Below, piece by piece: positions 1 to 64,000 of a DNA stretch of 64,000 bases; within the stretch, counting starts at the first letter, position 1, and each line of letters starts with the position of its first letter. The DNA is from Paraspadella gotoi (taxonomy: Eukaryota > Animalia > Chaetognatha). The stretch is from contig CM119266.1 in NCBI GenBank assembly GCA_051294375.1, forward strand, positions 7,085,431 to 7,149,430, in the 5' to 3' direction. A program made the translations under genes and the position numbers. A model generated the notes under the pieces. It made no database searches and was not told where the DNA came from. It worked only from the letters and a program-made list of their open reading frames with translations.

Positions 1-476
1 CACCACACGAACAGTGCCTTATCTCGTACTCGTAGCTTCGGTACAACAGAATTCTTCCAAATCTTTTTACTTTTTTCCTCAATTTTTTTTGTGGCTCGAG
101 TCTCGTCTGATCTTTACTCATGACGAATCCCCGGGAGGAGATGTCTTCGCCTTGAGGCTTTCGAGCCAAAAAACAAAAGGTGAGGCAACGGGACATTCCG
201 AGCGGAATGGGGCGGGGAAATCCGGTAATATTGCGACTTAAGAAGATGCGCCCACGCATTGAGAAATCAAGATTGAAAAGTGGGGGGAAATCCGGTTTAA
301 GAATTCGTCATCAACAAAAGTGGATTTTATTTTGGAAGGGGGGAACTGTTCCAATAAAGTTTTTGCCTCGTGTATCAGTGTTTTCGAAGAAGTAAAACAA
401 ATCTCGTGAAGGACCCAACTGTTAATACCAATATTATATTCGTCTTGATGTATGTGTCTTTGTTTTTACAGCATCG

Positions 477-3400
477 ATGGACAAACAAAGCCGACTACTG
501 CCCTTCACCGGGCTGCCTAAGCTTCGATCCGGGCGCCACGGCCCCGATTCCTTCGGCTGCGGACGAAATTCGAAGGTAAGTTTAAACAAGTTTTAAACAA
601 ATATTTTATGGACTCACAAGTCTCAACCTCTTCCTTACCTTTTATTTTGAGATCTCTTTTATATATACCGAGCATAAAAAAGTTTAATGATAACGAGGCT
701 TCATCGAAATTGAGGCCGTTCCATCATAAAACCTAGTTCGCACTCAATTAAACCCGCGGCCTTTTTTGTTTTATCCTTTTTGCGAATCGATCATTGAACC
801 CCAGCTGCGAGGTTTCGGCATTAAACCTAAGGCTAAGCCGCCGTCTCATCCTTCGTCCTTTCTTCTAAATCCGTGACCCTTAAAATCTTAATTCAATCTT
901 CTTTTTAATTTAAAAGCCTTTCTCAATTTTCTCAAGTTTTATTTCTTTGTAAAAGAAAAAAAAATCTTGTGAGAAAGAATTGAATTCGGTCTGGTGGGGG
1001 ATGTTTTTTTTTCTTTTCGTCAAGGAAAATGTTTTGAAGGGAAACGCCCTTTCGTTCCTCTCGATTGAGATGGACGCCGAATCGTTAAATTCAATTTCCG
1101 CTTTGTCCGGGGAGAAAAGTTTGAGCCGCTGTCGTTAATTAACGATCGTTTGAAAACTTAACGCGAAATTGAATTATTAGAGATTCGCTTTTTGTATCTC
1201 TTGTCCTCAATTGTCAGATGTTAAGTTGTCTTTTGTATGTCTTGTCCTCAATGGTCAGATGTTAAGTTGTCTTTTGTATGTCTTGTCCTCAATGGTCAGA
1301 TGTTGAGTTGTCTTTTGTATCTCTTGTCCTCAATTGTCTTCGTTTCTTCCTCAGCCTTGGAATCGCACGCCGTCCGTGGGAGTGGCTCCATTCGTCGGAC
1401 CACGTCTTCCATTTCCGTCGCAAGGATCGACGCCTAACGACGCGGGGGCGGCGTTTCGTGCCGCGACGCCGCTCGCTTCCGACGCAGCGTTTCGGGCTCC
1501 GCCGCCGACCGACGGCGCCGCTTTTCGCCGCTCTTTTTTTCCGTCGTCGCCCGGCGTCAAGTCGCCGCTGAACAAGTCTCTGTCGACGCCTATGAACAAC
1601 AACTACCACAACCAAAACAAAAACAACGGCCAACACTTTAAAAACAACAGCAACAACAACAACAAAGTATACAACAGCAAATTCGACCAAAATTCACCTC
1701 CCGTCCGTTCGTCCGGCGACGACGACGCCTCCTCTGGGTCGTCGCCCGATGACGCCTCCCACGCTGCCGTGGCGCAGATTGAAGAACTCGTCTCCTCCTT
1801 GGCGCGGTACTTCGACGCCGTCAAGCTTTGCTACGCCAACACAGTCTCCGTAGCTCAGTCCTTCTCCGCCCTCATGCACCGCGACGCCAACGCCGCCAAT
1901 GCCGACGCCGCCGGCCGATTTCTCGTCGCCGCCCGCGAAACCGGCGCCCGCGTCATCAATGACGCCCAGAGGCGCAAAGAGGCGTCGGCGGCGGAATTGG
2001 CGGCGCTGGTTGAAGCTATGACCAACGCGTCGACGACGGGAGAAGAAAAGGACGCCGAGGCGAGAGGAGATTTGAGAAGAAAGGCGAGTCGTCGTAAAAT
2101 AATATTAATTTTAAGTATCGGAAATTTTTTTGAAAAAGTTGGTGTTCATTTCTCTTATGACTTTAATTAAACATTAGAATTAATAATTAAAATTTAAATA
2201 TTTATATGGGGTAAACCACAATAACATTCATTCATTGATTGAAAGCTTGCAGAGTCCGGCTATGTTAGTATTTGTAAGGGGGATGCAGACTTTAACCCTC
2301 CATAGTCTGTCCAAAGACAGGCAAGATTGCTTATTTTTTAAATGAATGGATAATTGTTATATTGGTTGTATCAATTTTATTAATTAATCAATAATCATCA
2401 ATCGTATATTCAAACTACAGGTAATCTGTCAATCCTTCTGCTCCCTCATGCACTTCCACAACAAACTGGCGAATCTCTCCAATCCCGCGGATTTCGGGAA
2501 GCAGCGTCCCGTCGCCCAGACGTCCTACGCTCGAAGCGACGATCCTCTGGGCGACTCTTTGGCCGAAAATCTCGCCGACATCCGTGAGTCGAGATTTTTC
2601 CACCATCTTTTTAAAAATCCTTGGAAATCGGGTCAATTTTCTATTTTTGTAACTAATATCCAGGTTTCCCTTCGACCTCGGTGGCCGGTCCACCCTCATT
2701 TCTCAAAAATCAGCGTCAGCCCTCGTCTGCTAAAGGATTTCAATCTCGGTGAGCTAAGAAAAAGTTGGAGCCGCAGGCCTTTTTTTCGTTTTTTACTTTT
2801 GTAGTCGGGCGACTTGACCCTCTCTTCTGTAGTATTATTAAATACTTTTAGCTTTTGTTTTGTATGAACGCGTTATATCCGGTTTTTCAATAAATTGGCC
2901 AGATAAAAATTTAATTGATTAAAAATCCAATGTTTGCTTTTTGAAAAATACTTCCGTTTCCATCTCTAGTAACGACGACGAACTCGATCTGGTTCTGGAC
3001 ATTTTGTCAGCTGGACTGACTCGTTCCGCTCCAGCGCCCAACGCTCCATCCGCTCTCGTACCCCCCGCTCCTTCATTCATCCCGTCATCATCCGCTCCAG
3101 GGCCGGCCCCAGCGCCACCATCAACCCGCGTTCTCGACTCCGTCTCCCGCCTTTCCTCCTCCTCTTTCTGGTTATCCTCCCTTCCTTCCCCACAACTCTA
3201 CCCTACTTCCTCTTTGTCTTCCTCTCGTTTCCACACTCTTCCTCCTCTCGCTCCTCCTCCTCCTCCTTCCTTTCCCCATCCACCTCCTCCTTCCTCTCAT
3301 TCCTCGCTGCCTCGAAACTTTATGCCACAATCCAATCGAAGGGACTCCTCATCCCTCGGCGTCGCCGGCTTCGGAAACGACGCCGCCGATCGTCGCCCCG

Positions 3401-4568
3401 ACAATCCCGTAAACGTCGCCTTTCCTCCTCCGCCCCAGCCTTTGTTTCCCGGCATTTCGCGGCCGACGTCTGTCCTGCTGTCGGGCGCGGCGACGGCTAC
3501 GTCGGCCATTCCATCTCGCGGCGCCAACCCCGCTCCTCCGCGGTTCGAAAGCGGCCCCGCGGCGTCGTCCCGCGGTGGCCGAGGCGGCACTTGGCCCAAT
3601 TCAACCTCCTCTCGGTTCGAGGCGGATTTCGGGCGATCGACGGCCGACGTCGTCGGCGACGTCCTCTTGGATCAAGAGACTTTCGACAATCCCTCCACGG
3701 AGAAGGAGTACTTAAATTATATCGCTTCCGTTCAACAATACCTGGCCAATCATCAAAACAACAACAACAACAATCAAAATCCGACCGACGCCGCTTCGGT
3801 GGCGGCCAACGGCGGCAACGACGCCGAGAGTCTATTTCCGGCAGAATCCCGAAAAGGGAACGAGTATTTGGACTTTGCGCGAATACACTACGATGGTGAG
3901 TTGAATTTTTAGTCTGCTTGCCAGGGAGAAGTAGATTGGATTAGAAAATTGACGGAGACTTCGTCCTCCCCTTTTTTGTCAGGATCTTCGTCCCTCCTAT
4001 CGCCGTCATCGTCGTCCATCTGGACCCGGCGCCCCGACGATATCGACGCCGCTTCCGCCGCAATCGCCGCCAGATCTCGCGACGCCGACGACGCCCGCGC
4101 GAGGTCCAACAGCCTTGACGCCGCGGCGCTCATCGGCGATGCCTTTCAGGACGGTACCGCGCCGATCTCCGTCGACAAGGCGATCGAAGCAAGGAGAATC
4201 TCCGAGATTTCGCCCACTATGGGGTGAGTTAAAGATTAAGTTAACAGCTAAATGTTAGGTTGCGGTATATATGTACATATCTTTGTAATATTATCCTCGT
4301 TTAGTAATGTTTAATTTTACTTAACTGCCTCTGTCTTAACTTTTTCCTTAGAACGCTCAACGGTTTCCACGGGTCGTGCCTCTCGCCCTCGTCTCTGGAA
4401 AAGACGAAGACTTGGCCGCCGCCGCGCGCCCCGTGGGCCGTCGCTCCTCCGGTCTTCGAGGATCCAACCTCTCTGGATTTCTCCTCCGATTTCGCTCATT
4501 TGGGACGAAAGAATGAAAATGGTTTCGCAGAGTCAAACATCTGGGCGACTAACCCGGTCCAATTTTAA
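477..4568 (+). CDS. GARRE1/KIAA0355-like protein (multi-exon)
   Basis: Exons include 477-575, 1355-2083, 2421-, ~2970-3895, ~3982-4223 and 4352-4568. Helical BAR-like segment (IEELVSSLARYFDAVK...VICQSFCSLMHF), low-complexity middle and C-terminal KTKTWPPPRAPW, recalled as similar to GARRE1. Confidence 0.55.
1196..1337. repeat. 41-bp intronic tandem repeat, ~3.4 copies
   Basis: Unit TATNTCTTGTCCTCAATNGTCAGATGTTRAGTTGTCTTTTG repeated. Confidence 0.9.
2236..2328. repeat. Dispersed repeat core, inverted homolog of 53980-54072
   Basis: Reverse complement CCTGTCTTTGGACAGACT...CATAGCCGGACTCTGCAAGCTTTCAATCA aligns with CCTGACTTTGGACAGGCT...CATAGCAGGTCCCTGCATGCTTTCAATCA. Confidence 0.75.
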
Positions 4569-7079
4569 ACTTCTCTCTTTTTTTTATTCTTTTTGCTCCG
4601 AGCCAAAAATATAAAAAACAAACTTACAAATTGAAGCGAAGAATTAAGTTCTTTTTTTCTCTTTTTTCTTATTTCTTTGTGTCGTTGGGTTTATCCAGAT
4701 TTTTTTTTGGTTGGTCGAGCTTTGAGAGAGTAACCCTTTATCCCAAATTTTGATTTAAATTTGTTCATACCGACCATGATGTCCTTTTTTTTTCTTTTTG
4801 CAATGCGATACAATGCGATATTATCTATTTTTCCCAATGTGTTATTTTACTTTTTTATATGCGCTTTTTCGAGTCGCCCACCTTTTCTAAACCTGCTAGA
4901 TTTTAATATTAAATTAAATTAAATTAAATTAAAATGAATTAAATTTTTATATATGAAATTGGTACAACCACATTATAAATTATATTATTAAGAGTTTAAT
5001 TTTCTAAGGCCTAGTATTTGGCCCATTGGCCTTATATTTAAAGAAATTACTAATTTATTTCTAATTTTTGATAATTTAGTTTATATATTAATATCAAATA
5101 TTTATGGATTTTTATTCGACCTATATTTCCGGAAGACTCTGAAAAAGCTGGATTCAAATTCGATTCCGCCTCTTTTAGTTTGAAAAGCTGAAAAAGTCTT
5201 TCGCTCTTCTCATATATAATCGCCAAAGGTTTTTAATAGCCGGGAGCTTTGATATAAATTGGGGGTCGCTTCATTGCTTCTTATATCATTTATCGCCGTC
5301 GCATCCAATCCTTTAATCCCGGATATCGTTTCAGTCCATGACCTCGCTTTGCTCAATTCCCCTGCAAGTGTATTGTCATATTTCTTTGTCATTTTTTCTT
5401 AAAGAGCATCGTTCAGAATACTCGGGTTAGGCAACTGGGTGACGAGCAGGGGCCATTTTTTTTTACCAGACCTTATTTTTATTGTTTTAAGTTGGTCTGG
5501 CCTAAATCTTGTTCTGACTTCTAAATTTTTTTTTTCGTGATCGTTCTGGAAAATTTTTGAATCCAGACTGAAGGGAAAATTTTTTTTTCCCATGATAATC
5601 TTTAGCTGACATCTTAACTGAAGCCAAGGCGTTAGGAAATGAACAAATAGAGTAAAGGTTTGATATCCACGCCTGGTGCGTGGGTTTGCTTTTCTCCAGA
5701 AACGAAAGCGTCGTCATTTTGATTTTTGAAAAAAATTATAATACTAAAAAAGCGCACGATATTGAAAGCTTTTGAAAGCTTTAATAATATTTTAAGAATA
5801 ATCAATATCCCTACCAATTTTCTTTCGCTTATTTAAAAATTATTAAAAAACCTTTGTTCTACTGACTTTGATCTGTCATTTAATTCACTAATTAGTTAAA
5901 ATTCTTGCGCTTTTTATTGTGGTATCGGATTTCTGGCAGGAATGTCATAGGCTTAATGCAATATGCATGTCGTGTATGTTATAGATTTGATTTTTGGGAG
6001 AATATGATTTTCATGCCAGATAATTTACGGCAATTTTCATGTGTCACTAACAAACATCGTAATATTTTTTGTGCATCAAAAAAACCGATATGGTTTTGAT
6101 TTTTTTTCATTCTTATAATTTTGTCTCAAGTTTTGTCGTTACTGTTGTGCCTTCCCGTCGATTGTTAACAGTATACTATATATGATATATTATTATTATT
6201 ATTATTAGTATTTTATATCTTTGGATAATATTCTCATTTTCTTTCCACAAACGTTTGTACTGTTTTCAAGTTCAAGTCTCGTTTTTTACTCATTAAATTC
6301 TTAAAGAAGTTTCACTTTAATTTGATTTCATTTTAATTATTCGTTTCTCTTCGATAATTTAGATAATATTTATAACAGCTAATTAGTAACAATTATACTC
6401 ATTGGAGAAGCTACGAGGTGTATTTGAATCGTTGGTTGCTATGGATCCCAAATTCAAACGCGTGAGCATTCATTAGCGTGAATGAAAATAATTTTTTTTG
6501 CAATTTTTTTTGGTAGCGTTTATCATCAGTTTTAAAAATATATGTTGTATTAAATTCTACCGCCTTTCGCCTTGCGCTTTTGTTGATTCCCAGCGATTCG
6601 ATTTGGCCTCGACCCATTGCCTCCTAGCGGGCGATCGGTGACGTCTCCAACCGGTGACGTCTGACAAGCAGAGAACGCCGCCTCCGATTCCCGACGCCGC
6701 CTTAAGAACGACACGGCTTCGTAGAAAACTGAAGACTGAGAAAGCGGAATTTATTTTTTTTGACAGCGAAATCAATTGGCCGCCGCAAATCGGCGCCTGC
6801 TTCGGACAGAGAGACACGTTCTTTTGTTATTTCTTTATTTCCAAAAAAACGTGAGAGGGTGAGTCCTTTTAAATTTTCCCGCCGCAGCCTCGAATCCCTC
6901 TATTCTTCATCCCGCTCTCTTCTTCCTCTTCCTCATTATTCTTTTCTCTCTCCTTCAAAGAGGAAGAGGAGGAAGAAGAAGAAGAGAGCGACAGAAGATC
7001 CAAAAATCATCGCCAACAAAATGGCTGCTCGATATTCATCCGTTACAATGAAATGACAAAAAAAAGCTTCTTCGCCACG

Positions 7080-10000
7080 ATGGACGGAAACGTTGAGGTG
7101 AGTTTGTGGGTCGGGGTGGTGGCGGAGGGGCGGGAAGGATGGGTGGGTTTCCGGCCAGGGAGAGGCCTGGCTTTTTCATGTCCCACGTCCCGCGCAAAGG
7201 GGCGGAGGAGATGTTACGAGACGATGGCCGATTTGACCTTAGCCACGCGCCAACTTAATCGAGGGTCAGCGATTAGATTTTCTGGGTAATGATGCTTAAC
7301 TTGGTCGGTGATGATTGTTTAAGTTCGGTTGTTAACTATCTATATGGTAACAATCCTAAAACCGCCGCTAGAAAAACGCTGCCATTTGCAAACCTGTAAA
7401 TATTTTTTCAATGTTAATTACTAATTTAAAAATAAAAACCAAAACTATTTATATGTGCAAATTATGGATGAAAAGATTGAGCGATTGAACATTTTTTTGT
7501 TGCTGCCTATAGACATGTAATTAATGAATTTTAAATCCTTTTAAAAATCTTTTTAGCATAACAGTATAGTAAATACAATTATTTCTGTAGCAATATCCTT
7601 ATAAATCGTTAAATTTCAAAATATTTTTTTTAGATTTGGATTCGACGTAAAAAACTAAAAAAACTTTTATAAAATAAGTTATATAATATTTTAATTTTTA
7701 GATCACAAAAAATGACTAAAACGTTTTAATATATATAAGTTTTGGGTAACTTTATTATTCGACGTCCGTAACCAACTTTATGTACCAGCGGTCGGTGCTT
7801 TGTTAATCCATTTAATTTTGTTTTCCCTCGAGTGTCGAGTCTTGGTTTGCTCAATAATATCTAATTTTTTTAATAAATAATAATAGTTTTAAATTTATTT
7901 TAATATTTTTATGTTGAGGTAGAAAATGAATTGTTTGATGTACAATGAGTTTTATTAAGAAACATAAAATTCGGACTTGAATATAAGCCTTTATCAGCGC
8001 AAAAAGAATTGATTTTTGAAACAAATATTTTTACAGACTCTTCAAATATTGTGAAAATATTTGTTTCACAAATCAATTCGTTTTTGCGCTTTTGAAGGCT
8101 TACATTGAAGCCGGAATATGTCCGAAATTTATATTTCTAAATAAAACTCGTTGTACACAAACAATTTATTTTTTACCTTAAACAAATAATCAAAATGAGG
8201 GTAAAATAAATAATATTTTGGTTATATTTTTTAAATTGTTAGCAATTGGGTTAGGGGTGGTTAGGGTTAGCCGAGGTTTCGAAATTAAATTTGTGATATA
8301 AAGATTTTCTGATTAGCGGGGTTTTCCGTCTCTTGCTCACCCTTCTGAGAGAATCAATATCGCAGGGTTTAACGAGTCTTTAAAGATCAAGAACTAGAAG
8401 AAAGCTATAGAGCAAGCATCGGTAAGCAATAGTAATACCAATGACCTCTCAGGTAAGCTCGGCTTAGCTACTCAATACAAACAATGTAAACCATATAATT
8501 GATCACTAGACCAATACGAAACCAATACTAAACCCCGACGATGGCTAATTAATATTAATGCGATTTGTAACGAATGAAATCATGATTAAACAAAGTAATG
8601 AAATAACGATGAACTGTATTGTTTGTTTATATTGTTTATATTTTTAAACACTTTTACAAAAGGTAAATAAGATCGACGGATTACGACGAGAGTTTGTCCA
8701 ACATTTCTACCCTTACCAATGTCCTTTTTTTTGCGTAATGAGATTTTTACGTCGCTCATAAGAAGCGCAAAATTCGGTCGGCAAATGTAAAAATAAGCCT
8801 AAGTTTCTACTACATAGAATAAAAAAAGTCATGAATTTTCACCTTTTTTCCCATTTTAAACGCTGAAGATGATAGAATTTTTGATTTGAAGAGACAGTAA
8901 TTATTGTTATGTATTAGTGACAGAACCGTTCAATATAAGCACTAAGCAGTCCCTGAGCTTCGGATCAGGCTGTAACACCATGTTACAGGCGGGTTAAGCG
9001 CCCCGTCCCTCTTAACTGCTAGAACCCCAGACCTTTGGGTTGGGAGGTGAATGACATGCCTCCGGCACCAATGGCCGCTGATGAACAGTTGGTGGATTTT
9101 AATCCACCATACATCCCCCCCCTCCCGTAGGGAGAAGTCTGTTGCGTCTCTTCAGTGAATTATTGTTGGTGGAAATTTCATCACCAAGTTGAGGCATATT
9201 GCCTGATGTGTTGTTGGCGGAAAGTGCATCGGCAGGTTGAGGCATGTCGCCTGAAAGTGTTTGTTGCTGTTGTGTTCGGAAGTCGGGCTCACCAATGAGA
9301 CAGTAATTATTGTTATGTATTAGTGACAGAACCGTTCAATATAAGCAGTACCCGAGCTTCGGATCAGGCTGTAACACTGTTACAGGTGAGTTAAGCGCCC
9401 CATCCCTCTTAACTGCTAGGCGGCCACCAGGCTAGAACCCCGGACCTTTGGGTTGGGAGGTGAATGACATGCCTCCGGCCGCTGATGAACGGTTGGTGGA
9501 TTTTAGTCCACCATAGATTCAACTTATTATGAAGAATCTGAATCTTTAATAAAAGTTTTAAAAACATTATTTTTAAAATTTACTATTTATAAAAATATTA
9601 CAACAAATATATTATGTTTTTCTATTCTGTTTCTGAGACAATATGAACAAAATCTCACATCTAAATATCCTTGTTCGATCTTTCAAATAAATTTTTTGTT
9701 CTTGAGTGCTCCACTCTATTATATATGCCTTAGCAGGAAGATAGATTTGAAAACCGTCTCTCATTTTTAAACTCTTTTTATATTAAATTTTTTTCTCCGA
9801 CTTTACTATAAAAAAAATTTTGAATAAAATGGTATCAATATTATTATCTTCTAAAACCTCTTGCAAATATCAAGAGAATGTTTTTATGAATACTATAATA
9901 TAAAGTTTAGCCTGCCTAACCTAAATTTAATTAGGATAATCAAAACCGAGACTTTGTCCCCCCAAAAAACTGCATAGTCAAGGCCAAAAACCAAATTAAT

Positions 10001-10796
10001 GTCAATATGGGCAGATTTCGAAAGCTTGGCGTCTTGGGAAGCCAATGGAGGTAGAGCGCGATCGAAAATTCCCATTTTATCATGCCCAAAAATGGTATTT
10101 AAATGGACTGGTCAGGCCGTTTTTTTTCCCTATTCTAAGAAAACTCCTGGCTTTGAGTAAAAAAGACCAAATCATACATATTAGTACAGTTTCCGAAACC
10201 TTATTGTCTTCTCTACATGATGAAAAAAAGCAAAATTAAAATTCTTTGCAATCTTAATTGCTTGATAAAGCAATCAAATGAACTGGTTTTTTAGGTGAAA
10301 ACTGCATAGTCAAGCCTTCATTTTTTTCAATTTGATCACAATTGACAGAAACTGTATTGATTTTACTATTCAAATCAGGTAGAGCGCGGGCTTAATTCAA
10401 AACGTTTTCTCAATATAATGCAAAATTTAAAAAAAGGTCCAATAAAAACTTATTAAAACAAAAATCGTCGCACAGTGTTGCTTGTGAGTTCAAAAGCTAG
10501 AAAATAAATTTTTAAATTTTTTATATTATTATTATAATAATAAAAAATATTTATAAATATAATTATAGTATTGAAAATAATTTTTTTTATTCAATCTGAG
10601 AAAGGTAGTACTATATATTAAAAGTATATATATATAAAAAATATATTTTACAATAAAATTAGTTAATTTTTTTAAACTGCAAGTTTTTTTTTATTATGGT
10701 ATGATTAAAAATATAAGATTAATAAATTTTAATTTAAATAAAATATAATAATCATATTAAATATAATAAATTTAAAAAAATTTTATTTTTTTATTT

Positions 10797-10827
<31 letters not shown>

Positions 10828-13800
10828 TAAAAATAATAATAATAATAATAATAAATAATTAATAATAAAATATAAATATTTTATTTTTAATTTTATTTTT
10901 TTTAATTATAATTATTATTTTTATTTTTATTATTATTATTTATTATTATTATTATTTTATTATTATTATATAATCTGATAATAATATATATTTTATTATA
11001 AAATAATTTTATTTATTTATTTAAAATATAAAAAATTATTTTTTTAATTTTTTTAATTTTCAAATAAATTTAAAAAAAAATTTTTATAATTAATATATAT
11101 AATAAAAAATATTTTTAACTGAACGGGATTTTTCTGAAAAATTCAGGCCCAGGATCTCACTGTGCGCCGGTTCTAAAGCTTAGTACTACGCATAGTACTA
11201 ATCTTTGTTGGATCAAAACGAGCTCGATTTTAAAGGAAAGTTGATCGGTTTGAAGAGCGATTTTTGCGATTGCTTTTTGGCGATTACTTTTGAACGGATT
11301 GTCGGATTATGATGAAATTATGCATGTAGATAATGTTTGTAATTGTCTATCGAACGCTACCCAATTTGATATAAAACAATGATTTGTTTAGAAACGATGC
11401 TCATCCCCATAATAATATAAAGTTTAGCCTGCCTAACCTAAATTTAATATAGGATAATCAAAACCGAAGACTTTGTCCCCCAAAAAAATGGCTGGAGGGC
11501 AAATATAAGATTATTTAATTCTGATTGGCTTTAAGGCCAGGGATCACTCAACCTAAAATTGTAGACATCTTAATTTACTGTATCTTAATCATTTTCTTAC
11601 ATCTTGTAAGAGGTTTTCTATTTAAAAATAATCGAAACTTTTAAAAATCTACCCAAAATGTTCATAAAAATTTAAAACAAATTTTTTTTTCGGTAAACTA
11701 GATTTTCAAAAGAAAAATATTTTTTTAACTGTAAGCTAAATTTCTACAACCAAATTTTCAACTTAAAACTGATTCTTTACAGTAAACTCAATTTCTTACT
11801 TCTATATTTAATTCTTCTTTTGGTACAAGTACATACTTGGAGTTGTATCACTTATAAGTCTAAAATAAACTACTCTACACTTTTCCAGATGAATTTTTAT
11901 GCTTTTATGAGTTTTATGAGTTAAAAAACTTATCAGATTTATTTGAAATTGGCTTTTTACTTCATGTAAATGTTTATATCATAATATAGTTGCCCTATTT
12001 TCAAGGGAATCTCTGAAAAAAAAAATCAAATCTGAATTAAAAAAATTAAAAACAGTAAGCCATTTTTTTAAGACTTTGGCGTTACAAAACTCCATCATCA
12101 CATCCCGTGCTTGTGTATGTTGTGGTGAATCTTGCAAAAGTAATTAGTACAGAATTTAACTTTCTTGACGAAGTGAAGTTAAAAACGAAGAGTTGCAGCT
12201 CAAACCGTTGGACTCTTCTTGAAGAAAAAAATATCTTAGGCAAGAAAAGAAAGATGGGGGAGATTCTATGAGCGCGTTTTTTGGAAAAATGTTTTTCGTT
12301 TCAAAGATATTAAGGAATTAATCACAAAAATTTACTAAAAATATCAAAATTTCTATAAAGGAAAAGGCAAATTTTGAAAGTATCTTTTCATAAAATCGGA
12401 GTTCGTTACCTAAAGGTAATTCATGTTAAATTTCATGAGAAACCGCCTTACCGTTTGGGCTGCAACTCTTCAAATAGGTTTCTTTTATTTTATATAGTAC
12501 CAAAAAAATCGAAAAAACGATGACGCCTTTGAAAAAATAGTAAAGTGAATACATTTTCGAAATCGTCAGCTCTCCTTTCGAAATCCGAGCTCGGCTTTAG
12601 CCTAATTATAATTTGAAATGAGTGATCCCGGACCTTAATAAATCGTTTTTTGAGGCTTTTTCATGATACCCATTAGGCCGGAACAGGTTGAAAACTGGAA
12701 GTTCTCTCAAATAAATAATGGTTAAGTGACTGCTAGAGAACGGGGGGACATGTGTGAGGCATCTCCCGACAGCTGGCGCTCAGGGCTTTGGACCTGCAGT
12801 GACCACCCCATGTCACTGGCGTGTTTATGCCGACACCATCACACTTTAACCAGCGTGACCATGAGGGGATTAAACCAGGAACTCACGGTTGGTGAACGAG
12901 TACTTAGCTGTCCAAGCGAATGGGACGAGCTGAGTTTTACCAAGCTATATGGGAGGCAAATTTAGGATTTGCCACACATGCCCCCTCAAGACAGCACACT
13001 GGGGTCCTCAAGCCCAGAGTGACTGTCTTGAGAGTAGACGGACTCTTTGCCATAGTGAGAGCGAGCGAGCGAGAAGTAGGGCATAGGCGTGGGATGCATA
13101 CCCTTAAGCAACGACGTGAGCGACGGTACGCAGCAGTTGCGTGTTCGATAGTAGGGCTCACCACTTATGGCAACGGGGGGACATGTGTGATGCCTGGGGT
13201 GTGAGGCATCTCCCAACAGCTGGCGCTCAGGGCTTTGGACCTGCTGTGACCACCCCATGTCACTGGCGTGTTTATGCCAACACCATCCACTTTAACCAGC
13301 GTGACCATGAGGGGATTGAACCCGGAACTCACGGTTGGTGAACGAGTACAATGGGACGAGCCGAGTTTCACCTAGCTATACAGGAGGCGAATTTAGGATT
13401 CGCCACACACCTCACGTTTTTTCCCACTGATTTAGAACATGGTATTTCCAAAGTTTTCGCAATAAATCATCTGATGTAGCTACTGTTATTGAAATTTTTA
13501 ACGATGCGTTTCGTACAATTATTTTGTGTTATAATTTATGTCAAAACTCAATAACATTAATCATTTGGTTTTGCTAGGTTACAAACTTTTTAGCCAATAT
13601 CATACTCAATATTATAGGTATTATTAATCTATTTTATAATATTTTAAATATTTTCCATTTTCATGCAAGATGGATCTGGAGTTTTGGTACGAATTGAATT
13701 CGACTGGGATCCCCGCCGTCGCTACCGCCGATCCTCCCCCGTCGTTGAGGAGGAAACCCGGCAAGTCACAGTTTTTACAGGTTCGTTTTTTGGCGACTTT

Positions 13801-16800
13801 AATTCTGCCGCTTATTATAACATTTGACGATTTAATTTATAAAATGCCTTTTTGACTCTGAATCCAGTTGCCGTGGGAATCAACAGACGGCGAATCCAGT
13901 ACTCCATTCTCAATTGCTGAAGGTGAGTCACGTGTTGTCGATCTATCACTTTTTCATTTTCAAAATTTACTCCCGCAATTATTCGATTTAAATGAAGCTG
14001 TGTCTACCAATAAAAGTGATTCAAAGCGACATGGTTTACCCTCCAGGCGAAGCGGCGATGTCCCTCCCCGTCCGTAACTCAAGTCTCCCCTCGACCAACC
14101 CTCAACCAAAGAATGTTCTCTCCACTCCCCCTAAAACAGACATGTAAGTTCACCTCACTTATTTTCATTTATTCGACGGTTTAAAGAATTATAAAAGAAT
14201 CCAATGCCACCCCGTCCCACCCTCATCCAGAGCCGCGTCCGTTCCCGCGGATTCCCCCGAATCCACCGCCACAGCCGCCTCAGCCGCCTCAGCCGCCTCC
14301 TCCGCTTCCCTCACTTCCAGCGGAAAAAAGAAGAAAAAGAAAAAGAAGAAAAGCGGCGGAGTCGGCGGCGGCGCAGTTGGCGGCAGCAGCGGCGGTGGCG
14401 GCGCCCGCGAAGCTCCCGCCTCTTCCCCCCGTCCTTCGCCCTCGGGAGATTTTCTAAACGGCGCCACAGACGGCGCCGGTTGCAGCCTGACCAACGGCGT
14501 CCTCAGCGACGCCGACGGTAATGTCTCTCCCGTCTCCTTCCACTCCCTCGATTCCAACGACGCCGCCGTCCTCGCCAACCCTGACATCACCTTCGAGTTT
14601 GACGCCCCCCTTCCCCCCGCCGACGACGCCGCTTCTCCTCCCTCGGCGCCGCGACGCCACCGCGCCGGCGCCCCCGCCGAACCCGAAGTCGCCCATAGCG
14701 CTTACACGCGACTCACGCCTAAAGTTGTCCTCGCGGACGCGCGCGAACCCGAAGGCCGAAAAGTTCGGTCGCAGACTTCACGGCGCGTGGAGGAAGCCAG
14801 CGTGGAGTTTCAGGTGGCGCTGCCGGTTGAGGACGACGCCGCCACCGACGCTGAGAAGAGAGACGCGTCGAGACGGAAACTGGCGTCTTTCGATGACCCC
14901 GAAACCGATGACGGCGCCGAAGCGGACGACGCCTTCCGAGGAGGCGGAGAGGCGGCGCCATTGACCGACGTCGAGGATAAACGCCGCTCGCGTTCGGTCG
15001 GTGATGACGAGACGCCGTCGACGACGACCGACGCCGCCGTCACGCCCTCTGCCCACGAAGACGTTACGGTAAGAAATGATGACGAGAGATTAAATCTGAA
15101 ACGGAAATATTTTTTGGGAGAGTGGTAGAATACTCGCCTGCCACGCGGGCGGCCCGGGTTCGATTCCCGACCGATGCGAATTCTGCGTACCCCCTAACGG
15201 GTAATGGTGATACTTCTTTGGTCACCCCACGCTCATCGAGACTCACGGTGTGGCAGAAAGACTCACTCCAACCGTGGAATGATTGATCACGGGCGGCCGT
15301 GCTCAGACGGCGACAGGAAATCGACACTGTAATAGATCAGAAGAGAAACACAGCGATGATCAAAAACCACAGAAAACTCATCAGTAACCCAACATCTCTC
15401 CTATTATTATTAATAACTCATGATAGCTGAAAAGGAAAGGGAGTGAATAATAAATATCGATCAATAAATAGTAAATGTAAAATGTTTTATTCGCCAAGTC
15501 CGATAATGAATCTTCCCGAAAGTTTCTTCCCGACTTCTCGATCCACATGTTCGCCCTTTGGTGTCGCTAATGACGATCGGCGATTGACCGATCATCTCTC
15601 GGCCCCTGTTCTTAGTCGAAGACAAAACAAATCGATGAGAGATTATGATGATGATGATGATGCTTATATCATCTCTCGTGGTTAAGAACCGCCACGTCAA
15701 TACCAGTGATACTTTAGATTACTCCGACATTAATATAGGATATTGCGATGATTGAAATCAGGCCGCGATGACGGCAATTATGATGATGACGATGATGGTT
15801 CGATCGGCAGAGAAGCGAAACCACGTGGGTCATCATCTTTCGATCGCGGCTTCTCTCGTTTCTCGGGATTTTTTTTTTTTTTTTTTACTTTTTTTTTTTT
15901 GGCAAATCAGCAGTTTTTCGCGATTGAGCTTCGATTCGATGTGTTTCACGTCATTCGGAAAGATTTAAAATCCTAACGATGTGGGGTCGGAAGTATTAAT
16001 TTTTTTGCGGAGTCGGCTAAATGAAAAATCGGAACGGACGGCCGGCCGGAACTTTTTGCGTGCGTGTTTGTGGAGGAGGGGTTAGTTTAAATTAGAAAAA
16101 AAACAAATTTTATTGCAACGGGAGGATTGCCTGTGATACCTGGGGCGTGGGGTTTCTCACTCACTGTCTGCGAGCCCTCAGTGACCGCTTCCTGTAACTG
16201 GCATGTTTAAACCGGCTCCGTCACATTTAATCCAAAACCGGGAAACCCAGGGATTGAACCCGGGACGCACGGTTGAAACGAGATGATTTAGTCTTGATGT
16301 AGCCATTGAGACGAGGCTGAGGACGGACAGCAGTGAGGCAGCCGAGTCGTGCTGCCACAATTTTTTATGAAGTTTCAATTATTCGCCTTAAATTTGTCCT
16401 ATCTTTTTCGCGACTCCTGTTTAAAAAGGACATTCCCTTTTCAGTTGACGGGATCTTCGACGACGCTGGCCGGAATTAGCGACGCCGCCGCCGCCAATTA
16501 CCCGCTCATCGACGCCGCCTCCGGCGAGGAAAACAACGACGACGACGAAGACAAAGTCGACGAGGACGATGACATAATCAACGGCCCTAGAACGCCGTCG
16601 CCCATTCAGGGTTTGTCGGCCAACGGTGAGACCGAAAAAAATATATTTTAATACTTTAACTCTATTAAAAATGTCCAATGATAAAAATGAATAGGCGAAG
16701 ACACCGTCTCCAATTCGGCAGCGCCACTGGCGAGTCCCGAGGATCTCACCGACATCAGTACGAGTTGCGGTTCCTCCGTGCAGTCGGCCTGCTTCGAGGC

Positions 16801-18228
16801 GCCGACATCCCACTCCTTGACGCAGCCGCCCGCCGCGGAGGGCGACGAACCTCGACGAGCACTGGAGGAAGAAGCGGAGCTGGCGGCGCAGGGGCCGGCC
16901 GACGCGGAGCCGACCGCGGTCGACGTCGGCGCCGAGACGGAACCCGCCGCGGCTGACGCGTCGTCCAGCGGCGACGCAACCTTGGATCCGGCGGGCGGCG
17001 AAACCCTCGCCACAATCACTCTTCCTCCGGGCGCGATCCCGATCAACCCCGTCCCGTCGGAAGTGGTTCTCATCGACCCATCCACGATGCTGCCCTACGC
17101 GACGATGCCCCACTTCGCGGTCCCTATCCCAGGCCTTCATCTGCCCGACGGGACTGACCTTGACCTCACCAAACCGCCCCCGACGGCCCACCCGCAACCC
17201 GTCTTTGCCCCGCAGGGATCTTTCGCCCCCGGCACTTACCATTTGCCCCCAGGCGCCTCCTACGCCTACCCTTACCCTCATATCATTCCTTACGACGCCG
17301 CGGCTGCTGCTGCGGCGGCTGCTGCCGCTGCCGCTTCTCCTGTCGTCTATCCCACGATGACGCAATACTCGACGAACGCCGATGGAACTCTTTCGTTGGT
17401 CTCACCCGTCTTGATTCAGCACCCTCACCACCCGGGAGCTCCGTTGCTCGCCGGGCCGCTGTCGCAGCCGATCGTTGCGCCGAGCGGAGGCGGCGGTGTC
17501 GGCGTCGCAACTGTCGGCCCCGAGGCTTCGCCGGCGTCGGCGGAGGAGACGTCGCCGGAAGCTGCGAATCGCAAAACGTTTTCGTCGGAAGAAGCGACAG
17601 AGAATCTGAAGAACCTTTTGAACATCGCCACCGACAAGTCTCCGTCCACCGTCGTCGCCTCCGAAGGTGCGGAATCCGCGAGACACGATCCCAGAACGGG
17701 CATTCGCGGTGACGGGGATGGCGGCGACGGGGGTCGCCCGGTTTCCTACTATTTTCTTAGTCCCCAATCCTATCTCCAACCCCGTCTCCATCATCCTTCC
17801 CTTGTCCAACCCTTCGTCCAATCCCGCCCTCATCCCTTTGTCCCGACCCAACACCTTCCCTATGTCCTTCCCCCTCTGCATCATCCCTTTCTCACTCCCC
17901 GTCTCCATCCCGTCCAACTCGACCCCGCAGTTGCTCTCAGTTCCGCAGCGGAGGGCGACCTCCATCCGCCCGTCAACGGCCCCCGCGTCGAAGGCGACTC
18001 CGTCCCTCCTCGAGCCTCTCAATCTTCGGAATCGAAATCTTCGCCCCCGAGCGACGGGAGTCAGTCCAAAGGTAACGGGGTTAGCCCGACGGCGCTTTCT
18101 CTCTGACGAAAGCTTCCTTTGTTAAAATATGACTTTTTGAAAAACAAAAGACGTACGAGTTGCTGTCCAGGGTCATGTACTGTTCAATTCACTTCACTTC
18201 GCTTCAGTTCAGTTCAATTTTCTCTCTC

Positions 18229-18280
<52 letters not shown>

Positions 18281-21200
18281 ATACCCATATAATGATGAAA
18301 AATTGCAAGATTACTTGCTTTACTATGAAAGTTGCAAAATTACTTGTTTCTCTATCTTTTGCGTTTGCGACGATATTGCTGTGGTTTTGCACATAAGTGA
18401 CGTCGTCGTCGGCGTTCCAAATTATAGATCGCCTTTTTTATGATTAAATTAGGTGTATGAAGCTGAAAATTTATATACAGCTTCTCATCATCAATGTCCT
18501 TTAAATTGAGTCAGGACAGTTATTAAATATGTTTTGTTTACGTTTTATCAAAACAAACAAATTTTCTCTCTTTTATTTTTATATTTCTTTTTCTCTCTCT
18601 TTTCTCTTTTAATTATATGTCTTTCTCCCTCTCTCTTTTCCCTAGTCACTGATTCATAGGGAAAAAAACGAGTTTGCAGCTGGCTCTGCAGGGGCTCTCT
18701 CTTTTTCTCTCTTTTTTCCTGTTTCTTCTGCTGCTGCCTTTTGATTTTTTTTTCTATTTCTCTCTCTCTCTCTCTCTCTCTCTTCGTTTTTATTGAAAAA
18801 AAAATTGAATTAGGATTGAATTCGTGCATGTTATCATTTTGCTATCGCAACATCGGGTTTTTTTTTTTTTTTTTTCTCAGTGGTTGTGTCTGCTGATCAG
18901 TTTATTTTTTGACAATGAAAAAGTTTTTTTTTTAATTAACAATCGCAAAATAGAATTTTTCTTTGTTTATAAATTAATTTTCTTTTCTAAAATTTTATTT
19001 TTTTAGTATCAAAATTTGTCGTCAATCCAGATTTTTCTTATGCGATTGCGACGATCCTTATGCTTTTAAGATTTTTATTTTTTAGATTTGAAATAACTAT
19101 ATATTAGAATAGAAATTTTTGTGTTAATTATTATTTTTTTATTATTTACGCAGGTTCCTCGACGACCTCTATACGACCGGTTCGAAGAAACAAAAAGAAG
19201 CGGCCGGCCGATTATTACCTGCGCTGCAACGGGGAAGTTTCGAGTAAGCGCCTTTCTAAATTTTTTTTTCGTTGTAAAATTAAAATGAATGAATCTGATT
19301 TTACTTTATTTTTAACCTAGTTAACAACGAACAATCGGCGACTGAGGGCGAAGACGCCGCTAAATCTCCTAACGAATTGAATCCCCCGAAGGACAGGTGA
19401 TAAAGGAAACATGTGAACTGTACTGTAAATAAAAGAAGAAAGCTTCGGCTTGTGTTACTGACATGAAAATGATCCTTTTTGTTCAGCGTCGCCGCTCGAT
19501 GCCTCTCCGTCGGGTCCAACTGCTCGTCGTCTTCCGGCGTCCTCGGTCCCTCGACGACGACGACTTCCTCCGGCGCCGAACAATCTCCCAGTAGTTCGCC
19601 GGAACCCAACGGCGCCTCGGGCAAGCAGCTTGTCGACGCGGTCTCTCTGCCGCTGACGGCGCCGCTATCCGTCTCCGCGGAGGCGGCCGCCGACGGCGTC
19701 CTCGATCGCGTCGTCCAAATCGAGTCTCCGGACTCTGTCATCAACGAACCTCTTCCGCCCGACTCCTTCGCCATGCCGCCGTCCGAGGAATCCCCCGTCA
19801 CCCCGCGAAATGTCGAGGACAAAAGTTCTACGCAGCCTCAGTCGCAGCAGAATCCTCCGCAGCAGCAGCAACAGGTGTCTCCCCGGTCTCCGTGGGACAG
19901 GATACGTTCTCGAGCAGACCCCAGCCTCCAGTCGCAGTGTCCCGTTGTCGGGAGCGATCAAAAGGCTCCAGAGACGACTGCGACCCGCTCTTCTCTGGCG
20001 GATGTTTCCCGCGACCCTCAGCCGACTCTGTCAACGACTCTCGGCGAAGAGGCTCGGCCGGAAACGGTGGACCGCATCTCTCCAGCCGACCACATGACCC
20101 TCAGCAGCATTTCGGACAACAACAATGTAATCGAGAAAAAGATCGTCGATATGGAACCGGTGACCGGTTCCATCGAGGAAATTCGGGATGTGGAGAAAGG
20201 AGCCGAGACGATGCCACAATCGTCGGACAAATCGACGACGGACTCGATCGCCCAACCCGCCGTTGTTTCGGGCAACGAACTCGCGCCTTCAAAGGACGAT
20301 AACGACGATGCCGCTTCTGCCAAACCCGCGTCGACACTTCGGGCTAACTCCGACGAGGGCGTCGGTGCCGTCTCCGCCACTCCAGTCGCTCCAGTCCCTG
20401 CTGCTCCCTCAACGACTCCAACGCCATTGAGAAATGACTCCAAAGACTCTAAATCTACCGTCAATGAGATTCCTAACTCGTTCTTACCGCCGCCGCCGCC
20501 GCCTCCCGTCGCTGCTCCCGCCGCTGCTCCCGCCTCCGTCAAACCCGCGACTTCGAACCCTTGGGCTTCGGGAAAATCCTTCGCGCAGCTCTTTCAAGGT
20601 TTGAGGGAAAAATAACGAATTAAGTACGAAATTTTAGCGGTGGCACTTGTAAACAGATTTGATAGTATTTTGTTTAATGAATATTTTAATGTGCTTTCCA
20701 AAATGTATTTTGCGGAATTACAACAAGGAAATGTTTTCACGTGATATCCTCTGACAAAATCACTGTCCAAAAAGTTTATTATTAACTAATTAATTCGCGG
20801 TTATCTTCGACCAAAAAGTTAGTTTTCTATCGAATAAGTTCTAAACATGATCGCTCTCTGCTCCTCCAGATCGGTCCAGCGTGTCGTCACCGGCGTCGTC
20901 GCCCGTCCCGCGTCCGATCCCCACCTCTCCTTTCATAAACAACCACTCCGCCTCTCCAACCGCCTCCGTAGCCAGGGTCCACTCAACAGTCTCCCCCGTC
21001 GCCGTCTCCAACTCCGCCGCCCACGCCCATAATCACGCCGCCAACGCTGCCGCTCGCAACGGCGTCTCTCCCGCGCCTCACGCCGTCCGGGCGTCGAAGG
21101 AATCGACGCCCAACGGCGCCGGAGATTCTTCGATCCCGGAAGACGAGAGAAACCGACGCCTTCTTGCCAAATTGGGAGGTAAGTCCTTGTTATTGGGGTG

Positions 21201-23614
21201 AAATTAAATGCGGACAAAGATTTATTAAAATAAAATTGTGTGATTCATTCAAATTCTTAACCACTCAGATTCGCTGAAATCGATCTCCCTCAACCACAAA
21301 CCGGTGGCTCTACAACCCCGCGGCCTCATCAACAAATCCAACTGGTGCTATATCAACGCAACTTTGCAGGCGAGTCAGGAGTGATGAAAGTGACTTGCGA
21401 CAATTGGATAATCCGAGGATGAAATTATTATTATGTTCTTTTGTTTTCCAGGCGTTGCTAGCGTGTCCTCCGTTTCTGAATTTAATCAGATCCCTCGTTT
21501 CCGTTTCCGCTCTGGGCACGCCGAAGGAGTAAGTGTGTGGTGTCTTTGCAAATTACCATGAGATCTCATTTGCATATAGTAGTAATTTTTTTTTTACTTG
21601 TAATGTGTTTGTTCGCTTTGAATATGTGGCCTATTTATGGGTTTTGCCTATTTTATTTATATTGATTATTAGTCTACATGATTCATAGATAATTTACATT
21701 TTTATTAGAAAAGTTATGACTTTAATGATTGATGGTATATCTCCAAACTGGCTGACCTTTTCATCACTATTAAAATTAAAACTCTGAATGAATCACACAA
21801 TTTTTCCCTTGTTCCTCAAGATCGTCGCCGACTCCGATCTTGGACGCCCTCTGCAATTTCGTCTCCTCCTTCCAACAAGCGCGGTCCTACCCGGTCAGCA
21901 ATAAAAAGAACAAAGTGACGGAGTTCAACCCGGGCACGCCCTTCGAACCCGTCGCCATCTACAACATGCTCACCTTGATTAAGTCCAACCTCTCTGAGAA
22001 GGTGAGTTTTTGAGAAAGGCTGGATAAAGTCTGTCAACGAATCGTCGAGGCTGTGCGTAACGGGTTATATATAATCGGTCCCCCGCTTCGTTGGCAAAGC
22101 GTGACGGTGTGGGAGTATAAACGCGGCAGCAGGCGGTCACTGATAGTTCGAAGCCCTTTAAGTCAACTGATTAGGTGCTCTGCATCTCGGGCATCACAGG
22201 TGATCCCCGCGGTAATATTAGTCAAACAGTAATGAATAGAATTGTAAAAAAAGGAATCAGAAGGAAACGTTACGGAGATCAAGTTAGAAAATTTATTTAA
22301 AAAAGAACAACTTTATATAATTAATCGCTTAACGAAAAATATCGAATCGATTAAGGGTCGGCAAGAGGACGCGGAGGAATTTCTCGGCTGCGTTCTCAAC
22401 GGCGCTCACGAGGAGATGGAGTCTGCATTCGGCGCCCTCGATCCCGCGCCTTCCCACAACGGCGGCTTCAACAGCTTCAAGGCGCCGGAGGGAAAGTCCA
22501 AACTCGTCCCCAATGGCGACGCTTTCAAAACGCCGGAGGTGAGGAAGGGGAAAATATTTAATAGATAATAAAATCTATAATAACAGACGAACTTCGACAA
22601 TTTTTCTCCCATTCCCCTCCCAAAAGGTGGAAGAGGACGACGGCGGGTGGGAGGTGGTTCCCCCCAAGCGGTCGGGCGCCGGCGCCCTGGATCCCTCTCG
22701 TCAGGCTAAACTCTCCCCGACAGCCATTTCCGAGATTTTCGGCGGCCAACTCCGCATGGAGCTGAAAATCAGCGGGAAGGCCTCCAAGAAGCCCTCGGCC
22801 AACCTCCAGTCTTTCTTCACTCTTCCGCTCGACATTCAGGTTCGAGTATAGGAATAACAATTTTGTTTTATGAATTTATAATAAACAATAATTGTAATTA
22901 GCGGTTATTCTTTTTTCTTTGGAAAAACGAAACAGTCGGACAAAGTGACTTCAGTTCAAGAGGCGTTAGAGAGATTGTCGATGAAGGAGCACGTGGAAGG
23001 GTATACGGATTCCAAGACCAAGGTCAGTTGCATTAAATGATTCTTATTCTTCAAGCACTATTATATATTATATTATGTTATATTGTATTTAATCTTATCT
23101 ATCTATCTCATTCGCAGGCTGAAGTTGAGGCTTGGAAATTTACCCTTTTGGAGAAGTTACCTCCCGTGCTTATCCTCCACCTCAAATACTTCATTTACGA
23201 TGCCAAAGGCGGACTTCAAAAACTCGCCAAAAAAGTCGACTACCCCGTCGACCTCGAGATTAGCAGAGACATTCTCTCTCATTCCATTCGCACAAAGGTC
23301 CCAAATCGCTACAAACTTTTCGCAGGTAAGAATTTTATGAAATTTCCAAGTTGAACAAACCTAACCTTATGAATTTTCTAGTTTGACATTTTTGAATCTT
23401 AACATTTCCCCTTCCAGTCGTTTACCACCACGGGAAGTCGGCTTGCGGCGGCCACTACACCACGGACATTTACCACATCGGACTCAACGGTTGGATTCAC
23501 ATGGACGATCAACAAGTGATGAAAGTGCCTCTCGGACGCGACGAATCCTTCAAGCACGTCCCGCTCAGAGTGCCTTACCTGCTCTACTACAGAAGATGTG
23601 ATCTCCTACAATGA
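7080..23614 (+). CDS. USP10: Ubiquitin carboxyl-terminal hydrolase 10 (multi-exon, long disordered N-terminus; 5' exons tentative)
   Basis: Cys box [18 protein letters not shown]|ALLACPPF (21316-21480), [10 protein letters not shown] (22356), [10 protein letters not shown], His box [13 protein letters not shown], and end [14 protein letters not shown] (stop 23612-23614). Confidence 0.9.
7905..8185. repeat. Long imperfect inverted repeat (foldback/MITE-like)
   Basis: TGTACAATGAGTTTTATT...AGCGCAAAAAGAATTGATTTTTGAAACAAATATTTT mirrored by AAAATATTTGTTTCACAAATCAATTCGTTTTTGCGCT...AATAAAACTCGTTGTACA; centre ~8043. Confidence 0.8.
8945..9020 (-). ncRNA. Twister ribozyme, type P5 (family A LTR)
   Basis: AGCAGT TAA GAG GGACGG GGCGCT TAA CCC GC CTGTAAC-ATGGT-GTTACAG CCTGA TCCGAAGC TCAGG G ACTGCT. 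T1 is CCG:CGG; one P2 mismatch; P1 minimal. Confidence 0.75.
9344..9417 (-). ncRNA. Twister ribozyme, second LTR of family A (GC->AC at T2)
   Basis: Same fold. P2 CTC/GAG and L4 TCCGAAGC are retained; the conserved GC is mutated to AC. Confidence 0.6.
9895..11488. repeat. ~75-bp direct repeats (9895-9968, 11412-11488) flanking a 1.5-kb segment
   Basis: ATAATATAAAGTTTAGCCTGCCTAACCTAAATTTAAT...CTTTGTCCCCCAAAAAA occurs twice. Confidence 0.8.
10471..11164. mobile_element. Non-autonomous Transib/RAG-like DNA transposon
   Basis: Termini CACAGTG...CACTGTG, flanked by CGTCG/CGCCG (5-bp TSD, 1 mismatch); extremely AT-rich interior. Confidence 0.6.
12772..12854 (-). ncRNA. Twister ribozyme, type P5, apparently intact
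   Basis: GCTGGT TAAA GTGT GATGG TG-TCGG-CA TAA ACAC GC CAGTGAC-N8-GTCACTG CAGG TCCAAAGC CCTG AGC GCCAGC. P1-P5 pair; T1 CCA:TGG; T2 GC:GC. Predicted cleavage between 12827 and 12826. Confidence 0.88.
13219..13300 (-). ncRNA. Twister ribozyme, second LTR of family B
   Basis: Same motif with a 1-nt deletion in P2 and one P3 mismatch; UAA, GC, UCCAAAGC and GAUGG are retained. Confidence 0.8.
15121..15178 (+). pseudogene. 5'-truncated tRNA-Gly(GCC) (pseudogene or SINE head)
   Basis: AGTGGTAGAATACTCGCCTGCCACGCGGGCGGCCCGGGTTCGATTCCCGACCGATGC matches tRNA-Gly from the D-loop onward; the 5' acceptor strand is absent. Confidence 0.85.
16111..16359 (-). mobile_element. Solo LTR, family B-related, decayed twister
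   Basis: TGTGGCA...GCAATA on the - strand with 4-bp TSD ATTT. ATGT GACGG AGCCGGTT TAA ACAT GC CAGTTAC..GTCACTG AGGG is present; L4 is deleted. Confidence 0.75.
18357..19078 (+). mobile_element. Helentron-associated (DINE-1/HINE-like) element, 5'-truncated
   Basis: Homologous to 29168-30020; 3' subTIR TTGCGACGAT; (CT)n tracts. Confidence 0.7.
22032..22217 (+). mobile_element. Degenerate solo LTR with decayed twister (22090-22167)
   Basis: GTTGGC AAA GCGT GACGG..TAA ACGC..GTCACTG..TTCGAAGC..GTCAAC, plus the shared tail GCATCACAGG...GTAATA. The 5' boundary is uncertain. Confidence 0.65.
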
Positions 23615-25895
23615 TTAGCCCCACCCATTTCCACTTTCTCGCCCTCCCGTCACACGTTTCCTCCCTCGCGTCCGCCTCTGGGTCCCTCGCCTCTCAACGA
23701 AGACGCGGCTCTTTCGTTTTCGCGAGTTGGGTGGAAGAAAAAAAAAATGCCGACATCTCAAAACGAGAGAAAAATCTATAAGTAAAAAGATGAAAACGAA
23801 ACGGAGAGCAAAGAGCGCCTTTCTCTTTAACTCTCCTAATTGCCTTTCCCCACCTATTTCTTAGAAATGCTCTCTCCTCCTCCCCCGCTTGTGGTCAATC
23901 CCGTCAATTTAGAGAATCATATCATTCTTTAATTGCACGACTTTCATTCACATCATCGGCGGAGGAGGAGGAGGGAGGAGAGAAATACATTTGTTTTTCT
24001 CCCCCTCATTTATTTTTTGGTTCTCTTGTAAATACCGCGCGAGAATCGGCGTCGTCCGGAAACGCCTCTTGATCCGGCGTCGTCCGCCCGACGTCAGAAT
24101 CCGGCGCGGCTTCATTCAAATCGCTTCTCAAAATTAAAAAAAAAAAAACTGATCGAACGAGCGTTGGGTTTTAAAAACAAAACGAAAAACTCGACCCGAA
24201 AATAAAAACAAAACAAAAAAACACACTCACACCTCGTCATCCTCATCATCTTCCTCCTCATCCTTTTCCGGGAGATGCCACGACGGTCGTCCCCCCCACC
24301 TCTCCTGGGATAACAACAACCACATCCACAGAGACCCTTCCTTCGCAGCTTTAGGATCCAGCACTTTCTCTATTTTTTTTATCTATGCAAAAAAGACGAT
24401 ATTACGAACGATGACCGATGAATTTTTTCCTCGCGGTTGTTTTTACCCGCGTATTCTTTTTCTCATTCGGCATTTAACGTAGACATATTTTTTTCCCGTG
24501 AAATTCAGTATAGCGAGCGAATTTAATCTTTTTAACGCGAAACAATTGCGTAAAATCGTAGTAGTACACTGTGTGACGTCTTTTTTTTTTTTTTAAACAG
24601 AGGTAGAAGGTTCGTTCCGTTTACAGATTGGAGCTTCTTATATATTTTACTAGTCAGAAAGGTAATTTTCTTTTTCCCTCCCCCTTTGTTTTTTTTCCTC
24701 TTTAGTTTAGTTGTTGATTTAATATTAGTTGGCTCCAGCCGGGAAAAAAATTATTAATAGACAAAGAATTCAAGTTTTTCTCATTCGTTGATTTTAGGGT
24801 AAAAAATAAGCATGAAATCGCGAGTTGATCACTCTCCAGTTTTAGTCAGCAGTTATTATGTACATAACGTTTATTATTACTCACGAAATTCGGATTTGTC
24901 TTTCGGCGTGATCAACTTCTACCTTTTTCTCGGTTTTTTTTAAATTATTGTTGCTGGATACCTACCAGATTAATTAATTTTGATATTTTGTCTGAGATGG
25001 TCTTTTTTTGCCTTTTCGCTATGTTTTCAATGACCAAGTTGGAAAAGTCAAATGTTTTTGGGCGAAACCACCTCGAATCACAGTTTTCGTGCCTGATTTG
25101 ATTCGCAATCTATTAACTTGTCATTGACATTAAGGTGCATCAGCGAACGCGATGGTTCAGTTTGATTCCGGACAATCGGTTAGAAGCAACTTTGTGTACG
25201 GATCGTACGGCTATTAATTTCAATCATGTTAATTACAGTTTCCAATCCTTTCTGACAAACGCCTTTTAATAATACAGATTTAATCCATTTAAAGCATTAT
25301 TAACTTCACTAAAGCCGAAGAAGAAAAAAAAGGTGCTATGGGTGAACTTGGATTAGCTACCGATGCTTACAGTTTGTGACGCAATGACAAGCTTTTTACG
25401 ATTGTAGTCTTAGTTCAAATAAAACAATCATAATGTAAAAAAAAGATTTTTATTTAAAATTTTAAAAGTAGCTTGAGACTTGATCCTACATTTTAACATA
25501 AAGTTAAGACATCATAATTACAGAGTAGTGTGAATAATAAAGCGTTTGCGTGCGATTGCTGGCATGCTAGGCTCTTTTCCCCCTTTCTATTTGATCCCAA
25601 AAGCGAATATGCTTTTTATTCGAATACTTGGTTATTGTCTGGTTTATATTACTAAAAATCGTTTAAATTCATTTTGTGCGCTTTAGACGACCTTTTGATT
25701 CGCACTCAAGCCCCAAAAACTAGTTAGGTAATACAATACTCAACCAAATTATATGTGTATATACTATATAATTATATATATATATACGAGTGCTGTGGAA
25801 GCAATATGTCAAGTGGAATATATAGAACTTCAAAAAAAAAAAAAAACCCTTAAAAAATGTCGCAAGATTCTGGGACGACGACGACCCCGAGGGCA

Positions 25896-27265
25896 TCAGT
25901 TGCTCCAATTTTGCGGCGTCATCCCCAGAATCAACGCCGCGATGATCCCGACGAAGAGAGAGAAGATGAAACCCCAAATGATAAAAAGCAACGCGCACCT
26001 GTAAACAGTTCGCACAGAATTAAGTGCACGCGAGAAACAAAAATCCCTTGTACAATTGAAGGGGGGGGAAGCTCGAGGGAAAGGACGAGAAAAAAATTAG
26101 ATTCTTCACTCGTGCCGTCCCTCAAGGCGGCAATAACTTTTTAACGAAGAAAGATAGTCATGAGAATCCATTTCACTTAAGGCCTGAAATCACCCGATTA
26201 AAGATTGTATGTTTTTCGTTTTTAAGATATCGGAGGATTTATGACCTAAAAGTAATTGTTTTTCACAAAAAAATTTGAATTGAAAAAATATGATAGAATT
26301 GGAGTCCTTGATCAAAAATAAATCGTGCAAATTTGAGGAAATTCCGCTTCTCCGTTTATGCTACAACACTTCTTTGAATGTGCTGACAGAACAAATCCCA
26401 TTGACCGAGAAAATGAATACTTTGACCGAAGTAATGACCTCAGAAGGTATGAATACCGAATAATCTCACTGACCAAATGAATGGCCTCGCTTACCTTCCC
26501 CGGATGAGTTGGTCGTGAGCGTCATCGCGTTTTCTCGCCTGACGCGCTGTGCAAGAGTAGTAGATGGCAAAGAGGCCGAAGAGGGGGTTGAAGAGGAAGC
26601 AGCAAAGCGAGAACCACTGTGGGCGGCGGAAGAGAACAACAAAAAGAGTAAGGCTCGAACTGAAATCTCGATATTTTTTCTGGGATGATCTCGTGGGGGA
26701 GATCGATAAGCTTGCTTATTATTGAATATTGAAATGTAGGTAAAATAAAAAAGACAAAGATAAATATGAACTCGGCAACAACAAGAAAAAAAGTAAGAAA
26801 ACACGATAAACAAGGAAAAGGTATAAGTGGTTGTGACCCGCGGTCATGTGGTCCAAATGGTGAGCCTAATTATCGCTATGTTATTAATAATTGCCGCCCT
26901 CGCTCACCATGTAAGTCCTCGGATGTTTGATCGGCTCCGGGGCGCATGGGTTGGCACAGGCGATTACGCAGCATTCGGCCAGACCCCCGGGGCAGCAGGG
27001 TTCGCAGCCGCAGCATCGGCCGCAACAACCGTCTGGCTCCGTCTTTGGCTGCTCCGTCGTCACCAACGCCCCCTAGTTAGGAAGGTGTCGCAGGAGGGGT
27101 AATTTATGGGATTGGTACGAACGGAGTGCGGGCTTGTTTTGTTCTCATTTCAGTTAGTTTTTTTGTTTGTCAGTTTTTCTAGTGGGGAAACGTTTTCACT
27201 GGAATAAGAGGTAAGTTTACTCGGGTCATCGTGGGTGGACTCACCGTGCTCCCTCGATCTCCCAT
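25896..27265 (-). CDS. CD225/dispanin-family membrane protein with Cys-rich N-terminus
   Basis: Four in-phase GT-AG exons (27265-27245, 27072-26908, 26616-26495, 25998-25896): MGDRGST...PRTYMWFSLCCFLFNPLFGLFAIYYSCTARQARKRDD...CALLFIIWGFIFSLFVGIIAALILGMTPQNWSN*. Confidence 0.85.
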
Positions 27266-28483
27266 GGCTGCGACGAATTATTGATTATCCTCCGAGATTC
27301 GAATTCCTGCAAATTGACAGAAGAATATTTGAAGTGGAGACGATGGACTGAGGCAACGTTTTCGTCTTTTGAATTTAAAACGCTCGATTCTTGTCAGTTG
27401 CGTTCCCACGCTTGATCAATGATCATGGTTATTAATCATAATCAACTTTGGACTAAGTGACTTTTACTTATCCTTGGCGTCACATTGGCTCAATCTATAT
27501 AGTGTCAAATGTAACTACTTTATAAAGCTTACTTCAAAAACTGAAATGTGGCCAAGGAGATGAAAAATTCAGTATCTGCGAGTCGCCTTACCTCTGGTCA
27601 AAATCGAAAACAAAGAATTGAAACGAAGACGACGCTTTAATGGCGGCGGCGGAATAACGTCGAATATTCTCCCTCTTTACTGAGTCACTCTCCCAATTGA
27701 AAAAGTAAAAAAGGTCGAACCTCAACCAAAAAAAAAAAGCCAGTTTCAACTCTTATCTTCTTCCTCAACACAAACTCGATCCTTCTGCCCGAATTCATCC
27801 TCTTTCTTTCCTCTTCCTCAACTACTTTTCTTCCTCATTCTCTTCCTCCTCATCCCCGGGAGCGCCTGGGGCTCAGATCGACGACCTCCTCCTCCTCCGC
27901 ACGAAGACGGCGAAGGAGACTTTCGTCACAACAACAACCACAACTATATATAATTGGGAAACGGGTCATCGGGTCACGATTTGGAAGATGTGAGGCTGTG
28001 ACTTTAAATTGAGGGGGGATAAGAGAAAGATCGAGAAGTTGTGATTTTCTTAGAGTGGAGAGACGATTGACGAGTTGTGTGGGGGCGATCGGGATGACAT
28101 TTGACATGATTCGATACCTTAGAATCGATCGTCACTTAAGCTAAGGTTTCAATCTTTTGTCACTTCGTCATGCATATTTGTAACTAAGTCAACTGAACGA
28201 ATAATAGTAATTAAATTATAATTATTATTCCAAATAGTCTTGCTTAATATTAGATATTTTGTTTATGTATATTAAATAGATGTACATTATCTGTTTCAGT
28301 TTTTACTTCACATATTCTATTCAAAAAGAGCATTCCCGTTCCGTGTATGTCCTACAGAGCGACCTCTTCACTTCAAGCCTTAAAAACTCAAAACGTTATT
28401 CTTTTGTTCGAGGAACGAGTTTCGACGGCGATTGACGTCCCACGCGCTCGCCTTACCTCTCTTCTTTCGCCGCCGCCGCCGCC

Positions 28484-29685
28484 ATGTTCTTCCTCCTCCG
28501 GTTGGCGAGGCTCCTCTTCAAACTCTTCTTCTTCCTTCTTGCCGCCTTCCTCGCCTTTCCCGGCGGTGACTTCCGGTCTGATCGCCCACAGCCGGCGCGA
28601 CCCGACTCCGTTCCCTTCGTTGGCCGCCTCGCCCCCAACGACAGGCTGGATCGGGCCGAGTCGCTCTTCGAGGGTCTCCTCTCCGGTCCGGAGTCATACG
28701 CCGCCCGCGATGGCCGCCTCTTCACCGGCGTCCAAGGTGGCCACGTGATCAGCTTCGACCCGGCTCGACCGGAAGATGGGATCGAACGGGTGACCCGCGT
28801 GGGTCGAGACTGCGAGGGTCAACACGAGGAGCACATCTGCGGTCGGGTGTTGGGGTTAGAATTCGATCCGGCCGGCGACTTGCTCGTCGCCGACGCCTAC
28901 TATGGACTGTACAAGAGGAAGATGGCGACGGGCGAGTTGACGCCGTTGGTGCCGTCGACGAGGATCATCGATGGAAAGCCCAACCTCATCACCAATTCCC
29001 TCGCTGTCGCCAAAGACGGGACCATTTACTTCACCAGCTCCAGCACTTGGGTCGCTCTCAACAGCAGCATGCTGGAGGCGATGTCTTTGCGGCCGAGTGG
29101 AAGGTGAGGGGCCGGGTAATGGAAAATTCAAAAAAGCTAGTGAAAAAGTTTCTATTTTATATTAGAATTTTTTATCGTCGCAATCGCTATGCGTTTGCGA
29201 CGATATTGTATCGCTTTTGCCCATAAGTGGCGTCGTCGTCGTTGGCGTCGTCATCGTCGTTGTCGTCGGCGTTCCAAATTATAGATCGCCTTTTTTATGA
29301 TTAAATTTGGGTGTATGAAGCTGAAAATTTATATACATCTTCTCATCATCGATGTGCTTAAAATTGAGTCTGGACAGTTATTAAATATGTTTTGTTTACG
29401 TTTTATCAAAACAAACAAATTTTCTCTTTTATTTTCATATTTCTTTCTCTCTCTCTTTTCTCTATTAATTACATGTCTCTCTCCCTCTCTCTTTTCCCTC
29501 GTCACTGATTCATAATCATAGGGGAAAAAAACGAGCTTGCAGCTGGCTCTGCAGAGGCATATTCTTTTTCTCTCTTTTTTCCTGCTGCTTCTGCTGCTGC
29601 TTTTGAGTCTGCAGCTGGCTCTGCAGTGGCTCTTTCTTTTTCTCTCTTTTCTCCTGCTGTTTCTGCTGCTGCCTTTTGATTTTTT

Positions 29686-29747
<62 letters not shown>

Positions 29748-30713
29748 GTTTTTATTAAAAAAAAAAATTGAATTAGGATTGAACTCGTAAAATTAGGCAT
29801 TGCCTTCTTGCATGTTATCATTTTGCTATTTTTCAGAAACTGTAACTTTAATTTTCTTCCGTACTTTATTATTTTTTTTTATTGACAATCGCAAAATATA
29901 ATTTTTTTTTATAATTTAATTTTCTTTTCTCAAATTTTCTTTTTTTAGTATCAAAATTTGTCGTAAATCCAGATTTTTCTTATGCTATTGCGACGATCCT
30001 TATGCTTTTAAGATTTTTTTAAATAAGTATAAATCTGTGCCACAAAAAATACAAATGCCCTCCAGTTAAATATTTCAACTCCTTTCCCCTATTCTCCCTC
30101 CAGACTCATGCGCTACGACCCCTCGACAGATTCCGTCACGGTCCTCGTCGACAACGTTCCCTTCGCCAACGGCGTCGCGCTCTCTCCCGACGAGTCTTTC
30201 CTCGTCTTCGCCGCTTGCGGTGACCTCAAAGTCTACAAGTATTCCCTCGCTGGGGCCGCCGCCGGCCGCCTCAAGACCTTCTTCGACCCGCCCGGCATTC
30301 CCGACAACGTCGTCGCCTCCAAAGACGGTTTCTACGTCGGACTCGTCTCCGTCGATTTGCCCGACAAGCGCTACGGTCCTCTCCAGATGCTGCGAAAGTA
30401 TCTTTGGCTCAGAAAGGCGATGGGAAATTTGGCCGGAAATGTGATACGAGCCGCTCGGGTGCTGCACTCGGTGGCGCCGTGGTCGGGCTGGAAGAAGATG
30501 GAATTCTGGGCGGCTAATACGGAGTCGGGCATCGCCATGGCCCAACGTTACGGCCTCGTGGTCAAGTTGGACTTGAACGGAGAAGTCGTCGATTCGTTTC
30601 ATGCGCCGAAGGGGAAGTTGGCCTTTATATGCGAGGGATTCCCTCACGACGGGTGGCTCTACTTGGGAAGTCCTTATCCTACATTGAATCACATCGCCAG
30701 GGTCAGGCTGTGA
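28484..30713 (+). CDS. APMAP/strictosidine synthase-like protein (2 exons)
   Basis: N-terminal hydrophobic segment, GPES, CGRVLGLEFD, VADAYYGL, FANGVALSPDE, PGIPDN; intron 29104-30103. Confidence 0.9.
29168..30020 (+). mobile_element. Helentron-associated (DINE-1/HINE-like) element
   Basis: 5' T-run plus palindrome ATCGTCGCAA..TTGCGACGAT, (GTC)n and (CT)n tracts, 3' subTIR TTGCGACGAT, degenerate hairpin, T-run. Confidence 0.75.
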
Positions 30714-31155
30714 GAATCGCGAAATTTTTTTCTAGTGGATATGCTTTTGAGACTGGAGCGGTTTTACGTTAGGGATTGTGGGATTGGCATCGCTGAACCT
30801 TTTTATCGTCCTGCACTGCCACTTCGGAATTTTATTCGATTAATGAATTTTAATCATGAGATAAATTAGCTTTTCACACCAAGTTATAAACCTCCCTCAA
30901 TTATTTTTTGCTCATTAACGAAGTTTGTGATATTCCTCTTTGTAAAAGGGTGCTTGACGCAAATAATGTGATCAGTATTTCGTTGGTGATAATTTTATCT
31001 GAGCGCACTAGTTAAATTCTCCCGCGTTTTGAAATTTATTATTCGGGATTATTGTACTTGAATTTTCGCCATAAAGTTAATCATCTTTTTCTAAAAGCCA
31101 TCGTTGCCGTTTTTGTTATCGTTGTTCTCATGACTTGGATTTATTCCTCGTAGAA

Positions 31156-34100
31156 ATGTTGTCCCTTGCCCGACGTTTGGCCTCCAACTTTGATCTTTTC
31201 GGCCAAGACTCTGATTTGACCGACTCCCCGACTGGTCTCTTTGTCGGTCTCTTCCATCCGCCGACAGTGTCGGCTAAATCGTCCGCTCCTACCGTCGCAA
31301 AGACGCGCATCTCCGTCATGTCTTACAACGTTTTCTTCCACCCCCGTCAAGGTCAAGATCGAGCTGCAAGGCGCCGGGCGATGCTCGAGGCCTTCGCCGA
31401 CTTCGAGACTATCGCCGAAGAACGACTTCCGGACGTCGTCGCCTTTCAGGAGGTCGACGACGACTTCCGAAAGGACGAAGCATTGGCAAAGTTGTTTCCT
31501 TACAGGACGGAGAGGTGGCGTGTGTGTTGTTCTTTTTATGTCGGAGGCGTGGATGCCGTAAATTAGGCCATTTTCCTACTGTTTACGTTTTTCCGCGAGA
31601 GATCGAGCTACTAGAAGCTAGTATGATACGTATATACTTCGACTCGAGATATCATATGAACTATGGTTATAAAAATTAATTCCCTACTATATTGTAGCGG
31701 TATTAAAATGTTTTCAAATAAGTTTTATTACAAGAAATTAAGAAAAAAAAATTAAATGAGGTACGGCATTTTATATACCATTTCCTTCGACCGGCTTCGC
31801 TACTGCATATGATCTTCAATCCAGGGAAGGAAATGAGAGACTTCGGTGAAGATGCCCGGTTGACCCGAACAGTCGCCTTTGCCCCACGAGACCACGCCGA
31901 CGACGTCGTACTGCCCAGGCATGGATTTAGATGGGCAGACGAGCGGGCCGCCGGAGTCTCCCATGCACGCGGACGTCATGTCCGTCCCGAAACCCATCAT
32001 GCCTGGCCAGATCATGCCCGGCCACCGGGCCTTTAGGTCCGCGTCGGCCCAGATGGTGCCCTTCAGCTTTTGCAAGGTGTTGGCCTGGATAGGCGGGCTG
32101 GTTAAGGTGAGACCCCAGCCTGAGAGAAACGTCGGAAAGTGAAAAAATAGTTACGCTTGCAGTATTTTATATGGAATTGGTATGAGCAATATAATTATAA
32201 AGGAGATTAGGACTAAAAAGGTGGAACATTCTTATTTTAATTTCTCGTTGTCTCGGCCGCGTCTATAAAACTTACCCGACAACCAGCAGCCTTCCGCGCC
32301 GCGGTAATCGTCGTCCTCGTCAGGCAGGCAGGCGGGCCCGGCCCACGGGCCAGTAAAGTCGACGGGCTCGGCCAGCTTGATCAGAGCCACGTCGTGTTCC
32401 ACGTTGTGAGGAGTGTTAAATTGTTCGTGGGTGATGATTCGTTCGACCGTAAAGTCTGGGAACGAATTAGAGGATAACCGGAAGTTGAAAACTTTTAAAA
32501 TTATACAGATATTATTGATTAATAAATTAGATGCTGCAGCACCTTGCTCGGTTCCATCATCTTCTTGCTGATGCCACTCGCCGATTCTCACTCTGAAATT
32601 TTCCGCAGTTTTGTCCTGCATGAAACAGTGAGATGCGCACAGAACCCAGTTTGGCGCGATGAGCGTGCCTGTGATTTTGGGTTGTTGTTCATGTAACTTC
32701 ACAGGTTGAAAGTTTTAAACCATATTTTTAATTCTCACGCTGCGCGACCATGCGTCTCACCTCCGCATATGTGTTGCCTCTCGAACATTATGAACGGCGA
32801 CCACCTCAACGAGATCTGCCAGGGGAACTCCCCTTGACCCGCGTCCACTCCGTTAATGATGCGACTGGACGGCCCTTTTTTGCCGCAAGTGGAGAAGGCG
32901 GCCGCGACGGCGAGACAGAGTGAGAGAGCGACAAGACACTTCATGGTTGAAATTTTTGAAGCAAAAAGCCTCGAGAAAACTTGATCTGTTAGGATTTAAT
33001 TCGAGGTATCATCTCGTATCTCTGTTTTTATACGGAACTCCGCGTGAGAAAATGACAAATGGTCGGCGGACATCTCGACGCCAACTTTACGAGTTGGGTG
33101 ATACTCGAATACGTCGAAAGGTCATCAACCAAAAAGGGTTTGGGTGAAACAGGGGCGTTGCACTGTTAAAAGTGAGATCATTTCTAGGTCATTTTGTGAT
33201 AAAAGATAAGCTCGATATTTTTGAATCTATTACTTCTCTCAAGCCATTTCGGAGCTTCGTTGGAGAAACGGAAACGTTTGATATCTCTAAAGTCCAAATA
33301 TGAGTCTTTATAGCTTACATAATAAATATTAATATATGTCAGAAAGAAAATAGATACTTATTTACATATAGATATATATTGTAAAATAAAAAATCCACGC
33401 GAATCAGCATGTTTCTAATATTTCACGCGATTTGATTATTACCGATTCCCCGCTTTCCCCCTCATTCTCGATCGGACAGAGTCGGCATGAACATGATCGC
33501 CTCCCAATATCCGATCCTCGAGGTCCGACATCTTCCCGACCAAACCTTTAGCATGTACGTCAAGATCGATCTGGGCCGGAACAGACGTCTTAACCTTTTG
33601 AACGTGCACCTCGAGCCCGGAACGGAACCGGGCGTTCGTGAGATGCGCCTTTCACAATACGCAACTCTGCGCGACTGGATCCCGACGCTGGGAATCCCGC
33701 GCGACGAACCCGTCGTCGTCGCCGGAGACTTTAACGATGAGACGGAAGACGCGCCGGAAATGGTCGAGTGGTCTCTGCGTTATGATCCGGCCAAAACGGG
33801 CACCTTTGTCGGCGGTAAATACTTTCCTGGCTCGTGGTCGGCGCGGGCCAATTGGCTCGTCGCTCTGCACCTGTTCACCGTGTATCCGGAGATCCCAAAA
33901 GGCTATACAAAAACGATCGACTACGTGATGTACGATCGCCGGCATCTGGCACCCGTCGCCGCCGAGGAGATGCGGGTGTTGCCGTGGAAGAGTCCGAAAC
34001 CATGGCCATATCGGTGCGAGGGGCCGATGCCTTGGTGCGCCAAAAAGGGTATGAGCACACTGAGGGGCACGTGGGAGAAAGCGATTTGGTACGAGGGCGG

Positions 34101-34206
34101 AAAGAAGGAGAAGTTGTACACGGGGACGATGGAGAAACCCAACGACCTTTACGATGACTTTTCCGACCATTTCCCTGTTTTACAACACTACACGTTTATG
34201 CTGTGA
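31156..34206 (+). CDS. EEP-family phosphodiesterase, sphingomyelinase C-like (exons 31156-31514 and 33480-34206)
   Basis: Motifs SYNV, VVAFQEV, NVHL, VAGDFN, TIDYV and FSDHFPV across two phase-compatible exons. Confidence 0.85.
31800..32944 (-). CDS. Chymotrypsin-like S1 serine protease (4 exons), nested in the EEP intron
   Basis: Signal peptide, R|[33 protein letters not shown]. Confidence 0.92.
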
Positions 34207-34496
34207 TTTGTTTTTTTTTTTTGATTACCTGACAGAGTTTAGTTCGGAAGCGGGAGATTGCTTTCTGCCCTCTGTGATTTATATTTATTACGAAGATATT
34301 TGTATTGATTAATTTTTTTAATGAACAGAAATCAACTTTGCATGTTCTTGCATCAGGAGTCCTCACAAGACTTTCTTTAAAAAAACACCTTTCCGTAGAT
34401 TTACTATCCTTTTTGAAAAGTCAGGAGTTATTTAAATACTACAGTATAGTTTAAATTCATTCAGACTTGTCGGATTTCAAAAGTTTGGTTAAAAAA

Positions 34497-35750
34497 ATGG
34501 CAATGATTTTCTTTTTGATAAAATGTATCCTCATCCTCCTGGGAATTTTGATGGCTCTTCCATCCCGCGATCCTCGCTTCGCCAACAATCCCCCGCCCTC
34601 GGGCACACCTTCTATCGGCCCTCAACCCCCTAAGGCTCCCGCGCCACTTAAGGGCGTCCTCGCCCCCAATTCTCGCCTTGATGAAGCAGAGGTCCTCCTC
34701 CAGGGCCTCGTCAAAGGCCCCGAATCGTTCGCCCACCACGACGGGCGAATCTATGCCGGAGTTATCGGCGGCGATATCGTTAGCTTCGATCCAGATCGCA
34801 TCGAGGAGGGAATCGAACGCGTGACACGCGTGGGTCCTGTCTGCAAAGAGAACTTGCTGCATCCCTCGTGCGGCCGAGTCTTGGGAATGGCGTTTGATCC
34901 CGCGGGGGATCTCGTCTTCGCCGACGCTCACTACGGGCTGTACAAGTTCGAGACGAAGACGGCGCGAACGACGCCGCTGGTTCCGTCGACTCGGATCGTC
35001 GACGGCGCCAGGAACCTCATCACCAACTCCCTGGCCGTCGCTCAAAACGGCGACGTTTTCTTCACCGTCAGCAGTACTCGCGCCTCTATCCACAATGTCG
35101 TGGTGGAAATGCTGTCAACGAGACCCTCGGGTCGAGTTATGAAATACTCGGGGTCGACGGGCGCCGTCACGACGCTGCTCGACGGCGTCCCGTTGGCCAA
35201 CGGTATCGCTCTGGCGCCGGACGACTCGTTTTTCGTTTTTGGTTCCTCCGGCGACTCTCGGTTGTGGAAATATCCCCTCTCTGGCCCGAACGCCGGTCAA
35301 ACGGAGCCCTTCTTCGACCCACCCGGCCAGCCCGACAACCTCAAACCCGCCCAGGACGGGAAGGGGTTTTATTTAGCCGTCTTCGCCGTCGAAAATCCTT
35401 CTGCTTTCGATCCGACGGAGATTTTGAAGCAATACGATTCTCCTAAGATCGCGTTGGGGAATTTTATCGGGAACTCGATTCGGCTGCTCCACTTTTTCGA
35501 CGGCCTCGCGCCTTCGACGGGATTTGCGCATTTCGCGGATTCTATGTTGAGTCCGGAAATATTTTTCGCTCAATTGGTCGGTGCACATTGTCTGGTGATT
35601 CGTTTGGATCTGGAAGGGAAACCGGTGGAGTCGTATCACTCACCGAGAGGCGTGAGAAAATTCATGAGCGAGGGATTCAATCACGGAGGGTGGATCTACG
35701 TTGGGGGTTTTCACGATAGCGTCGATCACGTCGCCAGAATTCGGATTTGA
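34497..35750 (+). CDS. APMAP/strictosidine synthase-like paralog, intronless
   Basis: Single ORF with GPES, CGRVLG, ADAHYGL, LANGIAL and PGQPDN. Confidence 0.9.
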   Translation: MAMIFFLIKCILILLGILMALPSRDPRFANNPPPSGTPSIGPQPPKAPAPLKGVLAPNSRLDEAEVLLQGLVKGPESFAHHDGRIYAGVIGGDIVSFDPDRIEEGIERVTRVGPVCKENLLHPSCGRVLGMAFDPAGDLVFADAHYGLYKFETKTARTTPLVPSTRIVDGARNLITNSLAVAQNGDVFFTVSSTRASIHNVVVEMLSTRPSGRVMKYSGSTGAVTTLLDGVPLANGIALAPDDSFFVFGSSGDSRLWKYPLSGPNAGQTEPFFDPPGQPDNLKPAQDGKGFYLAVFAVENPSAFDPTEILKQYDSPKIALGNFIGNSIRLLHFFDGLAPSTGFAHFADSMLSPEIFFAQLVGAHCLVIRLDLEGKPVESYHSPRGVRKFMSEGFNHGGWIYVGGFHDSVDHVARIRI

Positions 35751-36222
35751 GAGCAGAAGAGAAAAATTTTGAAACAATTGTTTGGGAACAACTGCGATTT
35801 ATTGTAGATTTTATTTCATGGTTTTCACTGGCATTGCATACATACAATGTTTAGTTGTTTACTAACAGTATTTTGGTGATTTCCAAATCTAATACACGCG
35901 AGAAAATCTTATACTTTGGATGCATTTATTTTATAGTCATGGGATTTGTTGTTGATTGTTCATTTTTATTATAATTATTGTTATTATATGCTACCAGTTG
36001 ACTTTTTCCACGAGTTTTGTTTTTAGATAAAAGAATTTCAGTTCGGTGTAATTTTAAAAAGTAAAAATTAAACAAAAGCAGAGGTCAATTCTACAAACAC
36101 AATACTTCATAAAATAGTAAAAAATGAAAAAGCAGACGTGTCCCATCGGAAATGATATTTGCGTAAAATGTTGACGAGTAGCGGCGATTCTCGTTTGAAC
36201 TACAAAGCGTAAAAAAACTGAA

Positions 36223-37710
36223 ATGTCGCTTTTAAAGATTCCTTCTTTTGCCTCTCGGGGTCTTCTCGTCGGGCAAGCCGTCGAACGTTGTCCAATCTTT
36301 GCCCGGCGCATTAGCACGGGTAAGTCATTTACTATCATGTTGGTTGTACTAATTTCATAAATAGGTTATATGAACTCTTTAAATTCCATTGATATTAGAA
36401 TCAAGCTGTATTCCAAATTAGTAAAAAAATTCCATTCTCCGCAGAGTCGATGGGCTACGTGCCCCGTCGGGCTCTAATGTATGTCCCCGGCAGCGACCAG
36501 CGAAAGATCCAAAAAGCCCCGACGCTGGGCTGCGACTGCGCGGTGCTCGATTTCGAGGATGGCGTCGCCGGGATCAGAAAAGCAGAAGCGAGGTTAAACG
36601 TCTGCAACGCGCTAAAGGAGGTTGGTTGCTTGAAATGGACCGCAGAGGTGACATCGACAACTCATTGCCCCAAACATCCTTCAGATCGACTTCTCCACTA
36701 TCGGCGAAGTCGCCGTCCGGGTCAACTCCATCTCCTCGGGTCTTTGCGACGACGATCTCGTCGCCTTGAAGGAGGCGGAGGTCCTTCCTCCCACGTTGCT
36801 GCTGCCGAAGGTGGACACCGTGGAGGAAACAAAATGGTTCGCTTCCACTTTGAAGAAGCTCTTCGGGAAAAGGTGGTGGTGATGGAATTTGAAGACGAGC
36901 CCTGTAAGTCTTGTAATTATGAGTCTTTGTCTCAGAAATTTGGAACAGCCTTTTCGATTGGTGACCTACGTAGAGTCGGCGGACGGAATGTTGGATCTGA
37001 GAGAGATCACATCCCGATTGATTAAAATGTCCTGCGCGCATGACGAGAAGGAAGGAGCTCCGTACGTTTTGGAAGGTGAATTGTATTGGATGAGGAACTC
37101 GTGTTTTGGATTATGTAGATCAAAATTCCCCCCCCCCCAAGGAATTGTTTTCGGATCCGACGACTACTTGGCTTCGGTCGGAGCCGCGCGAACCTCCGAC
37201 GCCAAAGAACTGATCTACGCTCGACAAAAAGTCATTCTCAACGCCAAGGCCTTCCGGTTGCAGGCAATTGACGTTGTTTACATCGACTACAAGGACATCG
37301 AAGGCCTGAAAGCGCAATGTGAGGAAGGATTCAAAATGGGATTTACTGGAAAGCAGATCATTCATCCGAGTCAGGCGAGTGACAAAATAAAAGTAAGCAT
37401 TAAATTAGTTATATTTAATTAGTATCTTATTATACAGGTGGAGCACGTGCAAAAGGCTTTTACCCCTTCCGATGAAATGATTGACTGGGCCCAGGAATTG
37501 ATAGTCGCTTTTGATGAACACGAGAAGTCTGGTGAGAGAAACTTTAATGGTCTCCATCGTTTTTTGTTCCGATTTATTTTTAATTACATAAAACTAATTA
37601 CAGGGACTGGCGCTTTTACTTTTCGCGACAAAATGATCGATATGCCATTACTGCTTCAAGCGAGAAACATTGTCAAGTTAAACGAGCACATCGGAAAATT
37701 CAAGACCTGA
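36223..37710 (+). CDS. CLYBL: Citramalyl-CoA lyase / citrate lyase beta-like
   Basis: PRRALMYVPG, LDFEDGVA, VFGSDDY, GFTGKQIIHPSQ, GAFTFRDKMIDMPLL. Confidence 0.92.
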
Positions 37711-37922
37711 CGTTTATTTAATAATTTTTGCTCATCCTGTGTATTTTTTAGCTTCAATATTTAGTATTATTTTTAACTCCTAAATGTCTTTATCTGAATC
37801 GCTTGCTTTGCCGTAATACTGTAGTAATAAATCTCCGAATTGATAAATAAAAAAAGATTGTATTCATTAGATTAACAAAGAAATTTGGTTAAAAAGATAT
37901 CCTAAAATGAAACGATTTGGGT

Positions 37923-40900
37923 TCAACCGCTGTCGTATTCTTCGTAATCGTCGACTTCCGTTTTTCCAAATTGAGAAGAAAACATTTGCGACACGGACAA
38001 TGCTGTCTCTTCTTNNNNNNNNNNCACGGCCTCGACCTTTTGTCTCTTTACTTTCGCGTCGTCGAGCGTCTTTCTTATTTTGTCGCCGTCAGGTTTGGCG
38101 GCGCGACCGATTCCGAGATTCGGACCGGAGACGGCGCCGCGTTTAAGTCCAGACGAAGGCGTCACCGGAGACGGAGAGATTCCCGCTCTACGCTTGAACC
38201 TGGAGCGATCGAGGACGGGCTTGGCCTCGAGGAATGTCCCGGCGGGGAGGGGTGTCGACGAGGCGATTGAGTGTCGGGCAGGGGAAGGGCTTGGAGTGGT
38301 GGTGGGTGAAGCGCCGAGGATCAAAGGGTCGGACTCGAGGTTTCTGTCAAGGAGAAGTTAAGGATAGAATAAGGATCTCTTAATTCTTTAAAGTTTCTAA
38401 GATAGCTTTTACTCACTTCAAGACGTCATAGTTGATCTTATTGGAGATTTTCTTCTCTTTTAACATTTTCTCTATGGCCTCCGTCGCCGTGGCCGCCTCG
38501 CCTCCGCGCTTGCCTTTTGTTCCCGCGCGGGTCCGTCGCGTCTTCGCTGGTTTCTTGGTCACTCCCGCCGCCTCGTCCTCGGCGTTTTGTTTCTCTCGTT
38601 CTTTTTCCTCCTGAATTTGTCAGTTAAAATATACAGATAATAATAAGCTATGTTGTTGTTAGCTATGTAGTATTACTAAATAATAATAATAACCCATCCA
38701 CCTGCAAAAACATGGCGTTGAGGCGACACCAAACGAGCGTCTTGACCTTGACTTCGTCTTCGTTGAGAATAAGTCGATCAATCTCATCCTCGTCGATCCC
38801 TTCCAAGTCGAGACTGCAGTCTTCCTCGTCCAGAGTCTCCGCCTCCTCGTGAGGAGTCGCCTTTTCTAGCAGATCATCGTCTTCTTCCTCGCCTTCCGCC
38901 TTCACTTTTGGTTCTAAATTTTAAACAATAAACCCCTTTAAGATTAAAATTATGTGGATTTTGTTTAAAAAATTAATAATGAACGTATTTATCTAATTGA
39001 TATGATATAGTACTTTTTGTAAGTTTTTTGAGAGTTGCTAGCAATTAATAAAATTTTTAAAAAAATATGGGGAAAAAATTAGTTCATGGTCGAGGCACAA
39101 TTTGTACTAACCCGGTAAAAAAGATAGAAAAATATGGAAGTCAATGTATGAATAAATTGTATATATTATTCATCTACTCCGAGAGATCCTCAGAGAAATC
39201 ATTATTCTTCATTGACGACTCACTTTCGTTTAAACATTCCTCGATCGTTTCCGCGAGACCGACGCCGATACCCAGCGGGGTCTTCGTCTCGGGCGCCTCC
39301 TCATCACCCGGCGCCATCTTCAGAAGACTTCCCAACTCGGCGTCGACGAGTCGCGCCACGTCGACGTCGACTCCCTCGTCGGGCGTCGTCGGGCGTGATT
39401 TAGTGGCGCCGGTGACTTGATCCAGAGTCGTCTGGGCGAGGAGCTAGAAAAAACAATTACGAAGGGCGAGATATATTTTGTTACGAAGACTTTTACCAAT
39501 CTTTTTTTTTCTTTCTCTGTTTTGTACAATGTACATGTTATCCCTCAAAAGTCACCTTGAATTCATCGGCGGTCAATCCATCCTCTTCGCCATCCTCGGC
39601 GAACGAGAATTTCGAGGAAAAGTTGAGGAGCTTTTCAAAATCTTCGTCCTTAAAGGTTTCGGCGCCGGAAGACTTGACGCTCGCGTCGTCGTCCTCGTCG
39701 TCGAACGTCATTAGTTTTCTGTAGCGTCGATGTCGTCGGGCGACGTCTCGCTCCAGCTGCGCCTCGATGATCGACTCCAGTTCTATCACTTCCTCTTCGA
39801 TGTTGCTGCTCTCCAACTTTTGTTCGGCGCGCGAGAAGGGTGCAGAAAGCGGGAGAGACAAATTTATGGATAAGACAAATGGAGAAACTTCGGTCTCCTA
39901 GTTCTAATCAACGCTCTCAATTATTTATCCCAGTTTTTCACATTTGGGAGTTAAGTTAAAACTTATGTATAAGAGTTTAATAATAACTCTGTTATTTCGA
40001 GCTTTTCGTTTCGTTGCGTTTGAAATTAGAAGGCCGAAAACATGTACGATTTTCTCCTTGAAAATAAAAACAAATTCGTTGTCTGTACACAAAATGTAAA
40101 CAATTTCACTTAATTGGATATTTAAGATATCTTTTGAATTATTACAAGTCTCTTTATTTTCCTATATCTTACCACCGTTCTCCTCTAACCTGTTGCTGCA
40201 AAAAGGCCGCTTTCTTTTTCCCTTGCGTGAAACTCGGCGGATCGCACTCGCTCTCAAGATTCACGTGATGAAATTCCTCCAGCGTCAACTCGGCCGTCGG
40301 CGTCTCCTCGAATTCCTGGAGCCTTTTGCGGATGGTGGTGTGAGACATGCGGACCACTTTGGTCACGTCCTCGATCGTCCGGTTGAAATTGTGCAGCCGG
40401 GCGGCGACGACGAGAGCGGCGCCACAGAGTCCAGACGGGCGGCGCCCCGTGTGCATCCAGTCCCGCTTCATACGGTGCACGAGACGCAGCGCAGTCATCG
40501 ACACGTCGTGGGTCTTTTCGTCCAAATCCAGCAACTCGGCAAATCTATGGACGAAAGGAGAGATTAAAAAAAGTCCGAAAGATGATTTCTGGGTTATAAG
40601 GAAAACGGGACTGAAAATATGATTCATATTTTCATTCGTTTTCTTTTTGTCATAAAAATCACGTATCTGTAGCAGAATAATTTGTGGTTCATTTCAAATG
40701 ATATATCCTTGTCACTTATTTTCTCTAAGTAAGGGAATTGCCTTTCTCAAGTGACACGTCTGTCACGTTGTGACTTGTGGTTTTAATGAAAAAAAAGTAG
40801 ACAGATTTTCGCTATTTCCTAAAAAAAGGTAAAATTTTACTTTTGCCGACCGGGGTTTTGACGTCTTTTTAAAAAAATATTTAAAAAAAAAGAAAATTAT

Positions 40901-41844
40901 TATCTGATTACCCTTACCCTAAACCCTCTTAACCCTAACTCTAAACCACCTTTAAACCACCTTTAAACTACCTTAAACCCCCCCTAACCCCAGTCAGCGA
41001 AAGTAAAATTACATATGCCGGAGGGGCGCGTGAATGTGACTGACCTATGAATGTAGAGGCAAGGATCGATAGCGCTGGCTTTGATGCAGAGTTCGTTGGA
41101 GAGTCTGAGGTAAGTTCGGCCGAGAGTGTAGACGTTGACGCTGAGAATGTCGGAAAGGTCGAGCAGCATGTGGGGAATGTTCTCGGTGCGGCAGACGAGG
41201 TAGAGACAGGCCGCTACCACGTAGTCAGTCTTGCGGCCCCGGGTGAGGTGTCTGAATAAAGGTAAGGGCGATATTCGACTGGTAGCTCAATTTTTAAAAA
41301 AAATATTTTTTTTATTGGAGGGAAAATGGTCTCGAAACGTTTTTTCTCTTCAAAAGTAAATATAAAGACATTTCGAATTTATGTACTTATCGGTTTTTTA
41401 CAGGAAATCCCAATCTAACCTGCTGAGGGCCATTTTGTAAAAATTGAAGGCCATATCTATGCAGCTGGCGTTGAGCCTCAACTGGGACCCGACCTCCTTG
41501 ATCCTCCGCTTGGCGTTTTCGAGGGTGATCTCTCGAGACTCTCGTCCGAATCCCGCGTAATTGTTGAAGCCTTCAAAGCGGATGCGGTTCGTCTCCCCGA
41601 CGTACTGGCCGATCACGTTGGCGCCGCCTGGGTTGAGATTTTACATTGAGATTTTAACTGTGGGGTTTCTACAAACATACAAGGGCGTACCTCTGGCATT
41701 CTCCTCGAACTGAACCTCGGAGACGATGCAGGAATCCTCGAGGACGTGGCCGCAATCGCGACACACTTTGCTCCCACGTTCCTCCACCTCCAGGTTGACG
41801 CCCCCGCACTCTTTGCACGCTCCCGACATCCCCGTCGAAGTCAT
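37923..41844 (-). CDS. BRF1: TFIIIB 90-kDa subunit (multi-exon; N gap at 38015-38024)
   Basis: Zn ribbon CKECG...[62 protein letters not shown]. Confidence 0.93.
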
Positions 41845-42791
41845 TGTATTTCGGGGCGTGGAGAAAGTTTAAACTGAAATCGAGGCTTTTAATTTAGACA
41901 AATTTCAGAAGTCAGAAAGATGAAAGTACATATTAGGCGTTTTTAATTTTCATGTATGATGAAATTCGAGGAAAGCAAGCTGTGAATTACAGCGTAATGC
42001 AAAACGTTCGTGAATCTTTTGTCTTCGTCCCAGAAGACATAGTTAACGGGGACTAACGCACGAGGTCCTCTACCGTCGCGGGAAAGAAACGAGCTTCGGC
42101 CTTCGCACCTAAATATTTACCACGCGGGTTTCTGAATTTCGAAGCTCGATTGGGGAGACACAGAGACTCAGAGAGGACGCGAAGACTTTTGTTTCTATCT
42201 TATTTCGACTGTTGACATCCGAGTTCGTTCCTCTCACGGGAAATTAAAAAACTAATTCTCATTGGATTATTTTTGATGAACAGTTTCAATAAAAAGCTGC
42301 GCGATAAATCATGATAACTAATTTTGAAATTCTTATATATATAACGAGTTAGCTACTTAGGACTATTTAAAATTTGATTTGTAAGAGATCAACAAACCGG
42401 AAAACAGTAAGCAGTCGAGTTGTCTTTTGTTCTTTAATGAAAAATTTCATGTTGTCGAGTCTTCGTCCCTCTGGTGGAAGTCGAGGAAAACTGGCGAGTC
42501 TTGACGAACAGAATTCGTAACACCTTCCGACTCCACGCCTGCGCTTAGGACTCAATATCGCCAAGTATCTCTCTTTTTAGCTTTTATTGCTGCGGCGCGT
42601 TTCTACTAATCTCCTCTTGTGAAAAAGTGTAATAATTGTAATACAGGTGCGCATAAAAACGTCAAACGAAAAAAAGTCCAACTTCAATTTGTGGGGTTCT
42701 CTTCCGAAGTATCATGTGACTTACCTCAGTGGAGTTTTTTCATTGCATTACAGGGTCCGCCCATTGGTTCAATCAATTATGAAAATATAAA

Positions 42792-43824
42792 ATGGTACAA
42801 AAAGAAATTAGAAACGCTTGCAGGCACTATCTACACGGTAACGCATTCGTCAAGTACGTCTTCAGAGGCGTTCCGTTGACTATGACGACCAATAAAGTCA
42901 CCGACTCATTAGACGACGAGGAAGACAACGAGGCGGACGAATCTCGATTCTCCTTCGAAGAAACGGTCGGCGCATCGTCCGAAGAAGCGACGCCGAAGTC
43001 ACCCGCCGCATCCGCCTCCGCCGCCACCGCCCCATCGGCGGAAGCCTCTCCGCTCCCTCCTCTCCTACCTTCGTCTGTCAATTTTGCGGAACTACTTTCG
43101 ATTCCTTTCAATCCTTTCAATCCTTTCAATCCTTTCCTTTCAATCCTTTCCTTTCCTAACACATCAAAAGCTCGTGGACCGTTCCCCACGCTCGGAATCT
43201 CCTCTCAAGTTTTGTCTCAAAAAATAATTGCGAATTCACAAGTAAAAAGATCATCGCGAACGCGTGAAATGAGAGCATTGCAACAAGTCCAAACACGTCC
43301 ACTTTCCGCAGCATAGTGCCTTTCCTCAAACACCTTCAACGCAGTACCACTTGTGCGACGCCCTTTCTGCTGCCAGAAGGCGTGGGCGAAACATTCCAAG
43401 GAGATCCACCGAGACGCTCGTCCGGTCAAATGTCCTTATTGCTACCGCCGTTTCCTTTTCGATTGTAACTATCGCGGTTTCTGTGTAGAAGAAGCATAGA
43501 ATATAATATAACGTAAAAATGTAATCAAGTAAAAGTGATACAAGAACGAAGTAAAACTGTAAAACAAAATGAGGCACAAATCATGAATAAGTCACGTACT
43601 ATATCGTTAACATAATAGTAAAGGTTCACCTCAAATTCTTTCACCGCGGAATCAACTTCCCTTGCCCAGTTTGCGGTCGAAAGTTTCCGCGCCTCGACGA
43701 CATGAGACGTCATATCAACAACGTGCATGAAAAGGGGGAGCATGATGCGGGAGGAGGCGAAGGAGGTGATACTGTCGCAGATGCTAATTGGGATGAAGAT
43801 CAAGATGTTCAATCGCCAGTTTAA
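42792..43824 (+). CDS. C2H2 zinc-finger protein (start and exon structure uncertain)
   Basis: KCPYCYRRFLFDCNYR..VHLKFFH and FPCPVCGRKFPRLDDMRRHINNVH at ~43428-43730; stop 43822-43824. Confidence 0.6.
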
Positions 43825-44166
43825 ATTATATCGTTTTTGCTATTTCAAGTACGAAGAAAGTATCTTGTCAAAATATATTTATAATGATTATCGACATCTT
43901 TTTCACTTTATTTTCCATGCCATCTAAATTATCTACATTTATCGTTTTATTTATTATTCGTTGTTAAATTTTGGATTTAGTTAATTGCAAAGAGCGCATT
44001 GTTGTTTTTAAGCAATTCTAAACGGTTATCATTGTTCCAATCGTTGCACAGAAAAACGAATCCCTACTGAGTGATGGCCGATTTTCGCGCGAAACTCTCT
44101 CACTTTTTCACGTGACCAACTCTCTCTCTCGCTCTTCTTCACCCAAAGTCGCCTGGAACGGAACTA

Positions 44167-45219
44167 ATGGAGGAGGACGTGGCCTCCTTGAAGGAGGAGC
44201 TCGCCCTTTGGAAGAGGCGAGCCGAGGAGCATAAGCAGAACTACGAGGATGCGCAGGTGGAGTTGGAGGAATACCAGGTCTCCAGCCGGGAACTGGAGGC
44301 GGAGCTGGAGGCCCAGCTGGAGCAGGCCGAGACTAAAGTGCGGGAACTGACGTCGGCCAACCAGCGGCTGCAAATGGACAACGAGTCGGCGCACGAGAAG
44401 CTGCAGGACCTGCAGGCGGAGACGCATCGGCAGATCAACTCCCTTGCCGACGACCTCGGCGCCGTCACCAAATCCAAAGACGAACTGCTGTCCTACATCC
44501 GTGAGCTGGAGCACGCCAACGACTCGCTGGAGAATTCCAAGCGACAGACCATCTCCACGCTGGAGGACTTCGAGGCGCGCCTTAATCAGGCGCTCGAGCG
44601 CAACGCCTACCTCGAGAACGAGTTGGAGGAAAAGGATCAGCTCCACGCAACGATCCAGCGGCTCAAGGACGAGTCGAGGGACCTCCGTCTCGAGATGAGC
44701 CTAAAGACTCGCAGCCCCAGCGGCGGAAGCGTCGCCGGCGCTGCCGGTCATACATCCCGGGGAGAATCTTTCCGCGACGACGACGCCGCAGCCGTCGCCG
44801 CGGGATCCGCCGCGTCCCCGCGATCTTCTCTTCTTCTCAACGGCAACCACGATCCCTTGCGACGCCGTTCGACGCCGTCCCCGATTCCGCCGACGACGCC
44901 GCGGTCCCCTGGTGCCATCCACGGCACCGCTTTCCCCGCCGGCGACGGCCTGACCCCAACGGCGAGGATAACGGCGCTGAACATCGTGGGCGATCTGCTG
45001 CGGAAGGTCGGTTCGCTCGAGTCCAAGTTGGCCTCTTGTCGCTCGACAACGACTATGACTCCGACGTCGCCGATGATCGTCGACGGTCCGAGACCCAGAC
45101 CAAACACCGTCGCCGAATTCGGCCAAACCCCCGCTTCCGCCCCCTCAGTTTCGAGGCCCCGCGCCAACGCCATCAGCGCTCCCGTTCCCATGGCAACCAC
45201 ATTCGAAAATTACGTCTGA
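44167..45219 (+). CDS. NDE1: Nuclear distribution protein NudE, intronless
   Basis: EYQVSSRELEAELEAQL, YIRELEHANDSLE, LNQALERNAYLENEL, RITALNIVGDLLRKVGSLESKLASCR. Confidence 0.93.
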   Translation: MEEDVASLKEELALWKRRAEEHKQNYEDAQVELEEYQVSSRELEAELEAQLEQAETKVRELTSANQRLQMDNESAHEKLQDLQAETHRQINSLADDLGAVTKSKDELLSYIRELEHANDSLENSKRQTISTLEDFEARLNQALERNAYLENELEEKDQLHATIQRLKDESRDLRLEMSLKTRSPSGGSVAGAAGHTSRGESFRDDDAAAVAAGSAASPRSSLLLNGNHDPLRRRSTPSPIPPTTPRSPGAIHGTAFPAGDGLTPTARITALNIVGDLLRKVGSLESKLASCRSTTTMTPTSPMIVDGPRPRPNTVAEFGQTPASAPSVSRPRANAISAPVPMATTFENYV

Positions 45220-45842
45220 GATGTTTGTCAAGTCGACGAGTTTTTCTCAACTTTCTTTTTTCTTCGCTCTTCCTTTTTATCTTTATTCTCAGTAGTATTT
45301 CTCTTTTATTATTCTCCTTAATTGACAATTCTGACTTTTTTTTTATGTGGTCAGCCATTGACAATTTTAACGAAATCAATTTGACCTCAAGGATTATAAA
45401 TTGAAATACTTTAACGAAATGCTTTCGAATTTAATCAACAGCATTCGGCATGAATTTCATTTTTTTTTTCTTATTTTGTTTTGTTTTGTTTAGACGAGTT
45501 TTTCTCGCATACGAATTAAATCCTTCCAAAAATAAAACTTGTCCAATTTCTTTTTGTCCTGTTGTCCCAATTAATTTCCCACCCTTTCCCTAACCAAAAA
45601 AAAAAAAAAAACGCCCACCGTTTTGCCATCCGTTGATCGGCCAAATACCTCCGCGCGATTCTGTACTTCAAACGATTTCAGTTTTTCTTTCAGCTTTGAT
45701 TACAAACAATTACAATTAAGAAAAACTACACTCGGGTTACTCATGCTCTAACTCTGTAAACGATGCGCATTTGATTCGACGCGTATTTTGCTTTTGATTT
45801 GATCCAAAGTTAATTTCCCCTCTTAATAATTTTTTATCTAAA

Positions 45843-48800
45843 ATGCCTCGAACCTCCAGAAGATCGGTGCTTGCCGCCAATGGTGAGTCCGAGATAATTC
45901 TAATCTTATATTAGTAATTTTAGTACCATATACTAGGAATAAATTTAAAAGTATCCTACTCCCTTCTGTCAAATTATAAACGTAATTCCCTCCTCTCAGG
46001 CACCAAAGATGCGACGCCCGACGCCGCGAGCGACTGCGTCGACAACGCCGTCGCCGAGGAGGCATCCACAGACGCCGCGGCGACGAGAGGAAGGCCGACG
46101 AAGAGAAACGCCAAGTCCGCCGTCGGTGAGAAATATTGAATGACTTTTGTTTTGATTTGCTATGTTAATAATTTCATTTACCTACATATTTACTATGTAT
46201 TTATCCATTTTTCCATGGAATTACTTACGATCTTGTATCCTCCCCTCCCGCCCGTTTTCCCCTCCCGAGCAGAATCCGCCCCGGCCAAAGAGGGTTCCGT
46301 AGACAATAAGGGTTCTAATAAGAAGGGCAGCGTCAGTAAGAAGGGTAAGGGTAGCGGTAAGACCAGATCCTCTTCCTCCTCCTCGTCTTCCTCGTCCTCT
46401 TCCTCCTCCTCCTCTCGAGAGAGGGGCGGCGGCGGCGGCAAGGCACGCGGGCGCGGCGCCGGGCGCGGAGGAGCGGGAGGACGTGGCGGAAAGGGTCGCG
46501 GAGGAGGCCCCGCAAGTGGGCGTGGTCGTCGAGCGGCGTCAGAATCGAGTTCGGGATCGCGAAGTTGTTCGTCGGGATCCTCTTCGGGATCGTCCTCATC
46601 CTCTTCCGAAGACGAAGGCGCCGGAAAATCCAAAAAGGGCGCCGCCGAAGCCAAAAAGAAAGCGGTCTCGAAAAAGAACGGGAGAGCGGCGCCGACGCCA
46701 AAGAAAGCCAAACCGGCGCCGGGAGAGAAGGTCGGGAGACGAGGAGGCGCGGCGAAGGAGGAGAAAGGTGACGCCGATGTCAAGGATAAAGGAGACGCCG
46801 AGATGGAAAAGAACACCGAGAATGCAGCGGCGCCGACTCAAGCTGAAAAACCGGCGCCTAAACAGACGGAAAAACAAACGACGCAAAATAATAAAGGGAA
46901 CGATGGAGCAGTGTCGCAGAAGGTGAGAAAAGTGGAGTGGCGAGAAAAGTTGGACCTTGAAAAAATGATTAAATGGTTGCCTTCCCAACTCTTCCCTTCC
47001 TCTTTTTCGGCTTCCGACGCAGCAAGGAGAATCTGACGTTTTCACTCGTCTTCGTCAAGGACAAGACATCAAGGAAATCGGGGCCGACGCCGAGGAACTC
47101 TTGGCTCAATGCGGCGTCGTCTTATCTCTCGTTCAGGTCCGGGGGAGAGTCTTGCGTCTCTTTTCTTTTTTCATATCTCATTCTTTTTTTCTTTCTTTCT
47201 TCCTTAATTATTCTGAATTTTTTAATTTTTTAATTTTTTGCTGTGGATTTGCACATGAGTGGCGTTGTCGTCGTCGTTGTTGTCGTTGGCGTCGTCTTTT
47301 TGATGATTAAATTTGGGTGTATGAAGCTGAAAATTTATATACAGCCTCTCATCATCGAGGTTCTTGAAATTGGGTGAGGACAGTTATTAAATATGTTTTG
47401 TTTACGTTTTATCAAAACAAACAAATTTTCTCTCTTTTATTTTTATGTTTCCTTCTCTCTCTCTTTTTTCTCTTTTAATTATATGTAGCTCTCTCTCTCT
47501 CTCTTTTCTATGTATATGAATTAAATCCTTACCCCGTTTCCTCCCCCAGTTGAAGCAACCGGATCTTTACGACCGCATGAAGGAAGTGAAGCTGCTCGTG
47601 AGCGAGAAGCGAGTAGAGAATGTGGAGCTGCTGCAACAGGAGTTGGATCTGCTCCACCAGGGGCTGAAGGAGGAGGCGGCGAAGGGAGGGTCTTCGGCCA
47701 AGGCCCGGCGACGCACTCGCGCCCTCGCCGAGGAGGCCAAACCGCCCCCCTCCGAGGCGAAGGGGGAGGAGGAGGGGCCGGACGGGGAGGCCCAGGCGAC
47801 CCGCGGAGGCGAGAAGGAGGATGGAGGTGGGGACGAGGGGGGGAAGGGAGAGAAAGGGGGTCAAGGGGCTAAAGGTTTAGAAAAGGGCGAGGAAGCTAGG
47901 TCTCTTGAGGGCGGGGTTGAGAGCGCCGGGGCGCCGACTCCGAAGAAGGCGGCGGCGGCGCCACCGACGTCGGCCACGCCAAAAGCGGCGCTACGACGCG
48001 GGAGGAGGAACGCCGATGAGGAACAACGCCGCGACGCCGGGTGAGAGAAAGTTTTCAATGGGAATTGAGAGTTTTTAAGTGAGAGCTTTGCGAAATGTTT
48101 AGACCTTTCGTGCCCATTTTTTTTTGTCCCTAGGTCTACGGACGCCGTCACTGAGGGAACGCCGGAAGTCAATGATGACGCCGCCAACGAGACGGTATGG
48201 TCTCCTCTAATGGAAAGTCGGAAGCACCTCTTTCGCTTATAACAATTTCAACCCTTCATTCTCCGTTTTCAGCCCAAAGATGACGCTACAGTCGCAGCTC
48301 CCAAAACCTCCGACGTTTCGATCTCTTCCGCCGTCGATAACGACAAAGAAGACGCCAGCGAAGGTAAATTATACTATAATATATATGTGTATTTGTAGTT
48401 TTTGTAAAAGTGTTTAAAAATATAAACAATGAAAAGCCCGCTCTTCATATTATTCAAATTAATATATCTAATATTTTTTTCCTTTGCAGAATCCCCGGCG
48501 CCACCAGAAGTCAAGCCTCAGCCAAAGTGCGTCCTTTTTCTCTTTTTAAAATGTTTTTCTTTTTTCCTCTTTTTATTTCTTTCCCATTTTCCCTTAATTA
48601 ACTTGTTATTATCTCGTCCTCGTCTCCTCTTCCCCCCTCGTCCAGACATCGCAAACGGAAGTGGGGATCCACGTCGGCTGTCGGGAAGGCAGACGGAGCC
48701 GAAGAGGCGGGCAAAGCCGCTGCCCTCAAACGCTCCGCCTCGAAGGCTATCGATTCTGGTAAGTAAAGAGGCCGGGTAGACGGGAGGAGTCTTTTAGTCC

Positions 48801-51515
48801 CATATAGACTATATTATAGCCTCACGTTTCATCTCATTTAATCTTCTAAGATCTTCTATGATCTTTTTTCCCAGATCTTCTCAAAAATCTCATCCCCGAC
48901 ATCGCGACGGCGTCCCTCCCTCCTCTCCCGGCTTCCGCCATCTCCAACACTGGCGCCGCCCTCGCCGCCTCCGTCGCTGAGGCCAACGGCGCCAAGCTCG
49001 GACCTTCCGGACTTCTCATTCAGGTACTTTTAAGTGTGAGGAGGTCCGTGCGGGGGGGCTCTGGGTAATAAGTCTTTCTGAAATTCTAATGGTCAATCGG
49101 CACTTTATTTTTAGTTTTTATATTGCTTTGGCAATTGGCATCTGTAAGAGGTGATAAATAGTCCTAAATAACGAATATTTAGCTTCACAAACGTCCCTAT
49201 TTATCTAATTTGATTTTTAATAACGTATTAAAAACGTTTTCGCCCTTTTCAGCCGGAATCGGCGACCGTGGCGGATCTGCTGGAAATCTCCGCGCCATCG
49301 ATGGACACTCTGGAGAACGAGGAGGAAGAGGAGGAGGCGGGAGGATCGGCGGAGGTGGATTCGGACGAAGAAAGGAAGAGGGAGATGAAGGGCATTCGTA
49401 GGACGGTCATCAGGGTGAGTTCGTAGCTGGATTTTATTTATAATTATTATAATTATAATATTTTATCATTTATTAATGCTTCGCAGGGATCGGAGGACGG
49501 AGAAACGGGCGAGGAGGAGAAAGGAGACGAGAAGGAGAACGAGGACGTCGCCGTGGGGGAGAAGAGGAGGAAGGTGGTTGAGGGATCGAGGGAGAGAAAG
49601 AGGAGCCGAATCGAGAGCGGGGACGATAGAGAGGTGAGTCTACATATGGTGAGGACGATGGAGAAGTGAGTCGATCGACGAAAGAACCTAACACTTAACC
49701 CATGACCCCTCTCAGGTGGTTGACGAGCGGCTCGCGGTGCACCGGGCTCTGGGCCACAAGGAGTCTTCGGACGTCGACGCCGCCGTCGAAAAGACTCCGA
49801 CGTCGATGAAAAAGAGGACGTCGATGGGATTGCTTCTCTCCGACGAACCGCTGGCCAGGTTTGGTTAAAAAGATATTTAATTGTATGAATTGTTTAAATT
49901 TTTTTTAATGAATATTATTAATAATCTTTGGTAGAAAAAAGCGAGAGCCGAGCCCAGCGCGTTACCCAGTTTCGAACATCATTCACATCAGAGGCCTGAC
50001 AAGACCTTTCACGATTCCTCAGCTGCAGGTAAGGCAGATTTAATTCTGTAACTTTTTAATAGAAGCAAAAATAAACTTTCTTTTTTCTCCAGACTTTGCT
50101 GAGTCGCACGGGCACAACGAAGTCCGACGAATTTTGGATCGACAAAATCAAGAGTCATTGCCTCGTGGTGGTAAGTTTATATCTAAAAATACTTAAAAAA
50201 CATACTTGAATTTAAAAAAAAAGAAGGTAAATCATTACCGTTCCTTCTGCAGTACGAGACAGAAGACGAAGCGACAGCCACTCGGGCGGCGTTGCACGGA
50301 ACTCAATGGCCGGCGTCCAACCCTAAGACGCTCAGCGTCGACTTCTCAACACCTGACAAACTCCGGCGCCAACAAGCATCCGAGGAATCCGCGCCTGGTA
50401 TGTCGTCGTTTGAGTCGGGTCCCCGAAAAAATAATATTGGTCTTAGTGTTTGTTTAATCCTGTCTAATAGTGTCTATTCTTTGCCTTGACACAGGCTACA
50501 GAAAGGAGGCGCCTCCGGAGCCGCAAAGAGAAGTTACGCGCAATCGAAGCGTGGAACGCGTCGCCCCGCGCGCCAAGGAAGGTCGGGGCAGGGATGAGCC
50601 CAGCAGGAGCAGAGAACGTCGACCCAGCAATAAGGTAAGTTGGGTTAGTTATCCAAATCCTCTTTTTGAACAATTTCCTCTATCTTGCACTTTCCTAATC
50701 CTATTGACTATTATCTACCAGGATCGCGAGCGCAAAGAACCGCGCCAACGCTCTCCTCCACCCGTGCGCGAATGGGACCGTGACAAGATCCGTCAGTCTC
50801 GATCTCCGACTCCCGTTGGCCGCAACGCACACGCGCGAGACACGCCGCCCCGTCGTGGACGTAGCCCCGCCGACCACAGGAGAAGCCCCAGGGCCGGTGA
50901 GTATGGAATTGAGAAAGTGAGGGTTAACATCAACTTTTATTATTTGGTTATATTTATATTTCTTTAGAACGCCGAGAGAGGCGCCGCAGCAGCGCCACCC
51001 GGGAGCCGGCTCCGGCGTCGGCGCCGCCGCAGGAAGAGGAACCCGCCAAGCTGCTTGACAACCTCTTCAACAAGACGAAGGCGCAGCCGCACATTTACTG
51101 GTTGCCTCTCACCGACCAACAGGCGAGTTGGGTGGTTTTGTCGTATTACGATCAGTAACTAGTTTTAATAAACGTTTATTTTTTCAAATGATAAATATTT
51201 TAGTATGTAAATGAGTGTTTTGGATCATTCAGGTGGTGGAACGAATGGCTGAGCGCGAACGGCGTCGTTTGGAGAGGATGAAGGCGAGGGAGGAGAAGGA
51301 GAAAGAGGCGGAGAAGAATGAGAGGAAGAAGAGGGAAGAAGAAGAGAAAAGGAGGGAGGAGAGAAGGAAGGTGAGGATTTGAAGAAAGGAAAATGTTAAT
51401 TGCAGTTGACAATTGTTAATCGATCGTGATTTTTCTCTTTGTAAAGACGGACGATACCTCGCGTTCTCGCGCCCGACGCGACTCTCGCTCTCGCTCTCGC
51501 GATCGCCGTCGCTAG
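45843..51515 (+). CDS. ACIN1: Acinus (apoptotic chromatin condensation inducer)
   Basis: [49 protein letters not shown] motif [24 protein letters not shown] tail. Confidence 0.9.
47240..47505 (+). mobile_element. Partial copy of the HINE-like family of 29168-30020
   Basis: Shares GATTAAATTTGGGTGTATGAAGCTGAAAATTTATATACA...TTTATCAAAACAAACAAATTTTCTC. Confidence 0.75.
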
Positions 51516-52853
51516 AGAGAAACGTCCTCTCTCTCTATCTCTCTCTTCCCCCCCTCGACGCGTCCCCTTTTATCTATGCCCCGCGCGCGCGCGCTTTTCT
51601 TCGTTCGCGCGTCTCGCCGATCGAAGCCGACGCTTCCTTTTGATTTTTGCCTTTGTTGTTCTTTTCTTTATTCGTCGTCATCATTCGTCGACTCTAGAAT
51701 CTTCGCAGTTGATTTTCTCGAACCAGGTTACAAATAAAAGTTGAAATTTCGAGATAACTTCATTTTTTGAGGGGTCTGTTTTTATTGATGTTAGCGTCTG
51801 ATATAGAAGTTTATTCAATAGTCCCCCGTCCCCACTTGTATAATTTGAGTTAGCCGCCTGCATTTTTGTTTCTTTTTAAGGCCGATACATTTTCTCGTTT
51901 TTTTTTTAACTTTCTATGCGGCCTTTCATTTGAAGCTTCGGTCATTTTTACAGGTGGATCCGAAAATGTTCATAGGTTGCCATGAAATTCCCCCAAAAAA
52001 ATGTGCTGAAAAAACGAGGGGAACCTTCATTATCGGCCTCGCAGCTTGTAAATAGATATGTATTTTAATGAAAGGTATGATCGCCTAAAATTAAAAAATC
52101 CAATTTTCAGGAGGATTCTCGGTGAGTAAATAAGGTATTTTTTGTCATTTAAATTTCGTTTCTCTGTAAAGCGTTTTCATTCCATGAAAACATATTCACA
52201 AACTTAATAAGTAATTATCCATTTTTAATTTTGTTGACTTTCTTTTACGTTCGTCTTTTTGTTTCTATGAATAACTGTTTTTGTTTAAAAAAATTAAAGA
52301 ATTGAATAACTATATTGTTTTTTATGTATTTCGCGGGACTTTCGTATTAGTTTATAAGTGAAAAATCTAAAAACAAAGCTAGTTACTCTTGGTAAACCTA
52401 TCGCAGAAACGCTTCACGGTTTGTTGAAGTTTAAATGACTATAAATAATATTACTATAAATCTCTAACAACCTACACACTCCCCGAAAAGACAATTGTTT
52501 GATCAATTTCCACCTTCTGCTGGTAGAAGCAAATATTCAAGGCTTTGCGGTTATAACGTAAATTGTTACAACCAATACATACATATAACGGTAGTTTTCA
52601 AAAAAATTGTCATTTGTTTCCTCATTGTAAAAAGTTATTATTTTGTGACCTCAAGGCTCAAATGAGATCGATTCTTTTCTTTTGCGATCCTTATCGCTTT
52701 ATTTCGGGACAGATCAGTTTTCGTACCAAGAAATGATAAGGAAGTGAAGACGACCAGAGATAAGGAACTAAGGTCTACGGGAGATGCATAGACTGCGTCA
52801 CTGTCGGATGTAAAGAATTAAAATCTCCCGTTTTGCTTCATCCCAACAAAAAA

Positions 52854-55800
52854 ATGCGTCATTTCCTTTTCATCTTCCTTTTATTTTTTTCTCGCAATGA
52901 AGCCTCCAGGTTAGTATTTTTTTTCATTTAGTAAGTTTGTCTAGCTATTTAGTTGAGAATAAATTAAACAGGAGAGGCTGGTGGACTAGTCCATTTCCTG
53001 CGGAATGTGTCGAGATCCTGGAGGGCGTCTCCACCACAGCCTCGGGCCTCACGGACTGTATCCTGAAAAACTCATTCCCTCAATTCACATCTTGCGAGTT
53101 TTGTCACTCTTACTTCACTCAGGTGAGTTCTCCGGTTATCCGCCTGAGATTATTGTCACGTTTTGAGTTTAATGTTTTGATATCAATTTGTGTTAAAACT
53201 ATAATTTAGTTTGGCGAATGGGTTTTGCGGTATTTATATTTCCCCGAATTGTTATTGAAGTATTTACAAATTGTAGCTGTGTGGATTAATTCTTGTAGCC
53301 TTAATTTCTTGGTTTATTTTATATTTAATTGTCGCTTTTACTGAAGTTTATTCACATTCGGTTTTTGTTAGGAATATTTAGACATCTCAATACTATCTTA
53401 ACGTCGAACTTGTTGCGGTATCTTCACACCGCCTCACGTCTTACCATCGTTCAGCCAATCCCATTAGCTCAGAGGGGGAACGCACCATCCTAAGCGTTAC
53501 ATTCCATCCACAGTCCTAACGACTTCCCTCTGAGTTGGCAAAGCGCGACCCTTACAGGGAAACGCGCCAGTGACTGGATGGAGGCGTCACCGAGGGTCGG
53601 AAGCCCCCAAAGCCAACAGTGAAATGCCCCATCCCAATTAGCATCACAGGAAACCCGGCAGTTGCAATAATCTCCTATTTAAATTTTAAATATTAACAGA
53701 TGCGCAAATACTACTCGAGACTCGAGAATGAAAAACCAACGAACTCGTCTAAGCCATGTTACGACATCCTTTCCTTTGGTGAGAAGGTCAACTTGATTGA
53801 GGTACGGATTTTGCTCAAATTGCACTCACCTTTTTGGTTTAAATAGAAGTTTAATTTTTTTTATTTCAAATCGATTCGAAGGATATGGGAATGGTTACTG
53901 AAAACTTTAACGTTATAATCATGTTATAAAATTGGCACAACCAATATAAAAATTATCCATTCATTTAATACATAAACTATCTTTCCCTGACTTTGGACAG
54001 GCTTTGATGGTTTAAGGCCTCCATCACTCTTACAAGATAATGACATAGCAGGTCCCTGCATGCTTTCAATCAAGACTCTCTCACAGTCTCGTTTATTCAC
54101 TCCCAGAGTACCTGGCTTCCCTATAAATGAAGTGGTATAATGTTTCAAAGAATGTTTCAATTGTATGAATGTATTGTATATTAGAACACCAATTCTCTAA
54201 GTTTAGTCGGGTAAGACTAGAAGTATCAACCCTCCCTTCCCCCCCCTCATCTCCCGCCCGCCTCCCACAGAACGTCTACTCCGCAGCGACCCACCTCTGG
54301 CGATTACCCCACTGCGCCGCCTGCTTCGACGACGACGGCGAAGAAATGACGATGAACAACGCGACGCTCGATTTCTTCGCCCTCTACGCCGACTACATCG
54401 CATGTCAGACGCGTAACCAAGGCAACGCCAGCGCCGTCTGCCGGGAGTGCCGGAAAGACTACGATACCGTCAATAGTTATTACGGTAAGTTAACTTAATC
54501 ATTTCTTTTCATTTCGGAGGCGTTAGTAGCGTTGCTTAATTGTTTGCTCGAGTACATGAAGTTTAATTAGGTTTTACGTCCTATTATTTTGAATTTTGTT
54601 AACGAATTGACATTAAAACGTCATCGTCATCGTATACCTGCAAAATTAACCAGGAAGTAAATGACAACAAAAAAAATTCTTCAATTAATATTTTCTAACC
54701 TTTTTTCTAGAAAATCGTCGGATTGAATTTAAGTTAATTGTGCACTTTCGGGTTTGACATTCATTTGACACTCTTAAAAACTTTTGAATTTCAATTAACA
54801 ATAGTATTTAATTGGATGAATAACTATCGCCACCAGACAAACAATTCACCGGAAATGGCGCCATCTGCATGGACGTGAGCAACGCATGGAACCGGACTCG
54901 CCAGGATTGGAACCTTGAGTTCAGCTGTCGCGTCATCCCGCGGGATCTCTTCCTTCTCGGCGCCTTCACCGTTTTCTTCCTTCTCCTCCCCGTCATCTTT
55001 TACATCAGCATGTTCCTCAACTCGGAGTACGAACGCGTCCCCGAGGAAAAGATCGAGGTTGGCCTATAGTTGGGGGGGGGGTGGGTCGGGTGTAGTGACG
55101 TGGAACTTGTGAAGAAAGTTAGGTTAGGAATTTTGCTCCTTGACTTTAATTGGCGTTGTAACCATGTACGTCCCACGTTGCTTTTTATTGCTCAAAACTT
55201 CATAACAATCAAAACATGAGTTTTTTCTGTAATTATTTATTGAATACTATTCTGAGCTTTGAAAATTTCTTGTTTCGGCATTATTAACAGAGCAGAGGGG
55301 ATAAGACTTGAAGCTAAATACAAAAGCGCGACAGATTAGATTTGACGGACCCCCTTGTGACCTCGAGTCGCGCAGTGGTCTAAGCTTAATAACCGGTTTT
55401 CCAAATCCCCCGCGTTGTTTTAAAAGTCTATTCGCACGAGTTTTTACATTGAGCTCGAATTTTTAAATGCATTGACGGATCGATAATTGTCACCTCATCG
55501 CTGGGCTTGCATGTTTGGCGAGGAAAAATTATTGGAGTATATTAGTTAACCTTTTAACACAGTCTTAACACGATTTCATTAGCGAAAGCTCTGTTTAAAT
55601 TAATCCACGTAATATTGACATTCAAAGAGCTTCTGTTAACACATTCGTAAATTTAAAATATTTTATTACTTTACCGAGCAGCGTTCAAACGATTTACGAT
55701 ATATAGCTGTATCGGTTACTGTTTTTCAATATAATCTTTATATGTACGTCCCCAAAAAAAATTGTAAATTCGCGTGTTTAAACAATTGTATTCAACGCCA

Positions 55801-58563
55801 ACATTTTCTTCAACCTTCGATTAATTAATGACCACGGCTCCTCAAGCAAGCGACTCGACGAAATGATGTCTGGTAGCTCCACGTCGCGCCTTCTCTCTAC
55901 TCTCTACCAACGACGATTCTTGACCTGGGAACCGGCTTTGCTTTAATGGCACCGTCACCGCAAAGCTCTGAAACAGCGATGGAGACCAAGAAACGCGTTA
56001 AAGTCGTCGAGTGGCATATGCTGAACAAAGTCAAGTATTATCCGTTACAAATGGTTTCTGCCGTCACTATTCGCTGCGCGCTTTATCCCTTCACGCTCGT
56101 CAAAACGCGGATACAGGTTGGCGGAAGTGATTAGAAGCGAGTGATCTAACAGAGATTGAGAAGTGTAAATTGTGGCATTGATCCTAAAGTGATCCTCAAT
56201 TTTTTTTATTAAGATTCAAGATCAAAAGGCAGTCTACAACGGAACCTTCGACGCCATTCGAAAGATTCACCGCTACGAAGGCGTCCGAGGATTTTATCGG
56301 GGATTTTGGGTCAACTCCCTCCAGGTTTGTGAATACTCGTCTCTCGAAGCGATCGAGCCGATTAAGCTATTTGCTCCCCGATGATCTCAAAAGGTCTTCT
56401 CTAGCGTCTTCTACTTCTCCGCCTACGAGGGCGCTCGTCACGTAATGTCCACGCGACTGGGCATCTACCATCCAACGCCACGCGCGTTTGTGGGCGGACT
56501 CTGCGCCTCGATGGCCGGGCGCTTGGTCGCCGTCCCATCGGAAGTGGTGTCGCTGCAGTTAATGCTCGTCAGTGGAAAATCCTTGCCTTCGAAGGATAAA
56601 CTCAACGTTGCCAGGTTGAGGGGCGGGAGAGAGTGCGAGTATATGAGAGACTTAATGGGAGAGAGCAACCGCCGACCTGAAACTATTCTGTCCTTTTGTC
56701 GATATTTTTCGCTGCAGAATTGAAATTCCGCCGGAGGCGAGGAAAACTAAAACCGGCGTCTTCCGCGCCATCGTCGCCGAGATTTACCGTCGTCACGGCC
56801 TTCTCGGCTTCTACCGGGGCTACTGGATTTCAGTGGGCACCTTCGCTCCTCACAGCGCTCTGTGGTGGTCTTATTATCACTTCTACAATGGTAGGAATTA
56901 CATGAATTCGGCTAATTGTTATTGGATACAAAGTATTTGCGCCTTTTGAGAAATTAGTCAATTATGGCAACAGCCGGGTTGCCTGTGATGCCCATTGGGA
57001 TGGGGCATCTCACTGTTGGCTTTGGGGGCTTCCGACCCTCAGTGACGCCTCCAGTCACTGGCGCGGTTACCCTAGGACGGTCTCGCTTTGCCAACGCAGA
57101 GGGAAGTCATTAGGACTGTGGATGGAACACTACGCCTGGGATGGTGTGTTCCCCCTCTGAGCCAATGGATTTGGCTGAAGGATGGTGGACGTGAGGCGGT
57201 GTGAATATACCGCCACACAATCATGAATGTTTTTTTTTTTTTTGATGATTCTAACAAATGAAAAACATTCTGCCATGTCCAATTTTCCAGGTTTAATGTC
57301 GAAAACGCTGCCCGATTTCGCGCCCGCTCTTCTCGTCCAGGCGATCTCGGGCCCCTTGGCCGGGATGTCAGCCTCTCTCTTCACCAATCCCCTCGACGTG
57401 ATCAGAGCTAGAGTTCAGGCGAGAAAAGGGGAAGGGGAAAGAGTCGGTTTAGTTGGTGATTTTAATGAACGTTGCTCTTCATTTAGGCCAAGGGAAGCGG
57501 ATCCACAAAAGATGCCGTCATGAAGCTGTGGGCGAACGAAGGGTGGAGGATGTTGACGAAAGGTCTCTCGGCCAGGTTAGGGACATGAAGTTTACGAAAC
57601 TGAGTTATTTCGAAATTATTATTTTCTTATTTCAGTCATGATGTTAATTTAATATTTTATCTCTTATACTCCATTCATATCCTCTCCCAGACTTCTTCAG
57701 TCGGGATTCTTCTCAGTCTTCATGGCCGTCGGTTACGAAACCGTCAAACGCCTCAGCCTGAAAGAGGAGTACAAGGGCACAGTCCCTTGGTAGATCCGTC
57801 GCCGCCCATAAAAGAAGACGACGTCGCTGACACCAAACTGTTTCATTTAAAAATCGAAAACTCTCGTGTCGGAGCTGATACTCGGTTGGAGGGGGAATCT
57901 CGGGATCCCCGATGTCCACACGAATTTGTATCCAACATTTCCCATCTAAAGTTTAAAATCGACTCATTTGTTTTCGTCGGACATTGCCGACGGTTTATTT
58001 GCGTGCTATCTCTTTTTGGTGATCTCTTTAGTTTTAAATGGACATATTAGATCAAATTTTTTAGAACAAATATTTATTGGATTTTTATACTGAATGTTAT
58101 TTTTTTGATCTCATTGTCATTTGTTTATAGTTTATATGTTCGCATCAAATCAATTTTTTAATTCTAGTTCTTCAATCTCATGTGTAATCTTGCTCATATT
58201 TTTTAAAAAATTTAATCTGTGAAATGCAAATGAGTTAGTTAGATCATACTATTTAAATTAATTTTTATTTTTAATCGTTCAAAAGCTAAAAAAATAGTTT
58301 ATAATTTCATGTTTATCACATAATATCGATATTTATTTTCCTCCTGTCAGCGTGCGCTCTTGGACGGGATTCTTTCCGACTCGGAGGCGGAACCTGACGT
58401 CGAAGTCAACGTCAGCTTTTCTCTTGGCTCCGGAGAATCCACTGTAGATCATCGCCCTTTTCGCTTCAACTCTGACCCCGACATGATGCGGATACAACGT
58501 TCCGGCTCAGGCCTCGTTTTCACTGCGAGCCTCAGCACTAGCTCCCATCCAGATTTTAACTAG
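52854..58563 (+). CDS. OSTM1: Osteopetrosis-associated transmembrane protein 1-like (last exon uncertain)
   Basis: Signal peptide, CEFCHSYF, LWRLPHCAACF, VCRECRKDYDTVN, ICMDVSNAWNRTRQDWNLEFSC, TM FFLLLPVIFYIS. Confidence 0.8.
53411..53669 (+). mobile_element. Solo LTR with mutated twister (53534-53617)
   Basis: TGTTGCGG...GCAATA; inverted homolog of 56963-57217; TSD AACT/ATCT (3 of 4). UAA and T1 are altered. Confidence 0.8.
53980..54072. repeat. Dispersed repeat core (homolog of 2236-2328)
   Basis: Aligns with the reverse complement of 2236-2328. Confidence 0.7.
55946..57793 (+). CDS. SLC25A44: Mitochondrial carrier SLC25A44
   Basis: VEWHMLNKVKYYPL, RCALYPFTLVKTRIQ, GFYRGFWVNSLQ, APHSALWWSYYHFY, TNPLDVIRARVQ, GYETVKRLSLKEEY. 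Confidence 0.92.
56963..57217 (-). mobile_element. Solo LTR with perfect 4-bp TSD CAAT
   Basis: TGTGGCGG...GCCATA on the - strand; CAAT at 56959-56962 and 57218-57221. Confidence 0.85.
57015..57095 (-). ncRNA. Twister ribozyme, type P5, near-intact
   Basis: GTTGGC AAA GCGA GACCG TCCTAGGG TAA CCGC GC CAGTGAC-N7-GTCACTG AGGG TCGGAAGC CCCC AAA GCCAAC; T1 CGG:CCG. Confidence 0.82.
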
Positions 58564-59240
58564 TCCAGCATTCCATCGAACTCTCTCGACACGGAGAGAC
58601 TATGACAAGAACGCGTCGAGAATTAAAAGCGAAAAAGAAACTATTCTTGTATTTTCCTCTATAAAATTAAAAATAACTCAGATCGTGCAAAGAATATTCT
58701 TCAGAAGGAAGAAATGCATACAAAAAGATATCTAGGCTAAGGACTAAAGTTGACCGCCGAATCTAAACCGATGTAATATAAGTTATTTAACCATGAACCA
58801 TTAAAGATAACATTAAGAGGATTGTACTTAGTACATTACAATAACAGTACGGGAGGCGTTGGCGGAGATCACGAGAGTGAAAAGAAAAACATTGAAAGTA
58901 ATAACCTATGACATCTTCCTCAGATTTACATTATTGTTTACAGATTTACATTATTGTTATTATCATTTCAGAAAATTCACAAATTAATCTGCTACTGTAA
59001 ATATGATAATATTTTTTTATTACTTAATATTTTTCACCCTCGCGGTCTTCGCCGTCGATCAGTACAGGAACTAGATTGCGCAACGTAAATACTGATGGAA
59101 GTGAGGAACTTGGAAGGCGTCTTCTAAGTCGAAGTCGAACCGTAAGATGGCGGAGCTTGGAGCGTCCGAAAATAGATTCAGTCCGCCATGATCTCCGTCC
59201 GATTCGCGTCTGAACGCCTCGCGCGCGCGAGACGTCATGA

Positions 59241-59827
59241 TCACAAAAGAGAGCAGCTCTCGAAGCTGCTTTTTTTCCTGGGGGAAAAATTGAGATAGCG
59301 GTTTGACGTTATATTTCGGAAAATGTTAATTTAGAGGGAATTGATTTATGAGGTAGACTGATGTAGTCAATGATTGACTCGATTAATTATTGGTCACCTG
59401 AAAGGATTTTCCTTTTGGTGAGAAAATCCGTTGACCAGTGGATCATCCTTCTTGTTGGCTTCCGAAAAATCGATGATGTCTTGGACGCACTCGCTCACTC
59501 TGAGAAGATTGAGGCGAAAAAGATGCTTTTAACAGGAAAATGTTGCGTTGGACTTAAAGAGAATAACATTAATTTTTACAAAAGTCAAGTTAAAAAACAT
59601 TGTTCCCATTATTCCTAGTTTGTCTCTGTGATGTTTCATTTGGACTCCTGAATTCTGAAACAACCAATATAACACGAAGGCCCTTCTGCTTGGGCGTTTT
59701 ATCATATTCGCAATAAATCAAAATCTGCCTTTTATAACCATCTTTTAAATCACCTCTTCCTTTCCATCCTGGCTTCGACCCTGAGTTGCTCGACCTCGAG
59801 CTTCTTTGAAGTCAGTTGCTGCTGCAT
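59241..59827 (-). CDS. Heterotrimeric G-protein gamma subunit (3 exons)
   Basis: MQQQLTSKKLEVEQLRVEARMERKR|VSECVQDIIDFSEANKKDDPLVNGFSHQKENPFR|KKSSFESCSLL*: GGL motifs DPL and NPF, CaaX end. Confidence 0.9.
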
Positions 59828-60504
59828 CTTCTACTCAGAGGCACTTGAATATTTTATACTATCGGTTTATTGCTGTTACGAAGGCACTGGATACTGGAAC
59901 GCTTCGTCGACGTCGACGGAAAAGTCGAGTGACTCGATTACGAGAAGTTTTGGCTGTTTCGGTTTCGAGGCTGTTGTTGTTGTCGTCGTAGATCGCCTGG
60001 TTCGTGTTTGTTGTCGTCCTCCTCTTCCTCCGACGCAGCCTTTTGCCTCGACGCGGCGGCGCAGCTGCAGCCGCTGCTGTCTTCCGTTTCTCCCCTGTTG
60101 CGTCTCTTTCTCTTTCTTCTCTTTAATTTCCACTCTGTCTCGGTTTTTCTACCCCTAACCGAAAACGGGGGGGATTCTTTATTTGAATAGGGGCTCCTCC
60201 GTCTCACACGGTCTCGCTCTCTCTCTTCCGCCACTGGCCCACGCGGCTCCGTTTCGTCATTAAAACCAATTAAACTCCGTCTCTATCGTTGGTTTTTTTT
60301 TTCTTTTCCCATATTCAGTGATTGAAATAAATAAAAAAAAGGAAGAAAGAACTGACTGACTTTACGGCTTCCTTTCCCCGCCGCTGCCCCGCCGCGGCCG
60401 CCTTTCGGACGGGCGACAGCAGCGGATTCGGCGTCTTTCTCGGCGCCGGAAGATTCGGCGATCGTCGACGAAACTAAAAGCCGGACGACCAAGACTATCG
60501 AGAC

Positions 60505-63500
60505 ATGGCGGCGGAAATCACTGACTCAGAGCTTAGGTGATAAAAAACACTTTTTCGAGCTGGGATCGGACCGGGCCGAAAAGGGGGAAAAATAAAATCC
60601 CAATTATAACCGGGAATTGTTTTTCGTTTCTTGTTCTGTGAAAAGTTTATAAATTACGTAGTACTCTACAATCATACGTCGTTGCTATCTTTTGAAATAT
60701 GCTTGATATTTTTTTTGTTTCCAATGGGAATCATTTCTAAAAATAAATTCAGACCCGAACTCTTGTGACTCATGGTCATGAGTCTATTTTTAGTAGTACT
60801 TCTATAGTAGTTCTTTTTTCTTAGTAAAATATCAAATCGTTCTTATTTTTAATTACCTCATGGCTATGATGTCATTTTCTATCATTTCGCCCTCTATTAG
60901 AAATCTTTAATAAACGGGTTTAACAATATAAGTCTGGCTTTTTTGAATTCTCCCACATCCTCTCAAACCGGTTTCGACTCGTTCCTCGTAGATTTTGGAA
61001 TTTTTGCGTTTTTAAATTCCGACTGAACTGGGTACAATTGTATTCCAGACTCTGGATCATAATTTCAGTTGTTCAGGAAAAGTTCATTTTACGATTTTGA
61101 GGATTTTAATAGCGATTGTTGGACTCTAATAATGATTTCTTTTTACCCAGTTCGTAATTATTTCTTTTTTTCGCTACTGCGGGCGGTTTTTTAATAAAAA
61201 TTTTTTTGTCAATAAAACTATCCGACGTTTGTCATTACATAAACCTTTAGAAAGCTTACATTGTTGTTATTTTATCCAGGGAAGAACTGACGGCTTTCGG
61301 AGTCGACGTTGGTCCCATCACAGACGCAACCAGAAAGTTATGGGTCAGAAAGTTGGACAAGTTGAACGCGGAGAAGAGGAAGAAAAGAAGGTGATTATAT
61401 CGGGGAGATTGGGGGCAGATTTGGCCGGAGTGACTTGTATTAATTATTCCATTAATTGAAATTAATTTTAAGACAAGAGATATGATTTAATTGATATAAA
61501 GATATAAGATGAAAGGTTATAAAGAGATTTCAAGACGTAGTAAGATAAGATTTAAAATTAAATATATGAGTTTTGTAATTTAGTAAACACAAGGGGAATC
61601 ATCTTATAATTTTTAGTCGGATCTGCTTTCAGCAGATCCCGACTCTATAATTCACTTTGTCGGTCCGCCCCCTCAATCTTGTCGGGCATTCGCTTATATC
61701 ATGTCAGAACATCGAATTATGATAAATTATGCTAAAAAATGATGTCCGTCCGTCCGTGCCACCTTAGCAAAAAACACCAATTACTCTTGATTGGATGGAT
61801 GGATTGGAATAAAATCTTGTATGTGGGAAGGGAAGCGTGTGATTGAGCTGGATATGAAGTTTCGATGGAATCGTCCGAGTGGAAATGAGTTTAAATGGAA
61901 AAAACAAAAAAATATATTTTACTATTTGAACACCAATTACTCATGAGTGGATGGGGCGATTGACTTGAAATTTTGTATTTGGGTAGAAAAGTGTGTGATT
62001 AAACTGGAAATCAAGTTTCGATAGAATCGTTTGAGTGGAAATGAGTTTAAATGGAAAAAACAAAGAACCTGTTTCACTAATTGATTATGCTTCTTTTTAT
62101 TTTTATTTTAAATGTAAATGCAAGATGTATTAATTAATCAAATAATTATTCAGTTAACTAATCAAAACAAACATTTCGGATTTAATTAATAAGCCTAATT
62201 AATTAAATAATTAATTAATTACCGATAATGATCGTGGGCAGATCCGACAGTGTTTGCTCAAACTTGTTTATCTCAATTTAAGCCGAAATTATTATTGACT
62301 CGAAACCGATGCGTCTCGTCCTAGTTTTTTTTTTACTTTGGACGAACATAATTCCCAAATTCCTTCCCATCCCTTTTCTCTTCCCACCCAGATCCGCCCC
62401 CGTCCCCAACGGCGGCGGGAAATCCGTGGGCGGGTTCAGCTCCGATCCTGACGAAGACTACGACGTCGTCAAACCCGGCGCCAAATCCCGCCTCAATAAC
62501 AACAACAACAACCGGCGCCAAAGCTCTCGCTTCGACTCGACGCCGACGAAAAAAACGAACGACGGCGCCGAGACGTCGAAATCCTCCAACGCCGGCGTCG
62601 TACCCGGCGCCGCCAACATCAAGGGGCGCTACTCTCTCTCCGGCGCCGCGAGCAAAGCCGCCGACGTCCGGAAACTGAGCGAATTCGTTCGGCGCCGAGA
62701 GGAAGGAGAGATTTCGGACTCTGAGTCTGAAACGGAAGCGAAGAAGGTCGACGACCGTAAGACGACGACGACGACGACGACGATTAAGACGACGACGACC
62801 AAAGATCGAAAATGGGAGAAAAATGGAGAAGGAGATCGAAGGAGGGACGGAGGAGTAACGAAAGCCGAGCCGACGATGTGAGTCTGTGGGAAACGATGTG
62901 AAGATATACGGCTATTAAAACTAATACCGCAGAATTTATACATATAACATTATATAATAATAAACGTATAGATTAAAAGTGTCTTTTCTTCCAACCCCCG
63001 TAGCTCCCACTATACTCGCCCCTTCGACGCCCCCTTCTCCTCCAATGTCTCCTCCACAATTTCGTCTGCTTCATCAACATCATCATCATCATCGGCACTT
63101 CCGAAACTCTCGTCTCTCATTTCCGGAAGACCCGGAATCTCTCGGTTGCCGCTGCAGCCGCAACAGACGACCGTCTCCCGCAACAATCCCGTCGCGCCAA
63201 CTTCCGCCTTGAACGCCGCCTCGCGCCTCGATCCGTCGCTCTCGTCGTCTTCGTCGCCCAAGTTGGTCTTCAATGACAGCGTCGTCTCTGATCCCCACAA
63301 CAGCCTTTCCTCGGAACTCAGGTCAGGACGAGTAGTTTTAGACGAATTATTTCGTTTATTAAATATATTTCATATTATATCATTAATGGTCTCTCCTCTC
63401 CCAGGCCACGTCTCCCGATGAGCAACATCGGCCCTCGATCTTCGACGCCTTACAGCGGCTACATCGAAGCGAAACTCGGTCCCACGAGTCGGCGATCCGC

Positions 63501-64000
63501 GGCCTCTGGGGAGAACGGAACCCTGGGCCCCGTTCCCGCGGCTCAACCATGGTCGACCGTCAGAGGCGCTGGGGCTCTTTCCAATTTCGAAGGCCCCGCT
63601 CTCTACCGTGCCGATGCTCAGGCGCCAACGACGGGGCCGATTTCAGGCACGCCGAGGAAATTCCAGACGACAGACGAGGAAATTTTATCCAAAGAGTTCA
63701 AGACGTAAGTCTTAAGTATTTATTATTGTTGACTATGACTTACGCTGACTTACGCTGACTTACGCTGACTTACACTGACTTACGCTAAAATTGACTTCAG
63801 GTCATCGGAGGGCTTCATGTCCACGTATTCCCACTACATATCTGTAGTGATTGTTGTTTTGGCCGGAGGCTTCTTCTTCGCTCTCACTCTCGCGTATCTC
63901 AACCTGTTTTCCTACGACCTGCCCAAGGAAAAGGTTAGATGTAGTAGTTGTAGTTGAGCGGCAACTCTTACTCAGATGAAGGTCAAAAAAGATAAGTTCA
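60505..64000 (+). CDS. LEM-domain inner nuclear membrane protein (MAN1/LEMD2-like), runs off the window end
   Basis: MAAEITDSELR|EELTAFGVDVGPITDATRKLWVRKLDKL; TM segment at ~63835-63905. Confidence 0.85.
61611..62268 (+). mobile_element. Second Helentron-associated (DINE-1/HINE-like) family
   Basis: 5' palindrome GTCGGATCTGC-TTTCA-GCAGATCCCGAC, (GTCC)n, internal tandem duplication, 3' subTIR GCAGATCCGAC plus hairpin GTTTG-CT-CAAAC. Confidence 0.75.
63739..63786. repeat. 10-bp tandem repeat (ACTTACGCTG) x~5
   Basis: Read directly from the sequence. Confidence 0.9.

What the first reader, a model, noticed from the sequence alone, without database searches (positions are those of the whole stretch)
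12739..13407. Twister-ribozyme LTR retrozyme in an animal intron (family B)
Seen: two ~240-bp LTRs, a PBS, a PPT, no coding capacity, and a type-P5 twister motif (UAA, P2, GC, P3, P4 with UCCAAAGC, GAUGG) in each LTR on the element's sense strand. Known: plant retrozymes are non-coding LTR elements with hammerheads in their LTRs that yield circRNAs; twister leaves 5'-OH and 2',3'-cyclic phosphate ends that RtcB can ligate. Inference: double cleavage releases a ~447-nt monomer (13273 to 12827) holding one LTR equivalent plus PBS and PPT, which could circularise and be copied by a helper LTR retrotransposon. I know of no described twister-based LTR retrozyme in animals.
Basis: partly seen in the sequence, partly recalled or inferred. 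Interest (0 to 1): 0.95.

Follow-up and report, generated by a model that had tools for sequence, protein, structure and literature searches.

The report
Twister-ribozyme mini-retrotransposons in an animal
An invertebrate genome carries many copies of a small, protein-free jumping element whose two terminal repeats each hold a twister-type RNA motif predicted to cut itself, which would release a 447-base RNA that likely closes into a circle and is copied back into DNA, a design so far reported only in plants and with a different ribozyme.

Summary
12739-13407 (minus strand) is a non-coding mini LTR element (TRIM) with a 242-bp LTR, a primer site and a purine tract, lying antisense in an intron of a USP10-like gene. 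Contigs show over 100 distinct LTR-end junctions per run. The 3' LTR holds a complete P5-permuted twister. Rfam scores it weakly (21 bits, cut-off 67), but five more related insertions lie in the window, and across them pseudoknot T1 and helix P2 change in compensating pairs. Three of these relatives have exact 4-bp target-site duplications. New here: a tRNA-like Pol III promoter block sits just upstream of the twister, as in Helenus TRIMs. This copy is probably dead: damaged 5' LTR, last 6 bp and TSD lost. Best model (0.6): Pol III transcript, cut in both LTRs, 447-nt circle, reverse-transcribed by a Gypsy helper. Main rival: the twister only makes the 3' end of a linear RNA. Cleavage, expression, circle and helper are untested. 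Nine literature searches found no twister LTR element and no animal LTR retrozyme; the scan's index held no earlier report of it.

The parts
13166..13407 (-). 5' LTR, 242 bp, ends TGTGGC...TTGCCATA
   Evidence: Loose ends of contigs at 13407 (50 in X1, 45 in X2) and 13165/13166 (73+68 in X1, 73+70 in X2), with unrelated flanks (agreement about 0.43)
13313..13322 (-). B-box-like GGTTCAATCC of the 5' LTR; the upstream A-box-like segment is lost in a 15-nt deletion in this copy
   Evidence: box consensus as in PMC10886601
13219..13300 (-). Twister of the 5' LTR, damaged (1-nt P2 deletion, P3 mismatch); predicted cut 13274/13273
13151..13163 (-). Primer-binding site; closest listed primer is tRNA-Trp (11 of 13 nt; family A 12 of 13)
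   Evidence: compared by eye with Fig. S2 of PMC10886601; host tRNA not available
12977..13165 (-). Non-coding internal region, 189 bp; predicted to pair with the LTR end (8 bp) and to form hairpins
12981..12987 (-). Polypurine tract, 4 nt before the 3' LTR; its 3' part and the LTR start are predicted to pair over 12 bp with U5 of the 5' LTR
12739..12976 (-). 3' LTR, lacking the last 6 nt; TSD lost at a junction with a neighbouring repeat
12855..12926 (-). tRNA-like block (A-box-like near 12919, B-box-like 12876-12867), likely Pol III promoter; limits approximate
   Evidence: (table 3); no ARAGORN or Rfam tRNA hit
12772..12854 (-). Complete P5-permuted twister with P3 and a 2-bp P1; predicted cut 12827/12826
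12827..13273 (-). Predicted 447-nt monomer between the two cut sites (one LTR equivalent, PBS, PPT)
   Evidence: inference; folding
8887..9515 (-). Family A: complete related element, two LTRs with twister, same PBS, PPT, TSD AATC/AATC
16111..16359 (-). Solo LTR, B-related, TSD AAAT/AAAT, twister partly decayed
56963..57217 (-). Solo LTR, family C, same ends as B, TSD ATTG/ATTG, twister nearly intact
53411..53669 (+). Solo LTR, family C, TSD AACT/ATCT, twister core broken
22016..22222 (+). Partial LTR, further family, twister broken at T2/P3; limits approximate
7098..13867 (+). Inferred host intron of a USP10-like gene that holds elements A and B antisense
   Evidence: GT/AG sites joining ...GNVE and LPW..., matching VEFPW/PEFPW in homologs

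Best explanation
This is a decayed copy of a many-copy, protein-free mini LTR retrotransposon whose LTR carries a tRNA-like promoter block followed by a twister-type motif, and it likely spreads as a twister-based retrozyme: a predicted cut in each LTR would release a 447-nt RNA that likely circularises and is reverse-transcribed by a helper. Steps. (1) Shown in sequence: LTRs, PBS, PPT, dispersal, 4-bp TSDs in relatives, conserved twister fold. (2) Inferred: Pol III starts about 50 nt into the 5' LTR and finds no T4 stop before the 3' LTR. [quoted passage not shown] (4) Inferred: host RtcB ligates the monomer, and the circle folds with the ribozyme blocked. (5) Inferred: a tRNA (probably Trp) primes a Gypsy-type RT on the circle, and the helper's integrase inserts full, solo or tandem copies with 4-bp TSDs.
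For: Twister fold under selection. T1 reads CCA/UGG in B, CCG/CGG in A and CGG/CCG in C; P2 reads ACAC/GUGU, ACAU/AUGU and ACGC/GCGU in three families. On 8 LTR copies T1 is 95.8% paired, and the whole structure 80.6% against 71.5 +/- 1.6 in shuffles (0 of 500) and 26-42% when slid. Where the 5' LTRs of B and A break a twister pair, most contig depth carries the pairing letter (rows 13245, 13287; rows 9387, 9350, 9353). LTR machinery: exact 4-bp TSDs at 3 of the 4 relatives with both ends, the fourth 3 of 4 nt; a chance match is about 1% each. The circle folds at -170 against -135 +/- 5.7 kcal/mol (z -6.2, 60 shuffles), with P2, P3 and P5 at about 0 probability. Forcing the twister helices costs 16.2 kcal/mol in the circle and 1.6-7.5 in linear contexts. 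Plant retrozymes have the same layout, a blocked ribozyme and solo LTRs (PMC4918200). RtcB circularises animal retrozyme RNA in vitro, and tandem twisters make circles in mammalian cells (PMC7229834). P1 is dispensable (PMC5408937). No T4 run on the sense strand of A or B.
Against: No cleavage, RNA or circle data. Rfam scores are far below the cut-off (21.4 vs 67.2 bits), and family A gave no twister hit at E 10. With upstream sequence, nested folding prefers an 8-bp hairpin that hides the P5 and P2 strands (P5 probability 0); pseudoknots are not modelled. The isolated core is no more stable than shuffles (z -0.55). In one search the count of pairs with a two-sided change was not above shuffles (8 vs 6.0, 85 of 500), the rows are related, and the structure came from one of them. 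Family A's P2 has 3 positions with a C-A mismatch, also in most contig depth, and its circle folds less well (z -2.3). Part of the circle's 16 kcal/mol comes from this copy's P3 mismatch. The tRNA likeness is limited to boxes and a T-arm. Absence of T4 is weak evidence (about one run expected per element). No helper was found.
Confidence: 0.6

Rival explanations
1. The twister is active but serves only as the 3'-end maker (in place of the oligo-T terminator) of a linear Pol III transcript. The 5' ribozyme is held off by the competing hairpin, so RNA from the tRNA-like start to the 3' cut keeps a terminal repeat of about 100 nt and retrotransposes like an ordinary TRIM such as Cassandra or Helenus.
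For: Helenus LTRs end their tRNA-like block in a T-run, whereas A and B have no sense T4. A competing 8-bp hairpin is predicted. Canonical PBS, PPT and TSDs need no circle.
Against: Both LTRs carry the same ribozyme and the same competing hairpin, so a 5'-only block needs an extra mechanism. Twisters can be very fast (PMC6154101). The monomer's strong fold pairs its two halves across the would-be junction.
Confidence: 0.22
2. The twister is a passenger. A tRNA-derived SINE or a piece of an RTE or Penelope-like element bearing a twister was captured into the LTR of a TRIM, and the ribozyme now has no part in mobility.
For: Capture of SINE heads is the proposed origin of TRIMp3 elements (PMC10886601). 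Twisters occur at the 5' end of Perere-3/RTE elements (PMC8501958). Most copies in the window are damaged.
Against: Compensating changes in T1, P2, P4 and P5 across at least four LTR families that differ widely elsewhere (mean column identity 59%) imply selection on the fold during the element's own history.
Confidence: 0.12
3. It is not an LTR element but a dimer of a SINE, a non-LTR retrozyme or the pseudo-LTRs of a Penelope-like element, copied by target-primed reverse transcription.
For: tRNA-like boxes; many single-unit copies; animal retrozymes known so far are non-LTR.
Against: A PBS directly after one repeat, a PPT directly before the other, inverted ends and uniform 4-bp TSDs. Non-LTR retrozymes lack PBS and PPT and have longer TSDs. 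No A-tail.
Confidence: 0.04
4. The twister likeness is chance in an ordinary TRIM.
For: Sub-threshold Rfam scores.
Against: Strict descriptor 1 hit vs 0.01 expected; twister was the top Rfam family in both B LTRs and in family C; pseudoknot covariation.
Confidence: 0.02

Closest known systems
Plant LTR retrozymes (Cervera, Urbina and de la Pena 2016, PMC4918200; passages read)
   Same: Non-coding, two LTRs each with a self-cleaving ribozyme, PBS, PPT, 4-bp TSD, solo LTRs, ribozyme predicted blocked in the monomer, Gypsy helper assumed
   Different: Animal host; twister instead of type III hammerhead; 670 bp with 242-bp LTRs instead of 1-1.5 kb; Trp-like PBS instead of Met; tRNA-like promoter block; circle not shown
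Helenus / TRIMp3 (Kojima 2024, PMC10886601; parts 1-4 of 6 of the text, supplement parts 1, 7 and 10 of 11, two motif searches)
   Same: TRIM under 1 kb in animals with tRNA-derived A/B boxes in the LTR, tRNA 3'-end PBS (Trp is used by some wasp families), G-rich PPT, 4-bp TSD, many solo LTRs
   Different: In the published families read, the tRNA block sits near the LTR's 3' end before a T-run. Here it is mid-LTR and followed by a twister, with no T4. The paper does not mention twister, and 10 different twister-loop words found no twister context in its sequence file (70-letter line breaks could hide some).
Twister ribozyme, type P5 (Rfam clan CL00120; layout from PMC8501958 Table 1 and PMC5408937, passages read)
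   Same: UAA cut loop, GA, P2, P4, L4 ending AAGC, both pseudoknots, ends in P5
   Different: P1 reduced to a hairpin of about 2 bp, P3 present; scores far below Rfam cut-offs
Twister variants of Schistosoma Perere-3 (PMC8501958; passages read)
   Same: Twister with a weak P1 tied to a retroelement in an animal
   Different: Perere-3 is an autonomous non-LTR element with one 5' ribozyme in P1 form; no LTR, PBS or circle
Animal non-LTR retrozymes (PMC7229834; bioRxiv 10.64898/2026.07.22.740005; passages read)
   Same: Ribozyme-bounded small RNA units in animal genomes, circularised by RtcB in vitro
   Different: Type I hammerhead, tandem arrays, no LTR, PBS or PPT, Penelope-like helper

Membership tests
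TRIM (non-autonomous LTR retrotransposon) | Two LTRs, total under 1 kb, no coding capacity | tested here: met
TRIM (non-autonomous LTR retrotransposon) | PBS after the 5' LTR and PPT before the 3' LTR | tested here: met
   same arrangement in family A; other B-like copies bridge the LTR-PBS junction (records 3, 6, 20, 21, 22) and the PPT-LTR junction (record 19); no listed record spans a whole element
TRIM (non-autonomous LTR retrotransposon) | Short fixed-length TSD | tested here: inconclusive
   Lost in this copy; exact 4 bp in 3 of 4 relatives with both ends, 3 of 4 nt in the fourth
LTR retrozyme | Hammerhead (type III) ribozyme in each LTR | tested here: not met
   No hammerhead hit; the motif is a twister, so it is not filed as a member in the strict sense
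LTR retrozyme | Self-cleavage of the LTR ribozyme | not testable with these tools
   Needs an in vitro assay
LTR retrozyme | Abundant circular monomer RNA | not testable with these tools
   Only contigs available; no run on record as RNA
LTR retrozyme | Stable monomer fold with the ribozyme blocked | tested here: met
   Prediction only: z -6.2 for B, -2.3 for A
Helenus (TRIMp3) | tRNA-derived sequence with boxes A and B in the LTR | tested here: inconclusive
   TGGCT and GGTTC boxes about 43 nt apart in B by contig majority; acceptor stem and T-arm in A; no tRNA call by ARAGORN or Rfam
Helenus (TRIMp3) | 4-bp TSD and tRNA 3'-end PBS (animal families) | tested here: met
   the TSD is shown in relatives, not in this copy
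Helenus (TRIMp3) | Pol III transcription | not testable with these tools
   Also unvalidated for Helenus itself
Twister ribozyme | Conserved UAA, GA, L4 loop, P2, P4, T1 and T2 | tested here: met
   All present and paired in the 3' LTR; covariation
Twister ribozyme | Rfam model score at or above the gathering threshold | tested here: not met
   Best 21.4 bits vs 67.2 for twister-P1; the overlapping same-clan matches scored lower and were not shown; not a member of the Rfam families as modelled
Twister ribozyme | Cleavage at U|A | not testable with these tools
   Needs an assay

The most novel reading that the evidence does not exclude
An old radiation of animal LTR retrozymes, at least four families in this one window, built from three borrowed parts: a tRNA-derived Pol III promoter, a P5 twister with almost no P1, and Gypsy priming signals. 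They make abundant ribozyme-bounded circles of about 400-450 nt. This would be the first LTR retrozyme in animals, the first with a ribozyme other than hammerhead, and a natural counterpart of engineered tandem-twister circular-RNA expression, missed so far because Rfam models score it below threshold.
Probability: 0.55. Interest if true: 0.9.

Novelty: new variant of a known kind. Interest (0 to 1): 0.8.

Why it matters
Reviews up to 2026 split retrozymes into plant LTR types with type III hammerheads and animal non-LTR types with type I hammerheads. A twister-bearing LTR type in an animal would show that the circle-based route into the LTR pathway arose independently, with any ribozyme that leaves ligatable ends. 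It gives eukaryotic twisters, whose roles are mostly unknown, a second testable function. It also offers a short natural substrate for asking whether a Gypsy RT can copy a circular template without a terminal repeat. Because standard Rfam scans miss these twisters, similar elements may sit unannotated in TRIM libraries.

Tried and rejected
No whole genome is held, so there was no genome-wide count, empty-site check or helper search. No RNA holder was listed. X9 is only guessed to be RNA and is contigs only, so it says nothing on expression or circles. Summed contig depth was not used as copy number. Pattern scans for the twister found 0 loci in metagenome contigs and viral contigs; these collections hold little animal DNA. 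The P1-form reading that cmscan gave was rejected: 2 of 4 P2 pairs fail and T1 has no partner downstream. Reading the element on the plus strand was considered because of a G-run/C-run symmetry and rejected: PBS, PPT, B box and twister all lie on the minus strand, and the symmetry is U5 pairing with the PPT region. The idea that published Helenus LTRs hide twisters was not supported (supplement parts 2-6, 8, 9 and 11 not read by eye). The automatic parse picked the wrong GA for the 57-kb copy and the wrong P2 register for the damaged copies; I read those. The first family A monomer limits were off by 1-2 nt and were redone. A PBS-like word at 26858 has no LTR pair. The host phylum was not resolved: the NDE1 tree groups it only with five unnamed proteins. 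Orientation bias (see noticed) is too small a sample to count as evidence.

Full report
WHAT IS IN THE SEQUENCE. On the minus strand, 13407-13166 and 12976-12739 are direct repeats with 210 matches, 12 substitutions and 4 indels. No genome is held, so I laid contigs of four public runs of the same organism on the stretch. In run X1, 50 contigs leave the element at 13407 and 73+68 at 13165/13166, each into unrelated AT-rich flanks (agreement about 0.43); X2 gives 45 and 73+70. At 80% likeness these include subfamilies. This fixes a 242-bp LTR with ends TGTGGC...TTGCCATA and shows a dispersed family. Two bases after the 5' LTR comes TGGTGAGCC (13163), and four bases before the 3' LTR a G-rich tract (12987-12981). 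Contigs of other copies, with 27-37 differences, bridge the LTR-PBS junction (records 3, 6, 20, 21, 22) and the PPT-LTR junction (record 19); none listed spans a whole element. The 3' LTR lacks its last 6 nt and abuts a truncated neighbouring repeat, so this copy has no readable TSD. None of the six ORFs of 60 aa or more has a Pfam match better than E 0.06.

THE RIBOZYME. Rfam gives no hit at gathering score in the window. In E-value mode the best of 4227 families in both LTRs is twister-P1 (21.4 and 18.7 bits, E 0.12 and 0.69, cut-off 67.2); lower same-clan matches are hidden. That alignment forces a P1 form whose P2 fails. Read as a P5 permutation, following the layout in Table 1 of PMC8501958, the 3' LTR is complete: GCUGGU/GCCAGC (P5), GUGU/ACAC (P2), GA, UGG pairing with CCA of loop UCCAAAGC (T1), a 2-bp P1 hairpin, UAA, GC/GC (T2), a 7-bp P3 and a 4-bp P4. 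A strict descriptor gives this one hit in the window against 0.01 per shuffled window (2 of 200); allowing one P2 mismatch gives 2 hits against 0.14. The 5' LTR copy has a P2 deletion and a P3 mismatch, and at both places most contig depth has the pairing letter (970 of 1793 and 1922 of 2533 in X1). P1 is dispensable in twisters (PMC5408937), though PMC8501958 calls cleavage without it inefficient.

RELATIVES IN THE WINDOW. A profile of five LTR copies found three more. Family A (8887-9515) is a full element with the same PBS, a PPT and TSD AATC; its ends are fixed by contig loose ends. Solo LTRs at 16111-16359, 56963-57217 and 53411-53669 have flanks AAAT/AAAT, ATTG/ATTG and AACT/ATCT; a chance 4-mer match is about 1%. 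A partial copy lies at about 22016-22222. The eight LTRs are 59% identical by column, yet the twister pairs change together: T1 CCA/UGG, CCG/CGG, CGG/CCG; P2 ACAC/GUGU, ACAU/AUGU, ACGC/GCGU. Counted on the alignment, 80.6% of cells pair against 71.5 +/- 1.6 in shuffles (0 of 500) and 26-42% in slid controls, and T1 pairs in 95.8%. The number of pairs with a two-sided change was not above shuffles (85 of 500), the rows are related, and MAFFT misregisters parts of P3-P5. Covariation in a pseudoknot specific to twister is still the strongest evidence that the fold was selected in these elements. Family A is weaker: it has a 3-position P2 with one mismatch and no Rfam twister hit.

Directly upstream of the twister lies a tRNA-like block: TGGCT near 12919 (majority letter in contigs, and seen directly in the 16-kb and 57-kb solo LTRs) and GGTTCAATCC 43 nt later. 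Family A keeps an acceptor stem and T-arm. ARAGORN and Rfam call no tRNA, which fits a promoter remnant. This is the hallmark of Helenus TRIMs (PMC10886601), which in animals make 4-bp TSDs and share PBSs with Gypsy elements. The nearest primer in that paper's Fig. S2 is tRNA-Trp (12 of 13 nt for A, 11 of 13 for B). In the Helenus sequences I read, the tRNA block ends the LTR before a T-run and no twister follows. In A and B there is no sense T4 at all. The 5' LTR of this copy has lost the A-box segment, another sign that the copy is inactive.

CONTEXT. The host is an animal: all named NDE1 hits are metazoan, the best 56-59% identical; the phylum is unresolved. Downstream plus-strand exons encode a USP10-like protease. 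A GT donor at 7098 and an AG acceptor at 13867 join ...GNVE to LPW..., matching VEFPW/PEFPW near the N-terminus of two homologs. The element is therefore antisense in an intron by inference, not by RNA data, and would not cut the host message.

MECHANISM. Cuts at 13274/13273 and 12827/12826 give a 447-nt RNA with no terminal repeat, so ordinary strand transfer would fail unless the ends are joined; this is the argument made for plant retrozymes (PMC4918200). Folded as a circle it is far more stable than shuffles (z -6.2; antisense -2.6; 15 control windows -3.3 to +1.4, the lowest of which overlaps the element). U5 pairs with the PPT and LTR start (12 bp) and with the internal region (8 bp), and the twister helices are blocked. 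Forcing them costs 16.2 kcal/mol in the circle and 1.6-7.5 in linear contexts, partly because of this copy's mismatch and without pseudoknot energy. The same calculation shows an 8-bp hairpin that competes with the twister in the nascent RNA. It may be the switch that protects the circle, or it may slow cleavage enough to leave a linear RNA with a repeat of about 100 nt. That is the main rival (0.22): the twister replaces the terminator. RtcB ligation of animal retrozyme RNAs in vitro, and circles from engineered tandem twisters, are reported in PMC7229834. I put the circle model at 0.6, a passenger ribozyme at 0.12, a non-LTR origin at 0.04 and chance at 0.02.

COMPARISON AND NOVELTY. It is a TRIM by the features I could test, apart from the TSD lost in this copy. 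It works like an LTR retrozyme but is not one in the strict sense, because the ribozyme is not a hammerhead. It is Helenus-like but differently built. Nine full-text searches returned no twister-bearing LTR element and no animal LTR retrozyme. Passages of PMC7761336, PMC9695139, PMC7229834 and bioRxiv 10.64898/2026.07.22.740005 place LTR retrozymes in plants and describe the animal ones as non-LTR; the first two place retroelement twisters in RTE/Perere elements. I saw passages only of PMC5680766, PMC6765202, PMC6154101, PMC13725137 and bioRxiv 10.1101/2022.07.19.500677. The original twister paper and the tandem-twister paper were not read. The library lacks most subscription journals, and Repbase and Dfam could not be searched. 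The scan's own index had no look-alike. One unchecked note (e1-6818684) reports P1-less P5-type twisters in Penelope-like terminal repeats of another genome, a possible source of this motif.

VERDICT. The feature is real, and the ribozyme identity is well supported by structure and covariation though not by Rfam score. Activity and circle are untested. New variant of a known kind; interest 0.8.

Noticed in passing
window 8887-9515 (-): Family A: complete element with TSD AATC, more heavily represented in contigs than B (10388 vs 4179 contigs laid in X1, each count including neighbouring repeats). A contig joint from 9515 back to 8886 points to head-to-tail LTR junctions in DNA runs.
   Followed up: yes
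window 22016-22222 (+), 53411-53669 (+) vs 8887-9515, 12739-13407, 16111-16359, 56963-57217 (-): All six insertions lie in inferred introns of plus-strand genes (USP10-like, OSTM1-like, mitochondrial carrier). The 2 sense copies both have a broken twister core; 3 of the 4 antisense ones keep a complete or nearly complete one. This fits selection against cutting host pre-mRNA, but the sample is too small.
   Followed up: partly
window 9420-9495 (-): Family A's tRNA-like block keeps a 7-bp acceptor stem and a T-arm (weak mascRNA-like match, E 1.9), so it might be an RNase P/Z substrate; family B has lost the stem.
   Followed up: partly
window 26858-27100 (+): The same PBS word followed about 230 bp later by a G-rich tract, but no LTR pair found; possibly the remains of a related element.
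   Followed up: partly
window 15127-15200 (+): tRNA-like fragment (looks like the 3' two-thirds of a tRNA-Gly, label recalled), not called by ARAGORN; weakly matches the LTR profile (E 0.04).
   Followed up: no
window 12400-12740: Another high-copy repeat abuts the 3' LTR and is itself cut at about 12740; a deletion with 2-nt overlap probably removed the element's end and TSD.
   Followed up: partly
window 44116-45219 (+): The NDE1-like protein is only 56-59% identical to the best named animal hits and groups with five unnamed proteins on a long branch: the host seems to belong to a poorly annotated animal lineage.
   Followed up: partly
window 28436-30713 and 34455-35750 (+): Two similar strictosidine-synthase-like gene copies (Pfam confirmed for the second; 67% DNA identity over part).
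   Followed up: no
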